NCBI GenBank assembly: GCA_034331105.1
Contig: JAXQGB010000006.1
Coordinates: forward strand, 40,034 to 104,033
Origin: Synergistota bacterium
GTDB taxonomy: Bacteria; Synergistota; Synergistia; Synergistales; Synergistaceae
Direction: 5' to 3'
Length of the DNA stretch: 64,000 nucleotides
The notes beneath the pieces were generated by a model. The model was given only the letters and a program-made list of their open reading frames with translations, did no database searches and was not told the DNA's origin. Shown here piece by piece: positions 1 through 64,000 of this stretch. Numbering within the stretch: position 1 is the first letter of the stretch; each line of letters opens with the position of its first letter. Made by a program: the position numbers and the translations under genes.

Positions 1-261
1 CTTGCCGAAGGGATAGCTATAGGTCGTCCTGCACGCGGAGAGGAGATACTTGAGTACATTTACAGGCATGATGTCAGGCTTATAAGGGCCCCTGAAGATA
101 AAATACTTGACGCAAGATCCGTATTGGCAGAAAAGGGCATCTACTGTGAACACACGACTGCCGCAAATTACGCCGCATACCTTAAATACTGCGAGGTGCA
201 CGGAAAAACGCCCGACAGCCTGCTTACGATGTGCGGGGCGGGACTCAAATCAGATCACTGA
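1..261 (+). CDS. C-terminal fragment of a threonine synthase-like PLP (fold type II) enzyme; 5' end lies outside the window
   Basis: Frame 1 is open from base 1 to TGA at 259-261. The translation ends ...AEGIAIGRPARGEEIL...TMCGAGLKSDH, which resembles ThrC-type C-termini (IG.P ... TG.GLK). Confidence 0.45.
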   Translation, partial: LAEGIAIGRPARGEEILEYIYRHDVRLIRAPEDKILDARSVLAEKGIYCEHTTAANYAAYLKYCEVHGKTPDSLLTMCGAGLKSDH

Positions 262-310
262 AAAAAAGGTCCTCCTGCCGAATGTTTCTGCAGCGCCAGA
301 CAGGAGGACC
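262..310 (-). terminator. Hairpin between convergent genes; the U-run falls on the minus-strand transcript
   Basis: Perfect 10-bp stem GGTCCTCCTG (268-277) / CAGGAGGACC (301-310). It is preceded by an A-run on the plus strand, which reads as a T-run after the hairpin on the minus strand. Confidence 0.5.
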
Positions 311-328
311 ACATTCATATAGCACCGA

Positions 329-1435
329 TCACTTAATTTTCCTTATAAGAGGCTGGGTGGCACACCTCAGCGAGCCTCCCTGCCCGTTGTGGGTCCCGAA
401 AAATACCCTGTGGACTTTGATATCCCTCTTCTCGAGCTCGGACTGCAGAAACCTGTTGTCGTTGTGCTCATTATAGGAGATGATGTAATTTTTGCTGTCG
501 ACCGGTATCCCATTTACTGCAAGCCTCTGAACGCTTTCAATGCTTACCTTGATCAGGTCCCATCCTTTTATATAGTCGGGCAGTCCGTCAACAAAAGCCT
601 CTTCACAAACTATCGCGAGGCCATCGCGCGGAACAGAGAGGACGCAGTCAAGATGGAGGACGTCCTCCCTCAGGGGGATCCGCACAACATCATATGAGCT
701 TCCCAGTATGTTTTTAAGCCATCTGAAGCCCGCTTCGTTTGATCCGACGCTTGGATTCCTGGTGTTGCCGACAAGGATAGTCCTGCCCAATACAACAACG
801 TCTCCGCCTTCCAGAAGCGGAGTATCAGGGGTGGGAGGGGCGAGCAATTCCGTGTGAGGCATTGAGAACCATCTGACATCACCCTTTGTGCATTTGTCCG
901 TCAGAACTTCTTTGAACCCGGATATGTCGACTTTTCTGAGCGGTGTCCGAAGATTGAGCTCTATCAGGTTGTTTCCTATCACGGCGATGTTATCTCTGGG
1001 AAAATCCTGGCTGAAGCCGTTAAGCAGGACGTCGGAGCCATAATTTTTCTTTATGAAATCAACAGTAATCTCTTTGGGACGAAACACTTTGACTCCAAGG
1101 GAATTTAAGATGTTGATCAGTGCAAGGTTCTCTTCTTCGAGCATTTCTGTCTCGTTTTTGCCTGTTTTGGGATCGATCATATCAGTCCACAGCATCCCTG
1201 CGGTCTTCCTGGCATACTCTGCTTCGTCCCGCGGCAATACTTTCATGGCGTTTTCGAACCATGGCGCACTGAGTGATGGGGACATCCCGTATGGAAGGCC
1301 GACGATCACTTCCTTGAGGTCTCCGTACTCATAGTCGACATAGACAGATTGTCCGGATGCTTCCGCTGTTAAAAGATCAAATGACCAACAGAAGCAGATA
1401 ATGACCGGAAACAGTATCAATGATGCTATTTTCAT
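329..1435 (-). CDS. Exported amidinotransferase-fold (guanidino-group modifying) enzyme
   Basis: C-terminal GGSLRCATQPL (catalytic Cys context), FPRDN and LEGGDV motifs. N-terminal hydrophobic signal MKIASLILFPVIICFCW...AEA. Start moved to the ATG at 1435, which lies 7 nt after GGAGGG; the ORF-track start at 1450 is a TTG. Confidence 0.6.
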   Translation of the reverse strand: MKIASLILFPVIICFCWSFDLLTAEASGQSVYVDYEYGDLKEVIVGLPYGMSPSLSAPWFENAMKVLPRDEAEYARKTAGMLWTDMIDPKTGKNETEMLEEENLALINILNSLGVKVFRPKEITVDFIKKNYGSDVLLNGFSQDFPRDNIAVIGNNLIELNLRTPLRKVDISGFKEVLTDKCTKGDVRWFSMPHTELLAPPTPDTPLLEGGDVVVLGRTILVGNTRNPSVGSNEAGFRWLKNILGSSYDVVRIPLREDVLHLDCVLSVPRDGLAIVCEEAFVDGLPDYIKGWDLIKVSIESVQRLAVNGIPVDSKNYIISYNEHNDNRFLQSELEKRDIKVHRVFFGTHNGQGGSLRCATQPLIRKIK

Positions 1436-1709
1436 AAGCGATCCCTCCAAGATATGGACAGTTGTTAATTACCTTTCAAAACTATAAAGGATTTGCTGCA
1501 CGGAAGTTTCAAGGTACGAGAGAACATTTGCCTCAATTATTTAAATGTAAGTATAGATCGAAACAGGGATGATGGCATAGCAAAATCTTTCAAACTTTGA
1601 AAAATATGATCGATCAGGTAATAAGAAGCATAGTGATCCGCGAAAAATAGCGGTGATATAATGGACAGGAATCAAGCCCGACCGACAGGGCAACGCCTTT
1701 TCGCAGAGA

Positions 1710-2222
1710 GTGGAATGGATGGACAGATTTTCAGATCTCTTCTCATATGATAAAACATCAAACAGGGACAGGGCGGAGGATGTTTCTCCCTTCAGTGTCG
1801 TTTTTGAAAAAAGAGCTATCGCTCAAACGATCCTTATTACCGTATTTACATTATTAATGCTGACTGCGGTCGCCCTTGTTTGGCCATGGGATGACCTTCC
1901 GCACCGAAGGCCGTTTGACATGGTTTTGAAGCTGATCATCTCCGGGCTGGCCGCAGCCGTGGCAGAGGAAATATTCTTCAGGGGCTGGATGCAGCCCACG
2001 CTGAGGAGGAGATATTCGGCGGCAGTTTCAATAGTGGCTGTAAACCTTGTCTTCGCGCCCCTGCACCTTATCGTTGCGCCCTATCTCATTTCGCTTCTCA
2101 CCTTCTTCCCGGGTCTGATAATGGGGTGGCTGCGTGAGAGATACGGAAATATACTTCCTTCAATTATTTTTCATTTTCTGGGAAACGTCTGGGCGATCTG
2201 GTTCTTTCCCTCGCCCTTTTAG
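1710..2222 (+). CDS. CPBP family intramembrane glutamic endopeptidase (CAAX protease-like)
   Basis: EEIFFRGW and FHFLGNVW motifs in a polytopic hydrophobic 170-aa protein. Confidence 0.75.
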   Translation: MEWMDRFSDLFSYDKTSNRDRAEDVSPFSVVFEKRAIAQTILITVFTLLMLTAVALVWPWDDLPHRRPFDMVLKLIISGLAAAVAEEIFFRGWMQPTLRRRYSAAVSIVAVNLVFAPLHLIVAPYLISLLTFFPGLIMGWLRERYGNILPSIIFHFLGNVWAIWFFPSPF

Positions 2223-2313
2223 ATATTGGAATTGAACGTTGAAGTGTAAAATGATGGTAATATATTAAGACAACACAGCAAAACTTTATTGCAAAGGGGA
2301 CAGGCAGATTCTA

Positions 2314-2751
2314 ATGAAAATTATAAAAATCTTCGGCAGAAGGCGCGGTTTCACCCTTATTGAAATAATGGTAGTAGTCGTGATAATCGGCCTCCTTTCA
2401 GCTCTTGTCGGTCCCAGACTGATCGGACAGAGTGAAGAGGCAAAGATAAAAACTACAAGGACCCAGATCGCACAGCTGGAGCAGGTTTTGGGCCTTTTCC
2501 ATCTGGACAACGGTTTTTACCCGACAACAGACCAGGGACTGTCTGCCCTTGTGAAACCGCCGAGCACTCCTCCCGAACCGCTGAATTACAAAAAGAACGG
2601 TTATATGAAAAAGGTCCCCAAAGACGCCTGGGGCAGAGAATTTATTTATGAGTCTCCCGGCCGGAACGGAGACTTCGACCTGTTTTCATACGGGGCGGAC
2701 GGCCAGGAAGGCGGAGAAGACTCTAACTCGGATATAACGAACTGGGAATAG
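2314..2751 (+). CDS. gspG: Type II secretion major pseudopilin GspG
   Basis: Leader MKIIKIFGRRRG followed by FTLIEIMVVVVIIGLL (Glu at +5). C-terminal PKDAWGREFIY...YGADGQEGG is typical of GspG. Confidence 0.9.
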   Translation: MKIIKIFGRRRGFTLIEIMVVVVIIGLLSALVGPRLIGQSEEAKIKTTRTQIAQLEQVLGLFHLDNGFYPTTDQGLSALVKPPSTPPEPLNYKKNGYMKKVPKDAWGREFIYESPGRNGDFDLFSYGADGQEGGEDSNSDITNWE

Positions 2752-2757
2752 CAAAAA

Positions 2758-2789
2758 GGCGCAGCCTGATCAGGCTGCGCCTGCTTTTA
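2758..2789 (+). terminator. Rho-independent terminator after gspG
   Basis: GGCGCAGCCTGATCAGGCTGCGCC forms a perfect palindromic stem (2758-2781), followed by TGCTTTTA. Confidence 0.7.
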
Positions 2790-2911
2790 TCTCATCTTTA
2801 GGTTTTGCATCAGGCTGCCGGTACAGCCTGATGCAGCGTACTGTTCACCCCTGTGATCATTTTGTGTTGCCTGAGTCAGTTTAAAGGGACGTACCATTTT
2901 CTGAAAGGGAC

Positions 2912-4192
2912 ATGACAAGGATGGAAAAGGCAGCCGCAATAATTAGAAAGCATAAGAAAGCGATAATGCTCTTTTCTTCATTCATCATAATGGCAGCCGC
3001 AGCGGTATCGTTGTCTGTGGCAGGTGAGCTGTGCCTTCATGAGCCAAGCAGGGCTTCAGGTGAAGATGTGATATCAATAGGCGGAAGGGACCTGCTTAAC
3101 ATGTCCAATCTTACCCCTCCCGAAAGGGAACTATACCGCACGCTCTCGAAAAACGGGGGCGTAATAACTGATAAGATGATCTCCTCCATGTCAGACAACA
3201 GGCATTGGGACGAATTCATTCTCAAAAAGGACGAATCTGTGGGATCCGCCGCTAAAAAATACCATATCACGGCAGAAGACCTTCTTCGGATAAACCGCAT
3301 TGACGCGGGAAAAAAGAGGGAGGGGGATATCGTGATCTATGTGCCAAGAGGAAGGGAGCACATGGATGAGACCTCCTTCTTCGTCAAAGAAATGAAAAGA
3401 AGGGAAGCAGAATTTTTAAGGCAGAAAAAACTGGTCTCTGTGACCGCATACATTGTAAAAGAGGGGGATACCCTCTGGTCGATCGCCGAAAGGTTTGATA
3501 TCAGCGCGGATACGATAATAGGTTCAAACAGCCCGCAAAAAATCAACAGCCTATTACCGGGCACAGTCTTGCGGATACCCGACCGGGAGGGTATCTTTGT
3601 CAAAGTCCCGGAGGGGGAAAGTGTCGAAAGGCTTTCATCTCTCTATGGCACGAGAAGAGATCAGATCTGCGCCGCTAACGGCATAGAAACCGGCTCTCCG
3701 CTCTCTTCTGCCAGAGAGGTCTTTTTGCCGGGTGCAAATTATGCCGCAGTTATACAGACAGAAAGTGGAATGGTTAAAATAGCATCAGGAAGAGAGTATC
3801 TGTTGCGAAATACCCTTATATGGCCGGTCAGAGGAAGAGTTTCGAGCATGTTTGGCTGGAGGGGGCTCTCTTACGCCTCAGCAGGCAGCTTCCACTCAGG
3901 TCTGGACATAATGGCTCCATATGGAAGAGCGATAGTATCAGCGATGGATGGCGTAGTTGCCTATTCAGGCTGGATGGGAGGGTACGGCAAAACTGTCGTT
4001 GTGGATCATACAGACGGGATCACGACCCTTTACGGACACTGCAGCGGCCTGGCAGTCCAAAAAGGCGATCCGGTCTATTCCGGTCAGTTGATATCCTATG
4101 TTGGGAGCACCGGAAGGTCGACCGGCAACCATCTTCACTTTGAGGTCAGAAAGAACAGTATTCCGGTCGATCCCCTGAGTGCTCTCAGATAA
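2912..4192 (+). CDS. LysM-repeat M23 family metallopeptidase (membrane-anchored)
   Basis: N-terminal TM segment and three LysM-like segments (e.g. YIVKEGDTLWSIAERFDISADTIIGSN). M23 core FHSGLDI...DGVVAYSGWMGGYGKTVVVDH...GSTGRSTGNHLHFEV. Confidence 0.9.
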   Translation: MTRMEKAAAIIRKHKKAIMLFSSFIIMAAAAVSLSVAGELCLHEPSRASGEDVISIGGRDLLNMSNLTPPERELYRTLSKNGGVITDKMISSMSDNRHWDEFILKKDESVGSAAKKYHITAEDLLRINRIDAGKKREGDIVIYVPRGREHMDETSFFVKEMKRREAEFLRQKKLVSVTAYIVKEGDTLWSIAERFDISADTIIGSNSPQKINSLLPGTVLRIPDREGIFVKVPEGESVERLSSLYGTRRDQICAANGIETGSPLSSAREVFLPGANYAAVIQTESGMVKIASGREYLLRNTLIWPVRGRVSSMFGWRGLSYASAGSFHSGLDIMAPYGRAIVSAMDGVVAYSGWMGGYGKTVVVDHTDGITTLYGHCSGLAVQKGDPVYSGQLISYVGSTGRSTGNHLHFEVRKNSIPVDPLSALR

Positions 4193-4196
4193 TTTT

Positions 4197-5372
4197 CTAT
4201 CCGGTAGCAAGTGTCGAAAGATCAAAAATAGGCAGAAGCACTGCTATCACCACGAACCCGACAAGAAAACCCATTACAAGTATTATCAGAGGTTCTGCAA
4301 GGGTAGCGTATTTTTGCATCGATGACTGAGCGATATCCCAGCAGTTGCTGCCCAGCCGGATAAGCCCGTCAGGAAGATCCCTCCCGTTTTCACTGACCCT
4401 TACCACAGAGACTATCTCCTCAGGGAAGGACCCCTCTTTTTCAAGCCCCTGAGAAAACCTGTAACCTTTTCTTATATGGTCCTGCACAATTTGAAGCCTT
4501 CCTTTGACAGGATCGAGAGGTTCTGTGAGTTTAAGGGCCTGAATAAGCGGCAGGCCGGCTTTCAGGAGCGTCCCGGTCTGTGAAAATATCATTGAGAATG
4601 CAATGTTTTCCTTTATCTCCCTGAATATCGGGATGGTAATGCTCCTGCCGCTTCTGCGGAGGAATATGAAAACTATCAAAAGGGCGATCAGGAATGGAAT
4701 AAAGGCCACCCTGACAGCATCAGAAATGAAGATCAGAAGACGGGTCACAAAGGGAAGTTCTGCTCCTGAATCAATTACCAGCGCTGTCAGCCTTGGCACA
4801 ACAAACGTAAGAAGGAAGACTACCACTGCCATTCCAACCACGAACATCAGGAGCGGATAGGTAAGCGAAGAACGAAGCTTCCTTCGGAGATGGACCTCGT
4901 TTTGTATCATTTCAGCAGCTTTTTCGAGAATGTCAGGAAGCGAGGCGGATCTTTCTCCTGATTCGACCATGCCGACCAGGCTCTCTCTGAAGACCCCTGC
5001 GGCACGCATTGAAGCCGCAAGTGAACGGCCACCTTCGACAGATTCCCTCAGTTCGGTGTAGACAGGCTTTAGGAGCTTGTTTCTGGTCTGTCTCTGGAGC
5101 AGCCTGAGAACTTCAGTTATCGAAAGTCCGCTTTTGATGTAGGAGGAAAGTGTTATGCAGAAGAGGTGCTGGTCTTCCAGGCTGATCTGCCTGGCCCTCT
5201 TCCTGTGTCCTGAGAAAAAATTGAGCTTTCTGCTGCTTTCTTCTTTTATGCTTACTACTGTCAGTCCATTTGATACGAGCTCGCTGAGCAGCTCATTCTC
5301 ATTCGCTGCTTCTTTGCGGAGCTCTTTTTGACGGCCGTCTGCCGTGTAAACGTCAGCTTTAAAAAGGGGCAA
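4197..5372 (-). CDS. gspF: Type II secretion inner-membrane platform protein GspF
   Basis: 391 aa with the duplicated GspF-type architecture and three hydrophobic segments. Lies immediately after gspE (3-nt gap). Confidence 0.9.
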   Translation of the reverse strand: MPLFKADVYTADGRQKELRKEAANENELLSELVSNGLTVVSIKEESSRKLNFFSGHRKRARQISLEDQHLFCITLSSYIKSGLSITEVLRLLQRQTRNKLLKPVYTELRESVEGGRSLAASMRAAGVFRESLVGMVESGERSASLPDILEKAAEMIQNEVHLRRKLRSSLTYPLLMFVVGMAVVVFLLTFVVPRLTALVIDSGAELPFVTRLLIFISDAVRVAFIPFLIALLIVFIFLRRSGRSITIPIFREIKENIAFSMIFSQTGTLLKAGLPLIQALKLTEPLDPVKGRLQIVQDHIRKGYRFSQGLEKEGSFPEEIVSVVRVSENGRDLPDGLIRLGSNCWDIAQSSMQKYATLAEPLIILVMGFLVGFVVIAVLLPIFDLSTLATG

Positions 5373-5375
5373 GTC

Positions 5376-6860
5376 TTACACCTCTCCGACTACCCGGAGC
5401 ATTTCTTCGGGGGTCGTCTCACCGTTTGCGACTGCCTTTATGCCCAGTTCGAGAAGGGTGTAGAAACCATTTTTTTGTGCCAGTCTGCGCAGTTCGGGAG
5501 AAGGGGCTTTTTCCGCTATGGCTGCCTGTATCTCCGGAGTGACGTCAAATTGCTCATAAAGTCCGAAACGTCCGATATAGCCTGTTCCCCTGCACTTTTC
5601 GCATCCTCTTCCCCGCCATGCCTTATCCATTCCTTGCTGAAGGATCACTCCCGAAGCGGGGACCTCCTCCCTGCAATGGGGGCAGATCCTCCTTACAAGT
5701 CTCTGAGCGACTACTCCCAGCAAAGAGCCTGAAACAAGGTACGGTTCGATCCCCATATCGATAAGCCTTGTTACTGCGCTGATCGAATCGTTAGTGTGGA
5801 GCGTTGAAAGCACCAGGTGTCCGGTAAGCGAAGACTGTATGCCTATGTGGGCAGTGTCAAAGTCGCGCATTTCTCCTATCATTATGATGTCGGGGTCCTG
5901 ACGCAGTATCGACCTGAGGGAAGAAGAAAATGTAAGCCCGGCCTTGTCGTTTACCTGGACCTGGCCGACGCCCGGAAGGTCGTACTCAATTGGGTCTTCA
6001 ACGGTTATGATGTTTACTTCGGGCCTTGCCAGCGCCTGGAGGATAGCATAAAGGCTCGTACTTTTGCCTGAACCGGTCGGTCCGGTGAAAAGTATCATGC
6101 CGTTTGGCCGCCTAATTAGTTCTTCCAGCCTTTTTCTCTCTTCAGGCTTCATGCCAAGCTCCTCAAGCGACAGCAGCCCTCTTGCCTTGTCCAGAAGCCT
6201 CATTACAAGCCTTTCGCCATGCTGTGTGGGGAGTGAGCTGACCCTTATGTCGACCATACGCTCTCCGAGGCTTATCCCGATCCTTCCGTCCTGAGGGACG
6301 AACCTCTCAGCTATATCAAGGTTTGCCATAACTTTGACCCTGCTTGTGACCGGCGCCTGATGTCCTTTGGAGAGGCTGTATTTGTCTAGAAGCACTCCGT
6401 CCACCCTGTATCGCACTGTGACCCTGTCTTCATAAGGCTCTATATGTATGTCTGTAGCCCGTTCTTTTAGTGACTCTACGATCAATCCGTTTACAAGCCT
6501 TATGACAGGGGCATCGACGGTATCGCTCATTACTTCCTGGCGGACCAGTTCCGAGAGGTCGTTTACTTCCTCTATTGAGCTGAGTGTATCCTGGACTATG
6601 CCGCTTTTTATGTCGTAAAGGCTCCTTATGAGATGCTGTATGTCAGATGCCGGATATATTTCAGTGTCGCAGGACATACCAGATTTGGATGCGATCAGCT
6701 GTGCTTCCGTGAAAGCTGAGAGGTCCGAAAGGGCGACTGACATGACCCCCTCAGATATGCTGAGAGGAACGATCCCTTTATCGCGAAGAGTATCAAGGCT
6801 CACCCCGGCAGGGATAAGCTCCAGGATCTCTTCAGGCGAGGGCATGGGCTTCAGCGTCAT
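5376..6860 (-). CDS. gspE: Type II secretion ATPase GspE
   Basis: Walker A GPTGSGKST, Walker B-like DPDIIMIGEMRD, His box TGHLVLSTLHTN, and tetracysteine CPHC...CEKC. Confidence 0.9.
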   Translation of the reverse strand: MTLKPMPSPEEILELIPAGVSLDTLRDKGIVPLSISEGVMSVALSDLSAFTEAQLIASKSGMSCDTEIYPASDIQHLIRSLYDIKSGIVQDTLSSIEEVNDLSELVRQEVMSDTVDAPVIRLVNGLIVESLKERATDIHIEPYEDRVTVRYRVDGVLLDKYSLSKGHQAPVTSRVKVMANLDIAERFVPQDGRIGISLGERMVDIRVSSLPTQHGERLVMRLLDKARGLLSLEELGMKPEERKRLEELIRRPNGMILFTGPTGSGKSTSLYAILQALARPEVNIITVEDPIEYDLPGVGQVQVNDKAGLTFSSSLRSILRQDPDIIMIGEMRDFDTAHIGIQSSLTGHLVLSTLHTNDSISAVTRLIDMGIEPYLVSGSLLGVVAQRLVRRICPHCREEVPASGVILQQGMDKAWRGRGCEKCRGTGYIGRFGLYEQFDVTPEIQAAIAEKAPSPELRRLAQKNGFYTLLELGIKAVANGETTPEEMLRVVGEV

Positions 6861-8947
6861 TTTCCCTTGTCTTTCTCTTTTGCTTCCATTTCTTTCACAA
6901 GCTCGTTGTATCTTACCTTCCAGTCGCTCTTCTTCTCTTCCTGCTTATCTCCGCTCAGGGTCTTGTTGGGGTCGAGCATATCCTTTGTTACGCCTTCGTT
7001 CTTGATCGATTTTTCGTAATCGTCCTGATTCTTCATCAGTGTTCCGATCTCAGCCTGGCTAAGCTGCTGTCCTTCGCTGATTATGCTGTGGGTCATCCTT
7101 GAAGCGGCCCTGGGATCTTCCAGTATGTAAGGAGTCAGGAATATCATGAGGTCGACCTTTTCCCTCTGCTTTTCGCTGGATTTAAATAGGTTTCCAATAA
7201 GGGGGATGTATGAGAAGAAAGGCACCCTGTGCTTGAGCACTTTTTCTGCCTCCCTTATGAGGCCTCCGATTATTATCGTGTCTCCGTTGGCAACAAGGAC
7301 GTTTGTCTTAACTTCGCGTTTGGATGTTACAGGGGTCGGCGATCCCATCGTGGTAAGAAGATCCTCCACCCTCTGTTCTATCTCAAGGGCGACCAGGTTT
7401 CCGCTCCTTACATGCGGGGTGACAGACAAAATGAGGCCTACATCCTTGTACTCGTATGTGTTCTGAACAGCTCTCGGGTTGCTCGTATCTGTCAGGGTCC
7501 CCTTCAGCTGCGGGATGACCTGGCCTACCTGGAGATGGCTTGGAAGATTGTCGGTGCACATAAGCCGGGGCATCGAGAGTACGTTTATAGCATCAAACTT
7601 GTTAAGCATCTTTACATAGGTGTATATGAGCGCTTTGCCGTCCGTGTTGGTCGTCGTGTAAGTGTTCCCTGTAACAGGATTGGTATATATTTCCTCCGTT
7701 GTGATCAGTTTGTCGTAAAGGTCGATTATCTGGCCCGGGACCGAGGCGCTGCCCATCTGTATGTTTCCGGCGACCACCGCGTCACCGGCTATTCCGCCTC
7801 CCCAGGCTGCCCAGTCTATGCCGGCGCTGTTGAGTTTGTTAAGGTTGACTTCTGCTATCAGGCCGCGCAGCAGCACCTGCTTTGGCTGGATATCAAGCTG
7901 GACCAGTATCTCCTTGAGCGAGCCAAACTGTTCATGTGAGGCTGTGAAAACAAGACTGTTTGTAGGAAGGTCCGGGACCACCGAGGAAGGTATCGCTCCT
8001 TTGGGGTCGGGAGAAAGTTTGGCTGCTGTCGCGAGGATGCTGTTCATCTGTTCAGCGACGACTTTTGCATCTGCGTTCTGTAGGCGGTAGACATGGAAGC
8101 TTTCAGCTCGGGAAGGTACGTCCAGTATTTTTAGGATCCTTTCCGACTCCAGAAGGGCCTGGCTGCTTCCAATGAGGACGACACGCCTTGTCCTCTCGTC
8201 ACCCACCGCAAGAATGCCCGAAAGTCTGGATGAGGTGTCTTTGGACATAACATTCAGCTGAGATTCCACGACCTTTGGATTGGCATGTGTCAGGGTGAAT
8301 GCCTTTATGCTCCTTACGCTGTCCTGGGAGTCAAGAGCCCTTATCACGCTTACGGAACGGTTCAGGGCCGAGGCCTTGCCGGTAAGCAGTATCGCGTTTC
8401 CATTTTCAAGTGGTGTGACATTTATATCCGGTACAGCGGATCTGAGCGGTTCCGTGATGTAACCCGCCTTTACATGACGAAGTGGAACGACCTGGACAGT
8501 CAGGGCTTCACCGGGAGCTATGCTGCGGTCGCCCTTGAAAACGGTGTTGTTCAATGTCGGCCCAGAGCTGGCAGGCAATACCTTTGAATACCCGCCCATG
8601 TTCTGTATTGAGAGATTGTTCATCTCAAGCACGGAGAGCATTACTTCCCTTGCCTCTCTTAACGAGATAGTCTTTGGCGAGACGATAGAGACCTTACCTC
8701 CGACAGCGGGGTCCACGACGATATTTTCATTCAGGAGCTCCGACATGAATCTCAGGAACTTACTGATCTCAAGGTTGCTGAAGTTAAGCTGTACATTGTT
8801 TGACTGCCGCATCTGGCGGGCTGCCGCAGCAAGGTTTTGTTCCTCGTCAGTATTTTCCTGAGTCTGGGCATATGTGCATCCGGCAGATGAAGAGAAGATA
8901 AAGAAAAGTATAAAGATGAATGATAATAATCTGGTTTTTTTGAACAT
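6857..8947 (-). CDS. gspD: Secretin GspD
   Basis: 696 aa with a signal peptide, repeated secretin-N style domains and the C-terminal secretin core (...VPFFSYIPLIGNLFKSSEKQREKVDLMIFLTPYIL). ATGA overlap with gspE. Confidence 0.9.
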   Translation of the reverse strand: MFKKTRLLSFIFILFFIFSSSAGCTYAQTQENTDEEQNLAAAARQMRQSNNVQLNFSNLEISKFLRFMSELLNENIVVDPAVGGKVSIVSPKTISLREAREVMLSVLEMNNLSIQNMGGYSKVLPASSGPTLNNTVFKGDRSIAPGEALTVQVVPLRHVKAGYITEPLRSAVPDINVTPLENGNAILLTGKASALNRSVSVIRALDSQDSVRSIKAFTLTHANPKVVESQLNVMSKDTSSRLSGILAVGDERTRRVVLIGSSQALLESERILKILDVPSRAESFHVYRLQNADAKVVAEQMNSILATAAKLSPDPKGAIPSSVVPDLPTNSLVFTASHEQFGSLKEILVQLDIQPKQVLLRGLIAEVNLNKLNSAGIDWAAWGGGIAGDAVVAGNIQMGSASVPGQIIDLYDKLITTEEIYTNPVTGNTYTTTNTDGKALIYTYVKMLNKFDAINVLSMPRLMCTDNLPSHLQVGQVIPQLKGTLTDTSNPRAVQNTYEYKDVGLILSVTPHVRSGNLVALEIEQRVEDLLTTMGSPTPVTSKREVKTNVLVANGDTIIIGGLIREAEKVLKHRVPFFSYIPLIGNLFKSSEKQREKVDLMIFLTPYILEDPRAASRMTHSIISEGQQLSQAEIGTLMKNQDDYEKSIKNEGVTKDMLDPNKTLSGDKQEEKKSDWKVRYNELVKEMEAKEKDKGK

Positions 8948-9029
8948 GTCAGATCTCTCCCCGGTTGCTAGTATTTATCTCTGGATAGATGCTGTGATTT
9001 TTATGTTCTTCCGATTTCGTCTTCCTTTT

Positions 9030-9058
9030 TTTATAAACTTCCAGTAAAGGCTGTCCAA
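9030..9058 (-). promoter_or_regulatory. Candidate internal sigma70-type promoter ahead of gspD
   Basis: On the minus strand: TTGGAC, a 17-nt spacer, then TATAAA. It sits in the only sizeable gap (133 nt) inside the operon. Confidence 0.3.
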
Positions 9059-9080
9059 TAGAGGCGATAATGATACCCTA

Positions 9081-9479
9081 TCAGTCATAGGGCATATATA
9101 TGACGATATTCCGCTCTTCTTTCGTGTTGCTGACATTGATCTTTTTCCATCTCATATCTTCTTCGGCAACGATCATCTCTGCCTGTTCCGGAGCGGAAAG
9201 GTCAAGTCTCCCGAAATCCTCGCCGAACATTTCCTTTGTCCCGTCAGATGTTTCCCATATTATATCGCCGCTAGTGCCTGACGTCTGTACTGTTTCCAGC
9301 ATTATGCCTGTCCGGATAGCTTTTGCTTGTTGCATAAGCGTGATCTCGGACTTTGCCCCTCTGAGCCCTTCCTGTCCAAGCATAACAAGCTTTATTGCTG
9401 CGGTCGCAGTCAGGGACAGGATCACTACAGCCACCATAACTTCAACTAGTGTGAAGGCGCGTTTCCTTTTAATATTCAT
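9081..9479 (-). CDS. Minor pseudopilin (GspH/I-like) with a prepilin-type N-terminus
   Basis: MNIKRKRA-FTLVEVMVAVVILS: a methylation motif with Glu at +5 but Ala, not Gly, at -1. 132 aa. Confidence 0.7.
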   Translation of the reverse strand: MNIKRKRAFTLVEVMVAVVILSLTATAAIKLVMLGQEGLRGAKSEITLMQQAKAIRTGIMLETVQTSGTSGDIIWETSDGTKEMFGEDFGRLDLSAPEQAEMIVAEEDMRWKKINVSNTKEERNIVIYMPYD

Positions 9480-10450
9480 TTTACCTGATATTTTAATTCA
9501 AGAGGTTTGCCGGACCTTTCGACCTTTACGTCAAACCTTGTGCCGGACATCATGGAATTGACAGCGTTAGTGGCATCGCTGAGATTTGATATCTCGACTC
9601 CGTTTACTGCTTTTATTATATCGCCCTTCTGGACTCCGACCATACCCAGGACACTGTCAGGATCTATCCTTGCAAGCTGCATGCCGCCGCCCTCGGCAGG
9701 GATCATCCTCATTTTGGCTATCTCGTCATAAGGGTTCATCAGCAGCTTGTCCACCAGTTCCCTGGGGACCACTCCCTCTACCCCTTCCGATGCAGGCTCT
9801 ATCCCAGGATGTACCTTTTTTTGAGGGGCCTTTTTAGGGGGAGCGTTCCTTGGCTGAGGTCGGACTGAAGCCCTTTGCGGCGGTGTCATGTTGCCGGTTG
9901 AGATGTTCATAAACAGGAGATGTCCCTGACCACCCTTAAGGAGAGTGACTTGCAGGTATTTGACATTGTCCAGTTCGTAACCGTTTATCTCCTCGCCTTT
10001 CAATATGAAACGCGTTAAGGATCTGTCGCGGATCCAGGCTCCAATTCCGGGCAGCGTTCCTGCAAGGCTCATGTCTTCGATTTGATATGACTGATCGCCG
10101 GAACTGTTTTTGCCGTTACCCGGCATAAGAGCTCCAAAGGGATTTAAATCGGAAAAATCCCGGTAGGGATCGGCGTTCATAGAGTGGACAAGGGATGGAA
10201 CTCTTTTTGATATTGCCGCTGCAAGATCATATTTTGCCTCAGCCGATCTGTGCAGCAAAGAAAATTCCATGAAAAAACATATAACTGAGGCGATGATGAG
10301 GCCTGCAAGAAATGATACGGCAGAAAGAACTAAGTCCTTCGACTGCTTTTTACCGTCAGAGTGATACCCGTTTCTGAACAGCTCGCACATCTCATCTTTC
10401 AATTCGTACAAAATCGAGCTGAGGCCGTCTTTCACCTTGATATCCTCCAT
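9476..10450 (-). CDS. gspC: GspC-like protein: single TM segment plus a C-terminal PDZ domain
   Basis: TM segment LSAVSFLAGLIIASVICFF. C-terminal PDZ-like GMQLARIDPDSVLGMVGVQKGDIIKAVNGVEISNL. Sits before the secretin. Confidence 0.65.
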   Translation of the reverse strand: MEDIKVKDGLSSILYELKDEMCELFRNGYHSDGKKQSKDLVLSAVSFLAGLIIASVICFFMEFSLLHRSAEAKYDLAAAISKRVPSLVHSMNADPYRDFSDLNPFGALMPGNGKNSSGDQSYQIEDMSLAGTLPGIGAWIRDRSLTRFILKGEEINGYELDNVKYLQVTLLKGGQGHLLFMNISTGNMTPPQRASVRPQPRNAPPKKAPQKKVHPGIEPASEGVEGVVPRELVDKLLMNPYDEIAKMRMIPAEGGGMQLARIDPDSVLGMVGVQKGDIIKAVNGVEISNLSDATNAVNSMMSGTRFDVKVERSGKPLELKYQVK

Positions 10451-11031
10451 TCCCCGGAACCGATCTTTGTCAGGGGGATCACCTGCATATTGCTCAGCAT
10501 TTGAAGCGCCCTGTCAAACTCATCAGGAAAACGTGCGGTCATATCCGCGGCCACTATCTTACCCGTATCTTTTGAAATACTTAAAAAGCCCTTTGCCGAT
10601 ACGTCACCGGCGAGTGTAAGGTCATCCAGATATAGAGTGTCTCCGCCGGATCTTATATTTGCAGTGCCGGAGGTCCATTTGAGTTTTTGCTTTGTTACTG
10701 TTGTGATCTCACCGCTTCCGAAAGAGAGAGTTGCTGTTCGGGAGGCGGATATCAAAGATCTTATTACCTTCGGGTCCACCTTGGCTTCATTGACTTTTAT
10801 CGAGACTGCGGGCATGTCTGCGGTGATGCCTCTGTAGATGAATTCTCTATCCAGAAGACCCTCTGTGTAAATATCCCGGAATGAGATGAAGATATTTTTT
10901 TCTGAAGCTGACAAGGCAGCCCGGCTGGCGGAATATTCTGCCGCTGTGTCCCATGGAAAAAAGAGTGCCATGCCTGCAATAAGGCCGCATGATCCTGCAA
11001 AAATGATTTTAAGAGTTTTAGAGAGAGTCAT
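10432..11031 (-). CDS. Single-TM periplasmic protein in the GspN position
   Basis: 199 aa with N-terminal TM segment IIFAGSCGLIAGMALFF. Assignment rests on position and topology only. Confidence 0.3.
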   Translation of the reverse strand: MTLSKTLKIIFAGSCGLIAGMALFFPWDTAAEYSASRAALSASEKNIFISFRDIYTEGLLDREFIYRGITADMPAVSIKVNEAKVDPKVIRSLISASRTATLSFGSGEITTVTKQKLKWTSGTANIRSGGDTLYLDDLTLAGDVSAKGFLSISKDTGKIVAADMTARFPDEFDRALQMLSNMQVIPLTKIGSGEWRISR

Positions 11032-11491
11032 CGCCGGTTGCTCCTATCAGCATTGATGCGTTAATGAGCCTTCCCTTTTGAGCGGAATTTATAGCCCTTA
11101 TATCTGCCGTCCTTACCTGAAGGCCCTTTTCGGAGAGGCGCTTCAGGAAAGAGATAAATTCCGCTCCGTTCAGTGCGGTCATCTGAACGGTCAGCCCTGA
11201 TGATCCTGAGTTCATCAACCCCACTTGGCCTTTCAGGTTGAGTTCATTTATCGCATCCGTGAGGAGAGACAAAGGCTCTCTGCCCTCTGCAGAACTTCTT
11301 GAAGGATATGAATAAAAGGTATTTGCCGCATCAAGGATCCTTCCCGTGTCCATGATCCTCTCTTTGCTGCTGTTCAGAATGGCCGAAGCTTCCAGAAAGA
11401 GCGCTGTCCCCGCTGTCCAGACTAAAAGTGCGAGCAGCCCAAGGCGGATCAGCTTTTTTGTCTCAGGCAGTCCCCTCATCTCATCTATCAT
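11018..11491 (-). CDS. GspM-like single-TM protein
   Basis: 157 aa with N-terminal TM segment LGLLALLVWTAGTALFL. ATGA overlap with the upstream GspL-like gene. No motif-level proof. Confidence 0.4.
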   Translation of the reverse strand: MIDEMRGLPETKKLIRLGLLALLVWTAGTALFLEASAILNSSKERIMDTGRILDAANTFYSYPSRSSAEGREPLSLLTDAINELNLKGQVGLMNSGSSGLTVQMTALNGAEFISFLKRLSEKGLQVRTADIRAINSAQKGRLINASMLIGATGDDSL

Positions 11492-12708
11492 TTTGGCCCG
11501 CTCCTCTCGGAACTTTCAAGCCCAATAGAAAAACGCATTCCTGAACCCGGTATCTGTTGGATGTCAGATATCTTCGCATTGAAGCCGTTTTTATTCAGGG
11601 AATCGCGAAGGGATTCAACGGGAACGCTTCCGGCCGCTGTGCCCTGGATCTCAGTCCGCTCAGTCCCGTATCTGATCGCATCAAGTTTCAGCGATCCTGA
11701 TGAAGCAGATGCTATCCATGCAGCCGCTATATTGTCCAGAGTCTGTTCCATGGTCATGTTCGTCCCGCCCGCGCCGAGGTTCTTAATTTTTGCTGCGGAA
11801 GATGCCAGCGGGCTGTTGGATCTCTCTCCAAAAGCTATTTCGTAAATTTCAAAGGGGACGTTCTCAAAATGATCCCTGTTGAGTCTGCTGTAAAAAAAAG
11901 CTCCTGCCGAGAGGACAAGAAACAAGAGGCCGAGGAAGAGCGCAGCCCTGGCTGTGCTGAAGGCCGCTGCGAAAAAGGATTCCAATTTTCTGGCACTGTC
12001 GGCGCCTTTCGTTGAAAGGTCAAGGGAGGCCGAGCCCTTGAATGACCTCAGGGTCTCACTTCCTGCTTTTTGGATACTTGTTGCAGAAAGAGATGATCTT
12101 TCTGCAAGGATTATATTATCTATCGGGACGTCTGCGGATAGCGAGTAATCGACAAACCATTTCTCAAGGTCATTCACGGAGTTTTCTGCGGAAGGTGTCC
12201 ATTTGTACAGTAGAGGAGAACGGTCCTTAAAAAGCATTCCGGAGGTCCCGCTTTCAGAGTTCCATATTGCCAGGCCACTACCCTCTGTCTCATGGAACAT
12301 GGCCAGTGGGGCCGGCCAGAAAGTTATGCAGTCGCCCAGCCTTCCTTCTGTCTCCTCTATTTCGGCCTTCGAAACGAACCATACGACTCCCTCTGTCCTG
12401 TCAGATCCCTGTTCTGTCACCTGGGGTATCATGAGGATGGAATCGTCATCGTTTCCGAGCGCATACCTGAATGACATCTTCAGGGCATCTCTCAACCTCC
12501 CGTTTTTCCCGAAGGGGAAGGAGAATGGATGGACTGAGAGCGTCCTGAGCTGAAGGAGCGCGATGACCCGTACGTTCTGTGCAGAAGGCAGGGCAACATT
12601 GCGATCGACAATATCCTCTTCAGTACAGAAACGGATATTTTCATCCATTTTTGCATTGCTCCTCGCATTTTGTGAGAATAAGTCTTTCAGTTTGTTGGAA
12701 ACTGTCAT
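11488..12708 (-). CDS. GspL-like bitopic assembly-platform protein
   Basis: 406 aa: about 255 aa cytoplasmic, TM segment FLGLLFLVLSAGAFF, about 130 aa periplasmic. This is the classic GspL topology and position (after gspK, before the M-like gene). Confidence 0.5.
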   Translation of the reverse strand: MTVSNKLKDLFSQNARSNAKMDENIRFCTEEDIVDRNVALPSAQNVRVIALLQLRTLSVHPFSFPFGKNGRLRDALKMSFRYALGNDDDSILMIPQVTEQGSDRTEGVVWFVSKAEIEETEGRLGDCITFWPAPLAMFHETEGSGLAIWNSESGTSGMLFKDRSPLLYKWTPSAENSVNDLEKWFVDYSLSADVPIDNIILAERSSLSATSIQKAGSETLRSFKGSASLDLSTKGADSARKLESFFAAAFSTARAALFLGLLFLVLSAGAFFYSRLNRDHFENVPFEIYEIAFGERSNSPLASSAAKIKNLGAGGTNMTMEQTLDNIAAAWIASASSGSLKLDAIRYGTERTEIQGTAAGSVPVESLRDSLNKNGFNAKISDIQQIPGSGMRFSIGLESSERSGPK

Positions 12709-12717
12709 CTGCCTTGC

Positions 12718-13647
12718 CTATTCCTCCCAGCGCACCACGCTGCACGAGTCGTTTTCCCGTTTTAATATGATCCTGAAATTCCTCTCCTTTTCATCTACAT
12801 ATGATACATTGATATTCAGACGAAAATAAGAGCTTTCAAAAGCGATAACATTCGAAAGTCTTGTGATGACCTCCACAGGGATGTTCGGGATCTTTTTCAG
12901 GTCATCCAGGCTTCTTATAGGATACATCATCCTAAACGCGGCAAAATTCCGAGCCTGGGCAATGTCGATCTTCTCGTCCATTATTGCTATCACCTGTGGC
13001 GAAGCGGTGTTGATGTTGACCTTTTCTTTTCCGTAAACGGTCAGATATCCTGCCAGTCCCACTGGGATGTCCTTTGTACCCCACAGCATCCCGTCGTCTA
13101 TCTCATTTATTAGTTTGAGCTCGGCAAGATCGCTCAGTTCGCGGTTGATGCTTGTGCTCCTTTCGCTTCCTTCCAGCTTTTGGCTGCTGTCGGAATCAAT
13201 GAAATCCAAGACTACCGCGGAAAGCCAAGGGAAACCTACATTTTCCCATATCCTATCCCATGCGCCGGAGTATTCAGATCTTATGGTGACCTTATCCGGC
13301 AGCAAAATACCGTTTATCGGGATCCTGTCATCAAGAGGTTCTATGTTGACTTCTGCTGTGAAGCCGTCTATCTCCGACCTCAATACACCATTATAAGCGT
13401 AAAGAGGCTCAGATCGGCTGTCATATCCGTTATTATCCTCAGAGATCTTTTTTGATGCATACTTGCAGGCGATCTCAGCAATGCTCCTGCTCCTGGCGAT
13501 GAAGCTTACCGCCTCTGCCCTTTTCATTTCAGTCCTTGCATACCACGAAAACGCTGTCGCAGCAGTAAGCAGCAACGTGACTGATATCAATACGGATATG
13601 AGGATGAACCCCTTATTCTTTGAGGATCGTCGGCAGCGAATCTTCAT
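12718..13647 (-). CDS. gspK: GspK-like minor pseudopilin
   Basis: N-terminus KNKGFILISVLISV (prepilin-like, no Glu at +5, as in GspK). VNINTASPQVIA motif. 309 aa. Confidence 0.7.
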   Translation of the reverse strand: MKIRCRRSSKNKGFILISVLISVTLLLTAATAFSWYARTEMKRAEAVSFIARSRSIAEIACKYASKKISEDNNGYDSRSEPLYAYNGVLRSEIDGFTAEVNIEPLDDRIPINGILLPDKVTIRSEYSGAWDRIWENVGFPWLSAVVLDFIDSDSSQKLEGSERSTSINRELSDLAELKLINEIDDGMLWGTKDIPVGLAGYLTVYGKEKVNINTASPQVIAIMDEKIDIAQARNFAAFRMMYPIRSLDDLKKIPNIPVEVITRLSNVIAFESSYFRLNINVSYVDEKERNFRIILKRENDSCSVVRWEE

Positions 13648-14251
13648 AAACTTGCTTTCTCCCGTTTAGTGTTATCGTTATCCTCATGGCCTTCGGGAGT
13701 CCTCCCGTATATTCATCGGACCATGACTCGCCTGACCAGACGGAGAGTTTTAACCCCTCTGCATCTTTGAGCACCATTTTGCCCTCTTCCGGCCTCAAGC
13801 TGTCTGTGTCCAGAGCTGTCGGTCCCGCCTCTTGGTCGGATCCCTTTGCCGCAGAACTCCATCCAGGTATCTCCCATCTGTAGAGTCCAGGTTTATATTT
13901 ATTTAGGCCGGATGAAGATACTATCTTATAAACTATCAGCCCCGGCGCTTTATTCTCCTTCACAGGAGCGGCTGACCAGACAAGCAGCCTGTCATCCTCC
14001 CTGACAGTAAAGCCTTCCTTGTGAACAGTCCGAAAGATCGGAAAAGAACTGCTTTTGGCAAAATTCCTTGTATCGTAAAATATCCTGTCGGCAGCTTCCA
14101 TCACTTTCATGCTTTTGCCCCAGTCCTTCTGAACGGTCTCAAGGGACTGCACTGTGAAGACGAGGGGAGCTAGGGCAGCGACGGCAATAATGCCGACCAG
14201 CCCCACTGCCAGAATTATTTCTATCAATGTGAAACCCTTCTGTTTTTTCAT
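13613..14251 (-). CDS. Minor pseudopilin (GspJ-like)
   Basis: MKKQKG-FTLIEIILAVGLVGIIAV prepilin motif. 212 aa. First gene of the operon. Confidence 0.6.
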   Translation of the reverse strand: MKKQKGFTLIEIILAVGLVGIIAVAALAPLVFTVQSLETVQKDWGKSMKVMEAADRIFYDTRNFAKSSSFPIFRTVHKEGFTVREDDRLLVWSAAPVKENKAPGLIVYKIVSSSGLNKYKPGLYRWEIPGWSSAAKGSDQEAGPTALDTDSLRPEEGKMVLKDAEGLKLSVWSGESWSDEYTGGLPKAMRITITLNGRKQVYEDSLPTILKE

Positions 14252-14403
14252 CTGAAATCCTGAAACCTATCCCCCCATCTTCTGAGACGAACAACGGATA
14301 TTATTTTCAGGGGCCAATTAGAAATCGTTCTGACAGAAAAAACTGATACTAATATACAGCATCAATATGAAATTAAAAACGTTCAGGACCTGAAGCAGAC
14401 CTC

Positions 14404-15174
14404 CTACTTATCCTGCTGAACAGACCTGTAGATCGTGAAAAGAGAAGCCAGAGTACCAATAAGGACAAAGCCGGCAAAGATCAGCAGCCCTCCGTTTCTT
14501 AGTCCCTCTTCCCTTACAGGATCGGTCAAAAGACGAAAGGCACCGTAAGCAAGTATGAAGAGAGGAGTAAGCAGTGTATGTCCACGCGCCCTCTTTTTTA
14601 AAAAGATCTTTTCAGCCGCAGTCAGAAACAGCATCAGCCCCAGCATGAAGGCTGATTCGATCAAAGGATATGGGTATCGGAAAATGGAAGCATGATCATT
14701 AGGATAATGCACAGCGAACCACGGCAGCGGCGATTTGTCGAGACCGATCCCGCGGCAGCATCCGTCGAAAAAGCATCCCAGCCTCCACACGGCTATTGCG
14801 GCTGCAGCAGGTATCATCGCAGCATCGGCGAAGTCATTCCATCTGAGTTTTCCCCTGTATGACTTATATATGCCGGCAAGACCGCCGAATAATATCCCGC
14901 CGGAAGAGGAAAGCTCGGCAGGGAAGAAGCCTCTGAATGAAGGGTCATTTGTAAAAAGCAGGACGGCTTTGCCAAAAAAGTCAAAAAAGAGAGCACCTGC
15001 AGCGGCTGCAAAAAAAGTCCACACGATCGCATCTGTGGTCCCGTTATGGTCGAGGCCATATTTATTTACAGCCCTGGAGCGTGTCCAGTACATGAAAAGG
15101 GAGACGGCAGCAAACCAAAAAAGATAACTGGTCCTGACAGTTATAAAACTGTACTCAAAGAGGATCGGGCGCAT
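14404..15174 (-). CDS. lgt: Prolipoprotein diacylglyceryl transferase family protein
   Basis: Polytopic 256-aa protein with a WRLGCFFDGCCRG motif, a Cys-rich variant of the Lgt GR.GNF.NGE signature. Confidence 0.6.
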   Translation of the reverse strand: MRPILFEYSFITVRTSYLFWFAAVSLFMYWTRSRAVNKYGLDHNGTTDAIVWTFFAAAAGALFFDFFGKAVLLFTNDPSFRGFFPAELSSSGGILFGGLAGIYKSYRGKLRWNDFADAAMIPAAAAIAVWRLGCFFDGCCRGIGLDKSPLPWFAVHYPNDHASIFRYPYPLIESAFMLGLMLFLTAAEKIFLKKRARGHTLLTPLFILAYGAFRLLTDPVREEGLRNGGLLIFAGFVLIGTLASLFTIYRSVQQDK

Positions 15175-15344
15175 CTTCTCATCTCCTGCCTGATACCGCT
15201 TTAATATATCACTTTTTTACAAATCTAGAAATCGGCGTGTAAAGTAAAAGGCTCAGCTGCCTAATTATAAGTGAAGGGATATGGGAAAAGAGAACGGTAC
15301 AAAGGAGAAAGAATGATACCTAAGCCGCAGAAAGTCTGAGTTTC

Positions 15345-15383
15345 AAAGAAAAAGCGGCCGACGCATATATATACGTCCGCCGC
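15345..15383 (-). terminator. Terminator after dctM
   Basis: Stem GCGGCCGACG / CGTCCGCCGC (one mismatch), with a T-run on the minus-strand transcript. Confidence 0.55.
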
Positions 15384-15409
15384 TTTCTGCAATAGTGGTT
15401 TTATCTTGA

Positions 15410-16690
15410 TTACCTCATCAGCTGCAGCAGCCCCATGCTGAAGATAGGGAAATATGTAAAGAGAAGCAGGCATCCGACCATTGCCACGAAGGCAGGTATG
15501 ATTTCTCTAGAGATATCTTCTATGCTTTCTCCGGATATGGCAGAGGCTACGAAGAGGTTTATCCCGTATGGCGGCGAGATAAAGCCGCAGGCAAGGTTGA
15601 CGGTGATTATGAGCCCAAAGTGTATCGGGTCTATTCCTATCATCTTGACTACCGGAAGCAGTATAGGCGTCAGGATGATGACTGCGGCAATGTTGTCCAC
15701 GAAGCAGCCGATGACCAGAAGAAATACGTTGATGATCATGAGGAGGAGAAATGGGCTGTCAACGAATGTAATGAGCCATGCAGCTATCTTTGCCGGTATC
15801 TGTGCCATCGCAAGATAGCTCGCGAAGGCCATCGAAAGGCCGATAAGGAACGAAGTGGCGCCGTTTATGAGTCCTGTAGATTTGAGGCAGTCGTAAAGGA
15901 CCTTCATGGTGAGTTCACGGTATACGAATTTTCCAATGATGACGGAGTAGACAACTGCGACAACTGCAGCTTCCGTGGGTGTGAAAATTCCGCCGTATAT
16001 TCCGCCCAGTATTATGACCGGAACAAGCATTGCCCAGAAAGATTCTTTAAAAGCTTTTGCAACTTCTGAAAACTTGGGGCGTTCATTCAGTGTAAGGTAT
16101 TTACGTTTTTTTGCAGTGCCGTAGCATACAGCCATCAAGGCGATGCCGATTATGATCCCCGGGATGATCCCTGCGATGAACATGTCCCCGATCGAGCACT
16201 GAGCTACTACACAGTAGATGACGAATGGGATGCTGGGAGGGATGATAACTCCTATAGTTCCTGCAGCAGCAGTTATCGCAGCCGCGAAGCCACCGTCATA
16301 TTTTCTCTCTTTCATGGAAGGTATCATAAAAGAACCGATTGCTGAAACTGTAGCAGGCCCCGATCCGGAGATCGCCGCGAAGAACATGCACGCGAGGACC
16401 GTTACCATCGCAAGGCCTCCGACGATGTATCCGACGAGGCTCTCCGCAAGGGCTACAAGCCGGCGGGAAATGCCTCCGTTGCACATCAGTGCGCCTGCCA
16501 GGATGAAGAAAGGAATTGCCAGCAGTGGGAAAGAATCCAGCCCTGTCACAGATTTCTGGGCGAGCATTATCATAGGGATGTCAGACGTCAGCCACATCGC
16601 TATGCCTGTTGCGAGTCCAAGAGTTATTCCGATAGGGATACTAAGCGCTATTGTTATTATCAGGATAGAAAAAAGAATAACAGCTTCCAT
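15410..16690 (-). CDS. dctM: TRAP transporter large permease
   Basis: 426-aa polytopic protein of DctM-type composition, directly downstream of the small permease. Confidence 0.9.
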   Translation of the reverse strand: MEAVILFSILIITIALSIPIGITLGLATGIAMWLTSDIPMIMLAQKSVTGLDSFPLLAIPFFILAGALMCNGGISRRLVALAESLVGYIVGGLAMVTVLACMFFAAISGSGPATVSAIGSFMIPSMKERKYDGGFAAAITAAAGTIGVIIPPSIPFVIYCVVAQCSIGDMFIAGIIPGIIIGIALMAVCYGTAKKRKYLTLNERPKFSEVAKAFKESFWAMLVPVIILGGIYGGIFTPTEAAVVAVVYSVIIGKFVYRELTMKVLYDCLKSTGLINGATSFLIGLSMAFASYLAMAQIPAKIAAWLITFVDSPFLLLMIINVFLLVIGCFVDNIAAVIILTPILLPVVKMIGIDPIHFGLIITVNLACGFISPPYGINLFVASAISGESIEDISREIIPAFVAMVGCLLLFTYFPIFSMGLLQLMR

Positions 16691-16701
16691 GATCCCGCCC
16701 C

Positions 16702-17208
16702 CTATTCCGCTGTCTTTGCTGCCTGTATTGCCGGGGCAGGAAGTCCGTTTTTATGCAGCTTATACATTTCAACGAAGAGCCTTAGACACATTAGTGCACA
16801 TCCAATAGGTACAGATGCGTAGGGCCATGTCATCGGTATCTGCATAGCAGCTGATTCCTGCCCTGTTTCCTGCAGGAAGATCAGGAGCATCGTTCCCTGC
16901 CATGCGAGGAAAAAACTGAATACGAACCATACTATCAAAATCATATATTCAAAATATATGCGTGATTTCCCTTTTATCATGTTTGCGAACATTTCGACCC
17001 TGAAGTGGCTTCTTTCTTTCACTGCGTAACTTGCGCCTATCCAGGACAGCCAGAGAAAAATGAAACGGGCCAGTTCTTCACTCCAGGAGAGCGAGTTTGA
17101 AAAAACGTATCTCATTACGACCTGAATAAAGACTATAACTGTCATTATTGCCATTGTCCAAACACAGAAGTACTCTTCAATATTATCAAGGAATTTACTA
17201 ACAGACAT
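16702..17208 (-). CDS. dctQ: TRAP transporter small permease
   Basis: 168 aa with four hydrophobic segments, located between the DctP and DctM genes. Confidence 0.8.
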   Translation of the reverse strand: MSVSKFLDNIEEYFCVWTMAIMTVIVFIQVVMRYVFSNSLSWSEELARFIFLWLSWIGASYAVKERSHFRVEMFANMIKGKSRIYFEYMILIVWFVFSFFLAWQGTMLLIFLQETGQESAAMQIPMTWPYASVPIGCALMCLRLFVEMYKLHKNGLPAPAIQAAKTAE

Positions 17209-17233
17209 CGCAGGTACGACCTCCTCTTAATGC

Positions 17234-17268
17234 AAAAAAGCCGCTTCCGTCCCGCAGGGCGGAAGCGG
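17234..17268 (-). terminator. Intercistronic hairpin plus U-run between dctP and dctQ (partial terminator or attenuator)
   Basis: Stem GCCGCTTCCG...CGGAAGCGGT followed by TTTTTT on the minus strand. AAGAGGAGG RBS for dctQ follows. Confidence 0.5.
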
Positions 17269-17285
17269 TGGTGCAAATATTGCTC

Positions 17286-18278
17286 TTATTTCTGTACTTT
17301 TTTGATTATTTCCATAAGATCCTTGCCGAGATCCTTTTCGAACATCGGGTAGACCTTGGCTGTCGCTTCTACAAAGGGTTTCTTTTCTTCAGCTGTAAGG
17401 GAGTTTGCTTTCATTCCGGCCTTGATTACTTTTTCCTTGAATGCGCCTTCCTCTTTTTCCATAAGCTGACGCTGTTTTGCTGTGGCGTCCTTGGCAGCCT
17501 TTACTACGAGCTTGTTGAGGTCTGCGGGGAGTTTTTCCATGAATTTCTTGTTTGCGATGAGGATCTCGTAGGAGAAGACATGTCCTGTCTCGGAAACAAA
17601 CTTCTGTACTTCGTAGAATTTACCGTCGTCGATCATTGCATAGGGGTTTTCCTGTGCGTCAACAGTTCCCTGCTGCAGAGCGGTATAGAGTTCGCCCCAG
17701 CTCATGGGTGTGGGGTTGGCTCCAAGTGCCTTGAAGAATGCGAGGTGCATCGGGTTTTCCATCGTACGGATCTTCAGCCCTTTGAGGTCTGCAGGGCTCT
17801 TAATGGGTTTCTTGCTGTTGGTGACGTGGCGGAATCCGTTCTCCTGGTAGCCGAGGATAAGGATGCCTTTGGCAGCCAGGAAGCCGTTGAGTTTTTCTCC
17901 GAGAATACCGTCTACTGCTTCAAATGCTGCCTTTCTGGTGGTGAAGAGATAGGGCAGGTCGAGAGCCTGGATCCTCTTGTCAAATCCTGCGAGAGGTGAT
18001 GAAGAGGGAATAGCCATCTGAATTGTACCCATCTGTACCCCTTCTGAAAGCTCACGGTCGCCACCCAGCTGTCCGTTGGGATAGAGCTCTACCTTGATCC
18101 TACCCTTTGAGCCCTCTTCGACCTGTTTCACGAAGACTTCTTTCATTGCCTTCATTGTCGGGTGCGAATCAGAACCGATGTAACCAACCTTGATAGTGTA
18201 TTCCGGAGCCGCGAAAGCGGTGCCTGCGAATACTGCTACTACTAAAATTACCATAAATACTGACAAAAGCTTCTTCAT
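17286..18278 (-). CDS. dctP: TRAP transporter substrate-binding protein
   Basis: Signal peptide MKKLLSVFMVILVVAVFAGTAFA. DctP-type body (KVGYIGSDSHP..., ELYPNGQLGGDRE). Confidence 0.9.
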   Translation of the reverse strand: MKKLLSVFMVILVVAVFAGTAFAAPEYTIKVGYIGSDSHPTMKAMKEVFVKQVEEGSKGRIKVELYPNGQLGGDRELSEGVQMGTIQMAIPSSSPLAGFDKRIQALDLPYLFTTRKAAFEAVDGILGEKLNGFLAAKGILILGYQENGFRHVTNSKKPIKSPADLKGLKIRTMENPMHLAFFKALGANPTPMSWGELYTALQQGTVDAQENPYAMIDDGKFYEVQKFVSETGHVFSYEILIANKKFMEKLPADLNKLVVKAAKDATAKQRQLMEKEEGAFKEKVIKAGMKANSLTAEEKKPFVEATAKVYPMFEKDLGKDLMEIIKKVQK

Positions 18279-18321
18279 TTGCTGTTTCCCCCTTTGATTT
18301 TTTGCTTATTACAGAATTATA

Positions 18322-18343
18322 GAAAACGCCCTTTATCGGGCGT
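18322..18343 (-). terminator. Weak hairpin between the AcnX genes and dctP
   Basis: Stem ACGCCC / GGGCGT followed by TTTTCT on the minus strand. Confidence 0.35.
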
Positions 18344-18354
18344 AACTACCTGAT

Positions 18355-18783
18355 TTATGCCTGTTTATTCTTCCTCACGCGGATCTCGCCCTTGTCTGCA
18401 TCGACCTCTACGTAGTCACCGTCAGCGATGGCGTCATATGGATCTGCCTCCATGCGGTCGACCATCGTGCATTCTACCATAACAGCAGATGATACTATAA
18501 CCGGTTCTGTGTCGATGAGAATTATCGCAGCCGGGAGATTGTTCTTCACCCAGAGCTGATAGAAACCGTCGACCTGTACAACGGAGCTGCCCTTGCCTGA
18601 TTTGAGCACGAGTATCTTGTTTGCAATGCTTTTGCCGTGTATCGAATGATTTCTTTCGATGACAGTGCCTGTCTCGGGGTCGGTCAGGTAGAAACACATC
18701 GCGTCAGTGGAGACGACAGCCTCTCCGCATGCGCTGCCCTTTACTATCTTGCGGCACTTATAGACCTTCATATCCTCAGACAT
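18355..18783 (-). CDS. Aconitase X swivel-domain subunit (DUF126)
   Basis: MSEDMKVYKCRKIVKGSACGEAVVS...ILVLKSGKGSSV...LPAAIIL. The start at 18783 forms a TAATG overlap with the large-subunit stop; the upstream extension in the ORF track is rejected. Confidence 0.75.
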   Translation of the reverse strand: MSEDMKVYKCRKIVKGSACGEAVVSTDAMCFYLTDPETGTVIERNHSIHGKSIANKILVLKSGKGSSVVQVDGFYQLWVKNNLPAAIILIDTEPVIVSSAVMVECTMVDRMEADPYDAIADGDYVEVDADKGEIRVRKNKQA

Positions 18784-20000
18784 TAGTCCAGCCTCCCTTT
18801 TATTGCTGCCTCGACACACTCTGAAAGTCTGCGGATAGCGAATGGCTGTCCGCGGCGCTCCCTGTAGTATGCGCACTTAGGAGAGTCTGTCACTCCAAGG
18901 CTGCCTTCGAATGACTTCCAGCAAGGTTCGTCGATGCAGGTGTTTCCGACCATACGGACTCCCAGGAGCTCCAGCTTCTGGCGGAGGCGGGAACGCTCGG
19001 CAAGCTCAACGGCTCCGGATTCCGCAAGGATCCAAAAGGCGGTGTTGTGACTGACTTTCCTCCCGGCGAAGAGCCTTTCGATTTCAAGGATCTGGCTGTA
19101 TGTGTAGTGGGGGCAGCCAAGCATTACCAGGTTGATGTCACCTGTAGCTGCTGTGAGTTTTGTCTCCTGATCTTTCAGTGTTTTGTTGGTTATAAGTGCT
19201 GTGGGGGCCGGAACTTTTTTGCCGCCGAAAGCTGCTTCGAGCGTTGGTGCCTCAGGCGTTATGCCCACCATGTGATACATCGCCACGGCTCCGCTTGTCG
19301 CGGCCTCGGCTCCGAAGTAAAGGAAGTCTTCCTGCGAGGGAATCACCTTGTTTTTGAATACAAGGACAGGGTCAAGCGATCCTGCCATCTCTCCGATGCA
19401 GTGACCGAGGATGCCCCAGTCGTAGGATTCGCTGAGTTCTGCATCGACTTCAATAAGAATGTCGCCGTGCCTGTTTTCGTCGAGGTGGTATCCGTAATAA
19501 GGGGTCTTTCCGACAACTGCGGCAGCAAGTGCGCTTATTGATGACTCACGGTTTGAGCGTGCGCCCAGGGCGCCGTTGACGTATGGAGTTGCGCTTGACT
19601 CCGAAAATGCTATGTGCTCTCCAAAAAAGGGAACGTTGGAGCATACTCCGGGAGCGCAGTGGTATGTCAGTATCGCGCCTATCTTGCGGTATGCTTCACC
19701 TGTGCGGTTAGCGAGATCGAGTTCCTCTTTTGTAACGTCGTAGAATTTGGTAAGGTAATCAGTGTCCCAGTAAGGGTTGGTCGTTGGCGGAACAGCGCAG
19801 GTGGCGCCTCCCCCGACAAGGAGCTCGCACCAGTAGGTGTCGCCCTCCTGTCCGCTTAGCGCGACATGAGCGCGCTTTATCGGGATCAGCTTTTCCGCGT
19901 CGAAGGTGAGCCCGAGCGCATAGAGCATTTCCATTGCTTTCTGCTTTCCGGCGCCTTCAGCTCCGTCAAGTATCCGTTTCTCTTCATCTGTAAGAAACAT
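18783..20000 (-). CDS. Aconitase X catalytic subunit (DUF521)
   Basis: MFLTDEEKRILDGAEGAGKQKAMEMLYALG N-terminus. 405 aa, paired with a DUF126 gene. Confidence 0.8.
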   Translation of the reverse strand: MFLTDEEKRILDGAEGAGKQKAMEMLYALGLTFDAEKLIPIKRAHVALSGQEGDTYWCELLVGGGATCAVPPTTNPYWDTDYLTKFYDVTKEELDLANRTGEAYRKIGAILTYHCAPGVCSNVPFFGEHIAFSESSATPYVNGALGARSNRESSISALAAAVVGKTPYYGYHLDENRHGDILIEVDAELSESYDWGILGHCIGEMAGSLDPVLVFKNKVIPSQEDFLYFGAEAATSGAVAMYHMVGITPEAPTLEAAFGGKKVPAPTALITNKTLKDQETKLTAATGDINLVMLGCPHYTYSQILEIERLFAGRKVSHNTAFWILAESGAVELAERSRLRQKLELLGVRMVGNTCIDEPCWKSFEGSLGVTDSPKCAYYRERRGQPFAIRRLSECVEAAIKGRLD

Positions 20001-20020
20001 AGTCAGCCGCCTTTCTTGTC

Positions 20021-21310
20021 TTAAATATTTTCGATGACCGGCAGTGAAATGCCGCCCTTAGGAATAATGCCTATAGTAGCTCCGGGGATCAGACGCATTG
20101 CTTCATCAAGTGCAGCCTGAACTGTGGGGAATGGCGTGTACTGCATCGCGGCAAGGTCTTCTTTGCTCAGGCCGTCAGAGACGCAGAATATTTTTGCCTT
20201 GTCCCTGGCCCGGCAGTTGCAGACAGAAAGCACTGCAGAGACCATGTCAGCATCGACATCTTCAGGGGAAGCCGCAGCCAGCCTTCTGAGGACCTCGTCC
20301 ATGGGCAGAGACAGCCACTCCCTGAAACGGGGATGGTTGTGTGCCAGGCCTTCTGTGCAGGGGGCAGCGAATATCATGACACCGCCCTCTTTTACTGCGA
20401 AATATGCACAGCTTGTGCCTTTGCAGGCCTGCCAATAGTCCATGTCTGAGGGTGAGGAGCTTACGATTACGATATCTGCTGGTTCCGGCACACTTATACT
20501 GTAGGATCTTTTTGCAAGCTTTACTCCCTCTCTGTGGGCCTTGATGAAATCTCCTGCGAATATCCCGGCGATCTCTCCATCATAGTTCTTTACAGTGTTG
20601 ACGATAAAGGCAAGCCCTGCGATCTTTGCGACCTCTTCCATTCCCATGCGGCATGGATTGCCGTCTGCCATCCCGAGTGGTATGTCCGGGCAGAAGCCTG
20701 CGGCAGCGTGGGTTGCTGATGTCGTAACGAAGTCACAGACTCCCGGCTGAAGTATCTTTGCGCCGCCCGAATAGCCGGCATCGCAGTGCGGAACGATATT
20801 CCCTATGCCGACAAGGAGGTCTGCCCCCAGTGCGTATTTATTTACGTGTACAGGGATCTTATAATCACCGGCGGCTACTGTTCCGAGATCCATCATGTCT
20901 TCGCTCACGGTTGCATCGTGCTGTACAATTTTGAAGCGCCTTATCATTTCAGGACCGAGTTTTTCGAGTATCTCTTCGTTGGTCATGAGCCTGTGGGTGC
21001 CGGGAGCTGTGAGGAAACTCATAGCGCTGTCCGGAACACCGTTTTCGTTCAGGTAGTCTGTAATGATAGGCATGATTATGTGGAGAGGGGTGCTTCTGGT
21101 GTTGTCCTCGACCAAAAATACAATATCTTTTTTGCCCCTGGCGAGGTCTTTGAGTGAGGGTTTTCCAATAGGCGATTCAAGCGCGGAAATAAGAGCGCTT
21201 TTCAAATCCCTGAGACCGGGAATGCTGGTCATCTTTCCTTCGAATATGACAGATCCTTCCGGTGCCTCAAAATATTCTTTCCTGTCTCCGTATGGTATGT
21301 CGTATCTCAT
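20021..21310 (-). CDS. LarA-like (DUF2088) nickel-pincer-dependent hydroxyacid racemase/epimerase family protein
   Basis: N-terminal IVFLVEDNTRSTP...APGTHRLMTNEE and GNIVPHCDAGYSGGAKILQPG (His and Lys context as in LarA). Confidence 0.7.
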   Translation of the reverse strand: MRYDIPYGDRKEYFEAPEGSVIFEGKMTSIPGLRDLKSALISALESPIGKPSLKDLARGKKDIVFLVEDNTRSTPLHIIMPIITDYLNENGVPDSAMSFLTAPGTHRLMTNEEILEKLGPEMIRRFKIVQHDATVSEDMMDLGTVAAGDYKIPVHVNKYALGADLLVGIGNIVPHCDAGYSGGAKILQPGVCDFVTTSATHAAAGFCPDIPLGMADGNPCRMGMEEVAKIAGLAFIVNTVKNYDGEIAGIFAGDFIKAHREGVKLAKRSYSISVPEPADIVIVSSSPSDMDYWQACKGTSCAYFAVKEGGVMIFAAPCTEGLAHNHPRFREWLSLPMDEVLRRLAAASPEDVDADMVSAVLSVCNCRARDKAKIFCVSDGLSKEDLAAMQYTPFPTVQAALDEAMRLIPGATIGIIPKGGISLPVIENI

Positions 21311-21331
21311 CAGATATGCCCTTTCATGGCA

Positions 21332-21349
21332 TGTGACTTGTGTGTCACA
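21332..21349. promoter_or_regulatory. Inverted repeat TGTGAC-N6-GTCACA in the LarA-like gene leader
   Basis: Read directly from the sequence, 22 nt upstream of the start codon at 21310. Confidence 0.3.
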
Positions 21350-21360
21350 AGTATGTAGTC

Positions 21361-21368
21361 TGTATACA
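21361..21368. promoter_or_regulatory. Candidate GntR-family operator (palindrome TGTATACA), copy 1
   Basis: Perfect palindrome within cTGTATACAt. Fits the GntR/FadR-type t.GT-N-AC.a pattern. Lies in the divergent intergenic region. Confidence 0.35.
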
Positions 21369-21617
21369 TGTAAAGATTATACCATTCCGTTTTGGCGTTA
21401 CCTTAATGAATAGACCGACTGATAAAAATGTTTGTCTAAATATGTGTGCATAATAGTATCTGCTAATATTTATGTCAACTCTGAAATTTGTGAACTCTCT
21501 TATATCAAAGGTTCAGCCTGTAAACAGATTTTTTCCCACCGATCCGGCCGGATGTAGGATATTGCTGGTCATTCAATGAGATATATGGACAAAAATGTGA
21601 TAAAGATGTATGTTTGC

Positions 21618-21625
21618 TGTATACA
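21618..21625. promoter_or_regulatory. Candidate GntR-family operator (palindrome TGTATACA), copy 2
   Basis: The same 10-mer cTGTATACAt, 30 nt upstream of the GntR start codon. Confidence 0.35.
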
Positions 21626-21654
21626 TATAAGTAAAATTAATGGAGGGTGTCATA

Positions 21655-22311
21655 ATGCATGACCGCGAAAAGGCCAGCTGGACTAAAGCTTACGAGTGGA
21701 TCCGTGACGCTATAGAATCAGGCGAGATAGAGATGGGGGCTCCATTGCCCGAAAACCAGCTTGCCAGGGAGATAGGAGTCAGCAGAACACCTATCCGTGA
21801 AGCCCTGCGCAGCTTGGAACAGGACGGATACGTTAAGATAATTCCCCAAAAAGGCGCATTTGTATCAGAAATATCCCTCGAGGATCTTAAAGAGATATAT
21901 GACATCCGCAAACTGCTGGAACCCTTCGCGGCTCTTTCAGCGGTAAACAGGATCCCGGAAGAAGAGATAGACGAGATGGAGAAAGGCTGGAAAGCCCTCA
22001 AAAAGGCTGCGCTTGCAGGAGAGGTAGACCTGACACGTGTCTCTGAGATGGATCTGCTGCTCCATATGACGATCACCAAATATGCGACCAATAAGAGGAT
22101 CGGTGCCATCATAACAACATACCACGCCCAGATAAAGCGCTTCCAGAAGCTTTCTGCGCAGTCACTTTCCAACATACATGAAACTATAGGCCAACACCTT
22201 GAGATACTGGAAAAATTGCGTGAGAGGGATGCCAGGGGCCTCTCATCTCTGCTCTACGAACATATCGCAAAAAGCGAGAGCAATATAATGAAAGATTATT
22301 TTCTTAAGTAA
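21655..22311 (+). CDS. GntR family transcriptional regulator (FadR/FCD type)
   Basis: wHTH LPENQLAREIGVSRTPIREALRSLEQDGYV plus a helical C-terminal domain. ATG at 21655 lies 6 nt after GGAGGG. Confidence 0.85.
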   Translation: MHDREKASWTKAYEWIRDAIESGEIEMGAPLPENQLAREIGVSRTPIREALRSLEQDGYVKIIPQKGAFVSEISLEDLKEIYDIRKLLEPFAALSAVNRIPEEEIDEMEKGWKALKKAALAGEVDLTRVSEMDLLLHMTITKYATNKRIGAIITTYHAQIKRFQKLSAQSLSNIHETIGQHLEILEKLRERDARGLSSLLYEHIAKSESNIMKDYFLK

Positions 22312-22338
22312 ATAAGATAGCCGGAGGAAAATATCATT

Positions 22339-24018
22339 ATGAAATTCAGAAGTTCCGAAATACTTTCAGATCCGGTGTTTACAGAAAACAGGGCTCTTTA
22401 TAAATCCATGGGCTTCTCTGACGAAGACCTAAAAGGTCCGCTGATAGGGATAGCAAACTCATGGAACGATCTGGTGCCCGGACATTACAACCTCAGGAAC
22501 CTTGCCGATTTCGTCAAAAAAGGAATTTACAGGGCAGGCGGCATGGCGGTCGAGTTTGGCGTAATAGCCGCCTGTGACGGACAGTCATGCGGACATAACG
22601 GCATGAAATACATACTCCCCACCAGAGACCTTATAGCATGCGACATCGAAGCAATGGCGGAAGCCCACAGGCTTGACGGCATTGTTATGCTTGGATCCTG
22701 CGACAAGATAGTTCCGGGCATGCTGATGGCGGCCGCCAGGCTGGGCATTCCGGCGATATTGCTTGTTGGCGGACCGATGGCCGGAGGCGTTTCTTTTGAC
22801 GGACGCAAAAGCGACTCCACCTCTGTATCGGAGGCCGTGGGAATGCTGAGCGCCGGACGGATCACCAAAGAGACTTTATCAATGCTTGAAGACAACGCAG
22901 CACCCTCATGCGGTTCATGCTCATACTACGGTACCGCCAACTCGATGGGCTGTGCGGCAGAGGCAATGGGAATGTCCCTCCCGGGATCGGCCCTGATCCC
23001 GGCTACAAGCGCTGCCCGCTCCAGGGCAGCGGAGGAGACGGGGAAAAAGATCGTAGAACTTGTCAGGCAAGGACTCACAGCGCATGACATCATTACGAAA
23101 GACTCCCTTGAAAACACCGCGAAGATAATGGTCGCGACAGGCGGCTCGACTAACTGCTTCATACACCTTTCAGCCATAGGGAATGAGATTGGCATAGCTC
23201 CCGGGACCATGATAGATATTTACGACAGGGCGAGTCAAAATATCCCGTCTGTCGCCATGGTAAATCCTGCCTCAGAGTACGATATGGAGGACTTCTACCG
23301 CGCCGGAGGCATCCCGCAGGTCATGAAGGAACTGAGGGACGAGGTCGACCTCTCTTGCATGACTGTAAGCGGAAAAAGCCTCGGCGAGAACCTTGAGAAG
23401 ATGTCAAGTCCTTTAGGAGTTGACCGGCGTGTGATCCGCACCAAGGAAGATCCTTTCTGCAAATCTGGCGGTCTGGCAGTGATGCGGGGGAACCTCGCTC
23501 CGGGGACAGGGATCACAAAACCCATCGCAATGGATCCGTCGATGTACCATTTTTCCGGACCTGCAAGAGTCTTTGACTGTGAAGAAGATGCGAACCGGGC
23601 TATCCTTGACGGGAATATAAAAGAGGGCGATGTCCTTGTCATCCGTTACGAGGGCCCGAAAGGCGGCCCCGGAATGCGTGAAATGTATTTTGCCATGAAA
23701 CTGCTTTACGGCAGGGGCCTTGCAAAAAAGACCGCGATAATTACAGACGGCCGTTTCTCCGGAACCAACAACGGCTGCTTTGTCGGCCACATATCCCCCG
23801 AAGCCGCTGAAGGTGGCCCCATAGCCGCAGTCAGGGACGGAGACATCATCACCATAGATGTTGAAAATAAAAAACTGGATGTAGACCTCTCTCCCGAGGA
23901 GCTTGAAGCCCGCCTAAAAGATTGGAAAAGACCTCCTCAGAAGGAACTGAAAGGCATCCTGGGCATATACGCAAAACTCGCTGCCTCAGCAGCAGAAGGC
24001 GGAATGATGAAAGTCTAG
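22339..24018 (+). CDS. IlvD/Edd family dehydratase (dihydroxy-acid or sugar-acid dehydratase)
   Basis: 559 aa with GIANSWNDLVPGH, GSCDKIVPGMLMAA, ITDGRFSG motifs. The context suggests a sugar/hydroxy-acid substrate rather than branched-chain amino acid biosynthesis. Confidence 0.85.
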   Translation: MKFRSSEILSDPVFTENRALYKSMGFSDEDLKGPLIGIANSWNDLVPGHYNLRNLADFVKKGIYRAGGMAVEFGVIAACDGQSCGHNGMKYILPTRDLIACDIEAMAEAHRLDGIVMLGSCDKIVPGMLMAAARLGIPAILLVGGPMAGGVSFDGRKSDSTSVSEAVGMLSAGRITKETLSMLEDNAAPSCGSCSYYGTANSMGCAAEAMGMSLPGSALIPATSAARSRAAEETGKKIVELVRQGLTAHDIITKDSLENTAKIMVATGGSTNCFIHLSAIGNEIGIAPGTMIDIYDRASQNIPSVAMVNPASEYDMEDFYRAGGIPQVMKELRDEVDLSCMTVSGKSLGENLEKMSSPLGVDRRVIRTKEDPFCKSGGLAVMRGNLAPGTGITKPIAMDPSMYHFSGPARVFDCEEDANRAILDGNIKEGDVLVIRYEGPKGGPGMREMYFAMKLLYGRGLAKKTAIITDGRFSGTNNGCFVGHISPEAAEGGPIAAVRDGDIITIDVENKKLDVDLSPEELEARLKDWKRPPQKELKGILGIYAKLAASAAEGGMMKV

Positions 24019-24046
24019 TAATTTTACATAACTTGTAACGAGTAAA

Positions 24047-24085
24047 CAGCAAGCTCCGCAGGATCCTGCGGAGCTTGCTGTTTTT
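24047..24085 (+). terminator. Strong terminator after the dehydratase gene
   Basis: Perfect 34-nt palindrome CAGCAAGCTCCGCAGGATCCTGCGGAGCTTGCTG followed by TTTTT. Confidence 0.8.
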
Positions 24086-24224
24086 CCGGAACCGATGACA
24101 GTGCTAGGACCATACTTTCCCCCATAGCAGTTCGTATTTTAAGTATTTATACATATCGATGGATGTCGATGTTATAGTATATTGTTCTTGGAAATTAAAA
24201 GCAGTATTGCGGGGAGTGGTATAG

Positions 24225-24446
24225 ATGTGGTGGGGAACAGCAGCAAACGGATGCGGAATGCCATTTGGGATGTTTATGATGCCGTTGTTCTTTCTGATAA
24301 TAATGGGGATCCTCTTTTATACATTTAATCGCAGGATGAATGTGTTTGAGAACCATCGATCAGGAAGCTTCAGCGACAAAGATGATATATTGAAGGAATT
24401 GCGGGAGATAAAAGAAGAGCTCCGTGATTTGAAGAAAGACAGTTAA
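24225..24446 (+). CDS. Small membrane protein (one TM segment, charged helical tail)
   Basis: 73 aa. MPFGMFMMPLFFLIIMGILFY, then ...DILKELREIKEELRDLKK. Has its own terminator downstream. No family call. Confidence 0.4.
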   Translation: MWWGTAANGCGMPFGMFMMPLFFLIIMGILFYTFNRRMNVFENHRSGSFSDKDDILKELREIKEELRDLKKDS

Positions 24447-24451
24447 CAAAT

Positions 24452-24490
24452 AAGCGGCTTCAGGGGAACCATCCCCGAAGCCGCTTTCTG
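24452..24490 (+). terminator. Hairpin terminator after the small ORF
   Basis: Stem AAGCGGCTTC...GAAGCCGCTT with an inner AGGGG/CCCC(T) pairing; weak T tract. Confidence 0.55.
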
Positions 24491-24644
24491 ATAACTCGGA
24501 TCAAATGTCTATCAATTATGTTTTCAGGATCTTTCTAAAAATTGTGCCCCGAGTCCTGCACTTCTCGCAGAACCAAGCCTATTGTTTATGAAAATCATTC
24601 ATGCAGGATAGATTGTTGTAATATAAAAAGATCTCCTGATTATC

Positions 24645-25439
24645 TTATTCTGCAGGCAGTTCTTTTTTCTTGCGTGACTCCAACTGCTTAATGCTTTCTT
24701 GTGGAGTCGGTAAATTTTCGGGCATTTCGTTACCAAATTCAGCAATGGTTTTACGAATTTTTTTGCCGATTTCATAGTGTGTTTTATTGGCATCAGCCTT
24801 ATTATCAATTCTGACACGGCGAAGCTTCGCTTCTGTCTGAGTCGCTCTGAAGAGGTTGGCGGCAAGCTCTTCGCTTCCCATGTGATCAAGAATATCATGG
24901 CTTTTCTTAAGACCTTTATGTTCGTGGATATCCTGTTTTTTCATTCCGCCATAAAGACCTTGGTAGCCGTGGTTTTGGAAGATCGCATAATCTATGGGCT
25001 GAACAACTCCGGCTTGTTTTGCGGCTGATGCAAGGCCTTTATTATGTTCTTTGATCTCTGCTCTCAGCTTTAAACGTCTGTCATCTTCAACTTCCTGACG
25101 ACGGGTCTGCATGGCGAAATAGCTGTGTCCCAGTGCTACCACTTCTTTTCTGGGATCTGCGCTTTGAACGATAAGGTAACATGCAAACCTTGATAAATAT
25201 ACTGACCTTATTTGTCTTTGCGCATTCTTAGCGAGCTCGATCATTTCGGTGACGTTAACGAAATGATCGTCGACCTTCTGGTTACTGTTTATACACGCTA
25301 GTTTTGCTTTTTCAATTACTTCTTCAAAATTACGGTAGTCACTATATTCAAGAGCCTTTGACAGATTGCGGCTGCTCCAGAATTCAATTCCGTCAGGATC
25401 TGTCTGTTTGATATTTTCAAAGATGTTGATCTCAATCAG
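24645..25439 (-). CDS. dinD: DNA-damage-inducible protein D (DinD) family protein; start codon non-canonical
   Basis: ...LSRFACYLIVQSADP...YFAMQTRRQE...AIFQNHGYQGLYGG...GLKKSHDILDHMGSEELAANLFRATQTE...PTPQESIKQLE matches E. coli DinD as I remember it. The frame stays open upstream of the first ATG (25244) back to AAGGAGG at 25440-25446. Confidence 0.7.
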   Translation of the reverse strand: MIEINIFENIKQTDPDGIEFWSSRNLSKALEYSDYRNFEEVIEKAKLACINSNQKVDDHFVNVTEMIELAKNAQRQIRSVYLSRFACYLIVQSADPRKEVVALGHSYFAMQTRRQEVEDDRRLKLRAEIKEHNKGLASAAKQAGVVQPIDYAIFQNHGYQGLYGGMKKQDIHEHKGLKKSHDILDHMGSEELAANLFRATQTEAKLRRVRIDNKADANKTHYEIGKKIRKTIAEFGNEMPENLPTPQESIKQLESRKKKELPAE

Positions 25440-25651
25440 CCTCCTTTGTAAGAATCATTCCAAAATATTCTGATCTCGGACAATATCAATTACAATAATA
25501 ATTCAATTCTATCAAAAAGTAAACTTTATGCAACACTTTGTATGTGTTGCGGCGAATTTTGGGAAAGAGTCACGGGAAGTCGAAATTATGCAACATGCAG
25601 TAAGCCTTTTATTAAGGTCATCGCATGCTTTATACTGCCGAAACAGGACAA

Positions 25652-25683
25652 CAAAAAAGCTCCGCAGGATTCCTGCGGAGCTT
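25652..25683 (-). terminator. Terminator of the tRNA-Tyr/tRNA-Thr transcription unit
   Basis: Stem AAGCTCCGCAGGA(T)TCCTGCGGAGCTT with TTTTTT on the minus-strand transcript. Confidence 0.7.
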
Positions 25684-25693
25684 GTATTATCAC

Positions 25694-25769
25694 TGGAGCC
25701 GCCTCCCGGACTCGGACCGGGGACCCCATCCTTACCATGGATGTGCTCTACCTACTGAGCTAAGGCGGC
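25694..25769 (-). tRNA. tRNA-Thr (anticodon GGT), CCA encoded
   Basis: Manual cloverleaf: acceptor GCCGCCT/AGGCGGC, anticodon arm CATCC-ATGGTAA-GGATG, T arm CCCGG-TCCGAGT-CCGGG. Confidence 0.9.
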
Positions 25770-25806
25770 AACCAATAATGCGGTAAGGGCATTTTGGGCA
25801 AAATAA

Positions 25807-25892
25807 TGGTGGTAGGAGCTGGATTTGAACCAGCGTAGGCTCTCGCCGACAGATTTACAGTCTGTTGCCTTTGACCACTCGGCCATCCTACC
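25807..25892 (-). tRNA. tRNA-Tyr (anticodon GTA), long variable arm, CCA encoded
   Basis: Acceptor GGTAGGA/TCCTACC, anticodon loop CTGTAAA, T arm GCTGG-TTCAAAT-CCAGC. Confidence 0.9.
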
Positions 25893-25932
25893 ACTCAAAT
25901 GAACCCGCACAAGGCAGTATTCACGGGAAAAC

Positions 25933-25960
25933 ATTCTACCTTATATCCCAAGTTTGTCAA
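25933..25960 (-). promoter_or_regulatory. Sigma70-type promoter for the tRNA operon
   Basis: Minus strand: TTGACA, a 16-nt spacer, then TAGAAT, about 40 nt upstream of the tRNA-Tyr 5' end. Confidence 0.55.
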
Positions 25961-26179
25961 GCCAGCACTTGGGCGAAAATGTCCTGCTTTCTGACTGCAC
26001 TTAAATGGCGTCCTGTGCCGCTTGATGTGATGTTCATGCCTGTGTAAAAAATGATATCTGTTTATGAAGAATTAAAACAATCCCTGCCTCTTATGTTAGA
26101 ATATGCGCACATGATGCAGGCACAAGAATGCAAATAAATGAACGGTTCCGGTTTTTGAAGTGCGGCTCATTGATAAAAA

Positions 26180-26354
26180 ACTGAATATCAGCGTCTTTTA
26201 AGGGGGAATCCGGTGCAAGTCCGGAGCGGCCCCGCCACTGTTACCCTTGATGGGAAGTCAGGCGACCCGAGAAAAGATGATGGATGTTATGCGCGGGCGT
26301 TGTTCATCCTCATTGTGTAAAATTATTGAGGAAGCCGTTCGGCTTCCTTTTTTG
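26180..26354 (+). promoter_or_regulatory. Cobalamin riboswitch with terminator expression platform
   Basis: AAGGGGGAATCCGGTGCAAGTCCGGAGCGGCCCCGCCACTGT core with B12 box GCCACTG at 26234-26240. Hairpin AGGAAGCC-GTTC-GGCTTCCT plus T-run at 26329-26354. Confidence 0.85.
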
Positions 26355-26386
26355 TTGCCATATATATATGGGAAAGAGGTATTTTC

Positions 26387-27283
26387 TTGAAGAGATCAAA
26401 GCTCTTTTTGCCGATAGTAATTATTATGCTGATGTTGCCGATCACAGCCTGGGCTTCTCCCAAAAGGATAATCTCGATGACTCCTGTCGGAACGGAGATC
26501 CTCTTTGCCCTTGGGCAGGGAGACAGCATAATCGGAGTGACAAATTTCTGCGATTATCCGCCTGAAGCGACGAAAAAGCCGAAGATGGGCGATTTCGCAG
26601 CCTTAAACTTTGAAATGCTTATGTCAATGAAGACCGACCTGCTCCTTCTTCAGGACATGCACATGCAGTTTACCCCCCAGCTGGACAGGCTTAAGATACC
26701 CTACATCGTCATGAAGCAGAACACCATAGATGAGATATGCGATTCCATAACCAGGCTGGGGAAAATTTGCTTGGCGCAGGCCAAGGCGCAAAAACTGGTC
26801 TCCGGGATACGTGCGGACGTAAAACTGGTGACGTCGAAGGTCAAGGGTCTGGATAAGCCAAAAGTACTTCTCTGTGTATCAAGGGAGCTTTCCGAGCACC
26901 AGATCAACAGCTTCTACGTTGCGGGCAATAACAATTTCTACGGAGAGATGATCGCGCTGGCCGGAGGAGAAAACGCAGTAACAGAGAAAAAAATATCCTA
27001 CCCGCAGGTCTCGCTTGAAGGGCTGATGACAATAAACCCGAACGTCATCATAGACCTTGTCGGAGACAAGACTTTTTATCATTCAAAAGACAAAATAGAC
27101 GTGGATACGATCTTCAATGAAAAATACCTTAAGGGCCAGTGGCAGAGAAGCGCAAAGGTCGACGCGGTCAACAAGGGAAGAATATATATAATGCAGGGTA
27201 CTGTTTATCTCAGGCCGGGAGCCAGGTCCGGCATGATATTGAAGGCATTCGCAAAAGCGATCCATCCGGAGGTCAAATGGTGA
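26387..27283 (+). CDS. Periplasmic-binding-protein type ABC substrate-binding protein (BtuF-like)
   Basis: TTG start after GGGAAAGAGG. Signal peptide. RIISMTPVGTEILFALGQGDSIIGVTNFCDYP motif. Riboswitch upstream. Confidence 0.8.
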   Translation: MKRSKLFLPIVIIMLMLPITAWASPKRIISMTPVGTEILFALGQGDSIIGVTNFCDYPPEATKKPKMGDFAALNFEMLMSMKTDLLLLQDMHMQFTPQLDRLKIPYIVMKQNTIDEICDSITRLGKICLAQAKAQKLVSGIRADVKLVTSKVKGLDKPKVLLCVSRELSEHQINSFYVAGNNNFYGEMIALAGGENAVTEKKISYPQVSLEGLMTINPNVIIDLVGDKTFYHSKDKIDVDTIFNEKYLKGQWQRSAKVDAVNKGRIYIMQGTVYLRPGARSGMILKAFAKAIHPEVKW

Positions 27284-28074
27284 ACGGGGCTGATTTTCTC
27301 CATGTTGAAGGGCTCTCGCTTGAACTGGGAGGGGCTCACGTACTTGAGAACATCTCCTTTTCCCTCGGAAAAGGCAGATACCTTGGCATAATAGGTCCCA
27401 ACGGCGCAGGAAAGAGTTCACTTCTCAAATGCATCGGCCGCCTTTATAAAAACTTTACGGGTCGGGTCTCGCTTGAAGGCAGTCCGCTCTCCTCCATGTC
27501 CGAAAGGGCGCTTGCCAGAAGGATAGCCTGGGTGCATCAGACAGGATCTGATTCGCTTCCCTTCACGGTCAGGGAGTTCGCGCTCATGTCCCGTTATCCG
27601 TGGCAGAAGGCGATCGGGGGCGAGACGGTCGAGGACAGGGCGATAATAGACAGATCCCTTGAAACGGCAGGAGTAACGAACATTTCAGACCGTCAGCTGA
27701 ACAGCCTCAGCGGAGGAGAACGCCAGAAGGCCCTTATTGCGGCTGCCCTGGCACAGAGCACGGACATACTTTTTCTTGATGAGCCCACGAGCTTTCTTGA
27801 TTACAGGCATCAGGTCGAGACACTGGAACTCATCGAGAGGGTCAACAGGGACCAGGGGATGACGATCCTCCTGGTGACACATGACATAAACCTTGCGCTT
27901 CACGGAGCTGATGAGATCCTTGCCATAAAGCGCGGCAAGATGGTCTGGCAAGGGGACAGCGCGGAGCTTCTTGAAAATGGCCTCTTGTCGGAGATATTCG
28001 AGACGGAATTTGAAGACTTCCGTTCAGAGGGACAGCTTATGCCCTATGTAGCACCAAGAGGGTTTGTAAGATGA
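27277..28074 (+). CDS. ABC transporter ATP-binding protein (BtuD/FepC-like)
   Basis: Walker A GPNGAGKSS, signature LSGGERQ, Walker B ILFLDEPTS. The ATG at 27277 overlaps the upstream stop. Confidence 0.85.
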   Translation: MVNGADFLHVEGLSLELGGAHVLENISFSLGKGRYLGIIGPNGAGKSSLLKCIGRLYKNFTGRVSLEGSPLSSMSERALARRIAWVHQTGSDSLPFTVREFALMSRYPWQKAIGGETVEDRAIIDRSLETAGVTNISDRQLNSLSGGERQKALIAAALAQSTDILFLDEPTSFLDYRHQVETLELIERVNRDQGMTILLVTHDINLALHGADEILAIKRGKMVWQGDSAELLENGLLSEIFETEFEDFRSEGQLMPYVAPRGFVR

Positions 28075-29054
28075 AGCGCATGTCACTGCCCCTTCTCTTT
28101 ATCTTTTCACTTTCGGTAGTTGCTGTGGCGCCCTTTGTCGGCATGCAGCAGATAAGCATCTCCGATCTTTTTGGCGGGGACGAGAATATCATGCGGATCA
28201 TGTGGGATCTGAGGGTTCCTCGAGTATTGCTGGGATGGATCACCGGCTCCACTCTGGCCCTCTGCGGCCTGATCTTCCAGGCCCTTTTCAGAAACCCGCT
28301 GGCCTCTCCTGACATGCTCGGGGTATCAACAGGAGCTGCGTTTGGGGCTGTCGTATACATAAGGACCGGTATAGTCTTCTCGCTTTTTAACGCAGTATCG
28401 GGACTCTCGCTGGCTGCATTTGGCGGAGCTCTGGCTGCAACGTTTGCAATTTATGCCGCAGGCAACCTGAGGCGGGGAGGCATGTCCGAAGCGACACTGC
28501 TCCTTGCCGGAGTTGCGATGAGCTTTCTCTTTGGGAGCCTCAATATGATGATCCAGTTCACGGGCGGTTACATCGATACTTTCAGGATGATGAGATGGTC
28601 GATGGGAGGCATACAGGCCGTGGGGTTCGCCCCTGTCTTTGCCACACTGCCGGCCCTGGCAGTCATCTTCGCGATAGCCTTTATAACAGCGCCTGAGCTG
28701 AACCTCTTCGTCTGCGGCGAGGACATAGCCGCAAGCCGGGGAGTCTCGGTGGTGAAGCTGAGAAGGCTTCTATTCTTCTCTGTATCGATAGTCATAGGCA
28801 TCAATGTCGCAACATGTGGCCCGATAGGATTTGTTGGACTTCTTGGGCCTCATATATGCAGAAAATTTGTAGGAACTGACCACAGAAAACTTGCAGTGGC
28901 ATCCCTGCTCTTCGGAGGTGCATTCCTTGTTCTGTGTGACACAGCGGCCAGGATGCTCTGGGCTCCGGCGGAAGTTCCTGTCGGTGTCCTTACTTCTTGC
29001 ATAGGATCCATATTCTTCCTGTGGCTTCTTGTAAGGGCTAAACGTAATTTCTGA
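28071..29054 (+). CDS. FecCD-family ABC permease (BtuC-like)
   Basis: 327-aa polytopic protein with GPIGFVGLLGPHICR motif. ATGA overlap with the ATPase gene. Confidence 0.85.
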   Translation: MKRMSLPLLFIFSLSVVAVAPFVGMQQISISDLFGGDENIMRIMWDLRVPRVLLGWITGSTLALCGLIFQALFRNPLASPDMLGVSTGAAFGAVVYIRTGIVFSLFNAVSGLSLAAFGGALAATFAIYAAGNLRRGGMSEATLLLAGVAMSFLFGSLNMMIQFTGGYIDTFRMMRWSMGGIQAVGFAPVFATLPALAVIFAIAFITAPELNLFVCGEDIAASRGVSVVKLRRLLFFSVSIVIGINVATCGPIGFVGLLGPHICRKFVGTDHRKLAVASLLFGGAFLVLCDTAARMLWAPAEVPVGVLTSCIGSIFFLWLLVRAKRNF

Positions 29055-29088
29055 TCATCTGGATATGAAAAGACGGGAGAGATAATAA

Positions 29089-29715
29089 TTGCTTGAATAC
29101 ATGAGATCGGGTGGAATAATAATGTGGGTGATCGCGGCGCTTTCTGTCATAGCGCTGGCGGTAGTGGTAGAGAGGCTGCTCTTTTTCAGAAGTGCTTCCA
29201 CAAATCCGGAGGCGCTTGAGGAGGCCTTTGGCAAAGCAGTATCTGAGAACAACATAGACGAAGCAAGGAAAGTGGTAAGGTCATCGCAGAGCTCCCTCCA
29301 CAGGCTTTTCTTCGCAGCCTTCGCCCATTGGGGTGTGGGAAGGGAGGACATGAAGCTCCTTGTCGAGCAGCAGGTCCGCCGTGAGCTATACAGGTGGGAA
29401 AAACACCTCTTTATACTTGAGATAGTGGGAAAAACAGCCCCGTTGCTCGGACTTCTCGGAACAGTGCTTGGAATGGTCGAGATGTTCCAGTCCCTGCATC
29501 TTGGAGGCCAGATAAACGCAGCGACCGTTACAGGAGGCATCTGGAAGGCCCTCTTTACGACTGTCGCGGGACTGACAGTTGCGATACCTGTGATATTCGC
29601 CCACGGACTCCTGCTCTCCCGCATAGACAGCGAAGAGGAAACCCTTAACAGGGGCGCCGATTACCTTATAAGGGAACACTTCACAAGTCATGGTGGGGAA
29701 AGTGCGAAGGCGTAA
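29089..29715 (+). CDS. exbB: MotA/TolQ/ExbB proton-channel protein
   Basis: APLLGLLGTVLGMVEMF motif and three TM segments. TTG start 8 nt after GGGAGAG. Confidence 0.8.
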   Translation: MLEYMRSGGIIMWVIAALSVIALAVVVERLLFFRSASTNPEALEEAFGKAVSENNIDEARKVVRSSQSSLHRLFFAAFAHWGVGREDMKLLVEQQVRRELYRWEKHLFILEIVGKTAPLLGLLGTVLGMVEMFQSLHLGGQINAATVTGGIWKALFTTVAGLTVAIPVIFAHGLLLSRIDSEEETLNRGADYLIREHFTSHGGESAKA

Positions 29716-30085
29716 ATCAAGGCGTTTTGCAGACATAGATGTTACGCCCCTCATAGACGTACTGTTTATGCTGATAATCTTTTTTGTCCTGACCGCAACA
29801 TTCATTCAGGGCAAACTGGATATCGATCTTCCTTCAGGAGAGGGTGAGACTTCAGACATGAAGAGCGCCCTGACCCTTACAGTGGAAAAGGACGGGGCGA
29901 TATTCTGGGAAGGGGTCAAGGTCTCGAAAGATGAACTCCCCGAACTTGCCAAAGCTGCCGGAGGGCGGGAAATACTCATTGCCGGGGATAAAAACGCTCC
30001 CTACGGCAGAGTTGCAGAAGTCCTCTCCATACTCCGAAAAGTAGGTATAACCTCAGCAGGTCTTCTAATGGAGGGCGAAAACTGA
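29690..30085 (+). CDS. exbD: ExbD/TolR biopolymer transport protein
   Basis: IDVTPLIDVLFMLIIFF TM motif. 131 aa. Confidence 0.8.
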   Translation: MVGKVRRRKSRRFADIDVTPLIDVLFMLIIFFVLTATFIQGKLDIDLPSGEGETSDMKSALTLTVEKDGAIFWEGVKVSKDELPELAKAAGGREILIAGDKNAPYGRVAEVLSILRKVGITSAGLLMEGEN

Positions 30086-30087
30086 TA

Positions 30088-30777
30088 ATGAACGAGTCCC
30101 GTGAGAGGCTTTTCTGGGTCATAGCGCTCACATTGAGCATTACAGCGCATGCCGCATTTGTGCTGCTGATGCCCGGTGGTGCTGTGAAGCCGGAGATAAA
30201 GCCGATCATGAGAGTCCGCCTCGCAATGGCCGATAAAAAGAGTGCACCGGTTCCTGTGCCGGTCCCGATAAGGAAAGAGGCGCCGGCAGAGAAAAAGGCC
30301 GTCCCCAAAAAAGAGGCTGTTACCAAAAAACAGCCTCAAAAAAAGGCGGAGCCTGCAAAGGCAGTAAAAACGCCGTCTGAAAAGGCTCCCGTGGAGGAAT
30401 TTCAGGCAGTTGCAGAGACCGCAGACAGCGTGGTGGGGACTCCTGTAAAAGCAACTAACGATGCAGTCCCCGCAGATAACTTTCCGGCCTCGCCTCCCCA
30501 GGCTCAGCCGGAAAGGATCGTTGAAATAGGATCCCTTGAAGTCGTAAAAAAAGTCCTGCCGGATTATTCTTCTTTTTCAAGAAAACGTAAAGAAGAGGGA
30601 ACAGTAAAAATAATAGCGACCGTGAGGACAGACGGAAGAGTCGTTACCGCAGAGGTCGAGAGCTCAAGCGGATATCCTAGGCTTGATGAAAGCGCTCTGC
30701 GAGCTGTCAGGCAGTGGCTGTTCAAAAACAGCGGCACAGTCAGGGTCAGAGTGCCCGTGACGTTTAGGCTTAAATAG
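30088..30777 (+). CDS. tonB: TonB family energy transducer
   Basis: N-terminal TM segment, Pro/Lys-rich spacer (PVPVPVPIRKEAPAEKKAVPKKE) and a TonB C-terminal domain (YPRLDESALRAVRQW). Confidence 0.8.
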   Translation: MNESRERLFWVIALTLSITAHAAFVLLMPGGAVKPEIKPIMRVRLAMADKKSAPVPVPVPIRKEAPAEKKAVPKKEAVTKKQPQKKAEPAKAVKTPSEKAPVEEFQAVAETADSVVGTPVKATNDAVPADNFPASPPQAQPERIVEIGSLEVVKKVLPDYSSFSRKRKEEGTVKIIATVRTDGRVVTAEVESSSGYPRLDESALRAVRQWLFKNSGTVRVRVPVTFRLK

Positions 30778-31067
30778 ACAGCGAGGTGCAGGACGCGGTC
30801 CTGCCGGGGAGTCTATTGGGAATCGGTTGGGAATCAATTGCAAATCGGTAGTATAAAAATCATGGCTTAGCAGTTGCTAAGTCCGGTGGCTAAGAGAAGC
30901 CGTGGAAATCGGTTGACAGCTACCGCTATTGACTCCCAATTGATTCGCTATCGGCTACCCGGCGGGTGGGTCTCCGCCAGCCTTTATCGCCGCTTCACTA
31001 TTCAAGTGGCATATCGGGCAGGACGAAAAGGGTAAGGTATTTTTAGACCGAAGAATGGTGGGTATTT

Positions 31068-31889
31068 ATGATAAAAAGAGATCTTGAGCTTGCGGGGTTG
31101 CGTTTTGGAGGGACTTCGTGGGTCACTCCCGGGACATTTGCCGATAATATGAGGTGTCTTTTCCCGGATGTGAGCGATATGGAAATTGTCCTTTTCGATA
31201 CCCCGGAGCACTCCAATATGCCCTCAAAAGATGAGATCCGTGCCCTGAGGGACCTGTGCAGTGAACTGGATATGTCCTGTACCGTGCACTTCCCGGCAGA
31301 AATATGCGTCTCCTGCTCAGCCTCAGAGAGACAAGAGAGGGAAGATATGTGTCTGAGGACGATCGAACTCTTTGCCCCTCTTGATCCATTTGCCTGGATA
31401 CTGCATGTCGTTGGAGAAAAGAGAGGTAATTTTCCAAGTGCTGAGATAGACAGCTGGCTTGAAAAGAGCATCAAGTCGGCAGGAACGATCGCAGGCGCGG
31501 TCGACGACAGCAGAAAGATCTGCATTGAAACTCTGGACTATGATCCAAGCTATGTTGGGCACCTCGCAGGCTCAGCAGGAACTTCAATATGTCTTGACAT
31601 CGGACACCTGATAAAATGCGGCCGCCCTGTTCTTGAAACTGCCGCGAGTTTGGCAGATGATGTAAGGGTGCTGCACACCCACGGTGTCATGGCGGACGGA
31701 ACTGATCACAGGGACCTCTCATACTTTGATCCGGGTCTTTTTGAATCCGTGACAGAGATGATGTCCGGCGGAAATGAGAGAGTTATGACGATAGAGGTCT
31801 TTGAAGACGACTATAGCCGTTCGATCGAAGCATTGAAAAAAATGAAGAACGATATTGGGAGCCCTGTCTTAACAGGTCGACAATACTGA
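31068..31889 (+). CDS. Xylose isomerase-like / AP endonuclease 2 TIM-barrel protein, possibly a CbiR-type cobamide remodelling phosphodiesterase
   Basis: Metal-ligand pattern ICIETLD, CLDIGHL, LHTHGV, MTIEVF. Sits between two B12-riboswitch transport units. The CbiR call is by context only. Confidence 0.45.
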   Translation: MIKRDLELAGLRFGGTSWVTPGTFADNMRCLFPDVSDMEIVLFDTPEHSNMPSKDEIRALRDLCSELDMSCTVHFPAEICVSCSASERQEREDMCLRTIELFAPLDPFAWILHVVGEKRGNFPSAEIDSWLEKSIKSAGTIAGAVDDSRKICIETLDYDPSYVGHLAGSAGTSICLDIGHLIKCGRPVLETAASLADDVRVLHTHGVMADGTDHRDLSYFDPGLFESVTEMMSGGNERVMTIEVFEDDYSRSIEALKKMKNDIGSPVLTGRQY

Positions 31890-31994
31890 GAGGCTTTGGC
31901 TCCAGAGATCCAATATGATACAGGATCTTATTTTTTCATTGGCACACATTCTTGACAGGAGAATGTCAATGAGGTAAAACTTAGTGACAATAAA

Positions 31995-32271
31995 ATAACG
32001 TCATTGGAATTTCAGTCAAGGGAATCCGGTCAGATGCCGGAGCAGCCCCGCTACTGTGACCGCGACGAAACCGTATTTAGCCACTGTCTGAGGATGGGAA
32101 GGCACGGGAGTAGGATGAACGGGAGCCAGGAGACCTGCTGAAATACCGTATCGTTGATCATCGCGCGGGCGAGAGGCGGCAAACTGTATCCTGACAGGCA
32201 TATCTGTCTGAGGATACGAAATATGTTTGTCACAGAGGGACCCCGGATATCAAGGGAGTCCCTCTTTTTTT
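31995..32271 (+). promoter_or_regulatory. Cobalamin riboswitch with terminator expression platform
   Basis: AAGGGAATCCGGTCAGATGCCGGAGCAGCCCCGCTACTGT... core with B12 box GCCACTG at 32080-32086. Terminator AGAGGGAC...GTCCCTCT plus T7 at 32234-32271. Confidence 0.85.
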
Positions 32272-32360
32272 ACAGGTATTTTTGAAGGGGTGAGGAATAA
32301 CGGAACAAACCGGGAAATTATTATTTGGAAGATCTCATATCATAGTTTTATATTTAAGGA

Positions 32361-34340
32361 GTGTTGAAAGTGTTTTATAAGATAAAAACGAGCATAGTTA
32401 TTCCAATGACCCTCTTTCTGCTGGTTTTTTCCGCATCTGCTCTTGCCGATACAGGGGCAGGTGTGATCAGCGGGGATGTTGTCAGTGAGGACAAAAAAGA
32501 AGAAGTGCAGGAGGTGGCAAGAGTAGAGGTGACCGGTTCGCGTCTTGTCGAAGACATCCGTGAAGTTCCCGCTCCGGCTTACGTCATAACAAAGGAAGAA
32601 ATTGAAATGAGCGGCGCAAGGAGCACACAGGAAGTTCTTGACAGGGTGCCCGGAGTCAACGGTCTGAGGAACAGTTCAGCCTCAGCTCTTGACAAGAGCG
32701 TAATTGTCAGGGGGCTTACCACCGAGGTCCTGCTTCTTGTGGACGGCATCCCCTTCAGGACTTCGAGCTACGGCACAGGGGTATCGATGGGATCTCCTTT
32801 TGACCTCAGGACAGTACCGCTTGAGTCCATTGAGAGGATAGAAGTTGTAAAGGGCTCCAGCTCGGCTGTATACGGATCCAACGCGGCGGGCGGAGTCATA
32901 AATATAATCACAAAAAGAGGAATGGAAAAGTCGGGCGGAAACCTGCTTCTTGAAGGAGGAAATCACGGATGGTTCCGGAGCTCTGTCAGGGGTACGGCCG
33001 TGTTGAGCGATGATGTCAAAGTCACAGTCGGATACACCAAAACCAAGGAAACTTCCGGGATAAACATAAGAAAGAGGCCCGATGGGACATATGACAAAGC
33101 CACCGACTATCGCGGAAATGACTTCACGTTTGAAATAGACAAGGGCAACTGGTCGTTTTCTGCAGGATGGGGAGATTTTGATTCAGACTGGGAAAATACT
33201 TACAACTATGATCTCTCAACTGTATACAAGAATATTCAGGAGAACAAATACCGGCGTTTTGCCATAACCTATGCTGATGAAGTGAACTCGGGCAAAATCT
33301 ATTACAACGAAAATGAGAAGGATTATTCATTCTACTCAGATCCGCTCTACATAAGCAGCTACGACTACAAAGACAGTTCGATGGGGATAATGTTCAACCG
33401 GAAGCAGGATATATTTGGACTGTCCGGTGTATGGGGATTTGAGTGGAGAAGAGAACAGTCAGAGTACGAAGGGCTTTCAAATTCTTATGGCTGGATAACG
33501 GAGGATACCCCATATGACCTGAAGAGGGACGGTTTCTCACCCTATCTGGAAGTATCAGTGCCTGTCGGTGATATTGGACTCGACATTGGACTTAGATATG
33601 AGCACTGGAACGTTGATGGGGGCGAGGATGTAAATGAGCTGATACCGAGGTTTTCACTTAACTGGGAGAGTCCTTCAGGGAAGATATGGTACCTTACAGC
33701 GGGGCGCTTTTTCGCAATGCCCAGTTTTTACCAGATATTTATGCCGGACAGGAATTACGGCACACCAAATCCCGATTTAAAACCGGAAAAAGGGTGGACG
33801 TACGACATAGGCGTCAAGGACGAAAAGGCTGCAAATCCCTGGAGTTTCGGAGTATTCTATATGGACATGGAAGATAAGATCAAGTACGAATCAGATCCGG
33901 TGACATGGGTAGGACAGTTCGTCAACCTTGACCAGTATAGGGCATGGGGTATAGAGGCGGAGATGAAGTTCAACTTCCACGAAAACTGGAGCTACACGCA
34001 GGGCATATCCTGGACCGACGCCGAAGAGAAGACCCAAGGCTCTGATGAGTGGGCAAGATCGAATATGCCGAGGCTCGACCTGATGGGGAGCCTGAACTAC
34101 GCAAAGGGACCATGGGCCGGGGAGCTCAACGCCCATTTTTACGGAGACAGGAACATTGACAGCGGCGTCTACAAGGATGACGGCATCTTCCTTATGAACG
34201 CTTCTGTCTCATGGAAAGAGGGAGCACATAAGCTGGTCCTCTCATGCACCAACATCTTCGACAGAGAGTTCGTGCTTGACGATCAGGGGTATATCAACCC
34301 CGAACGCAAGTTCATCCTCTCCTGGCAGTATGAATTCTAG
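32361..34340 (+). CDS. TonB-dependent outer-membrane receptor (BtuB-like by context)
   Basis: Signal peptide, plug region (VEVTGSRL...VPGV), beta-barrel body and C-terminal ...SWQYEF. The true start is possibly the GTG at 32370, 8 nt after AAGGAG. Confidence 0.85.
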   Translation: MLKVFYKIKTSIVIPMTLFLLVFSASALADTGAGVISGDVVSEDKKEEVQEVARVEVTGSRLVEDIREVPAPAYVITKEEIEMSGARSTQEVLDRVPGVNGLRNSSASALDKSVIVRGLTTEVLLLVDGIPFRTSSYGTGVSMGSPFDLRTVPLESIERIEVVKGSSSAVYGSNAAGGVINIITKRGMEKSGGNLLLEGGNHGWFRSSVRGTAVLSDDVKVTVGYTKTKETSGINIRKRPDGTYDKATDYRGNDFTFEIDKGNWSFSAGWGDFDSDWENTYNYDLSTVYKNIQENKYRRFAITYADEVNSGKIYYNENEKDYSFYSDPLYISSYDYKDSSMGIMFNRKQDIFGLSGVWGFEWRREQSEYEGLSNSYGWITEDTPYDLKRDGFSPYLEVSVPVGDIGLDIGLRYEHWNVDGGEDVNELIPRFSLNWESPSGKIWYLTAGRFFAMPSFYQIFMPDRNYGTPNPDLKPEKGWTYDIGVKDEKAANPWSFGVFYMDMEDKIKYESDPVTWVGQFVNLDQYRAWGIEAEMKFNFHENWSYTQGISWTDAEEKTQGSDEWARSNMPRLDLMGSLNYAKGPWAGELNAHFYGDRNIDSGVYKDDGIFLMNASVSWKEGAHKLVLSCTNIFDREFVLDDQGYINPERKFILSWQYEF

Positions 34341-34467
34341 AGAACAGAAACAACAATAGGTCATCCGTTCCTCCCAGAGGGCTCCCGGACTGCACACCGG
34401 GGGTCCTCAACATTTTTCCGCCTGTGCTTTTTTGTGATATAGTTTGGAGGATCAAAGGAAAGGCGGC

Positions 34468-35274
34468 ATGATAAGGACCATGATCATAGATTTCCATACG
34501 CACATCTTTCCTGACGGTTTTGCGGACCGTGCGATGTCAGTTTTGTCAGCCAATGGCAATGTCGGATACGCGGCCCCTGCGACCTTGAACGGACTTGTTT
34601 CAACGATGGATGAGTGTGGTGTGGACAGGTCTGTCGTACTCAACGTCGTTACCAAGGAGGGCCAGCATGAGAATGTCCTCCGCTTTGCAAAAGAGACTGA
34701 TTCCGAAAGGATAATATCCTTCGGCTCTGTCCTTCCGAGCTCGGTATACGCCCTTGAATATGTATGGAAGATATCGGACGAAGAACTTAAGGGCATAAAG
34801 TTCCATCCTGCACTCCAGAGGATATATGCAGATGATGAGCAGTATTTCCCGATATATGACCTGGTGCGCGCGCTGAACCTGGTCGTTGTCTTCCACGTCG
34901 GTTTTGATTACTCGTTCCCTGACGAACTGAATGCCTCGCCTGAGTCGATGATGAAAATAGCAAGGAATTTCCCCGGACTCAGGATAGTTGCAGCCCATCT
35001 CGGGGGACTGAAGATGGCTGAAGATGTCCTCGAGGCGGTGGCAGGACAGGCGGACATCTACATGGATACGGCTTACTGCGCGGAGCCCTGGCTTGATAAG
35101 GGACTTCTCAAAGAGATAATAAGAAAGCACGGAGCCGAGAGGATCCTTTTTGGCAGCGATTATCCGTGGCATCTCCCTTCTCAGGAAATATCACTGATAA
35201 GGTCACTAGACATATCGGAGGAGGAGAAAGATATGATACTCGGAGGAAATGCCAAACGGCTGTTGGGGATATGA
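34468..35274 (+). CDS. Amidohydrolase-2 type metal-dependent TIM-barrel hydrolase
   Basis: MIIDFHTHIFP N-terminal motif, ...AAHLGG..., ...LFGSDYPW. ATG at 34468 follows AAGGAAAGG. Confidence 0.7.
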   Translation: MIRTMIIDFHTHIFPDGFADRAMSVLSANGNVGYAAPATLNGLVSTMDECGVDRSVVLNVVTKEGQHENVLRFAKETDSERIISFGSVLPSSVYALEYVWKISDEELKGIKFHPALQRIYADDEQYFPIYDLVRALNLVVVFHVGFDYSFPDELNASPESMMKIARNFPGLRIVAAHLGGLKMAEDVLEAVAGQADIYMDTAYCAEPWLDKGLLKEIIRKHGAERILFGSDYPWHLPSQEISLIRSLDISEEEKDMILGGNAKRLLGI

Positions 35275-35340
35275 TCAAAGAGCCCTGCCTGTATCAGTAT
35301 TCATGCAGACCGATCACTTTTTGGACCGGAGGTGTGTGAT

Positions 35341-36021
35341 TTGACCCACAATGGACCGCTGATATCCCTTCTGGAAGAGAGCTTTTCTTTCTGGGATAAG
35401 ATGAGTGACCTCGAAAAGGCGGCTCTCATGGACAATATCTCTGACATTAAATACGAAAAGGGGACCTGTCTTAGCGGAAGTGATGATTCCTGCGCAGGCG
35501 TCTTTCTGATAAGGTCAGGTACGCTCAGGGTCTATATGCTTTCCGAAGACGGCAAGGATCTGACACTTTTCCGCCTCAATCCCGGAGAGCTATGCATCCT
35601 CTCTGCGTCATGCGTTCTGAAGCTGATCCGTTTCGAAGTATTGATCGAGGCTGAGACAGAGTGCAGGATACTCGTAGTCAATGCAAATTTCTTCTCCGAT
35701 CTGGCAGCAAGAAATGTATGGGTGGAAAATTTCTCATATAAAGTGGCGGCTGAACGCTTTTCCGACGTAATGGAAGCCATACAGCGGATCTTCTTCCTGA
35801 GCGTGGACAAGAGACTTGCAAACTTCCTTCTTGAGGAGATGGAGAGGAATAATTGTGATGTGATCCCTGTCACTCACGAACAGATAGCAAGATATATAGG
35901 AAGCGCCCGTGAGGTGGTATCAAGGACTCTTAAATCTTTTTACGTCCTTGGGGCAGTAGAACTCTCCCGAAAAGGCATAAAGATCGTCGACAGGAAACTC
36001 CTCCAAAGCATGAGTAGATAA
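35341..36021 (+). CDS. Crp/Fnr family transcriptional regulator
   Basis: cNMP-binding-like beta-roll (VFLIRSGTLRVYMLSEDGKDLTLFRLNPGE) and C-terminal HTH (THEQIARYIGSAREVVSRTLK). The TTG at 35341 is better spaced from GGAGG than the GTG at 35332. Confidence 0.8.
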   Translation: MTHNGPLISLLEESFSFWDKMSDLEKAALMDNISDIKYEKGTCLSGSDDSCAGVFLIRSGTLRVYMLSEDGKDLTLFRLNPGELCILSASCVLKLIRFEVLIEAETECRILVVNANFFSDLAARNVWVENFSYKVAAERFSDVMEAIQRIFFLSVDKRLANFLLEEMERNNCDVIPVTHEQIARYIGSAREVVSRTLKSFYVLGAVELSRKGIKIVDRKLLQSMSR

Positions 36022-36024
36022 TAG

Positions 36025-36612
36025 TTAAAGCCTCTCTCCCTCTCTTATCTTACAGATCATCTGAGTTGCCGTTCCCATGGGGCAGTATACGCACCATGAC
36101 CGCGGTTTGTAAATGAGCATGCTCGAAAAGCCCAGTATCAGTGATGTGAGCATGAGGCTGTAAAAACCGTAGGCGAACTGTACCGCCCACAGGGGAATGC
36201 TTTTCCCGGCCCTGTTTGCCCACTCCCATGGCACATCAAATGTCCATAAAAGCCTGACCGATGCATCCAGGCTTCCGCTTCCCGAAAATACGGCCCATGT
36301 TGCAAAGAGCATATTTACGAACATGACCATAAAGAACAGGAGAAATCCATAACGAAACCATCTGCTCTTCAAAAATGCCGGCAGGTCCCTGTTGAGGGAC
36401 ATTTTTTTTCCCGAGCCAAGAAGCGTGAAGAGCTGTCCTCTTCCACAGTAACTGTTGCAGAAGGCCTTCTCTTTGCCGAACATTGACATCAGTATCGGTA
36501 TGACGAAGCAGAGCATGCCCAGCCAGGCGAAGATAATGTTGAAAAATCCAAGTGAGAAGTAGATGACCGAGACGATCCACATCTTTTCTTTCCAGCTTTT
36601 TGTCACACTCAT
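36025..36612 (-). CDS. Polytopic membrane protein with Cys motifs (NapH-like 4Fe-4S binding family)
   Basis: FCNSYCGRGQ and WCVYCPMGT motifs flanking TM helices. ATGA-type overlap with the ferredoxin gene. Confidence 0.5.
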   Translation of the reverse strand: MSVTKSWKEKMWIVSVIYFSLGFFNIIFAWLGMLCFVIPILMSMFGKEKAFCNSYCGRGQLFTLLGSGKKMSLNRDLPAFLKSRWFRYGFLLFFMVMFVNMLFATWAVFSGSGSLDASVRLLWTFDVPWEWANRAGKSIPLWAVQFAYGFYSLMLTSLILGFSSMLIYKPRSWCVYCPMGTATQMICKIREGERL

Positions 36613-36818
36613 TCCGGGACCTCCATCGTTATTGCAGAGGGTGGGCAGATCTTTTCACATTTAGAGCATCCGATGCACTTTTCCGGGTCCACATCAACCC
36701 ATAATCCCTTATATATGGAAATTGCGCTGACCGGGCATACATTTACACACGCGCCGCAGGCCACGCAATCTTCTCGCAAAACTTTTGCCTTTTTTCTTTT
36801 TTTGACTGATATCGCCAC
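36609..36818 (-). CDS. 2x[4Fe-4S] ferredoxin
   Basis: CVACGACVNVCP and CIGCSKCEKICP motifs. 69 aa. Confidence 0.85.
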   Translation of the reverse strand: MAISVKKRKKAKVLREDCVACGACVNVCPVSAISIYKGLWVDVDPEKCIGCSKCEKICPPSAITMEVPE

Positions 36819-36880
36819 ATGATCACATCCTATATTTGCTGTTCCTATATTATTTTATAACACCGATAAGTTCTGTGGTC

Positions 36881-36895
36881 TGTGACCTGGTCACA
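36881..36895. promoter_or_regulatory. Candidate Crp/Fnr-type operator TGTGACC-T-GGTCACA
   Basis: Perfect 15-bp palindrome centred about 42 nt upstream of the expected transcription start, downstream of a TATAAA/TAAAAT -10 element (36852-36859, minus strand). Confidence 0.4.
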
Positions 36896-36907
36896 TGCGG
36901 AGCCGGA

Positions 36908-36939
36908 AATAAAAAAAGAGGGTCATGAAATGATCCTCT
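36908..36939 (-). terminator. Terminator after the arginase-family gene
   Basis: Stem AGAGGGTCAT/ATGATCCTCT (one mismatch), then T7 on the minus strand. Confidence 0.6.
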
Positions 36940-36987
36940 CTGTACAGTGCAGGCAAATCTGTGGGAAAGTTATTGTGGATGAAGTAT

Positions 36988-37959
36988 TTATCTCTCGGAC
37001 AGGCCCCTTAAAAACCAGAAAATAGATGAGGCTGCAAGTGATGCGGTACGGTGGTCCTGGTCCAGTGGCGGAGAGACCTCCATTATGTCCAGATATTTTA
37101 TCTGAGAGCTCCTTCCCGCAAGATAGGCTATCTTGTCCAGTTCAGGCGCTTTGAGTCCGCTTGGGTTGCTCGCAGATGCGCCGGGTGCCTCAGTGCTTCT
37201 GACCGCATCTATATCGAGGGAGAGGGCAACTGTCCGTCCCTTCTTGCTGACAATGCTCAGTGCCTGTATAAAGGATTCCATCACGCGCTCGGAGACCTCT
37301 TTAAGTGTAAAGACGCTTCCACCCTGTTTCTTCACCCAATTGTAATAGTATGGCGAATTGTATGGCTCCTGAATAGCGAATTCAACGAACGCGCTCCCGG
37401 AGAGAGCCTTGTTCGGAAGCTGAGAGAGGGCTCTATAGAAAGAGGTACCGCTGTTTATCCCGTTTTCATCGGTCCTCACATCAAGGTGTGAGTCTACGTT
37501 GATCAGCCCAAGTGAATCCTTTTTGAGTCCCGCTCCATGGACCAGGCCCGCAAGACCCGGGTAAGTAAGGTCGTGTCCGCCTCCGATCACCAGTGGTATG
37601 CCTCCTCGCGAGACAGCGTCAGCAACAGCTTCCTGCAGTGCAAGATGCACCTCTTCCAGTGTAAGTTCCTTTGTAGATATGTTGCCGACATCAATGACCC
37701 TTATCCTGTCCAGATCCATGTTGAACCCTGGAGTAAGTTTATAGAGGCGGCGCCTGACGTCATCAGGGCCCTTAGCGGCGCCGGCACGCCCTTTGTTTGC
37801 AAGTATGCCCCTGTCTTCAGGCACGCCGATGATCACAACATCAGAATCCCGGACTGACGACATTTTTCCCCTATGGACAAGTTCCCCGAGCCTTCTGTCT
37901 TTTGGGTCGTTCCTGCTGTAAAAAAGGTCCCTGTCTGCCTTTTCGAGAATGTATGCCAT
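36988..37959 (-). CDS. Arginase-family hydrolase (formimidoylglutamase/agmatinase-like)
   Basis: VIIGVPEDRG, GGGHDLTYPG, NVDSHLDVR and SLDIDAV metal-binding motifs. Confidence 0.8.
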   Translation of the reverse strand: MAYILEKADRDLFYSRNDPKDRRLGELVHRGKMSSVRDSDVVIIGVPEDRGILANKGRAGAAKGPDDVRRRLYKLTPGFNMDLDRIRVIDVGNISTKELTLEEVHLALQEAVADAVSRGGIPLVIGGGHDLTYPGLAGLVHGAGLKKDSLGLINVDSHLDVRTDENGINSGTSFYRALSQLPNKALSGSAFVEFAIQEPYNSPYYYNWVKKQGGSVFTLKEVSERVMESFIQALSIVSKKGRTVALSLDIDAVRSTEAPGASASNPSGLKAPELDKIAYLAGRSSQIKYLDIMEVSPPLDQDHRTASLAASSIFWFLRGLSER

Positions 37960-38142
37960 TTTGTCTCCTCCGCGGTAAGAATGTAACTTGTATATTTTCA
38001 GATTCTATCCGCATGGAAGCTTCGTGCATAGTCCTTTTGGCTGATTGGTAAAAGTGTTGTCAAAAGGCCCTCCGGCCAATTTGCTGTTGATCGATCAAGA
38101 TGAAAAGCGTTTGTAAAGCTTGTCTTTTACTGTCTTTAAACA

Positions 38143-38178
38143 TAAAAAACAGATGGCAGATTTTTATGCCATCTGTTT
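38143..38178 (-). terminator. Terminator after the diguanylate cyclase gene
   Basis: Stem AACAGATGGCA...TGCCATCTGTT, then T6 on the minus strand. Confidence 0.7.
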
Positions 38179-38191
38179 CCCGTTGATATGA

Positions 38192-39847
38192 TCAGGCCTC
38201 GTATATAGTAAAACCGTTCTTGCCGCTCTTTTTAGTCGTGTAGAGGGCTTTGTCTGCCTTTTCGTAGAGTTCTCTGAAAGTCGTTCCGTCTGCGGGGTAC
38301 CTGCTGCATCCTATGCTGATAGTTATTTCCGGCAGGCCTTCCACAATGCAGGATGATTTCGCTGCAGCTTCTGCTAAGTGCTTTGCTTTTCCCTTGATAA
38401 CTGCAATGTCCTCCATATTTCTAATGAAGGCTATGAACTCATCGCCGCCGATCCTCCCTACGATATCCATCTCCCTGAACGTTTTTTTAATCTCAGCCGC
38501 GACTCCCCTTATCACTCTGTCGCCGGTTGCGTGTCCAAAATTGTCGTTTATAGATTTGAAGTTATCGATGTCCATGATGAAGAGCGTATGCGAGGCTGGA
38601 TCGGCACTGTCTTGAAGTATATTCGAAATTAGAGTCTCCGTGGCGGCCTTGTTCAGTATGCCCGAAAGCTGGTCAATGTTTGATTTGTCCTCATAGTATC
38701 TGCTTTTATTCTTCTCATTCGCGAGTATGACATTTAGTGTCTCGGCCATTTCGTTGAAAGCAACGGCTATGTGTCCAAACTCGTCATCTCCGCAGTAATC
38801 GAACCTTGCTGACTCGTCCCCTCTCCTGTACCTTCCCATGGCTTCCGTCAGCTTCATCACCGGGTTCGAAAAATATGAAAAGAGACGGGTGAAGATCAAT
38901 GAGACCACTATAATTACCGCGACTGCGAAGAGAGCATTCCACATTATCATAATGCGAAGCGGTCCCATTATCTCATCTTCGTTGATAGACAGAAGGAGTC
39001 CCCATCCGCTTTCTTCTATATTTGAGAAATATCCGATGTTCTTTCCTGAAGCTGATGTAAAGCGTACAGGGACCTGAATTTTCGGCGTCTCTCCATCACC
39101 CCCGGGAATATTTGGCGGCTCTTCCGGCAGAGCATTCTCAAGATAGTTGCTGAGCGATTCCCCTCTGCGGAAGTCAGGATTGCTGGTCGAGATTATCCTT
39201 TTGTTCCTGTCGACTATGGTTATGAGCCTTGTCTTAAATCTTTTGGTCAGTTCAGCCGTATCAACCAAATTCTGAATGAAATCAGCTGAAAAGGAGAACC
39301 CAAGAGCGCCCAGAAATCCATCTTTTGAATAAAGGGGCATTACTATCGCGTAGAGGGGCACTTTTGTCAAAGTTGGAAGGTAGAAAGTGTCTGTCAAGTA
39401 ATAACCCTTTTTTTCCTTGGCCTTTTCGAATGAGTTTTCGGGCAGGGAGTTTTTACTTCCTATAAGTGCCTCGCTGCTGCTTGCTATGACAAATCCGTTT
39501 TTGTCCATCAGGGATACTCCGGTTACAAGCATCGATGCCCTTACCCTTGCCTTAAAGGCATTAGTAAGGTTCTCCCTGATATCGGAGTCCATATCCCCAA
39601 GCTCTCCCTTGGAGGCAATAGCCCTTTGCAGTGCCGGCCCCTCAAAGGTCGCGGTTATGTCTGCCCTGTTTGCCTCAAGGATGTTTCTCATGGAAGTCGA
39701 AAGTACTGCAGATGTGGTCTGAAGGTTTCTAAGGACCAGTTTTTTCTCATTATTGTATGACCTGGTTATAAAAAAAACAGAGAGTATGAAAAACGGTATT
39801 ATTGAGCACAGGAGAAAGACAAGCCAAAAAAGTCGGCGAAGTTTCAA
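38192..39847 (-). CDS. Sensor diguanylate cyclase (periplasmic Cache-like domain, HAMP, GGDEF with I-site)
   Basis: Two TM segments flank a sensor domain of about 270 aa. RIGGDEFIAF active site, with REMD (RxxD) five residues upstream. Confidence 0.85.
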   Translation of the reverse strand: MKLRRLFWLVFLLCSIIPFFILSVFFITRSYNNEKKLVLRNLQTTSAVLSTSMRNILEANRADITATFEGPALQRAIASKGELGDMDSDIRENLTNAFKARVRASMLVTGVSLMDKNGFVIASSSEALIGSKNSLPENSFEKAKEKKGYYLTDTFYLPTLTKVPLYAIVMPLYSKDGFLGALGFSFSADFIQNLVDTAELTKRFKTRLITIVDRNKRIISTSNPDFRRGESLSNYLENALPEEPPNIPGGDGETPKIQVPVRFTSASGKNIGYFSNIEESGWGLLLSINEDEIMGPLRIMIMWNALFAVAVIIVVSLIFTRLFSYFSNPVMKLTEAMGRYRRGDESARFDYCGDDEFGHIAVAFNEMAETLNVILANEKNKSRYYEDKSNIDQLSGILNKAATETLISNILQDSADPASHTLFIMDIDNFKSINDNFGHATGDRVIRGVAAEIKKTFREMDIVGRIGGDEFIAFIRNMEDIAVIKGKAKHLAEAAAKSSCIVEGLPEITISIGCSRYPADGTTFRELYEKADKALYTTKKSGKNGFTIYEA

Positions 39848-39941
39848 AAAAACACCCCCTGTCGGTCGGTTATATTATCAGCGATTGCTCTCATGATATT
39901 ACCATGTCTTTTTTAAAAACCGCTTCAATTATTGCTTAATT

Positions 39942-39976
39942 AAAAAAGCCCCCATCCCGGAGGGATAAAGGGGCCT
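39942..39976 (-). terminator. Terminator after gpmA
   Basis: GCCCC...GGGGC stem with an inner ATCCC/GGGAT pairing, then T6 on the minus strand. Confidence 0.65.
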
Positions 39977-40005
39977 TCGTATGGTTTTTAGTTCTTGTCC
40001 GGTTT

Positions 40006-40752
40006 CTACCTGCTTTTGCCCTGGTTTGCTACCGCAGCCTGGGCAGCGGCTATAGCGCCCTCATCTCCGAGGTAATAATGCTTTATTGGCTTGAGTTCTT
40101 CGTCCAGTTCGTAGACGAGGGGGATCCCGGTAGGTATGTTAAGCTCCAGTATCTCTTTTTCCGATATGCCGTCCAGGTATTTGACAAGGGCCCTAAGGCT
40201 GTTGCCGTGAGCGACTATCACAAGCCTCTTGCCTGCCCTTATGTCGGGCGCTATCGCCTCTTTCCAGTAAGGGACTACCCTTGCGACAGTGTCGGCAAGG
40301 CATTCTCCCGCGGGGAGTTCGTTTTCGGCAAGTCCGGCGTATCTGGGGTCTTTTCCGGGGTAACGTTCATCTGTCTTTTCAAGAAGCGGGGGTCTTGTGC
40401 CGTAACTGCGCCTCCATATCTTGACCTGTTCGTCTCCGTATTTCGCGGCAGTCTCGGACTTGTTGAGTCCCTGCAGTCCTCCGTAGTGGCGTTCGTTCAG
40501 CTTCCATGAGTTCTCTACAGGGATCCACATCATGTCCATCTCTTCAAGTACGCACCAGAGTGTCTTTATGGATCTTTTCAGGACGGATGTATATGCTTTG
40601 TCAAAGGCGAAGCCCTTTTCCTTGAGGACTTTGCCTGCGGACTGCGCTTCGAGGAGTCCTTTTTCAGAGAGCGGGACGTCGGTCCATCCGGTGAACCTGT
40701 TCTCTTTGTTCCATTCACTTTCCCCATGCCTGAGCAATACTATCTTGTACAT
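40006..40752 (-). CDS. gpmA: 2,3-bisphosphoglycerate-dependent phosphoglycerate mutase
   Basis: [21 protein letters not shown] and [10 protein letters not shown] motifs. 248 aa. Confidence 0.9.
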
Positions 40753-40764
40753 CCAAGATGCCTC

Positions 40765-41991
40765 CTATTCAGTTTTGTCCTTATTGTTGTTTTCTCCGCT
40801 GACAGTGACTTTGTCTCCGTCATTAAGGGTGCTTCCTCCAAAAACTATGACCCTGTCGCCCGGCTTTAGCCCCTCTGTTATGTGGATAAGAGATCCCTGT
40901 CTTACGCCGGTGGCGACGTCACGGAGTTTCGCAGCTCCTTCCACTTCAAGCAAGACATAATGGCCTGTCTCACTTTCATGAAGAGCGTTTTCCGGTATGA
41001 GCACCGCATTTTTGATCTCTCTTTCCACTATTGAGGCCTGTCCGAACATTCCCGGCCTCAGCTGACCGCCGGTCTCTCTGTTGTCCAGCTCGATATCTAC
41101 ATTGCTGGTCCTGGTCGAAGGGTCTACATACTGATCCACCCTTGTCACTTTTCCAACAAATTCTTTATCCGGCAGAGCGTCGAATTTAAGGAATACAGGC
41201 ATTCCGCTTTTAACAACAAAAATTTTTGACTCAGGAACCTTCAGGGTGGCTTTTAATCTTCTCAGATCAGCAATATCGATTATCGGCGAGTTAGGAGAAA
41301 TCATTGCGCCTGTCGTTAGCGAAAAATCATTGAGCACAGTGCCGTCTATCGGAGCGACCATTATATAATCCGCTTTCGCAGAGCCTACTCTTACCAGCTC
41401 CGCAGCCGCCTGTTTTTCTTTTGCAATTGCAGCATTGTAGGAAGCCCTTGCGCTTGTGTAAGCTGTTTCTATGGAATCATACTGCTGCTGGGTGCTGAAT
41501 CCCTCTTTGACGAGCCTTGCGTACCTGTCAAGAGTTGTTTTTGCGTTCATCATCTCAGCTTTTGCCCTTTCAGTGTCGGCTTTTACCGATGCCGCCTGGG
41601 CGCGTACCGAACCTATGAGAGCATCCTGCTGGTCGTGTTCGAGTGTCGCTATGACCTGTCCCTTTCTTACCAGGTCTCCCTGCTTGACGTGGAGTTTTTC
41701 GAGTCTTCCTGTCACCCTGGGGAGTAACTCTACCCTGTCCACTGCGTCTATGGAGGTGTTCTGGATTATGCTTTCCCTGACGGTCTTATCTGCTTTGACC
41801 GTTTCTATCTTCACAGCAGCCGCCTGCTTGCCGTTTCCGTTTGAGTCAGGCGAGAAGATAGCTTCTCTCCGGCTGTATATCCCGATAGCTGCCAGCAGTA
41901 TGACCGCCGCAGCGACTATCATCATCAGCCTCTTTTTGTCTGAGATCCTATTCGAATAAGTTCCATAGTTGTTTTTGTCACTCATGGTCAT
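40765..41991 (-). CDS. RND efflux periplasmic adaptor (membrane fusion protein)
   Basis: N-terminal TM segment, coiled-coil hairpin region and beta-barrel domain. Start set at the ATG at 41991 (ATGA overlap with the TolC-like stop, GGAGAG RBS). Confidence 0.85.
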   Translation of the reverse strand: MTMSDKNNYGTYSNRISDKKRLMMIVAAAVILLAAIGIYSRREAIFSPDSNGNGKQAAAVKIETVKADKTVRESIIQNTSIDAVDRVELLPRVTGRLEKLHVKQGDLVRKGQVIATLEHDQQDALIGSVRAQAASVKADTERAKAEMMNAKTTLDRYARLVKEGFSTQQQYDSIETAYTSARASYNAAIAKEKQAAAELVRVGSAKADYIMVAPIDGTVLNDFSLTTGAMISPNSPIIDIADLRRLKATLKVPESKIFVVKSGMPVFLKFDALPDKEFVGKVTRVDQYVDPSTRTSNVDIELDNRETGGQLRPGMFGQASIVEREIKNAVLIPENALHESETGHYVLLEVEGAAKLRDVATGVRQGSLIHITEGLKPGDRVIVFGGSTLNDGDKVTVSGENNNKDKTE

Positions 41992-43286
41992 CTTCTCTCC
42001 TCGGTCCATTCTATGACGGTGCCTTCTGTAACTTTCAGCGCGATTATTGTAAGAAGGTGGTTGTACTGTGAGCGTGCATGATCAAGCCTTGCAGAGGTCA
42101 GCGAAGTCTGGGCGTTCAGCAGGTCCAGCTGAGGTGTTACCCCTTCCCTGAAACCCACTTCGGCAAGCCGGAGGGATTCCTTTGCCAGCTCGAGGGCCTT
42201 TTCCGAGGCCTTAAGATGGTGCATAGTGCTCTCTATCTCTGTCCATGCAGTTTCGACCTCAGATTTTATATCGAGTTCCTTCTGTTCCAGAGCTATCTTG
42301 TCCTGTTCCAGGACAGCGCCCGCCCTTATCGCATTGCTCCGGGCGGTGTTTCTGTCAAAGATGGGGACCGTGACGGACAGTTCAGCCCTCCACGTGTCGT
42401 CGCCTCTGTCATCTTTTAAATATGGGTTTAAATATCCAGCGGATGCGCCGAATGTTATTTTGGGCCGTGTACCGCTCTTTTCGATCAATATCTGATTTTT
42501 CTGGTATCCAAGCTGTTCCTCAAGTTTTTTGAGGTCAGCCCTCTTTTCCAGTGCGGTCTCAAGTGATGTCTGCCTTGTGCCCTCCGCTTCGGGAACGCTG
42601 AGGTTGCCTGTTATCTCACGCCTTTTCTCAGGAGGTATGCCCATGTAGTTCATTAATGATATGTGGGCAGACTCATAAAGCCCCTTCGCGGTACTCAGGT
42701 TGGCCGTGTTGGTCGCAAGAAGCTGTCCCGCCCTTATCACCTCAAGGCTGTTTGCCAGCCCGAGTTCCCTCATCTTCTGGATCTCTTTGAGGTGCTGCTC
42801 GGATGTGTTCACAGCAGACTCCTCAGCCTTTATCCTTTCGCGCTGCAGAAGTACATTGTAAAACCTCGCATAGAGCTCTCCCACAGCATTGTTTTCTCCG
42901 TTTGCTATTACCATCCCGGCTATGTTCTTCACCTGTTTTGACTGGCTTCTTATCGCAGAATTTTTGCCTCCTGAGTAGATGACCTGTTCAAGAGTAGCCC
43001 TCGCGCCTTTGTTGTCGTTTCTTTCACCGTCATTTGTAGTGCTTTCCTTCTGCCTGTCCAGATATGCATTTGCGGAAAGGCTTGGAAGGAGCGTCCCGTC
43101 AGCCTGGATCTGGAAGGCGTATGCCTTTATAGTCTCCTGTCTCAGGGATCTCAGGCCCGAGTTGTTTGTAAGGGCCAGTTCGATAGCCTCATGTATGTCC
43201 AAGGTGCTGCCCTCTGCATTGCTGCTTGAAGTTCCCAGAAGCAGCGTGAAGGCGATCAGGATATATGTAATTTTGCTTCTGTTCAT
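41988..43286 (-). CDS. TolC-family outer-membrane efflux protein
   Basis: Signal peptide and a duplicated OEP-type helical repeat. 432 aa. Confidence 0.8.
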   Translation of the reverse strand: MNRSKITYILIAFTLLLGTSSSNAEGSTLDIHEAIELALTNNSGLRSLRQETIKAYAFQIQADGTLLPSLSANAYLDRQKESTTNDGERNDNKGARATLEQVIYSGGKNSAIRSQSKQVKNIAGMVIANGENNAVGELYARFYNVLLQRERIKAEESAVNTSEQHLKEIQKMRELGLANSLEVIRAGQLLATNTANLSTAKGLYESAHISLMNYMGIPPEKRREITGNLSVPEAEGTRQTSLETALEKRADLKKLEEQLGYQKNQILIEKSGTRPKITFGASAGYLNPYLKDDRGDDTWRAELSVTVPIFDRNTARSNAIRAGAVLEQDKIALEQKELDIKSEVETAWTEIESTMHHLKASEKALELAKESLRLAEVGFREGVTPQLDLLNAQTSLTSARLDHARSQYNHLLTIIALKVTEGTVIEWTEERR

Positions 43287-43302
43287 GTTTTTCTCACGCT
43301 CC

Positions 43303-46300
43303 CTATTTGGAGTTAAGCGCCCTTGACTGCGCAGACCTGTTGAATCTCCTGTAAGCGCGGTATCTCTTTATTGCTGCACTTACCCTGTCTTTTATATCAT
43401 CGAGCAGGAGGTATACAACAGGGATAACGACGAGTGTAAGCATGGTCGAGGTAAAAAGCCCCCCGATAACTGCCACCGACATAGGCTGGCGAGTCTCCCC
43501 ACCCTCGCTCAGAGCCAGTGCTATAGGGAGGGAACCGAACATTGTTGAAACGGTGGTCATCAGGATAGCCCTGAGGCGGAGAGGTCCTGCTTCCAGCACG
43601 GCCTCTATCTTATTCATTCCTTTTGCCCTCAGCTGATTTATAAAGTCGACCAGAAGGATGGCGTTATTTACTACGACCCCGACAAGCAGGATTATCCCCA
43701 TGAAGCTCATTACACTTATCCTTAGCCCTGCCAGTGCCAGGAGTCCGAATGACCCCGCAGTCATCAGAGGGAGCGAGAACATGACTGTGAACGGATGGAT
43801 AAAGGATTCGAACTGTATGGCCATTACCATGTAGACAAGGATCACGGCAAAGATGAGGGCAATGGACATATAGTAGAAGCTTTCCTTCATATATTCCGAA
43901 TCTCCTGCGGGAGTGATTATAAATGTTCCGTCCTGCGGAGCGTACTTCCTGAATACTTCCTCCATGATCAGGATGCCTTCACCGGGAGAAACGCCTTCAA
44001 CATTGGCGCCTAGCTGGAGTGACCTCTGCCTGTTGTATCTTTTTATGACGTTTGGCGACATTCCGATAGAGCTGGAAATAAGTCCTTCTGCCCTTATCAG
44101 CTGCCCCCCATTTGTCCTGACAAGAGTATTTTTCAGTTTTTCAGGATCGTCCCTTCCGCTTCCCTCTGCCCTGACGCGGATGTCATACCTGTATCCATCC
44201 TGGTTGAAAGAACCGGCTCTGTCGCCCCCGAACCAGGTCATGAGTTCGTCGGAGAGTTCCCGTATGTTAATGTTGAGGTCATCTGCGAGCGCGCGGTTCA
44301 GTGCCAGGTTTATCCTCGGTTTGTTCATCTGAAGATCCGTTGTTATGTCGACAAGTCCCCTGGCGTTTTCTGCCAGGTCTTTTTTTATCAGCTCTCCAAT
44401 TTCTGCCAGAGCTTCGCTTGTTGGTCCCTGAATGACGAGCGTGATGTCAGAGCCGCCCCATGTACCCATTTTGATATCCACATCACGGAATACAGAGAGC
44501 TTGCCTCGCAGTTGTTTCATTACCACACCGGCAGCGGGCCTGCTGCCCCTGTCGATCAGTTCCATATTGATGGAGGCTTTATATACTTCTTCGCCGCCTC
44601 CGCTGCCTACGATCCCGTATGTGTAGGCTACCCTCTCGTCTTCCTGAATAATTTTGACCATGTCTTTTACGACGCTTTCTGTCATTTGAAGAGATGAATC
44701 AGCCGGAAGCTCTATCTGGACCCTAAGGCGTCCCTGGTCTTCGCTTGGGAAAAATTCTGTGCCGAGGGTGGATGCGAATCCTATTCCGAGGAAGAAAAGT
44801 CCAAGCGCCGCAATAAGAACGGATTTACGGTGTGAAACTGCATATTTTAAGACCCCGCTGTATTTCCCTTCGATCCATATAAATGGTTTTTCCAGTTTTT
44901 TCTGCACAGGACCGTCAATCTTCTTCCCGAGGATCCTGGAGCAGAGATACGGTGTCAATGTCAGCGATATTATCAGTGATATAGTTATAGTTGTTGCGAC
45001 TGTTACGCCGAAAGAGTTGAAAAAACGCCCCATAATGCCACCCATGAAGGCTACCGGAACGAATACAGCAAGAGTAGTCGCGGCTCCTGCCAGTACTGCG
45101 AAAGCGACTTCTCCGCCTCCGTCCTGCGCCGCTCTGTAGGGAGTCTTGCCCATGTCGCGGTGCCTCGTTATGTTTTCCATGACGACAGTGGTAGCATCAA
45201 CGACCATGCCGACAGCCAGTGAGAGTCCCATCATGGACATGTTGTTTATCGTTATGCCCATCCAGTAAAGGACCGAGAGGCTTCCAAGAAGGCAGACAGG
45301 GATCGTGATCACAGCAACTATCGTTGCCCGTATTGTTTTCAGGAAGATGAACATTATAACGGAGGTCAGGAGTATCGATGCTACGATATCCCAGAAAACT
45401 CCGCTCATCGAGCGCATGATGAATTTAGCATTGTCCTGCACTACTGCAAGGCTAGTTCCGGGAGGCGCGGTCAGGTTTAGCTCCTTTATCCTTTCGTTGA
45501 CCATGCGCGAGAGAAGGACCTCGTTGGCGCCCTTCTGCTTGCGGATCTGTACCATTACAGTGGGCCTGCCTTCATAAATGGCTCCGCTTCGTTTGTCCTC
45601 AAGGCCGTCTTCTATCCTTGCCACGTCCCTCAGTCTGATCACAGCGCCGTTCCTCACCGCTATAGGGAGATATTCAAGCTCAGAGACGGACGAATACTCC
45701 CCTTCAAGCCTGATCCCGTATTCTTTGGTCGCGGTCTCTATCCTGCCGGCCGGAAGTTCAACATGCTTTGTGTAAACCGCAGATTTGATCTCTTTAGTTG
45801 TAAGGTCATAGGCTTCCAGACTGTCAGTATTTATCCATATCCTTATCTCCCTGTCCCGGAAACCGGCAAGCTGGACACCTCCGACGCCCTTGACAGTCTG
45901 CAGGCGTTCTGTGACTACCTTGTCAACGTACCGGGCAAGTGTCTTCATGTCTGTCCTGCCGTCGTTTTTGACTGCCACGTTCATTATCGGCCTGTCAGAC
46001 GGGTCGTATTTATCTACCTGCGGAGTATCCGCATCATCGGGAAGACGGCTGGCTGCCATACTGACTTTTCCGCGAACATCAGCGGCGGCATCGTCAACGT
46101 CTCTGTCCAGTTCGAATTCTATGACGATTATCGAACGCCCTTCGTAGCTGCTCGAGCTCAGGTTTTTGATGCCCTCTATCGTGTTTATCCTTGCCTCCAG
46201 CACGTCTGTAACATCATTGTCGATAATAGCGGGACTTGCGCCCTCCATTATCGTCCTGACCACAACGATGGGGAATTCGACGTTTGGCATTCGTTCGACG

Positions 46301-46398
46301 CCCATATTCATGTATGAATAGGTGCCAAAAACGATCAGAGCTATAGTGCAGATAAGGACCGTAACAGGCCTTCGGAGAGATACTTCGATAATTTTCAT
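43303..46398 (-). CDS. RND (AcrB/HAE-type) efflux permease
   Basis: 1031 aa with 12-TM, two-large-loop architecture. N-terminus MKIIEVSLRRPVTVLI. Confidence 0.9.
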   Translation of the reverse strand: MKIIEVSLRRPVTVLICTIALIVFGTYSYMNMGVERMPNVEFPIVVVRTIMEGASPAIIDNDVTDVLEARINTIEGIKNLSSSSYEGRSIIVIEFELDRDVDDAAADVRGKVSMAASRLPDDADTPQVDKYDPSDRPIMNVAVKNDGRTDMKTLARYVDKVVTERLQTVKGVGGVQLAGFRDREIRIWINTDSLEAYDLTTKEIKSAVYTKHVELPAGRIETATKEYGIRLEGEYSSVSELEYLPIAVRNGAVIRLRDVARIEDGLEDKRSGAIYEGRPTVMVQIRKQKGANEVLLSRMVNERIKELNLTAPPGTSLAVVQDNAKFIMRSMSGVFWDIVASILLTSVIMFIFLKTIRATIVAVITIPVCLLGSLSVLYWMGITINNMSMMGLSLAVGMVVDATTVVMENITRHRDMGKTPYRAAQDGGGEVAFAVLAGAATTLAVFVPVAFMGGIMGRFFNSFGVTVATTITISLIISLTLTPYLCSRILGKKIDGPVQKKLEKPFIWIEGKYSGVLKYAVSHRKSVLIAALGLFFLGIGFASTLGTEFFPSEDQGRLRVQIELPADSSLQMTESVVKDMVKIIQEDERVAYTYGIVGSGGGEEVYKASINMELIDRGSRPAAGVVMKQLRGKLSVFRDVDIKMGTWGGSDITLVIQGPTSEALAEIGELIKKDLAENARGLVDITTDLQMNKPRINLALNRALADDLNINIRELSDELMTWFGGDRAGSFNQDGYRYDIRVRAEGSGRDDPEKLKNTLVRTNGGQLIRAEGLISSSIGMSPNVIKRYNRQRSLQLGANVEGVSPGEGILIMEEVFRKYAPQDGTFIITPAGDSEYMKESFYYMSIALIFAVILVYMVMAIQFESFIHPFTVMFSLPLMTAGSFGLLALAGLRISVMSFMGIILLVGVVVNNAILLVDFINQLRAKGMNKIEAVLEAGPLRLRAILMTTVSTMFGSLPIALALSEGGETRQPMSVAVIGGLFTSTMLTLVVIPVVYLLLDDIKDRVSAAIKRYRAYRRFNRSAQSRALNSK

Positions 46399-46428
46399 AT
46401 AAATATTTCATCCTTATGTAAAGATTTC

Positions 46429-46452
46429 ATTATATAGAACATTATATAGAAC
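46429..46452. repeat. Exact tandem duplication of the 12-mer ATTATATAGAAC upstream of the RND operon
   Basis: Read directly: ATTATATAGAAC ATTATATAGAAC followed by ATTGA (a partial third unit). Confidence 0.8.
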
Positions 46453-46634
46453 ATTGATACTATAACCCAAAAATGTGTCTTTTTTGTGTCAGATATCAAG
46501 TACTACATAATTTTATTATAATCAGTATTAAAAAACCCTCGTATTATGCTTACTAAAGAGGCGCGGGAAAAAATATTCCAGCGCCTCTTCAGTTCTATTT
46601 GTCTTTATGTCCCACCGGATCTTTTTGAGTCCTT

Positions 46635-48572
46635 CTATATGTCAAGATTTCGGACTTCGCGGCCGTAAGTCTCAATGAATTTCCTGCGGGGCTCAACATC
46701 GTCACCCATGAGTATTCCGAAGAGCTCATCGGCTTCTACCGAATCCTGTACCTCCACCCTGTTCACGATCCTGTTCTCAGGATTCATTGTGGTATCCCAG
46801 AGCTGTTCTGCGTTCATTTCTCCAAGTCCCTTATAGCGCTGTACATCAACTTTTTTTCCTGCGGCCGCAGCCTGGATATCTTTCATCTCTTTTTCCGAGA
46901 AGCAGTAGGTGACTTCTTTTCCTACCTGTACCCTGTAAAGTGGCGGCTGCGCCACATACAGATATCCCCTATCTATTATCTGCGGCATGTACCTGAAGAA
47001 AAGCGTGAGCAGCAGGGTACGGATATGGGCTCCGTCAACATCGGCGTCTGCCATTATGAATATTTTGTGGTAGCGCAGCTTCTCCTCGTTGAAATCATCG
47101 CCGACCCCGGCTCCCAGTGCGAGTATAATATTTCTTATAGTCTCGCTTCCCAGGATCTTTTCGAGACGGGCCTTTTCAACGTTGAGGATCTTTCCCCTCA
47201 GTGGGAGGATGGCCTGGAATTCACGGTTTCTTCCCTGTTTGGCACTGCCTCCGGCGCTGTCTCCTTCTACTATGTACAGCTCGCAGTCCGCGGCGTTCCT
47301 GTTGGAGCAGTCAGCAAGCTTGCCGGGCAGTGTCAGCCCGTTCATAACGGATTTTCTGCGGACAAGGTCCTTTGCCTTCTTTGCGGCCTCTCTTGCCTGT
47401 CTTGCCCTGATAGCGCTCTCGACTATGGGCTTAAGGATCTCAGGCCTTTCGTCGAGGACTTCTTTCAGCCCCTCGTATACGAGTGAGTCAACGATCCCTT
47501 TTACGTCTCCGTTACCCAGCTTGGTCTTTGTCTGGCCTTCGAACTGAGGCTCCATGACTTTTACCGATATTACAGCGGTCAGGCCTTCTTTTAGGTCGTC
47601 CCCCGTAAGGTTTGAGTCTTTTTCTTTGAGTATTTTTAGTTTTCTCGCTTCGTCGTTCACTGCCCTTGTGAGTGCTGTCCTGAATCCGGCGACATGTGTT
47701 CCGCCCTCTATCGTATTAATTAGGTTTACAAAACCATAGAGCCGCTCCATGTAAGTATCGTTGTACTGTATGGCGACTTCTATTTCGGTTTTATCTTTTT
47801 CCCCGAATATTACTACCGGTTCCTTAAAAAGGACCTCTTTGCCCTTGTTAAGGTATTCGACGAAGGTGGAGATCCCTCCGGGATAGTTGTAAGTGCGTTC
47901 CTGAGGTTTCTCCGGTCTTTTATCCGCGAAGTTGATCGTTATATGAGAGTTTAAAAATGCAAGCTCGCGAAGCCTTGATTTAAGGACATCGGCCTGGAAT
48001 TCAATAGAGGAAAAAATTTCTTCATCCGGCATGAACTGGACTCGTGTGCCTCTCATGTCAGTATCGCCTGCCACGCAAAGGGCCGTGACCGGGATCCCTC
48101 GCTCGTAGCGCTGACGGTGTTCCTTGCCTTCCCTCCAGATAGTCAGTTCAAGCCATTCGGAAAGGGCGTTGACTACAGATACGCCAACTCCATGGAGTCC
48201 GCCTGAGACCTGATACGCGCTTTTGTCGAACTTGCCGCCCGCATGCAGGATAGTCATTACCACTTCGGCCGCCGATTTTCCGGACTCATGATCTTCTGTC
48301 GGGATCCCGCGTCCGTTGTCTACAACTGTTATGCTTCCATCCTCGTTTATCGTTACGTTGATAGTGTCGCAGAAACCTGCAAGGGATTCGTCGATCGAAT
48401 TGTCTACTACCTCGTACACCAGATGGTGCAGGCCTCGCGGTCCCTGGTCCCCTATATACATCCCAGGCCGTTTTCTTACGGCCACGAGACCTTCAAGCAC
48501 ATGAATATCCTTTGCTGAGTACTCGGAATCTTTTGTCAGCATTGAGTTGTTTGGAATGCACATATTATCCAT
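46635..48572 (-). CDS. gyrB: DNA gyrase subunit B
   Basis: VLEGLVAVRKRPGMYIG, HLVYEVVDNSIDE, EGDSAGGS and PLRGKILNVEKA motifs. Confidence 0.95.
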   Translation of the reverse strand: MDNMCIPNNSMLTKDSEYSAKDIHVLEGLVAVRKRPGMYIGDQGPRGLHHLVYEVVDNSIDESLAGFCDTINVTINEDGSITVVDNGRGIPTEDHESGKSAAEVVMTILHAGGKFDKSAYQVSGGLHGVGVSVVNALSEWLELTIWREGKEHRQRYERGIPVTALCVAGDTDMRGTRVQFMPDEEIFSSIEFQADVLKSRLRELAFLNSHITINFADKRPEKPQERTYNYPGGISTFVEYLNKGKEVLFKEPVVIFGEKDKTEIEVAIQYNDTYMERLYGFVNLINTIEGGTHVAGFRTALTRAVNDEARKLKILKEKDSNLTGDDLKEGLTAVISVKVMEPQFEGQTKTKLGNGDVKGIVDSLVYEGLKEVLDERPEILKPIVESAIRARQAREAAKKAKDLVRRKSVMNGLTLPGKLADCSNRNAADCELYIVEGDSAGGSAKQGRNREFQAILPLRGKILNVEKARLEKILGSETIRNIILALGAGVGDDFNEEKLRYHKIFIMADADVDGAHIRTLLLTLFFRYMPQIIDRGYLYVAQPPLYRVQVGKEVTYCFSEKEMKDIQAAAAGKKVDVQRYKGLGEMNAEQLWDTTMNPENRIVNRVEVQDSVEADELFGILMGDDVEPRRKFIETYGREVRNLDI

Positions 48573-48819
48573 TTATTGATGAACTCCTTCCATTGATCGT
48601 CCTTTTGCTGAGGAAATCAAGCTGTCGCTTTTTTAGGGTAGTCGGGGTGAAGCCGGTCCTGATGACAGAGCCGTCTCTTTTAAGTATCTCTGTTCCATTT
48701 TCTGTTTTATAGATGGCTACTGTGTTTGCAAGGCAAATGATGCTTTCGCCTTCAAGAGGAATAAACAATGACCAGGTCCCCAATCTGTAATTTTTAACCT
48801 TATAATTATACCATCTCAT
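48565..48819 (-). CDS. DUF370 (RemB/YaaB-like) small protein; start codon uncertain
   Basis: IPLEGESIICLANTVAIY...TPTTLKKRQLDF resembles B. subtilis YaaB (IHLGDDFVVSTRDIVGIF...SSSTLKKRAQF), and it occupies the usual position just upstream of gyrB. Confidence 0.4.
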   Translation of the reverse strand: MRWYNYKVKNYRLGTWSLFIPLEGESIICLANTVAIYKTENGTEILKRDGSVIRTGFTPTTLKKRQLDFLSKRTINGRSSSING

Positions 48820-48880
48820 TGCTCAATGTTCCTCCGTTACATTGCGTGACATTGAAAATGGAAAGAGTGGTATCGTAAAA

Positions 48881-50077
48881 ATGGACGAACTTTTTATTCT
48901 GACTAATTCGCCCGGAGAAGTATCGGGATGGGTAAGGCCGGTAGTATCGGAGCTTGCCTCAAAAGGCTTTCCCGCGAAAGTCTCTCTTGTTGTCCTTCCC
49001 TGCCAGTATGCCAGCGGAATGGAGGCGGAGTATGGAAAAGAGATCGAAGGGATAGACTCTGTATCCACCTTTAAAGAGTTATGGAAAACCTCCGTGGCGT
49101 TGAAGGAAACAAAAAGGCTGATCCTTCAGCTTGGGGGAGATCCCTTCTTCGGCGCGATACTTTCCGCGAAACTGAAATGTATATGGATGATATACACGGC
49201 AAGGCCAAGATGGAGATCCCGGGTCGGCCATTATTTTGTGCCGGATGCAGCCGCTGAAAACAGATTTGCTGTTCAGGGAGTCAAAAGGGACCGTTTGACC
49301 AGGGTCGGGAACCTGATATTTGACAGCGCCCCCGAATGTGAAGATGCAGCTGGATCAAGGAAGATCATGGGGCTGTCCGGGGATGAGGAAGCTGTCTCCT
49401 TTTTGCCGGGCAGCAGGCCATTCGAATACCGTGATGGATTTCCTTTTTTTTCGTGCGCTGCAATGGAGTTTTTGAGAAATCACCCAAACTATCATGCCTT
49501 TTTGCCTGTTGCTCCCACCGTTGATGAAAAACTGCTAATCGAAGGCCTTGATGAGGCAGGCCTGAATTGGACAGGCGGATCTACTGCGGAAGAAATATTA
49601 TGGGATGGACCGGGGAGGATAAGGTTTATACGCGAAAACAATTTTGAGGCTATCAAAGCCTCCACACTTGCTGTTGCTTTTCCGGGCACAAACAACCTCC
49701 AGATAACCTCGCTATGTGTGCCCCTCCTTACCGTGATCCCCCTGAACCAGGCTGAGAACATTCCACTTGACGGCATCCCCGGAATGATCCCGATGTCCGT
49801 TCCGGGAGCGAAGGTGCTCAAGAAAAAATTGGTCTACTGGTATAGCAGGCGACTCAAATATGCATCGCTTCCCAACAGGATGACGGGTAAGGAGATCGTT
49901 CCTGAACACAGGGGAGTCATGACACCGTCTATGGTAGCTGGGCTTGTTGAAGAACTTGTTTCTGATCCCGAAAGGCTGAGCGCGATAGTGAGGGGATACT
50001 CTCATATCGTTCTTGAACGGGGTGCGGCTTCAAAGATAGCAGATAAGGTCTGTGACTATTTCTCGTCAGTAAGCTGA
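48881..50077 (+). CDS. Lipid-A-disaccharide synthase-related glycosyltransferase
   Basis: N-terminal FILTNSPGEVSGW resembles the LpxB GEVSGD motif. About 398 aa. Family call is tentative. Confidence 0.4.
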   Translation: MDELFILTNSPGEVSGWVRPVVSELASKGFPAKVSLVVLPCQYASGMEAEYGKEIEGIDSVSTFKELWKTSVALKETKRLILQLGGDPFFGAILSAKLKCIWMIYTARPRWRSRVGHYFVPDAAAENRFAVQGVKRDRLTRVGNLIFDSAPECEDAAGSRKIMGLSGDEEAVSFLPGSRPFEYRDGFPFFSCAAMEFLRNHPNYHAFLPVAPTVDEKLLIEGLDEAGLNWTGGSTAEEILWDGPGRIRFIRENNFEAIKASTLAVAFPGTNNLQITSLCVPLLTVIPLNQAENIPLDGIPGMIPMSVPGAKVLKKKLVYWYSRRLKYASLPNRMTGKEIVPEHRGVMTPSMVAGLVEELVSDPERLSAIVRGYSHIVLERGAASKIADKVCDYFSSVS

Positions 50078-50325
50078 GGCTGCTCCTTCGGGCTATCATT
50101 TTCAGCCCGCAGTTTTGCCTCTTCGTTTTCTCTGTCGATGTCGTTGAGGTAAGTCCTCCATATTTTGAGAGCCAGAATGGCGGAGATGACCCCTCCGATA
50201 AGACCGGCAGCTATCACCAGGGGTTTGCCCTGATCGAACATGTAGCCGCCAAGCCCGCCCAGGGCATAGCCAAAGGCGATTATCGTTCCAAATGAAAAAA
50301 TAAGGACCAAAAGTCGTTTGCACAT
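50056..50325 (-). CDS. Small two-TM membrane protein
   Basis: 89 aa with Gly-rich TM helices and an acidic/basic tail. No family call. Confidence 0.35.
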   Translation of the reverse strand: MCKRLLVLIFSFGTIIAFGYALGGLGGYMFDQGKPLVIAAGLIGGVISAILALKIWRTYLNDIDRENEEAKLRAENDSPKEQPQLTDEK

Positions 50326-50453
50326 GGGATAATTCTAGTCATAAAACGGTATATGTCAAACTTGCCATAGTATGAATATATGTTATGATGAGACGTTGTT
50401 GAACTGAGGTGCAGTGTTTCATTTTGAACATATTGGTTTCAGGGGGAAAATTA

Positions 50454-51170
50454 GTGATAAATTATTCAAACTACTACAATACTTCATCAGATTTTGTATA
50501 TCTCGAACTGCGGGCCAGAATTGTAAACAAACAGCTCAAGCCGGGGGAAAGGCTTCCCGAAGTTAAGATATCCAGTGAAATGGGAGTCAGCCGGACACCT
50601 GTCAGGGAAGCTCTGAGACGTCTTGGAAGCGAGGGGCTTGTAAAGATAATCCCCAACAGCGGGGCAAGAGTCGCAGCTCCAAGCGCAGCAGAGGTAGAGG
50701 GAGCTTACGATGTAAGGGGATACCTTGAGGCCCTGAGCGTTCAGCTGGCGTGCAGAAACGGTATCGACAGGAGAACCGCGGGACGGTTCGAAGATGTGCT
50801 TAAGGATGAGGAATCAGCCTTCCTCGCCCGCGACCTGCAGGCAAATCTCGAAGCAAACAATAATTTCCACAGGCTGATAGCTGAAGCAAGCAAAAACATC
50901 GTCCTCATTGAATACGTTGAAAATATAATTGTTCGAACGAATGTATATATTCTTTTCTACGATCCATTCACAGAGGAAAAAAATTACAGCACGGAGGAAC
51001 ACAGAAAAATACTGGCATCGATCATGTCCCGGGATGAAGAGTCCGCGGACAGGTTAATGAGGGACCATCTCCGCCACTCTCATGCGGTCCTTGAAAAACC
51101 ATATGAGAGAAGAAATATTCTGGCAAACATAAATGGTCTTGCTCAGCAGAATAAAGCATTTTCATCATAG
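50454..51170 (+). CDS. GntR family transcriptional regulator (FCD type)
   Basis: LPEVKISSEMGVSRTPVREALRRLGSEGLV wHTH. GTG at 50454 after CAGGGGGAAAA. Confidence 0.8.
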   Translation: MINYSNYYNTSSDFVYLELRARIVNKQLKPGERLPEVKISSEMGVSRTPVREALRRLGSEGLVKIIPNSGARVAAPSAAEVEGAYDVRGYLEALSVQLACRNGIDRRTAGRFEDVLKDEESAFLARDLQANLEANNNFHRLIAEASKNIVLIEYVENIIVRTNVYILFYDPFTEEKNYSTEEHRKILASIMSRDEESADRLMRDHLRHSHAVLEKPYERRNILANINGLAQQNKAFSS

Positions 51171-51184
51171 GGAGGAATTGGGTT

Positions 51185-52333
51185 ATGACAGGACAGATAA
51201 AAATACCGTCCTTTGATCTGACAAGAAATTACAACAGGGTAAAAGAAGAGGTCAGGGTAGCACTCGACAGGGTGCTTGAGACACAGCACTTCATTCTGGG
51301 ACCTGAAGTTGAGGCCTTCGAGAAGGAGGTGGCGGCATACCTTGATGTCGAAAGCACGGTAGGGTGTGCATCCGGTACGGACGCCCTGGTGCTGGCTGTC
51401 ATGTCACTGGACCTCAAAGAGGGGGACGAGGTAATCACTACGCCCTTTACCTTCTTCGCCACGGCAAGCTGCATAACAAGGAACGGTGCAAAACCTGTTT
51501 TTGCCGATGTCGAACCTGACACCTACAATCTCTCTATGGAATCAGTCATGGAAAAAATAACACCCAGGACAAAGGCGGTCCTCCCGGTACACCTTTTCGG
51601 ACAGACATGCAAGCTGGAACTGATAAGGGACGAACTCAGCCAAAGAGGGATAGCTCTTATAGAGGACTGTGCCCAGGCAATCGGAGCACACAGAATAATA
51701 GACAAAAAGATCTGCAGGGCCGGATCTATTGGGGACATTGGCTGTTTCTCATTCTTCCCGACTAAAAACCTCGGCTGCTACGGCGACGGAGGTATGATAT
51801 CCATACCCCACGGCAAGGAAGGCGCAGCACGGTTAAAGAGTCTCAGGGTCCACGGTTCCGGCAAAACGTATTTCCACGAAGAAGTTGGAATAAACAGCCG
51901 TCTTGATGCAGTCCAGGCAGCCATACTGAGAGTCAGGCTCCGCCATCTGGAGGAGTGGAACGAAGAGCGCCGGATAGTGGCCGAAAGATACATGATCCTC
52001 TTCAAAGAGAAGGGGCTTCTTGATAAGGTCACTCCCCCGGTCGAAGAGTCCGGCAACAGGCATGTATATCACCAGTATGTAGTGAAGGCGGAGAGAAGGG
52101 ATGAGCTCCAGGTATATCTCGAAGAGCGCGGTGTCGTTACAAGAGTCTACTATCCGCTGCCCCTCCATCTCCAGCACTGTTTCTCATATCTTGGATATAA
52201 AGAAGGGGATTTCCCCGTTTCAGAGAGCCTGACGGGCTCTGTTCTGGCGCTGCCCATTTTTCCGGAACTCCTGCCGGAGGAACAGGAAAGAGTCGTGGAG
52301 GAGATTGCGGGATTTTACGGAAGACACAATTAG
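51185..52333 (+). CDS. DegT/DnrJ/EryC1/StrS family PLP aminotransferase
   Basis: GPEVEAFEKE..., CASGTDALVLA, FSFFPTKNLG (Lys of the PLP site). 382 aa. Confidence 0.85.
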   Translation: MTGQIKIPSFDLTRNYNRVKEEVRVALDRVLETQHFILGPEVEAFEKEVAAYLDVESTVGCASGTDALVLAVMSLDLKEGDEVITTPFTFFATASCITRNGAKPVFADVEPDTYNLSMESVMEKITPRTKAVLPVHLFGQTCKLELIRDELSQRGIALIEDCAQAIGAHRIIDKKICRAGSIGDIGCFSFFPTKNLGCYGDGGMISIPHGKEGAARLKSLRVHGSGKTYFHEEVGINSRLDAVQAAILRVRLRHLEEWNEERRIVAERYMILFKEKGLLDKVTPPVEESGNRHVYHQYVVKAERRDELQVYLEERGVVTRVYYPLPLHLQHCFSYLGYKEGDFPVSESLTGSVLALPIFPELLPEEQERVVEEIAGFYGRHN

Positions 52334-52385
52334 TTTGACTAATATAGACTAATATGGTTTATAACAACAACGGAGGTGTCTTAAA

Positions 52386-53075
52386 ATGATGTTCCCATAT
52401 TTAGATTCGACCATAGTTCTGTTGATACCTGCGATGCTCTTCTCTCTCTGGGCCCAGTTCAAGGTCAAGGGAGCTTTTTCAAGATACAGTGAGGTGAGGG
52501 CCGCAAGCGGTGTTACCGCTGACCAGGTCTCCAGGGCCCTGCTTGATAAATTTGGGCTCAGCAATGTAAAAGTGGAGAGGATACAGGGCCATCTTACTGA
52601 CCATTATGACCCGAGGAGCAAGGTGCTTCGCCTTTCAGATGCGGTATCGGGCAATTCAAGCATCGCCGCGATAGGTGTCGCCGCACACGAGGTAGGACAT
52701 GCGATCCAGGACAAAGAAGGCTATACCTTCCTTCGCATCAGAAATTCGATAGTACCGGCTGTTAATATTGGTTCCACTATGTCCATGCCCCTTTTCTTCA
52801 TAGGGCTGATAATGGGCTATACCCCGCTGCTCAACATAGGGATACTGCTCTTCTGCGGAGTCCTTGTATTTCATCTTGTGACCCTGCCCGTAGAGTTCGA
52901 CGCCAGCGCGAGGGCACTCAAGCTCCTTTCTGAGACAGGCCTTCTGGCAGGCAACGAAGTGGGCGGTGCAAAAGCTGTTCTTGACGCGGCCGCGCTCACT
53001 TATATTGCAGCTCTTGTAATGACCATACTCCAGCTGGTAAGGCTGCTCGCCCTCAGGGGGATGCGCAGAGACTAG
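52386..53075 (+). CDS. Membrane zinc metallopeptidase (YugP-like, Zn_peptidase_2)
   Basis: AAHEVGHAIQ (HExxH) and hydrophobic N- and C-terminal segments. Confidence 0.8.
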   Translation: MMFPYLDSTIVLLIPAMLFSLWAQFKVKGAFSRYSEVRAASGVTADQVSRALLDKFGLSNVKVERIQGHLTDHYDPRSKVLRLSDAVSGNSSIAAIGVAAHEVGHAIQDKEGYTFLRIRNSIVPAVNIGSTMSMPLFFIGLIMGYTPLLNIGILLFCGVLVFHLVTLPVEFDASARALKLLSETGLLAGNEVGGAKAVLDAAALTYIAALVMTILQLVRLLALRGMRRD

Positions 53076-53095
53076 CAAAATAGTGTAAAATATCG

Positions 53096-53124
53096 GGAGG
53101 TGGCATATAGCTGCCTCCTTTTTT
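53096..53124 (+). terminator. Terminator after the metallopeptidase gene
   Basis: Stem GGAGGTGGC/GCTGCCTCC (two G-U pairs), then T6. Confidence 0.5.
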
Positions 53125-53184
53125 GTTATATTTGAATCGTTCCATGAAAAAGCGGTATTCCGCACATAGAGGTGATCGGCACCG

Positions 53185-54504
53185 ATGAGAGGTATTGAAG
53201 CAGCGCTCCAGGTGTATGGGGAAGTAAGCGAAGGCGCCTTCGCCGCTGAAGCGCTCAGGAAGTTATACACGGATATTGCTCCTTCTGACAGGGTACTTGC
53301 CGCGACTCTCGTTTACTGTTCGCTGAGAAGGCAGGGGCTCTGGAAGCATCTGCTTATGAAATACTGCAGACGCAACACAAAAGATATGTCGCCACTTACG
53401 CATAATGCTCTTATCATTGGAATAGCAGGGATAGTGGAGCTTAAATATTTCGCACTTCCTGTTCTCATCAACGGCCTTGTACAGGCAATAAAATCAAAGG
53501 GCGATGATCACGATATAGGGCTTGTCAATGCCGTCCTGCACACCGTAGCAGATGAAGCCAAGTCATATCTGGCAGAGCTGAAAAAAAGCAGCGCACTCAG
53601 GGACCAGGCACTTTACTGGGGTGTCCCGGGGTGGGCGGCTGCTCAGTGGGCCAAGGACATGTCGATATCAGAGGCAAAGCACCTTGTAAAGTCAAGCGGA
53701 ATGAGAACGTATCTTTCGCTCAGGCTTTCACGTGGAGTAGACAGGGAAGAATGGCTGCAGGAATACAGGGCTTCAGGGAAAAAAGCCTGGGCATCCCCCT
53801 TTCTTGAAAGGTCGGTCCGCACCCCTGCGAATCCTTACCCGCTTGAGATCCCCGGATTTTCAGATGGCAGGATAACACCGCAGAGCGAATCGTCAATGTT
53901 TGTTGCGGAGGCATTTTCCAAACGCTGGAAGGGTGAGCCTCTGCTTGATATGTGCTGCGGACGGGGCATCAAGACAGGCCAGCTTGCTGATATGATGCCG
54001 GAAGCAAGGATCGAGGGATGGGACATATCCGAAGGCAGGATAAAATCTGCTGAGTACGAGATGATAAGGATGTGCACCGGGGACAGAGTCAGTTTTTACT
54101 GCGGAGATTCCCTCAGCCTTGAGCCGAAGACAGTGCCCAAAGCGATACTTCTGGATGCTCCATGTACCGGAAGCGGTACCTGGGGAAGGCATCCGGAAAG
54201 CAAATGGAGGATAACTCCCGAGATGGTTTCAGACGCTGCAGATCTTCAGAGAAAACTTCTTGACCGGGCTGTATCTCTCGTTGCGCCCGGAGGCATTGTG
54301 GCTTACAGCACATGCAGCGTGTTCAGGGAAGAGAATGAGAAGGTAGTCGCTGCGGTAATGGCCCAGCACCCTGAAATCAACGAAGTTCCGGTTGAAAGAA
54401 GCCATAAACTCATGTCAAAGGGCAAACCGTACGGCACTCTTATCTGGCCCGGTCTTCCGTGGATCGACGGTTTCTATCTGGCGCTTCTTGTAAAGCGCAA
54501 ATAG
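53185..54504 (+). CDS. rsmB: 16S rRNA m5C methyltransferase RsmB-like (NusB-like N-terminus plus NOL1/NOP2/Sun methyltransferase)
   Basis: LDMCCGRGIKT (SAM motif), LLDAPCTGSGTWGRHPE and YSTCSV. Confidence 0.8.
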   Translation: MRGIEAALQVYGEVSEGAFAAEALRKLYTDIAPSDRVLAATLVYCSLRRQGLWKHLLMKYCRRNTKDMSPLTHNALIIGIAGIVELKYFALPVLINGLVQAIKSKGDDHDIGLVNAVLHTVADEAKSYLAELKKSSALRDQALYWGVPGWAAAQWAKDMSISEAKHLVKSSGMRTYLSLRLSRGVDREEWLQEYRASGKKAWASPFLERSVRTPANPYPLEIPGFSDGRITPQSESSMFVAEAFSKRWKGEPLLDMCCGRGIKTGQLADMMPEARIEGWDISEGRIKSAEYEMIRMCTGDRVSFYCGDSLSLEPKTVPKAILLDAPCTGSGTWGRHPESKWRITPEMVSDAADLQRKLLDRAVSLVAPGGIVAYSTCSVFREENEKVVAAVMAQHPEINEVPVERSHKLMSKGKPYGTLIWPGLPWIDGFYLALLVKRK

Positions 54505-54525
54505 AGGGGAAGGGGAGCATTTTTT

Positions 54526-55680
54526 ATGGGTAAAGTTCATCGCTGGGGTATGGTGATAGCATTTATCGTGATCATAGCCAGTGCATATTTCGGGATAAAG
54601 ACAGTTTTCGTTGAGGACAAAAGTGCCACCGTGCCAAACATGGTAGGCTTGCAGCTTGTAGATGCAGTAGAAGCTCTTCAGAAGGAAGGACTCCTTGCCA
54701 AAGTCGACCAGGTCGATTCGCCTGAAAGGGCAGACACAGTGATCTCACAGAACCTCCCGGCAGGAGAGAAAGTATCAAAGGGAAAAGTGGTCATCGTCAG
54801 GGTCAGCAAAGGCGGATCTTTGCTTCCGGTCCCCGATGTAAGGGGGCTGAAGTTTGAGGAAGGCGTAAAAAGGCTAAGCGAAGCAGGCTTCAAAGTGGAC
54901 GAGATAACCAGGGTAACAGATAAACTTAAACCAGCCGGATCGATCATTGCACAGAACCCGGCTGCACCTCAGCAGGTAGCGGCTAACTGCATGGTAAGCC
55001 TCCTTGTCAGTTCAGGCGGAAGCAGCGTCGGTGCATTTGTAACAGTCCCCGATCTCAAGGGCCAGGGAGTTGATGTGGTGGCCCAGGTGCTCGAACAGAT
55101 AGGACTCACAGTCGGAAGCAAGTCAGAAACGCCTTCGATAGAGGTACCTGCAGGTACGGTAGTAATGACCAATCCAAAGAACGGAGCCAATGTCCCTGCC
55201 GGAACACCGGTCAACATCACGATCGCAAGAGCTTTAAAACCGGGCGAGGCTTCGAATGAAACTCCGCCGGCTGACGACCAGGATACTCAGAGGGCCGCTG
55301 CCGTCAGAACTGTTGTTATCAAAAACACCGAACCTTCGGATATCCCGACGAAGCTGCCTGAAAACCCTGCCCCGGCGCCGTCACAAGAACCCAATAAAGA
55401 GGAAGTCAAAATCGAGGAAGAGCCTGTAAAAGCTCCGGAACCGGCAAAGCCCGCCCCTGCGCTGAATCAGAAAACAGCAAAACTGAGATACCAGGTCCCG
55501 CCTCTGACTAAACCTCTCTCATTGAAAATTGAGCTTACAGATGATACGGGAACAAAGGTCATTAAGGATGTCATGGCAAACAGCAGCGAGTATATCTCGA
55601 TGAATGTTCCTTACACCGGACAGGCCACGATTACCATTTATCTGGGAGGTGACTTCGTATGGCAGGATCGTTTCAAATAA
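54526..55680 (+). CDS. Membrane-anchored protein with three PASTA repeats and no kinase domain
   Basis: TM segment WGMVIAFIVIIASAYF. Repeats start VPNMVG, VPDVRG and VPDLKG. A Pro-rich linker is followed by a beta-rich C-terminal domain. Confidence 0.8.
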   Translation: MGKVHRWGMVIAFIVIIASAYFGIKTVFVEDKSATVPNMVGLQLVDAVEALQKEGLLAKVDQVDSPERADTVISQNLPAGEKVSKGKVVIVRVSKGGSLLPVPDVRGLKFEEGVKRLSEAGFKVDEITRVTDKLKPAGSIIAQNPAAPQQVAANCMVSLLVSSGGSSVGAFVTVPDLKGQGVDVVAQVLEQIGLTVGSKSETPSIEVPAGTVVMTNPKNGANVPAGTPVNITIARALKPGEASNETPPADDQDTQRAAAVRTVVIKNTEPSDIPTKLPENPAPAPSQEPNKEEVKIEEEPVKAPEPAKPAPALNQKTAKLRYQVPPLTKPLSLKIELTDDTGTKVIKDVMANSSEYISMNVPYTGQATITIYLGGDFVWQDRFK

Positions 55681-56387
55681 TGAATGAGATGGAAGGCAGG
55701 AGCGTGATCATTTCGCCCTCGCTGCTTTCCGCGGATGTCCTCAATATGGAGAGGGATATCGAGAAAATTCAGAGTGAGGCCGAATGGCTCCACCTCGATA
55801 TCATGGACGGACATTTTGTGCCGAACCTTTCATACGGCCCCTCTCTTTTAAAAGCGCTTAGAAAGAGATACCCTGACAAATTTATTGATGTACATATTAT
55901 GGTCGAACCTCCGGAAGCCTTTACAGGAATGTTCCTTGCGGAGAAGCCTTCCGTGCTGACTGTCCATGCTGAAGCGACCCCGCACATACACAGGGTCCTC
56001 CAGAGCATACGGCTCGAAGGTGTTCCCTGTGGCGTTTCGATCAATCCGGGAACACCGGCAGAAGTGCTTTATCCTATCCTTCATATGGTCGACCTTGTAC
56101 TGGTAATGTCAGTCAACCCCGGATACGGTGGGCAGTCATTCATACCCGAAACTCTGAAGAAAGTATCGGCTCTGGCGGAATGGCGCAGAACAAACGAAGG
56201 CGGCTATCTTATCCAGATGGATGGCGGGATCGGCCCTGACAACACGGAGCTTGCAGTAAGGCATGGGTGTGACGTACTGGTCGCGGGAAGCGCGATATTC
56301 AGCAAACCCGATCCGGCAGCGGTGATCAGGGAAATGCGCGTCAACGCAGAAAGGGGGCGTCAGATTGGAGAAAAAAGAGACTCATAA
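55680..56387 (+). CDS. rpe: Ribulose-phosphate 3-epimerase
   Basis: ISPSLLSAD...LHLDIMDGHFVPNLSYG...MSVNPGYGGQSF. TAATG overlap with the PASTA gene. Confidence 0.9.
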   Translation: MNEMEGRSVIISPSLLSADVLNMERDIEKIQSEAEWLHLDIMDGHFVPNLSYGPSLLKALRKRYPDKFIDVHIMVEPPEAFTGMFLAEKPSVLTVHAEATPHIHRVLQSIRLEGVPCGVSINPGTPAEVLYPILHMVDLVLVMSVNPGYGGQSFIPETLKKVSALAEWRRTNEGGYLIQMDGGIGPDNTELAVRHGCDVLVAGSAIFSKPDPAAVIREMRVNAERGRQIGEKRDS

Positions 56388-57312
56388 TGAGGAACAAAAG
56401 ACCCAGATACAGATAAAGGAACTCGGGTCGCGACTGAAGAGCATAAGGGAAGCCCAGGGACTTTCAATAGCAGATGTTTCTAATGTGACCAAAATACAGA
56501 AACACTATCTGTCAGCGATCGAAGATGGAGATCTTGACCATTTGCCAAAGGGCCCTTACGTCAGAAGTTTCGTACGGCAGTACTGCGATCACCTGAGCGC
56601 TCCTGATATATGGAAAAGCTACGACGTCATAACCAAAAGGCAGAAAGCGACAGCACCACTGATCACTGCAGGGGACGAAACGAATTACAGCGATTCTCCT
56701 AAGATCTTCAAGCCCAGATCTTTTTTGTGGCTCTATCTTTTGATAGCTCTGTCACTTGGGGCTGCCGGGTGGATAACCTGGCAGTACAGAGGTGACATTA
56801 AAACTTCTGCGACAAGCCCTATAGACGGAGGAACGACCGGTACAGTAAGGGAGCAGAAGCCGGAAGAACAGCAAGTTCCGCTGTCGGCGGACGAAGCAGT
56901 CCCCCCCGCATCAGGGGATGTCGTCAGCAAAGACGGGCAGACAGACCTCTCATGGATGGACGGCAAACAGCCTATGCAGGTGACTGATTCAGCTGAAGCC
57001 GCTAAAGTTACTGCGCCGCAGACCGGAGCATCAAAGCAGGCAACCGGCCCCAGATCCCTAAAGGTTACGGCAGAAAGTGCCTATGTATGGATGAAGATCA
57101 GCCGGGGCGATAAAATACTTTTCGAGGGAACTATGAAGCCCGGTGAATTTAAAGAGTATGAGGTAAGCTCAGGACTGCCGATAAGGGTCAGGATAGGAAA
57201 ACCAGGCAGTACCTCGATACTGTGGGAAGGAAAGAAGATATTTCCTATAGCTCCCGGCAGTAATCCGGCGACGAAATTCTTCTGGCCCGACGGAAAAATT
57301 TCAGACAGTTGA
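56365..57312 (+). CDS. rodZ: RodZ-like cytoskeleton protein (HTH, TM segment, DUF4115-like C-terminus)
   Basis: LGSRLKSIREAQGLSIADVSNVTKIQKHYLSAIEDGDLDHLP, a single TM segment, and a C-terminal domain ending ...VRIGKPGSTSILWEGK. Confidence 0.7.
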   Translation: MEKKETHNEEQKTQIQIKELGSRLKSIREAQGLSIADVSNVTKIQKHYLSAIEDGDLDHLPKGPYVRSFVRQYCDHLSAPDIWKSYDVITKRQKATAPLITAGDETNYSDSPKIFKPRSFLWLYLLIALSLGAAGWITWQYRGDIKTSATSPIDGGTTGTVREQKPEEQQVPLSADEAVPPASGDVVSKDGQTDLSWMDGKQPMQVTDSAEAAKVTAPQTGASKQATGPRSLKVTAESAYVWMKISRGDKILFEGTMKPGEFKEYEVSSGLPIRVRIGKPGSTSILWEGKKIFPIAPGSNPATKFFWPDGKISDS

Positions 57313-57339
57313 TCCTCTAAACAAGTCTCTTGTGGATAT

Positions 57340-57384
57340 AAAAGAGGGAAGCCCCTGATCTCAGGCAGGCTTCCCTCTTTTTTG
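57340..57384. terminator. Bidirectional terminator between convergent rodZ and the exported SOR-like gene
   Basis: Stem AGAGGGAAGCC/GGCTTCCCTCT flanked by an A-run and a T-run. Confidence 0.75.
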
Positions 57385-57408
57385 CTGTATATATGGGATA
57401 AGCAAGTC

Positions 57409-57759
57409 CTATGGGATCTTTATTTCAGATTCTGTCGAGCCCATAATGTTGCAGACAAGCTGTACTCTAACTATCGAGCCGGGTTTCAGTCCCTGCAGAA
57501 TTACGCTGTCACTGAAGCCGCCCGGTCCTCCCTGCTTGTCGTACTGTTTCAGAAGCAGCTGCTTGTTGCCTTCAAAGACTGTAAGTGTGAGGATGTAATG
57601 TTTAACAGGATCATTGACACTGTGCTCAGATGTTACTGTCAGGGTCTCAGACGCTTTATCCCAAACTGCATTTACATTTTTTGGGGGGTGTGCGAAGGAT
57701 GAACCTGCTGAGACCAGTATCAACAGAGCTGCAAAGGCATAGATCAAGGTCTTTTTCAT
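57409..57759 (-). CDS. Exported small beta-protein with a superoxide-reductase-like ligand pattern (function unknown)
   Basis: Signal peptide MKKTLIYAFAALLILVSAGSSFA, then mature HPPKNV... Also EH, KHYI and VCNIMG motifs. Lies downstream of copZ. Confidence 0.4.
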   Translation of the reverse strand: MKKTLIYAFAALLILVSAGSSFAHPPKNVNAVWDKASETLTVTSEHSVNDPVKHYILTLTVFEGNKQLLLKQYDKQGGPGGFSDSVILQGLKPGSIVRVQLVCNIMGSTESEIKIP

Positions 57760-57796
57760 TTCTATTCCCCCTTATCTGAAATCAATTCTATCATAA

Positions 57797-58006
57797 TTAA
57801 CTCTTTATTTCGGCGTCATAACCTGCTTCGTCTATTTTTTTAAGTAGTTCTTCGGATGAGACATCTGCTTCAACTAAAACTATTTTTGTCTCGAGATCAA
57901 GAGATATCACGTTCCCGCCAAGAGATGAAACAGCTTCACGTATACGTTTTTCGCAATGGCCGCACGTCATTTCCGGAATTAAAAGCGTAAATTTTTTCAT
58001 TTTCAT
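57797..58006 (-). CDS. copZ: Heavy-metal-associated copper chaperone CopZ
   Basis: MTCGHCEKRIREAV motif. 69 aa. Confidence 0.85.
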   Translation of the reverse strand: MKMKKFTLLIPEMTCGHCEKRIREAVSSLGGNVISLDLETKIVLVEADVSSEELLKKIDEAGYDAEIKS

Positions 58007-58016
58007 GTCCTCCTTG

Positions 58017-60185
58017 TTATTTGTCTGCCGAGCCTGAAATGCGAAGCGAGTTCAAAATTACTGTTATAGAGCTTGCTGCCATCGCCAGCTCTGCTACGAG
58101 CGGATGGAGCAGTCCCAGCATCGCAAGTGGAATGGCGATGATGTTGTAAAAGAATGCGCCAAAAAGATTCTGGCGGATAACTTGCCATGTCTTTTCAGAT
58201 ATTTTAACAGCTGATACTATCTTTGAGATACCGCCTTTAAGGATAACTATGTCTGCACTGTCAACGGCAAGATCCATGCCTCCGCCCATCGCTACGCCGA
58301 CATGTGCGCCCTTAAGGGCCGCGGCATCGTTTATACCGTCTCCTGCCATAAGGACTTTCCTGCCCTTGCTCTGGGTCTCCCTCACTATCGAGAGTTTATC
58401 TTCGGGACGGACTTCCCATCTGACGTTTTCTATCCCTGCCTGTTCAGCAATTTCCAATGCTGCCTCCATACCGTCCCCCGTGGCCATCATCGTGGTTATG
58501 CCAAGTTCCGCGAGGGCTGAGACAGCCTCTTTAGAGTCTTCCCTTATCGGATCAGAGATGGCAAAAAAACCGACCGGGATGCCGTTTTTTCTCACTTCAA
58601 CAATAGAGCGTGCAAGAGCTGACCTGGCTGTCCATTTTGACCTGTTGAGAGGCCTGCCCACGAACCATTCGACATCCCCCCATCTTCCTGTAACCCCCTC
58701 TCCCGGTATCTCTTCAACGTTTTCTGGTTTTTCGTACTCACGTGTACCCAGGGTCCTGACTACAGCTTTGGCTACAGGGTGCCCGGAATTGGATTCAAGG
58801 GCGTACGCAAAGGGGATGGCCTCATCTTCAAGTTCCCATTCAAGCACTTTCGGTTCGCCTAAGGTCAGTGTGCCTGTCTTGTCGAGGATGGCGTGGTCAA
58901 CTTCGTGCAATGTCTGGATCGCCTCCGCATTCCTGATCAGAAGGCCGTTTTTTGAAGCTTCGCCGGTGCTGACCACAAGGGCAAGCGGGGTCGCAAGTCC
59001 AAGTGCGCAGGGACATGCTATGACCAGAGTTGCCACGAAGGAATATGCGGCCGCGGATACAGCTGAGCTGAATGCCGTTGGCCAGGGGAGATATGCTGCC
59101 AGCGGCGCAATATAGACAGAAAGGCTGTCGAAAAAGAAAAACCAAATCAAAGCGCTCATCACAGCGAGCGAAATGACAGCAGGAACGAATTTGATGGTTA
59201 TCCTGTCTGCAAGATCCTGAAGGGGCACCTTGCTCCCCTGGGCTTCCCTCACCAGGTCGAGCATTTTTGAGAGGAATGTGTCCTCGCCTACTTTTGTTGT
59301 CCTGATCAGAAGCACGCCTGTAAGATTCATGGCCCCCCCTGTAACGTCAGATCCAACATCCTTCACAGCAGGCTGGGATTCACCTGTCAAAAGGGATTCA
59401 TCGACTCCGGAGAGCCCTTCCTCGACTACGCCGTCAAGCGGTATCCTCTCACCCGGGTTGACCTGGATGACCGTTTCAGGCTTTACAGCTTCTATCGGGA
59501 CCATGAGAGTCATCCCTTCAGAGACGATGCGGGCTTCCCTGGGCTGAAGCGTCATAAGGGCCTTTACCTGTTTTGCTGCCTTGTCCCTGAGGTGTGATTC
59601 AATATACCTGCCCGTAAGGTGCAGCATGAGTATCATGACTCCTATTGTACCGAAGGAGGGGATGTCAAGGCCGAAGTAGTTCATGAGTGCTGTGACCCAT
59701 GAGGCCACGGCGCTTATAGCTATAAGAGTGTCCATGTTGGTGTGGGCGTGTGCAACTGCTATCCATGCCCCGCGGAGCGTTTTGCGCCCGCCCCAGAATA
59801 TGGCGATGCCTCCCGCAACTATCTCCATTATCCCGTACCAGTGGTAGTGGATACCCATTGCCATGTGCATGAACATCAGCACCGACATGGGTATGCCGAT
59901 CAGAAGTATGAAGAAGAGGTCTTTTCTGGCCTCGCGGTATTTTATGTCATCTATGTCTGCCGGAGCCTCTTTAAGTATCTTATACCCGCTTTTTTCAACA
60001 GCATTTTCAAGCATTTCAAATGTAACAGAACCGTCAGCTGCAACAAAGACGCTTTCTGTTGCAAGGTTGACGGAAGCATAAGATACACCCTCTACTTTCG
60101 AGAGCGCCCTTTCAACTATTTTCGAACAGGTCGTACAGGTCATACCTGTTACGCGAAAAGACATTTTTTGTTCTGACATGGCCAA
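58017..60185 (-). CDS. copA: Copper-translocating P-type ATPase
   Basis: N-terminal HMA GMTCTTCSKIVE, TM CPC motif (IACPCALGLATP), DKTGTLT and GDGINDAAAL. Confidence 0.9.
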   Translation of the reverse strand: MAMSEQKMSFRVTGMTCTTCSKIVERALSKVEGVSYASVNLATESVFVAADGSVTFEMLENAVEKSGYKILKEAPADIDDIKYREARKDLFFILLIGIPMSVLMFMHMAMGIHYHWYGIMEIVAGGIAIFWGGRKTLRGAWIAVAHAHTNMDTLIAISAVASWVTALMNYFGLDIPSFGTIGVMILMLHLTGRYIESHLRDKAAKQVKALMTLQPREARIVSEGMTLMVPIEAVKPETVIQVNPGERIPLDGVVEEGLSGVDESLLTGESQPAVKDVGSDVTGGAMNLTGVLLIRTTKVGEDTFLSKMLDLVREAQGSKVPLQDLADRITIKFVPAVISLAVMSALIWFFFFDSLSVYIAPLAAYLPWPTAFSSAVSAAAYSFVATLVIACPCALGLATPLALVVSTGEASKNGLLIRNAEAIQTLHEVDHAILDKTGTLTLGEPKVLEWELEDEAIPFAYALESNSGHPVAKAVVRTLGTREYEKPENVEEIPGEGVTGRWGDVEWFVGRPLNRSKWTARSALARSIVEVRKNGIPVGFFAISDPIREDSKEAVSALAELGITTMMATGDGMEAALEIAEQAGIENVRWEVRPEDKLSIVRETQSKGRKVLMAGDGINDAAALKGAHVGVAMGGGMDLAVDSADIVILKGGISKIVSAVKISEKTWQVIRQNLFGAFFYNIIAIPLAMLGLLHPLVAELAMAASSITVILNSLRISGSADK

Positions 60186-60251
60186 CCTCCAAAAAAAATC
60201 ACATAAAGACTTGCCTGAAATGAAAAGGTCGCTATAATATTAACGTTGTCC

Positions 60252-60339
60252 GGAGAGCTGTCCGAGTGGTCTATGGTGACTGACTTGAAATCAGTTGGGT
60301 GTCACAGCCCCAGGGGTTCGAATCCTCTGCTCTCCGCCA
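60252..60339 (+). tRNA. tRNA-Ser (anticodon TGA), long variable arm, CCA encoded
   Basis: Acceptor GGAGAGC/GCTCTCC, anticodon loop CTTGAAA, T arm AGGGG-TTCGAAT-CCTCT. Confidence 0.9.
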
Positions 60340-60455
60340 GGCTTTATATAGGGCGGCTTCCTTCACGGGAGCCGCTCATCGTTATAATGATACTTTACCC
60401 TCTTTGGCGTATACAGGTTTTTTTGCTGATATGGCTACTCGTAAAGAAACTGATA

Positions 60456-60872
60456 ATGGGGACATATATGATAAAATTTATACATTCAGAAAAGGAAGCG
60501 GGGTTGCCCGAATTGAAAAGAATAGCTGCAGCTGTGATACTGATACTGATCTTTGCCATGCCGGCTTTTGCCGTATTCAGCTCAAAGGGGCAGATCCCCA
60601 ACGGAGCTCCCGTCGAGTACCGTGGACTCAAGGTAACATCAGAGGGAGTCAACATCACTATTGTGAACAAAGGGGAAGCTCCTGTAAAATTTTCAGCTGC
60701 CTGTAGTTTTGTAGGTGAGAACAGAAATGAGATCGGTGATATCTTCATCGAGGAGACCCTGCTGGCACCCGGTGAGGATAAGCAGTTCAAAGGCCTTTAT
60801 TTCAAAGGTGATCTCAATCTGGCAAAAAAGGCAGCTTCTCTGAAGTGGACGATCTATAAACTCGAACAGTAG
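60456..60872 (+). CDS. Hypothetical membrane-anchored/exported protein
   Basis: Signal-anchor AAAVILILIFAMPAFAVF and a beta-rich body. The ORF-track N-terminus overlaps tRNA-Ser, so the start is moved to the ATG at 60456 (or 60468). Confidence 0.4.
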   Translation: MGTYMIKFIHSEKEAGLPELKRIAAAVILILIFAMPAFAVFSSKGQIPNGAPVEYRGLKVTSEGVNITIVNKGEAPVKFSAACSFVGENRNEIGDIFIEETLLAPGEDKQFKGLYFKGDLNLAKKAASLKWTIYKLEQ

Positions 60873-60905
60873 TTCTGCGTTGTTTCTTAAAAAATATACA
60901 TCCAG

Positions 60906-60931
60906 GGGCCGCTTAGCAGCGGTCTTTTTTT
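60906..60931 (+). terminator. Terminator after the hypothetical gene
   Basis: Stem GGCCGCT/AGCGGTC (one G-U pair), then T7. Confidence 0.5.
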
Positions 60932-61060
60932 GTGCAAAAAAAGTATTTGACAATTTTAATAAAGAGGATTATTCTTGGCCTCTAACCAAAAAATGACAGC
61001 TGAGAAAGCCGATATTTCGGCCATACACTGCATAAGCTGTCTGAGAAGGAGGTTAGAGGG

Positions 61061-61783
61061 ATGAAGACCCTTGCAGTGATCCCCGCAAGATTTGCAAGCA
61101 CAAGACTTCCAGGAAAGCCCCTCGTTCCGATAGCAGGGGTGCCGCTTGTCATAAGAGTCCTCTCGAATGTCAGCAGATGCAGAAGTGTAGACAGGGTAGT
61201 CGTCGCCACAGACGATGAAAGGATAGCCGCGCTCGTCCGTGAGAACGGAGGAGAGGCAATGATGACCCCTCCCGATCTTCCAAGCGGTGGAGACCGTGTC
61301 GCATGGGCCGCAGAGAGGATCCCTTCAGAATATGTAATAAACGTGCAGGTTGATGACCCCCTTGTCGGCAGCGACATGATAGACCCTCTCATTGAGGTGC
61401 TGAGCTCTGCTCCGGATGTCTCACTCGCTCTTCTCGCAAAAAAGATCGAACGTGACGAAGAGATAACATCCCCCGACATCGTTAAGATGGTTTTTGACAA
61501 AAACGGCAAAGGACTCTACTTCAGCCGTTCCCCCATACCTTTCCCCCGGAGTCCAGAAGGGACATGGTACAAGCACATCGGACCCTATGCCTGGAGGCGT
61601 GACTTCCTCCTTGGTTTTTCGAAATGGGAGCAGACCCCGCTTGAGAAGGCAGAGAGCCTTGAGATGCTCAGGGTCCTTGAGAGAGGGCATTCCATAAGGT
61701 GCATCGTCACGCAGCGTGACACTATCGAGATAGATACCCCGAACGACCTGCTTAGAATAGAGGAATACCTTTCCGGCCCCTGA
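61061..61783 (+). CDS. kdsB: 3-deoxy-manno-octulosonate cytidylyltransferase
   Basis: AVIPARFASTRLPGKPL N-terminal motif. 240 aa. GAAGGAGG RBS. Confidence 0.9.
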   Translation: MKTLAVIPARFASTRLPGKPLVPIAGVPLVIRVLSNVSRCRSVDRVVVATDDERIAALVRENGGEAMMTPPDLPSGGDRVAWAAERIPSEYVINVQVDDPLVGSDMIDPLIEVLSSAPDVSLALLAKKIERDEEITSPDIVKMVFDKNGKGLYFSRSPIPFPRSPEGTWYKHIGPYAWRRDFLLGFSKWEQTPLEKAESLEMLRVLERGHSIRCIVTQRDTIEIDTPNDLLRIEEYLSGP

Positions 61784-61904
61784 AGTCCCGGAACATTCCC
61801 GTGAGCTTTATCAGCATGAAATTGGCATTTAAACTTTCATTTCGGAGGCGGCAGAGATATGTCCCGTGCAGGGACATCAGGGAGACCTTAAGGAGAGGTG
61901 AAAC

Positions 61905-63023
61905 ATGGAAAAAATTCCAGCTGATATAAAGGCTTTTGTAAATTCCTCACCCTGGTGGAGTACAGGCTTTCCAACAGAGGTGGTATGTTCCGGAGACGGA
62001 GTCGGAGATCTGATAAAAAGAGTGCAGGGTGAGTCACGAAGACCCTTTTATGTCCTGGACAGTTCCCTCAGGGATCAGGAAGCGTTTATTCCTCTTTTCG
62101 GCAGGGCCCCCGTCTTCATTTTTGATGCGTCGGCCTCCGAACCCAGGACAGTGGATGTTGACAGGCTTGTAGAGCTGATCGGTTCAGAGACTGATCATCC
62201 GGACCTGATAGTGGCAGCGGGCGGAGGTTCAACGATGGACCTGGCAAAAGCAGCCGCGATCTGCACCGCAAATCCGGGTCCCTCTTTCAAATATCAGGGC
62301 TATGACATGGAAATGAAAAAAGGGCTTGATATATGGGTCCTTCCCACGCTTAATGGTACCGGAGCGGAAATCACACCCATAGCGGTGCTGAGGGGTCCGG
62401 AAAAAAAACTGGGCATAAACAATAAATTTGTAGAGCCTGCCGTCGCTTTCATCGATCCGCAGCTTTCAGCATCAGCCACGAAACTCAACAGGTTCTTCAC
62501 GCTTATGGACTGCTACTACCATCACTATGAGATCACAAAGAGCAAAACAAGCTCGGGGGAAGCGCTTGCTGACGCATCAAAGGGACTTATGCTTGCCAAG
62601 GATGCTCTCTCCCAAAAAATTGACGGATTTGATGCGGCAAAGGCAATAAAGGCCGCAATGGCTTCGGTGCTCGGAGGCAGCAGCAGCATCGGCGGAAGGG
62701 TCGGCGCAGCACATGCCCTTTCCTACGGACTGAGCAACTCTTCTCCTGCCCTGCCCCACAGCGTTGCCGTAACGATCTCGATGCTGGCCATGGAGGAGAT
62801 ATACCCCGACGGGTACTCAGATACACTCAGATTCCTTGACCTGAACGGGATAGCGGTCCCCTGTGCTTCAGACTATGGGATAAGCGAAAAAGATATATGG
62901 AAGATGACAAAAACAGCCCTTGGCATGGAGAAACTGTGGCAGAGCTGTTTTGGCAATAACTGGCAGGAGGAAGCAACTCCTGACTTTGTCAGAAGTGCCT
63001 ACATGAAAATTACAAGTATATGA
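61905..63023 (+). CDS. Iron-containing (group III) alcohol dehydrogenase family protein
   Basis: AAGGGSTMDLAKAAA glycine-rich motif and His-rich metal region (YHHYE, AAHALSYG). Confidence 0.85.
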   Translation: MEKIPADIKAFVNSSPWWSTGFPTEVVCSGDGVGDLIKRVQGESRRPFYVLDSSLRDQEAFIPLFGRAPVFIFDASASEPRTVDVDRLVELIGSETDHPDLIVAAGGGSTMDLAKAAAICTANPGPSFKYQGYDMEMKKGLDIWVLPTLNGTGAEITPIAVLRGPEKKLGINNKFVEPAVAFIDPQLSASATKLNRFFTLMDCYYHHYEITKSKTSSGEALADASKGLMLAKDALSQKIDGFDAAKAIKAAMASVLGGSSSIGGRVGAAHALSYGLSNSSPALPHSVAVTISMLAMEEIYPDGYSDTLRFLDLNGIAVPCASDYGISEKDIWKMTKTALGMEKLWQSCFGNNWQEEATPDFVRSAYMKITSI

Positions 63024-63039
63024 CAGGGGAGGAATAATA

Positions 63040-64000
63040 ATGGCAGGGACCGAGCTGTTTGGCATTGAAGAAATTCAGGCGCTGACTGATGTCATAGAAA
63101 GAAAGATGATCCACAGGTACGGTTCTCACTCTGTGAGAAACGGCATATACCGTGTGGAAGAATTTGAAGAGAAAGCCAAAAAAATAACGGGATCAAAGCA
63201 CGCTCTTGCGCTGACAAACGGGACTGCCGCGCTCATCACAGCCCTAAAAGGGCTGGGAGTAGGGCCGGGAGATGAAGTGATAACGTCCCCCTTCACCTTC
63301 ATCGCCACCATAGAGGCGATAGTTGCATGCGACGCTGTCCCCGTGCTCGGAGAGATAGATGCGACGCTGGGACTTGATCCTGTATCGGCGGAAAAGCTGA
63401 TAACCAAAAGGACAAAAGCGATAATGCCCGTGCACATGTTCGGAGGCGCAGCTGACCTTGACCCATTCATGGAGATCGGCAGTAAATACTGCATACCTGT
63501 GATCGAAGATGCCTGCGAGGTCGTTGGAGGGACGTACAAAGGAAGGTATCTTGGGTCGATAGGCAGATGCGGGACCTGGAGCTTTGACCCCAACAAGACA
63601 CTTACAGTAGGAGAGGGAGGCCTGATACTCACTGACGATGAAGACCTCTGCTTCAGGATGGACTGCTATCATGACCACGGGCATATCCACAGCAAAGCGC
63701 ACGACAGGGGTGAAGAGGGCAAGTTCGGCCTGGGAGTCAATTACAGGCTTAGCGAGCTCCAGGGTGCGCTGGGTGTAGTTGCACTGGACAAGATGGATGC
63801 CACGCTGGGCAAGTTGAGGGCAACAAAGAAAAAGATACTGGATGCAGTAAGGGAGACGGGGATAAAGCCACGTCCGCTGCATAACGTCGAGGGCGATACG
63901 GCTTCCCATCTCATATTCATGCTGCCCTCACAGGAGGCCGCAGTGAGTTTCAGGCGTGCGGCCGGGGAGGCGGGGACCTGTTTCAGCATAATATCTGAAA
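63040..64000 (+). CDS. DegT/DnrJ/EryC1 family PLP aminotransferase; 3' end lies outside the window
   Basis: ATG at 63040 after GGGGAGG. My own translation gives MAGTELFGIEEIQALTDVIERK...ALTNGTAALITALK...WSFDPNKTLTVGEGG (PLP Lys context). Absent from the ORF track because no stop codon occurs before the window end. Confidence 0.8.
   Translation, partial: MAGTELFGIEEIQALTDVIERKMIHRYGSHSVRNGIYRVEEFEEKAKKITGSKHALALTNGTAALITALKGLGVGPGDEVITSPFTFIATIEAIVACDAVPVLGEIDATLGLDPVSAEKLITKRTKAIMPVHMFGGAADLDPFMEIGSKYCIPVIEDACEVVGGTYKGRYLGSIGRCGTWSFDPNKTLTVGEGGLILTDDEDLCFRMDCYHDHGHIHSKAHDRGEEGKFGLGVNYRLSELQGALGVVALDKMDATLGKLRATKKKILDAVRETGIKPRPLHNVEGDTASHLIFMLPSQEAAVSFRRAAGEAGTCFSIISE

Follow-up and report, generated by a model that had tools for sequence, protein, structure and literature searches.

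The 64-kb window analysed here, a stretch of a Synergistota contig, contains a run of ten minus-strand genes for pseudopilins, a secretin, an assembly ATPase and a platform protein. The locus raises the question of which machine these genes encode and what this machine might carry. [quoted passage not shown] A sequence-only reading had described a divergent T2SS-like locus in a non-proteobacterial diderm, and this description stands. ORF calling reproduced the coordinates of the ten minus-strand genes, of gspG and of the LysM-M23 gene (see the table), with gspG on the opposite strand and the LysM-M23 gene between gspG and the operon. The translations contain the motifs reported in that reading: KGFTLIE in the GspJ-like protein, KGFILIS without Glu+5 and VNINTAS in the GspK-like protein, and a PDZ end in the 324-aa protein.

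Features of the T2SS locus and its neighbourhood (positions in the window; scores in bits)
Feature	Position	Strand	Length	Evidence and remarks
mrtS, Synerg-CTERM system CPBP/Rce1-type glutamic intramembrane protease, myxosortase family	1710-2222	+		NF040589 188.6, cutoff 130
gspG, major pseudopilin	2314-2751	+		TIGR01710 189.3, cutoff 88.85; GenBank MDY9920305.1 = GspG
Bidirectional terminator-like hairpin 3' of gspG	2757-2782			11-bp stem, 8 GC pairs, then T-run
LysM + M23 peptidoglycan metallopeptidase	2912-4192	+		Convergent with gspF; Pfam LysM 73, Peptidase_M23 117
gspF, inner-membrane platform protein	4197-5372	-	391 aa	PF00482, two stretches, 160
gspE, assembly ATPase	5376-6860	-	494 aa	PF00437 439; N-terminal MshEN domain
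gspD, outer-membrane secretin	6857-8947	-	696 aa	N0, three Secretin_N stretches, secretin domain; TIGR02517 373.6, cutoff 351.35
Minor pseudopilin, GspI-sized	9081-9479	-	132 aa	N_methyl motif; Ala for Gly at -1
gspC	9476-10450	-	324 aa	TM segment, HR-like region, PDZ domain; NF041616 T2SS_C_SYNERG 280.5, cutoff 200
gspN	10432-11031	-	199 aa	NF041619 178.7, cutoff 140; GenBank MDY9920312.1 = GspN
gspM	11018-11491	-	157 aa	NF041618 107.2, cutoff 120; Pfam T2SSM E=1.9e-4
gspL	11488-12708	-	406 aa	NF041617 335.7, cutoff 150
gspK, minor pseudopilin without Glu+5	12718-13647	-	309 aa	NF037980 end-to-end 84.9, cutoff 130; Pfam T2SSK 29.4, cutoff 24.2
gspJ-like minor pseudopilin	13613-14251	-	212 aa	KGFTLIE; Pfam T2SSJ E=0.0068
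Divergent Lgt-family membrane protein	14404-15174	-		Same strand as operon, 152 nt upstream; Pfam LGT 65.5

Profile searches classify the set as a T2SS. The secretin passes the GspD model, and GspC, GspL and GspN score above the cutoffs of lineage-specific NCBIfam models; the bitopic protein at the GspL position and the PDZ-ended GspC-like protein of the sequence-only reading are the products of gspL and gspC. The best match of GspM is the corresponding model NF041618, 13 bits short of the cutoff. Curated equivalog cutoffs are not reached by GspE, GspF, GspK and GspM: the gspE product scores 591 bits with TIGR02533 GspE (cutoff 630), and the best NCBIfam match of the gspF product is TIGR02120 GspF with 231 bits, under the cutoff of 424.

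The Synergistota origin follows from 100% identical proteins in a GenBank 'Synergistota bacterium' MAG, where they lie on a contig of 128,605 bp, and all close loci are from Synergistaceae. The diderm context is supported by two further proteins of the window that Pfam confirms, a TolC-like outer-membrane factor and a TonB-dependent receptor. The window proteins are identical to the GenBank entries of this MAG, where PGAP names GspG, D, K, N and C (the 100% identical counterpart of our GspC is already named GspC). GspM is left hypothetical there because its NF041618 score is just under the cutoff. A 'divergent subclass of T2SS' in Synergistales was described in silico by Haft (bioRxiv 10.1101/2023.06.07.544157), whose phylogenetic profiling tied it to MrtS and to the Synerg-CTERM signals for sorting; nine genes of the T2SS cassette and MrtS were co-distributed with Synerg-CTERM, and the HMMs NF041616-NF041619 (GspC, L, M, N) were built for this subclass. 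The novelty implied by the sequence-only reading is thus lost, the subclass being published and the contig already annotated as T2SS. On the other hand, an experimentally characterised orthologous locus, which would have refuted that reading, did not come up in our literature search, nor did experimental work on any Synergistota T2SS.

The minor pseudopilins of the locus are GspK, recognised by Pfam T2SSK above the cutoff, the weakly recognised GspJ-like protein, and the 132-aa protein. Pfam T2SSJ matches seven of the 16 members of the GspJ-like family (best 5e-6), and the profile of this family matches EpsJ (2RET_B, 3CFI_B) with E=0.035. The gene of the 132-aa pseudopilin is flanked by gspC and gspD in every Synergistota locus that covers this position; neither a GspH nor a GspI assignment was obtained for its product. 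Neither the window nor most of the related loci showed a fourth minor pseudopilin, and none of the window proteins could be recognised as GspH, GspO or a pilotin. No prepilin peptidase turned up in a motif scan of the 64 kb, nor in the loci of other Synergistota taken from genome assemblies. The window contains nine real multi-TM ORFs, a tenth (9100-9561) being an antisense artefact. Three of the nine encode MrtS, GspF and the Lgt-like protein, two uncharacterised ones have no Peptidase_A24 match (Pfam), and the remaining four are judged from their sequence to be transporters. These results agree with the earlier statement that no prepilin peptidase, pilotin or full H/I/J set was seen in the window. 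The prepilin peptidase gene is often encoded elsewhere in the genome. The reduced pseudopilin set and the absence of the prepilin peptidase gene are typical of the subclass.

Claims about the transcription units fared less well. Three exact ATGA overlaps are present (11488-11491, 9476-9479, 6857-6860), not four as had been claimed. Longer overlaps are found at J/K (35 nt), M/N (14 nt) and N/C (19 nt), the last becoming a GTGA overlap if the GTG start matching the 319-aa GenBank GspC is taken; short gaps separate K/L (9 nt) and E/F (3 nt). The overlaps are real, but the ten-gene run is not translationally coupled throughout, since a gap of 133 nt with a promoter-like site splits the 132-aa pseudopilin gene from gspD. 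The gspG gene was said to be monocistronic with its own terminator. The strong terminator-like hairpin does exist, but it does not establish monocistronic transcription: mrtS precedes gspG by 91 nt in the same orientation, and no terminator-like site occurs between the two genes.

The core order J-K-L-M-N-C-pp-D-E-F (where pp is the 132-aa pseudopilin) is kept in 28 Synergistota genome loci, some of which have mrtS, the core genes and gspG together in a single cluster read in one direction. In the window gspG is indeed detached from the operon, as the sequence-only reading had it. However, the split is not general: the cluster is contiguous and co-directional in other Synergistaceae, so the layout seen here is a local rearrangement, and the split together with the M23 insertion is clade-specific. 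The LysM-M23 gene adjoins the T2SS only in the clade of the window (L001, L003, L004) and, differently placed, in L081; it is possibly an accessory gene of the system. The T2SS, mrtS, the peptidoglycan hydrolase gene and the divergent Lgt-family gene all fall inside 13.5 kb. All 14 genes are under purifying selection, with dN/dS of 0.05-0.25 in comparison with the relative L004.

The mrtS gene directly upstream of gspG was overlooked in the sequence-only reading. Its translation contains the motifs EEIFFR, FAPLH and HFLGN, and matches the MrtS model NF040589 at the score given in the table, compared to only 40 bits on MrtX. The gene adjoins gspG in L001, L004 and L085. In L015, L019 and L021, mrtS sits just before the gspJ-like gene at one end of the core and gspG just after gspF at the other. 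The copies of L015, L019, L021 and L085 pass NF040589 at 192-211 bits; those of L001 and L004 are 91% identical (tblastn). Thus the physical linkage of mrtS and the T2SS is seen in two different, independent gene arrangements, and it spans lineages whose GspC proteins are about 41% identical. The link is not universal, since in most Synergistota loci neither mrtS nor gspG occurs within 10 kb of the core. This independent gene-neighbourhood evidence supports the published in silico link between Synerg-CTERM and type II secretion. The earlier statement that substrates and architecture cannot be inferred is not supported: MrtS is encoded beside gspG and the subclass is described, and therefore a likely cargo class can be deduced from the analogous surface proteins with MYXO-CTERM and GlyGly-CTERM tags, both reported to be T2SS-dependent (10.1101/2023.06.07.544157; PMC11980579).

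We consider it probable that the locus encodes a Synerg-CTERM-associated T2SS of uncultured Synergistota, which moves folded periplasmic proteins, notably those with Synerg-CTERM tags, across the outer membrane. The machine would consist of the GspE ATPase, the GspF platform, an assembly complex of GspL, GspM, GspC and perhaps GspN, and the outer-membrane channel GspD. In the predicted pseudopilus, GspG would be the piston-like subunit, and GspK, the GspJ-like protein and the small third minor pseudopilin would form a reduced tip. The Synerg-CTERM tag is described as a C-terminal Ser/Gly-rich motif ending in an invariant Cys, followed by a TM helix and an Arg cluster. [quoted passage not shown] The cargo class and the order of steps are extrapolated from Haft's phylogenetic profiling and from experiments on MYXO-CTERM/MrtX of Myxococcus and GlyGly-CTERM/rhombosortase of Vibrio.

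A rival possibility is a general-purpose T2SS secreting mainly soluble exoenzymes, such as the proteases and peptidases of an amino-acid-fermenting lifestyle, with mrtS nearby by chance. Indeed, the machinery is a complete canonical-type T2SS, mrtS is not close to the core in most Synergistota loci, and regular-expression scans of C-terminal tails (not the TIGR04564 HMM) revealed no Synerg-CTERM-tagged ORFs in the 64-kb window or in related loci. Against incidental proximity, however, speak the two arrangements in which mrtS is linked across distant lineages and the phyletic pattern that the T2SS cassette and MrtS share with Synerg-CTERM (Haft, 10.1101/2023.06.07.544157). We regard this possibility as rather unlikely, and it is compatible with the preferred explanation. 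T2SSs usually carry several kinds of cargo, and soluble exoenzymes may matter as much as the tagged proteins, or more.

Two further explanations concern the machine itself. One is a type IVa pilus or a competence (Com) pseudopilus instead of a secretion system. The pseudopilins do have a generic prepilin motif, and GspE and GspF score substantially against the PilB, PilC and ComGA/ComGB models. But the PilB score of GspE (502 bits) is lower than its GspE score, the secretin reaches only 181 bits on the PilQ model (cutoff 284), no protein of the locus matches the PilM, PilN, PilO or PilP profiles, and the sole PilT-family match is a weak match of GspE itself. Moreover, GspG passes its equivalog, GspC, L and N pass T2SS-specific models with GspM just under the cutoff, and GspK has the T2SSK domain. 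Neither a type IVa pilus nor a Com system was called, and we classify the locus by its profile matches as a T2SS; the pilus explanation is refuted at this level and hardly credible. The other explanation, a decaying or non-functional remnant, would account for the detached gspG, for GspH and prepilin peptidase (GspO) genes not found in the window, and for the Ala at -1 of the 132-aa pseudopilin; also, the stretch between the Lgt-like gene and gspG in L085 contains an M23 remnant but no operon. Yet in the window every ORF is intact with coupled junctions, each gene is under the purifying selection noted above, and the same reduced gene set is present in 28 genomes, making decay very improbable.

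Taken as a Synerg-CTERM-associated T2SS, the locus can be compared with known systems. The closest is Haft's subclass, known in silico only (reference Dethiosulfovibrio peptidovorans): both come from one phylum, the window's GspC, L and N pass the HMMs with GspM just short of its cutoff, and MrtS is present and adjacent. The differences are that mrtS-gspG is convergent with the operon, with the LysM-M23 gene between them, and that the upstream slot is occupied by an Lgt-family gene, whereas in most lineages it holds a Wzy_C-family gene. The T2SS/MYXO-CTERM/MrtX system of Myxococcus xanthus (mBio 2025, PMC11980579) is similar in the Cys-containing tripartite C-terminal tag, the CPBP protease and T2SS-dependent surface delivery; it differs in the phylum, the tag, and the myxosortase subfamily to which MrtX belongs. 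Experiments support the Myxococcus pathway; that of Synergistota is a prediction. Eps/GlyGly-CTERM/rhombosortase of Vibrio cholerae shares intramembrane cleavage of a C-terminal anchor followed by T2SS-dependent surface display, but the protease is a rhomboid serine protease, the GlyGly-CTERM tag has no Cys, and the Eps operon has the full C-N set including GspH and GspI. Of the canonical proteobacterial Gsp/Pul/Eps systems (gspC-O), components D, E, F, G, J, K, L, M, N and C are recognisable here. Unlike in those systems, the genes follow a permuted order, it takes lineage-specific models to recognise C, L, M and N, the locus has only three minor pseudopilins, none assignable to GspH, and no gspO or pilotin gene is nearby. 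Across a phylum, a T2SS with this permuted order and just three minor pseudopilins at its locus is stably kept. The Synergistota, diderm anaerobes that have received little study, are common in guts, digesters and oral disease.

The Lgt-like gene upstream of the operon may or may not be part of the T2SS system. Its product matches Pfam LGT at the superfamily level, but not the equivalog-level Lgt model TIGR00544 (42.3 bits, cutoff 118.9). Compared to E. coli Lgt (5AZB), residues R143, G154, Y235 and R239 are kept, whereas H103 is replaced by S, N146 and E151 by C, and E243 by D. A Cys variant alone does not disqualify an Lgt: the lspA-adjacent Lgt of L083 has Cys and scores 155.8 bits. The Lgt-like gene adjoins the T2SS in L001 and L003-L005, is within the operon in L081 and is located beside gspG-mrtS in L085; 23 of the 28 genome loci have no such gene near the T2SS. 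One possibility, which we consider doubtful, is that the protein is a dedicated paralogue lipidating the invariant Cys of Synerg-CTERM tags before cleavage by MrtS. If so, it would be the 'Lgt-like acyl-transferase' that the myxosortase literature explicitly lists as still unidentified (PMC11980579), and it is a concrete, if weakly supported, candidate for the Cys-modifying enzyme still missing from the Cys-CTERM sorting pathways. The absence from most T2SS neighbourhoods argues against this role, as does the fact that MrtX processing works in E. coli without a dedicated enzyme; moreover, the gene could be the sole Lgt of these genomes. On the other hand, the score far under the Lgt equivalog cutoff, the purifying selection on the gene (dN/dS 0.10) and its position flanking the operon in the window clade are consistent with a dedicated paralogue. 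So is the closest relative of the protein that is not encoded near a T2SS: of the two copies in a tandem lspA-LGT-LGT arrangement, it is the one scoring below the cutoff. The gene has also stayed next to gspG-mrtS in L085, a locus without the operon. In L081, whose GspC is only 42% identical, the operon runs M23, Lgt-like, gspJ and onwards with spacers of 10-23 nt.

The locus is a further member of the described and annotated Synerg-CTERM-associated subclass of type II secretion systems (T2SS), with a clade-specific gene arrangement. The window proteins were scored by Pfam and NCBIfam profile searches, a check proposed in the sequence-only reading, and the outcome is T2SS, the kind of machine which that reading had named. 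Type IVa pilus and Com systems are ruled out, since the scores favour the Gsp models and profile searches of the locus found no genes for PilM, PilN, PilO, PilP or PilT. The PilQ model gives GspD only 181 bits (cutoff 284), and GspE, with 502 bits against the PilB model, is better fitted by the GspE model (see the table). Four proteins previously described by topology alone match lineage-specific "SYNERG" models. Pfam T2SSJ was matched by 7 of 16 members of the 212-aa pseudopilin family (best 5e-6), and EpsJ was the sole pilin-type chain matched by the family profile beyond the N-terminal pilin helix; the 212-aa protein is predicted to be GspJ-like.

The ten co-directional genes of the operon (gspJ-like, K, L, M, N, C, 132-aa pseudopilin, D, E, F) match the earlier description exactly in the ORF list, and the coordinates of gspG and the LysM-M23 peptidase gene (M23) were likewise correct. 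After gspG there is a terminator-like site, a strong hairpin with a T-run, and all quoted motifs (KGFTLIE, KGFILIS without Glu at +5, NINTAS) occur in the ORF translations. ATGA overlaps were observed at each listed position, but direct reading gives three of them and not four as claimed. It also gives overlaps of 35 nt (J/K), 14 nt (M/N) and 19 nt (N/C). Short gaps separate K/L (9 nt) and E/F (3 nt), and a 133-nt gap between the 132-aa gene and gspD contains a promoter-like site. In comparison with L004, a locus from another Synergistota genome, dN/dS is in the purifying range (0.05-0.25) in 14 of 14 genes.

GspD has a lipobox-like end to its signal peptide, SSSAGC-TYA. The corresponding residues read L-[AS]-A-C in many homologues, and others have no Cys at all. 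A self-piloting lipoprotein secretin, suggested by the SAGC near the end of the signal peptide, was considered and rejected: the Cys varies among homologues, and it is followed by an AxA-type cleavage site, so that lipidation of GspD appears doubtful.

Features of the window and related loci, with profile scores of the encoded proteins (bits)
Feature	Coordinates (strand)	Profile	Score	Cutoff
Amidinotransferase-superfamily gene	329-1450 (-)			
mrtS	1710-2222 (+)	NF040589	188.6	130
gspG	2314-2751 (+)	TIGR01710	189.3	88.85
Terminator-like hairpin	2757-2782			
M23	2912-4192 (+)			
Ten-gene operon	14251-4197 (-)			
gspD	6857-8947 (-)	TIGR02517	373.6	351.35
132-aa pseudopilin gene	9081-9479 (-)			
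gspE		TIGR02533	591	630
gspF		TIGR02120	231	424
gspK		NF037980, end to end	84.9	130
gspK		Pfam T2SSK	29.4	24.2
gspC		NF041616	280.5	200
gspL		NF041617	335.7	150
gspM		NF041618	107.2	120
gspN		NF041619	178.7	140
ATGA overlaps	11488-11491, 9476-9479, 6857-6860			
Lgt-like gene	14404-15174 (-)	Pfam LGT	65.5	
Lgt-like gene		TIGR00544	42.3	118.9
tRNA-Thr and tRNA-Tyr	25694-25892			
Cobalamin riboswitch	26179-26288 (+)		52	
Cobalamin riboswitch	31996-32156 (+)		105	
TonB-dependent receptor	32361-34340			
tRNA-Ser	60252-60339			
Lgt-like gene, L081	L081:1467-2237			
Lgt-like gene, L085	L085:771-1556			
lspA and two LGT-family genes, L083	L083:2399-4247			
Wzy_C (O-antigen ligase / PglL-like) gene (also in 17 of L006-L028)	L086:4315-6165; L088:1851-3704			
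~138-aa prepilin-type gene	L027:~16299; L028:~16298			

An ORF on the same strand as gspG and 91 nt upstream of it had been overlooked. By its profile match it encodes MrtS, the predicted CPBP/Rce1-type intramembrane protease of the system that sorts proteins with Synerg-CTERM, a C-terminal tag with an invariant Cys. In Dethiosulfovibrio peptidovorans, partial phylogenetic profiling on the Synerg-CTERM signal yielded nine T2SS-operon genes and MrtS (Haft, 10.1101/2023.06.07.544157). The operon of these nine genes was called "an apparently divergent subclass of T2SS operon", and NF041616-NF041619 are the HMMs made for divergent GspC, L, M and N; T2SS is required for surface arrival of GlyGly-CTERM proteins in Vibrio and MYXO-CTERM proteins in Myxococcus (10.1101/2023.06.07.544157). 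Cleavage of MYXO-CTERM by the myxosortase MrtX was shown experimentally (mBio 2025, PMC11980579), and the proposed order is lipidation, cleavage, T2SS export (PMC11980579). The sequence-only reading held that the substrates cannot be inferred. However, because mrtS adjoins gspG, and given the Haft profiling and the MYXO-CTERM/MrtX and GlyGly-CTERM parallels, the cargo class can be inferred, Synerg-CTERM proteins being the probable substrates. Regular-expression scans of the window and 28 loci found Synerg-CTERM-like tails only in spurious antisense ORFs, and thus the cargo genes would be located in other parts of the genome.

A Synergistota bacterium MAG in GenBank has, on a 128,605-bp contig, proteins 100% identical to GspC and the 132-aa protein of the window. 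Exact look-up among MDY9920305-MDY9920317 gives the PGAP names GspG, T2SS F-family protein, GspD, GspN and GspK, "type II secretion system protein" for the 212-aa pseudopilin, and a "prolipoprotein diacylglyceryl transferase family protein". PGAP calls GspM hypothetical, as its score is under the NF041618 cutoff. The implied novelty of the locus is therefore not upheld, since the proteins were already named by PGAP and the subclass described (10.1101/2023.06.07.544157). No experimentally characterised Synergistota T2SS was found in literature searches.

Scanning one genome per species gave 28 Synergistota loci (L001-L028). By tblastn with all window proteins, the core from gspJ-like to gspF, including the small pseudopilin, is kept wherever the contig permits, while the flanks differ. 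L015, L019 and L021 have a single co-directional cluster mrtS-J-K-L-M-N-C-pseudopilin-D-E-F-gspG, and the product of mrtS passes NF040589 in all three (193-211 bits). In L001 and L004, whose contigs are long enough, mrtS-gspG lies past gspF, convergent with the operon, with M23 in between; the L003 contig stops inside M23. As the core is constant, the flanks are variable and the one-cluster order exists, the split layout of the window is a derived rearrangement. That mrtS is linked with T2SS in two independent arrangements is neighbourhood evidence, additional to the co-occurrence already published.

The slot upstream of the gspJ-like gene is occupied by the Lgt-like gene in the window clade (L001, L003-L005) and by mrtS in L015, L019 and L021. 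In 17 of the 28 loci, and in the related loci L086-L089, a Wzy_C-family gene (~616 aa) is directly upstream of gspJ-like on the same strand, often preceded by dnaB (and parB); no Wzy_C-family homologue was found in the window. Divergent from mrtS in the window is an amidinotransferase / arginine-deiminase superfamily gene that encodes a protein with a signal peptide; it is a gene whose position is kept in L001 and L004 and whose product has no Synerg-CTERM tail.

The 132-aa pseudopilin was assigned neither to GspH nor to GspI, as Pfam, PDB profiles, AlphaFold2 and hhalign support neither. N_methyl was the only Pfam hit across 15 family members, and among PDB sequences the family profile reached no further than the N-terminal helix of pilins. 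The low-confidence AlphaFold2 model (26-sequence alignment, pLDDT 59.7, below 50 in the globular part) shows four strands and a long helix at the N-terminus. Comparison by hhalign with small GspG, H, I and J sets from L030, L033, L043 and L045 gave no discrimination. The protein is GspI-like in size. At residue 8, Ala replaces the near-invariant Gly at -1 of the prepilin cleavage site (RAFTLVE); this is common to L001, L003-L005 and L009, and Ala at -1 also occurs in some gspJ-like homologues (e.g. L006, L018-L022).

No real prepilin peptidase emerged from a motif scan that covered the window and L001-L089, and in Pfam neither of the window's two uncharacterised multi-TM ORFs matches Peptidase_A24. 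Because a prepilin-peptidase motif and a recognisable GspH are missing in all 28 genome loci, the reduced gene set would be a property of the subclass and not a defect of the window locus. Two distant Synergistales loci, L027 and L028, have the order gspF, gspG, extra pseudopilin, the last being a prepilin-type gene directly 3' of gspG; its product may be the GspH-like subunit missing elsewhere.

The ORF 152 nt upstream of the operon matches Pfam LGT and is far below the TIGR00544 cutoff; its product is a divergent member of the Lgt superfamily. The family is narrow (22 clusters), and its named members are all from Synergistaceae except one fragment labelled Bacteroidia. Three different arrangements link the gene with T2SS, M23 and mrtS-gspG. 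Besides the window, these are L081 (GspC identity to the window 42%), with M23, Lgt-like and gspJ to gspF co-directional in this order and spacers of 10-23 nt, and L085 (Logan SRR26037629, 3.5 kb), with the order DctM, Lgt-like, gspG, mrtS. In L085 the ten-gene operon is missing between Lgt-like and gspG, and M23 is cut to a C-terminal remnant of ~77 aa; this could be operon loss, relocation or an assembly artefact.

L083 carries a tandem pair of LGT-family genes behind lspA, and each has the Lgt signature in the variant form GCFLxGCC. Of the two, the second copy scores above the TIGR00544 cutoff (155.8 bits) and the first below it (102.9 bits); the first copy is the closest relative of the Lgt-like protein found outside the T2SS context. 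The case for N146C and E151C in the Lgt-like protein as a mark of a non-canonical Lgt is weakened, since the bona fide L083 Lgt beside lspA has the same GCFLNGCC and passes TIGR00544.

A Cys-modifying "Lgt-like acyl-transferase" for sorting pathways of the MrtX class was stated to be unidentified (PMC11980579), and for this reason the Lgt-like protein is a candidate, albeit an unlikely one, for the Cys acyltransferase of Cys-CTERM sorting. Much speaks against this: 23 of the 28 genome loci have no such gene near the T2SS, the gene could be the sole Lgt of these genomes, and MrtX processing works in E. coli without a dedicated enzyme (PMC11980579).

The gene content of the window fits a diderm: Pfam confirms a TolC-like outer-membrane factor and a TonB-dependent receptor, and there are RND-pump-like and ExbB/ExbD/TonB-like ORFs judged from sequence only. 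Two cobalamin riboswitches were observed. The stronger one is upstream of the TonB-dependent receptor, and the other precedes substrate-binding-, permease- and ExbB/ExbD/TonB-like ORFs, assigned by eye only. These genes are probably a B12 uptake regulon.

Follow-up and report, generated by a model that had tools for sequence, protein, structure and literature searches.

A regulated gene cluster with a LarA homolog, aconitase X and a TRAP transporter in a Synergistota bacterium, probably serving the uptake of a small hydroxy acid

Introduction

Which compound is handled by a gene cluster that joins a TRAP transporter and a GntR regulator to a LarA homolog, a two-subunit aconitase X (AcnX) and an IlvD/Edd-type dehydratase? 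Such a cluster lies in a 64,000-nucleotide stretch of a Synergistota genome (contig JAXQGB010000006.1; hereafter, the window). An earlier note on this DNA stated that no characterised pathway is known to use this combination and proposed the import of a sugar acid or hydroxy-amino acid, followed by 2-epimerisation and dehydration. Indeed, we found no paper in the literature on the combination of LarA, AcnX, TRAP and IlvD/GntR, and the orthologous clusters have no assigned pathway in the literature found; the LarA-AcnX hydroxy-acid pathway is uncharacterised.

Results

The ORF list, Pfam and NCBIfam recover all eight genes described in the earlier note, coordinates included (Table 1). They form two divergent units, with larA-like, acnX-large, acnX-small and dctPQM on the minus strand (tightly packed, with spacings of 20, -1, 76, 77 and 11 bp from larA to dctM) and gntR(FCD) followed, after 27 bp, by the ilvD paralog on the other. 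The small acnX gene has its true start at an ATG (18783-18781) that overlaps the TAA of the large-subunit gene (TAATG), an arrangement predicted to couple its translation to that of the large subunit. The hairpin in the gap between acnX-small and dctP is possibly a partial terminator or processing site. The two units have a common control region with two predicted TGTATACA operators, both of which recur at the same positions in the intergenic regions of 10 orthologous loci (LarA identity 56-93%), and the operator 8-mer is rare, with only 23 copies in the 2.2-Mb genome. A homologous GntR/FCD gene adjoins the cluster in 19 related loci, with an identity of 57-95% in the divergent layout versus 30-41% in the co-directional one.

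Table 1. Features of the locus, with unlinked genes of the same genome (contigs C11, C12 and C14)
Feature	Position	Strand	Basis
dctM, TRAP large permease	15410-16690	-	PF06808 397 bits; TIGR00786 435 bits, above cut-off
dctQ, TRAP small permease	16702-17208	-	PF04290 129 bits
dctP, periplasmic solute-binding protein with N-terminal signal peptide	17286-18278	-	PF03480 325 bits
Terminator-like hairpin in the 76-bp gap acnX-small/dctP	18326-18343	-	consensus scan alone
acnX small (swivel) subunit, 142 aa	18355-18783	-	PF01989 82 bits
acnX large subunit, 405 aa	18783-20000	-	PF04412 389 bits
LarA homolog (NPN-dependent 2-hydroxyacid racemase/epimerase superfamily), 429 aa	20021-21310	-	Lar_N 1.6e-47 and LarA_C
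Divergent control region, 329 bp	21311-21639		sequence and promoter scan
Predicted operator	21360-21369		
Best sigma-70-like promoter candidate, larA operon	21478-21450	-	scan 11/12
Predicted operator	21617-21626		
gntR, FadR-subfamily (FCD) regulator	21640-22311	+	PF00392 and PF07729
ilvD paralog (DHAD-like Fe-S dehydratase)	22339-24018	+	PF00920 and PF24877
larB	C11:239487-240101		255 bits, above curated cut-off
larC	C14:55492-56613		442 bits, above curated cut-off
larE	C14:88488-89258		240 bits, above curated cut-off
Housekeeping ilvD	C12:339962-341632		TIGR00110

On alignment, the LarA homolog keeps every catalytic and NPN cofactor residue, including the Arg (H106, H175, K185, H201, R72, Q294 and K297); among these are the cofactor-binding His and Lys residues whose loss, by the earlier note, would have told against the assignment. 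The absence of larB, larC and larE from the window, also remarked on there, holds, and a search of the genome finds all three elsewhere. The homolog reaches the cut-off of no NCBIfam LarAH family. Its four specificity positions read C/S-D-V-L, contain no Lys for a second carboxylate and match none of the LAR, MAR, GntE and HGR signatures (PMC11770544); an Asp occupies position 177 and/or 360 in all aligned LarA sequences except one (L034). In one sister strain larA is internally deleted, and LarA is therefore dispensable.

The best PDB match of the AcnX large subunit is TkAcnX (7cnr_A, E 3.5e-55), of which it retains the equivalents of Cys110/283/342, Glu129, Ser130, Ser131, Lys361 and Tyr365 (PMC8184944), and the small subunit conserves the catalytic Ser of the GKGS motif relative to TkAcnX-S (7cnr_B). 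With the three Cys cluster ligands, the catalytic Ser and the carboxylate- and hydroxyl-binding residues intact, AcnX is, judged by its residues, enzyme-competent. In the aligned window protein we found the substrate residues of neither known AcnX activity, and we propose that it forms a subclass distinct from both the cis-3-hydroxyproline and the phosphomevalonate types. The window protein belongs to a group that we call AcnX-A; the paralog AcnX-B is about 45% identical. An AcnX paralog of some relatives probably has selenocysteine at one of the positions that ligate the Fe-S cluster.

The window IlvD keeps the CDG..GH, CDK, CGSC and TDGRFSG motifs. It scores 656 bits on TIGR00110 versus 758 bits for the housekeeping ilvD product, and by sequence it is a paralog rather than the housekeeping enzyme. 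The IlvDs linked to the locus in L025 (55%) and L049 (69%) fall into its orthogroup, whereas its identity to its own paralogs is only 37-44%. The gene adjoins the cluster in the genus to which the window belongs and in three lineages besides, in three arrangements: divergent with gntR, after dctM (L025, L049), and as ilvD-gntR (G100). In Cloacibacillus-type loci a class-I aminotransferase, probably co-transcribed with gntR, takes its slot. Thus IlvD, which the earlier note had counted among the enzymes of the cluster, is present and operator-linked, but is only a facultative member.

The AF2 model of DctP (pLDDT 89) has the TRAP solute-binding protein (SBP) 4p47 as its best structural match in the PDB (Z 40.6, rmsd 1.4 over 305 residues), and the nearest solved SBPs are 36-42% identical to it.

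A search of 185,579 species genomes yielded 39 related loci, about 27 of which have LarA next to AcnX. Within the phylum, a sample of 151 genomes shows AcnX within 5 kb of the LarA ortholog in about 21 of about 27 cases; the clustering of the two is therefore not due to chance. The core of LarA and AcnX (with TRAP and GntR) is found in three phyla, represented by Synergistota, Thermoleophilia and one deltaproteobacterium. Further genes that recur beside it belong to histidine utilisation and C1-folate metabolism (hutH, hutI, a second urocanase paralog, ftcD, fchA and fhs) or encode aminotransferases and 2-hydroxyacid dehydrogenases, and in one locus (L057) a D-2-hydroxyacid dehydrogenase takes the place of LarA.

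In related bacteria the module is embedded in histidine-breakdown operons, such as gntR-acnXB-larA-dctP-(hutG-like x2)-hutI-hutU-dctQM (L040), hutH / gntR-acnXB-larA-fhs-acnXA-dctPQM-hutU-hutI (L026) and hutH-gntR-acnXB-hutU-(2-hydroxyacid dehydrogenase)-hutI..acnXA-dctPQM (L056). In L059/60, hutU-hutI-fchA-ftcD-fhs stands 8 kb from a window-like, A-type larA-acnXA-dctP/gntR locus, and in Thermoleophilia acnXB-larA-fchA has hutI, ftcD and hutH nearby. The second urocanase paralog (585-635 bits on TIGR01228) occurs in 15 of the 151 sampled genomes, 12 of which have AcnX, and in at least 8 it lies within 20 kb of the cluster; HutU itself is present in all 39 AcnX-positive genomes, versus 105 of 151 overall. 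Hut-integrated loci always contain the AcnX-B paralog. As hutH is kept in five of five tested genomes with hut-linked clusters, the module does not simply replace histidine ammonia-lyase. In the window's own genome hutH-hutU-hutI are on contig C15, no hut genes stand next to the locus and the second urocanase paralog is absent, so that the histidine link is second-order, drawn from paralogous and orthologous loci elsewhere.

Discussion

The cluster is real and regulated, and we put at about 80% the probability that it acts on a small hydroxy acid through a generic core of import, epimerisation and dehydration. The earlier view of an uncharacterised hydroxy-acid locus stands, and its order of steps is still the most economical reading. 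Its suggested substrates fare less well: a hydroxy-amino acid cannot serve LarA, and a sugar acid is disfavoured by the neighbours described above and by the lack of any aldolase or kinase in about 45 related loci. An amino-acid-derived substrate, likely imidazole-bearing, is probably to be favoured over a sugar acid. The narrower proposal of an imidazole-bearing or basic, amino-acid-derived hydroxy acid is tentative, and we hold it at somewhat less than even odds.

From the gene content, the intact catalytic residues, the cofactor genes, the conservation of operon and operators and the comparative neighbourhoods, all directly observed, we infer the following order, chemistry and substrate. 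GntR(FCD) would repress a catabolic module for a small hydroxy-carboxylate imported by DctPQM. The LarA homolog, with a nickel-pincer cofactor supplied by the unlinked larB, larC and larE, would invert the C2-hydroxyl, making both epimers usable, and the two-subunit [4Fe-4S] aconitase X would dehydrate the substrate. The IlvD paralog, probably co-transcribed with the repressor, may serve the regulon as an additional, facultative dehydratase, and the product, a 2-oxo acid or enoate, would enter amino-acid fermentation. The best single candidate would be a histidine-derived imidazole hydroxy acid, with imidazole-lactate converted to urocanate, or a 2,3-dihydroxy analogue to imidazole-pyruvate, and the product used by the Hut pathway encoded elsewhere in the genome. 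The route from imidazole-lactate to urocanate leaves, however, no role for IlvD, and direct dehydration of a 2-hydroxy acid by way of an imidazolium-acidified C3-H is, to our knowledge, without precedent.

In essence, the earlier sugar-acid scheme survives in a form that we regard as possible but rather unlikely. Here the substrate would be a small, neutral monocarboxylate of the 2,3-dihydroxy or polyhydroxy kind, such as glycerate, erythronate/threonate or 2,3-dihydroxybutyrate. LarA would epimerise its C2, and AcnX and IlvD would each dehydrate a diastereomer of their own, both yielding one 2-oxo acid (pyruvate, 2-oxobutyrate or 4-hydroxy-2-oxobutyrate). IlvD/Edd enzymes are 2,3-dihydroxy-acid dehydratases, with motifs that the paralog keeps, and both known AcnX reactions remove a beta-hydroxyl and an alpha-hydrogen (PMC8184944), so that a 2,3-dihydroxy acid suits LarA, AcnX and IlvD together. 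Known LarA homologs epimerise glycerate, 2,3-dihydroxybutyrate and 2,3-dihydroxyisovalerate (PMC11770544), the solved SBPs nearest to DctP include a sugar-acid binder (7bbr, 35% identity) and an isethionate binder (8t9t), and the minimal gene set suits a pathway whose product is itself a central 2-oxo acid. Nor do the acidic pocket residues prove a basic substituent, since sugar-acid epimerases have them as well, the gluconate epimerase GntE carrying a Glu in the same loop as the acidic residue of the window LarA (PMC7583248). The GntE signature E,V,A,H nevertheless differs from that of the window protein, the dehydrogenase usual for sugar acids is missing from the same loci as the kinase and aldolase, and the integration with hut/C1-folate operons and the aminotransferases would go unexplained.

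There is a small chance that no single pathway is involved, IlvD being a second dihydroxy-acid dehydratase of branched-chain amino-acid synthesis that stands by chance beside the regulator, and LarA, AcnX and TRAP having unrelated functions. IlvD does exceed the TIGR00110 equivalog cut-off of 618, its orthogroup extends to genomes that lack AcnX and often shows no linkage to that gene, and several genomes have AcnX-A but no LarA. Against this, the better-scoring ilvD has, at a distance of 3.6 kb, an open frame that weakly matches the aconitase family (leuC-like), the window IlvD is cluster-linked in three different arrangements, and both the predicted operators common to the gntR-ilvD side and the LarA-AcnX adjacency across phyla are conserved.

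Slightly less probable still is a module for C4/C5 hydroxy-dicarboxylates (malate, tartrate, 3-methylmalate, 2-hydroxyglutarate), in which LarA would be a malate/tartrate-type racemase and a fumarase- or tartrate-dehydratase-like AcnX would yield fumarate or oxaloacetate. The closest characterised relative of LarA is the malate racemase Mar2 (6d6z, E 6e-67), malate racemase (MAR) is its best NCBIfam match, MARs also epimerise tartrate (PMC11770544), a citrate-lyase gene set adjoins the L049 cluster, and the product would be a central metabolite; yet that match scores 293, far below the cut-off of 500, the MAR-defining Lys and the preceding H/Q (LarA1 positions W358/T359) are replaced by V360/L361, the Tyr-Lys of the Mar2 loop by Cys-Asp, and the acidic pocket residues of LarA and AcnX would repel a second carboxylate. 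Least probable, and by our estimate very improbable, is a dehydratase of cis-3-hydroxyproline (C3LHyp) or another beta-hydroxy amino acid: bacterial two-subunit AcnX of Type IIa are C3LHyp dehydratases (PMC8184944), Synergistota ferment amino acids and the small subunit has an aromatic Tyr at the ring-stacking Trp35 position of AtAcnX, but the residues that bind C3LHyp are not kept, Asp203, Ile206 and Thr72 being replaced by Ala, Ser and Val (PMC8184944), the NF051439 score is 203 against a cut-off of 700, proline and hydroxyproline genes are absent near the locus, and in LarA the two catalytic His that mark true 2-hydroxy-acid racemases are both present.

Also in favour of a small and perhaps imidazole-bearing hydroxy acid is the phosphate-binding loop of TkAcnX, which is altered in the window large subunit and carries E52/D54, residues common to both AcnX paralog groups. 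On the side of LarA, EtfBA and a GlcD-like FAD dehydrogenase immediately precede larA in one related locus (L027), an arrangement that resembles the lct operon.

Gene content and layout of the locus

The gene calls made in the earlier note are borne out by an open reading frame listing and by profile searches, which place a LarA homolog, a split aconitase X (AcnX) and a TRAP transporter on the minus strand, divergent from a GntR/FCD regulator and an IlvD/Edd protein (see table). The start codon of the AcnX swivel subunit overlaps the stop codon of the large subunit as TAATG, so that the two adjacent genes appear to be translationally coupled. The transporter genes, identified by profile search, share one operon and encode a substrate-binding protein (SBP) with two membrane subunits, one small and one large; the AF2 model of DctP matches TRAP SBP structures with Z scores of 35-41. 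Among the nearest solved SBPs, 4pdh, 4p9k and 4pdd presumably bind D-erythronate, and 4pak and 4nq8 pantoate; these ligands carry no weight in our reading of the locus. A consensus scan found a GC-rich hairpin with a T-run in the 76-bp gap between the small-subunit gene and dctP, which may partly uncouple transporter expression from enzyme expression. Beyond dctM, the downstream lgt and type II secretion genes are unrelated to the locus. The genome is a Synergistota metagenome-assembled genome (MAG) of 2.2 Mb (99.7% complete) that probably comes from groundwater; metagenomes of sediment, sludge and digester contain near-identical DNA.

Coordinates of the features described (positions without prefix are in the window; L, related locus; G, genome, G000 being that of the window; C, contig)
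Feature	Location	Strand	Remarks
dctM	16690-15410	-	PF06808
dctQ	17208-16702	-	PF04290
dctP	18278-17286	-	PF03480
Hairpin with T-run	18326-18343	-	
AcnX swivel subunit	start ATG 18783-18781	-	142 aa; PF01989 (DUF126) 82 bits
AcnX large subunit	20000-18783	-	405 aa; PF04412 (DUF521) 389 bits
LarA homolog	21310-20021	-	429 aa; PF09861 (Lar_N) 161.8 bits and PF21113 (LarA_C) 40.9 bits, both above cut-off
10-mer CTGTATACAT, two copies	21360-21369; 21617-21626		putative operators
GntR/FCD regulator	21640-22311	+	wHTH PF00392 and FCD PF07729
IlvD/Edd protein	22339-24018	+	starts 27 bp after gntR
LarA ortholog	L031:2795-4102		Pro for the catalytic His106 equivalent
LarA ortholog	L034:1549-2814		Met for the cofactor-tethering Lys, Ala for the loop Asp
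larA remnant	L054:8880-9175 (G055:C1)		
IlvD/Edd paralogs	G000:C14:347514-349277; G000:C17:13902-15581		conserved active-site motifs lost (CDG to CGA/CGS, CDK to CDS/CDN)
AcnX-B TGA codons	L026:9414-9416; L021:6144-6146; L030:3804-3806; L035:9412-9414; L051:9325-9327; L024:797-799		
Urocanases (examples)	G000:C15:148669-150288; L040:15788-17506; L026:17930-19636; L056:7439-9139; L059:2232-3950		
Molybdoenzyme genes	L061:8495-12235 (G100)		three subunits (2Fe-2S, MoCo, FAD)
MttB-family methyltransferase genes	L043:1-1395; L048:5590-7461; L053:5431-7038		Thermoleophilia

A probable shared local regulon

The possibility that these genes fall into separate transcription units and regulons, raised in the earlier note, is answered in the negative by a conserved pair of putative operators. 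The 329-bp divergent region carries the 10-mer CTGTATACAT twice, and a TGTATACA-like site is found at both equivalent positions in ten orthologous divergent loci (LarA identity 56-93%), one just upstream of gntR and the other 50-60 bp upstream of larA. In the whole genome the 8-mer TGTATACA has 23 sites, and only at this locus does an intergenic region hold two copies. Because the operator pair is conserved and the 8-mer is rare, it is very probable that gntR-ilvD and larA-acnX-dctPQM belong to a single local regulon. Five other intergenic TGTATACA sites adjoin unrelated transporter, signaling and housekeeping genes, and thus give no sign of a larger regulon. In a promoter scan, the larA operon had its best promoter-like site (11/12 matches) upstream of the predicted operator nearer to larA. 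Three metatranscriptome runs yielded Logan contigs from relatives, 90-95% alike over dctP, acnX and larA, with DNA carry-over possible; some of these RNA-library contigs bridge the dctQ/dctP and acnX-small/large junctions, which does not in itself prove transcription. Contig depth is unfit for ranking the genes, and the RNA contigs, which leave approximately 18243-18449 uncovered, are uninformative there.

A LarA homolog outside the characterized specificity groups

The LarA homolog belongs to the nickel-pincer 2-hydroxyacid racemase/epimerase superfamily, and its alignments with malate racemase Mar2 (6d6z, E 6e-67) and lactate racemases span the entire protein. Alignment to 2yjg, 6d6z and 5huq (phmmer and profile) dispels the doubt about its His and Lys cofactor residues, all of which are kept: the catalytic H106 and H175, the Lys tether K185 and the His nickel ligand H201, as well as R72, Q294 and K297, correspond to H108, H174, K184, H200, Arg75, Gln295 and Lys298 of LarA1, and all seven are invariant or near-invariant among 12 homologs. 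The earlier worry over cofactor synthesis is likewise settled, since a search of the genome found larB, larC and larE once each, above curated cut-offs and unlinked to the locus. The LarA of the locus is the only one in this genome.

Its specificity is a different matter. With none of the curated NCBIfam LarAH models does the window protein reach the cut-off, the best being that of malate racemase (293 against 500). Urdiain-Arraiza et al. (PMC11770544) use the positions of LarA1 F175, F176, W358 and T359 to predict specificity. The window protein has C176, D177, V360 and L361 there, a combination that fits none of the lactate (LAR), malate (MAR), gluconate (GntE) or 2-hydroxyglutarate (HGR) signatures, and the Lys that binds the second carboxylate of malate is absent. 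Of the window LarA and its counterparts in related loci (32 sequences in all), every one except the L034 protein has Asp at position 177 and/or 360, D177 being lost and D360 gained in Thermoleophilia. Two orthologs with altered catalytic or cofactor residues (L031 and L034, see table) may be decaying or re-purposed.

LarA is an accessory component of the cluster. In a closed genome of the same genus, residues 59-387 are deleted, leaving a remnant in a locus (L054) whose flanking ilvD, gntR, acnX and dctPQM are still 93-97% identical to those of the window, a natural larA knockout. Several genomes have, at the place of LarA, either a D-2-hydroxyacid dehydrogenase or nothing next to the window-type AcnX and the TRAP genes.

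An unassigned aconitase X and its paralog

The closest match to the AcnX large subunit is TkAcnX, an archaeal phosphomevalonate dehydratase (7cnr, E 3.5e-55); the subunit keeps the three cluster Cys (Tk numbering 110, 283 and 342) along with Glu129, Ser130, Ser131, Lys361 and Tyr365, while the small subunit keeps the catalytic Ser (Ser62(S)); the roles of these residues are as given in PMC8184944. From the Type-IIb set that recognizes mevalonate-5-phosphate (Gly48-Val49-Ser50, Asn53 and Asn79), only the Ser50 and Asn79 equivalents are present, and the phosphate-binding loop is remodeled, with Gly48 deleted, Asn53 replaced by Glu52 and Asp54 nearby. The Asp203, Ile206, Thr72 and Trp35 that bind cis-3-hydroxy-L-proline (C3LHyp) are not kept either, their equivalents being Ala47, Ser49, Val and Tyr, and the NF051439 score is 203 against a cut-off of 700. 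The remodeled phosphate loop and the missing C3LHyp landmarks therefore place this AcnX among the functionally unassigned Type-II subclasses (PMC8184944), corresponding to the uncharacterized Type-IIc-f space mentioned by Watanabe et al. in the same work.

Related loci contain two AcnX paralog groups. Group A, the type of the window, is 57-98% identical and nearly always followed by dctPQM; group B, with approximately 45% identity, is encoded upstream of larA, and no other form occurs outside Synergistota. In many loci larA is flanked by both. As the two groups have in common an acidic loop, HVA-x-S-x-Q-[ED]-x-D, they probably act on related substrates or on stereoisomers.

In six Synergistaceae loci, and in five further genomes found in a phylum survey, the group B large subunit is interrupted by an in-frame TGA (codon 353 in the six loci). 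It falls exactly on the third cluster-ligand Cys within DT-C-ID (equivalent to Tk Cys342), a position occupied by Cys in the other members of the group. Seven nucleotides downstream of the TGA there is an invariant SECIS-like hairpin, GUGCCGCC-UUGUU-GGUGGC, which is weakened in the Cys forms, and selB was found in 4/4 of the TGA-locus genomes searched and in the genome of the window. The TGA is thus a strong candidate for a selenocysteine that would serve as ligand of the Fe-S cluster; a literature search found no report of such a ligand in aconitase X.

A facultative IlvD paralog

The IlvD/Edd protein of the locus is one of four such paralogs in the genome. It scores 656 on TIGR00110 (cut-off 618) versus 758 for the probable housekeeping copy on contig C12; an open frame that weakly matches the aconitase family (leuC-like) lies 3.6 kb from that copy. 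The copies on contigs C14 and C17, which have lost conserved active-site motifs, are below the ilvD cut-off and so probably have other functions. The window protein groups with locus-linked IlvDs of other genomes, with 53-98% identity inside this orthogroup versus 37-44% to the paralogs of its own genome. Its presence at the cluster is facultative: it adjoins in the genus of the window, in loci L025 and L049 and in genome G100, in three arrangements, is 13-15 kb off in another genus, is often unlinked, and occurs also in genomes without AcnX.

Conservation and neighbors

A pattern scan with one genome per species returned 39 loci, in approximately 27 of which LarA adjoins AcnX; they come from many members of Synergistota, from five Thermoleophilia and from a single deltaproteobacterium. 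Of 151 evenly sampled Synergistota genomes, 39 carry this AcnX, and approximately 21 of ~27 LarA orthologs have AcnX within 5 kb. None of the related loci showed a sugar-acid kinase or an aldolase. In Cloacibacillus-type loci, a class-I aminotransferase is co-transcribed with gntR exactly at the place of ilvD in the window, and other neighbors oxidize 2-hydroxyacids, being either D-2-hydroxyacid dehydrogenases or EtfBA with a GlcD-like dehydrogenase directly before larA. In genome G100, a locus otherwise of the ilvD-gntR/larA-like-acnXA type (L061) has a molybdoenzyme of the xanthine-dehydrogenase family between acnXA and dctPQM, which hints at N-heterocycle metabolism. Genes for MttB-family (quaternary-amine type) methyltransferases are found a few kb from acnXB-larA in three Thermoleophilia loci.

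Further recurrent extra genes are those of histidine utilization and C1-folate metabolism, frequently within the same operon, and hut genes lie in or adjoin loci L026, L040, L049, L056 and L059 as well as those of Thermoleophilia. Thus, L040 reads gntR-acnXB-larA-dctP-(two ureohydrolases, hutG-like)-hutI-hutU-dctQ-dctM; L026, hutH / gntR-acnXB-larA-fhs-acnXA-dctPQM-hutU-hutI; and L056, hutH-gntR-acnXB-hutU-dehydrogenase-hutI ... acnXA-dctPQM; L049 has ilvD-hutH at its end. Thermoleophilia loci have dehydrogenase-acnXB-larA-fchA with hutI, ftcD and hutH nearby, and in genome G111 a distance of 8 kb separates a window-like A-type locus from hutU-hutI-fchA-ftcD-fhs and a formate channel. In the genome of the window, the hut genes are neither in the locus nor next to it, being situated on contig C15.

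Up to three urocanase classes can be told apart in Synergistota by their TIGR01228 scores: the common hutH-linked form (~440 bits, ~680 aa), a second paralog (585-635 bits) and the canonical enzyme (~960-990 bits), found in a few deep lineages. It is the second paralog, distinct from the housekeeping HutU of the phylum, that is linked to the LarA/AcnX clusters. It is present in 15/151 genomes, 12 of which have AcnX, and lies within 20 kb of the cluster in at least 8; it is missing from the genome of the window. Some HutU is found in all 39 AcnX-positive genomes versus 105/151 overall, a statistic weakened by the relatedness of the genomes. On the S-methyl-thiourocanate hydratase model the second paralog scores 625-644 against a cut-off of 880, about equal to its TIGR01228 score, and a literature search on an ergothioneine or thiourocanate link gave nothing relevant. 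The idea that the LarA/AcnX module replaces HutH was dropped for the lineages tested, hutH being above cut-off in 5/5 hut-linked genomes.

Discussion

In this study, we describe a putative catabolic operon for a hydroxy acid, controlled by a repressor and assembled from two uncharacterized enzyme subclasses. The proteins of the locus are clear members of known superfamilies and none falls into a characterized specificity group. In the scheme of the earlier note, a sugar acid or hydroxy-amino acid is imported, epimerized at C2 and dehydrated. As a generic mechanism, these three steps are well supported by the anatomy of the locus: uptake, inversion at C2 and dehydration by Fe-S enzymes, with a local repressor in control. 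The sugar-acid substrate does not fare as well, since the lack of kinase and aldolase, the presence of aminotransferases, 2-hydroxyacid dehydrogenases and Hut/C1 genes, and the acidic, Lys-free pockets point away from sugar acids and from dicarboxylates. A dicarboxylate such as malate or tartrate was considered for the similarity to Mar2, and was down-weighted because the MAR Lys is absent. We favor the 2-hydroxy (or 2,3-dihydroxy) counterpart of a basic amino acid, and the leading candidate is a compound derived from histidine. For the specific substrate the probability is below 0.4, as histidine is linked only indirectly to the locus in this genome, where the hut genes lie on a different contig and there is no second urocanase paralog.

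Two chemistries can be envisaged. In the first, a 2,3-dihydroxy acid would lose its β-hydroxyl and α-hydrogen to give a 2-oxo acid (e.g., imidazole-pyruvate), which an aminotransferase would convert into an amino acid; such a loss is what both known AcnX enzymes and IlvD carry out. In the second, the cluster would chelate imidazole-lactate through its 2-hydroxyl and carboxylate, much as aconitase does with isocitrate, and loss of water would yield urocanate. The first would account for IlvD and the aminotransferases, and the second, which is conceivable and without precedent, for the urocanase linkage. A bolder proposal, which we regard as unlikely, is that LarA and AcnX constitute a new entry to histidine-type catabolism, in which an imported imidazole or basic 2-hydroxy acid would be racemized and dehydrated directly to urocanate (the dihydroxy analogue giving imidazole-pyruvate), with a selenocysteine cluster ligand in the paralog of some relatives. 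If true, the aconitase superfamily would gain a new class of reaction, and this LarA clade its first role in a physiological pathway.

The view that orthologous clusters have no assigned pathway agrees with our literature search, in which no publication on a LarA-AcnX pairing, no paper joining aconitase X, AcnX or DUF521 with LarA, TRAP or urocanate, and nothing on an imidazole-lactate dehydratase was found; in Table S1 of Desguin 2020, no AcnX COG stands beside any of the 25 LarAH groups. Most subclasses of LarA homologs and of aconitase X are without known substrate, and a paired module conserved across three phyla, equipped with its own binding protein and its own repressor, gives a handle on two orphan clades. 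If the substrate is a hydroxy acid derived from an amino acid (imidazole-lactate, for example), the module would account for cross-feeding by the amino-acid-fermenting Synergistota of digesters, sediments and guts on hydroxy acids excreted by other microbes. From an experimental point of view, the LarA deletion in the sister strain is a ready-made genetic control, and the Sec/Cys pair of AcnX-B a chemical one.

Comparison with known systems

With Mar2 (6d6z) and Lactobacillus plantarum LarA (5huq), the LarA of the window shares the two-domain Lar_N and LarA_C fold signature, the catalytic, nickel and carboxylate residues, and larB, larC and larE in the genome; its specificity positions (C/S-D-V-L) differ from those of the LAR, MAR, GntE, HGR and hydrophobic-racemase groups (PMC11770544). 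The AcnX has in common with known Type-II enzymes the division into large and swivel subunits, three Cys that ligate a cubane cluster, the small-subunit catalytic Ser and the residues holding the carboxylate and the leaving hydroxyl, and departs from both known AcnX pathways in being paired with LarA and a TRAP importer. Like the nearest solved structure, Mycobacterium tuberculosis DHAD (6ovt, E 4e-135), the IlvD protein is a full-length two-domain enzyme with the cluster, Mg and Ser motifs. Unlike in other IlvD/Edd dehydratases, its orthogroup has CSYYGTAN and SGTNNGCF instead of CSGMFTAN and SGATRGAS, and the gene, a paralog of the better ilvD of the genome, is co-transcribed with a catabolic repressor.

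As for the canonical Hut pathway (HutH, HutU, HutI, and FtcD/FchA or HutG), relatives embed LarA, AcnX and TRAP genes among hutU, hutI, hutG-like, ftcD, fchA, fhs and hutH, whereas none of its genes is at the locus of the window and the urocanase linked in relatives is a distinct paralog. We know of no step in that pathway that needs a racemase or an aconitase-type dehydratase. In the lct operon of Acetobacterium woodii, a GntR regulator is found with EtfBA and an FAD lactate dehydrogenase, a permease and the lactate racemase LarA. The logic of regulator, importer and LarA is the same, making both enantiomers of a 2-hydroxy acid usable, and in the related locus L027 an EtfB-EtfA-GlcD-like dehydrogenase is likewise encoded directly upstream of larA. 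The locus of the window differs in that it has no dehydrogenase, its LarA is not of the lactate type, and the consumer is the Fe-S dehydratase AcnX.
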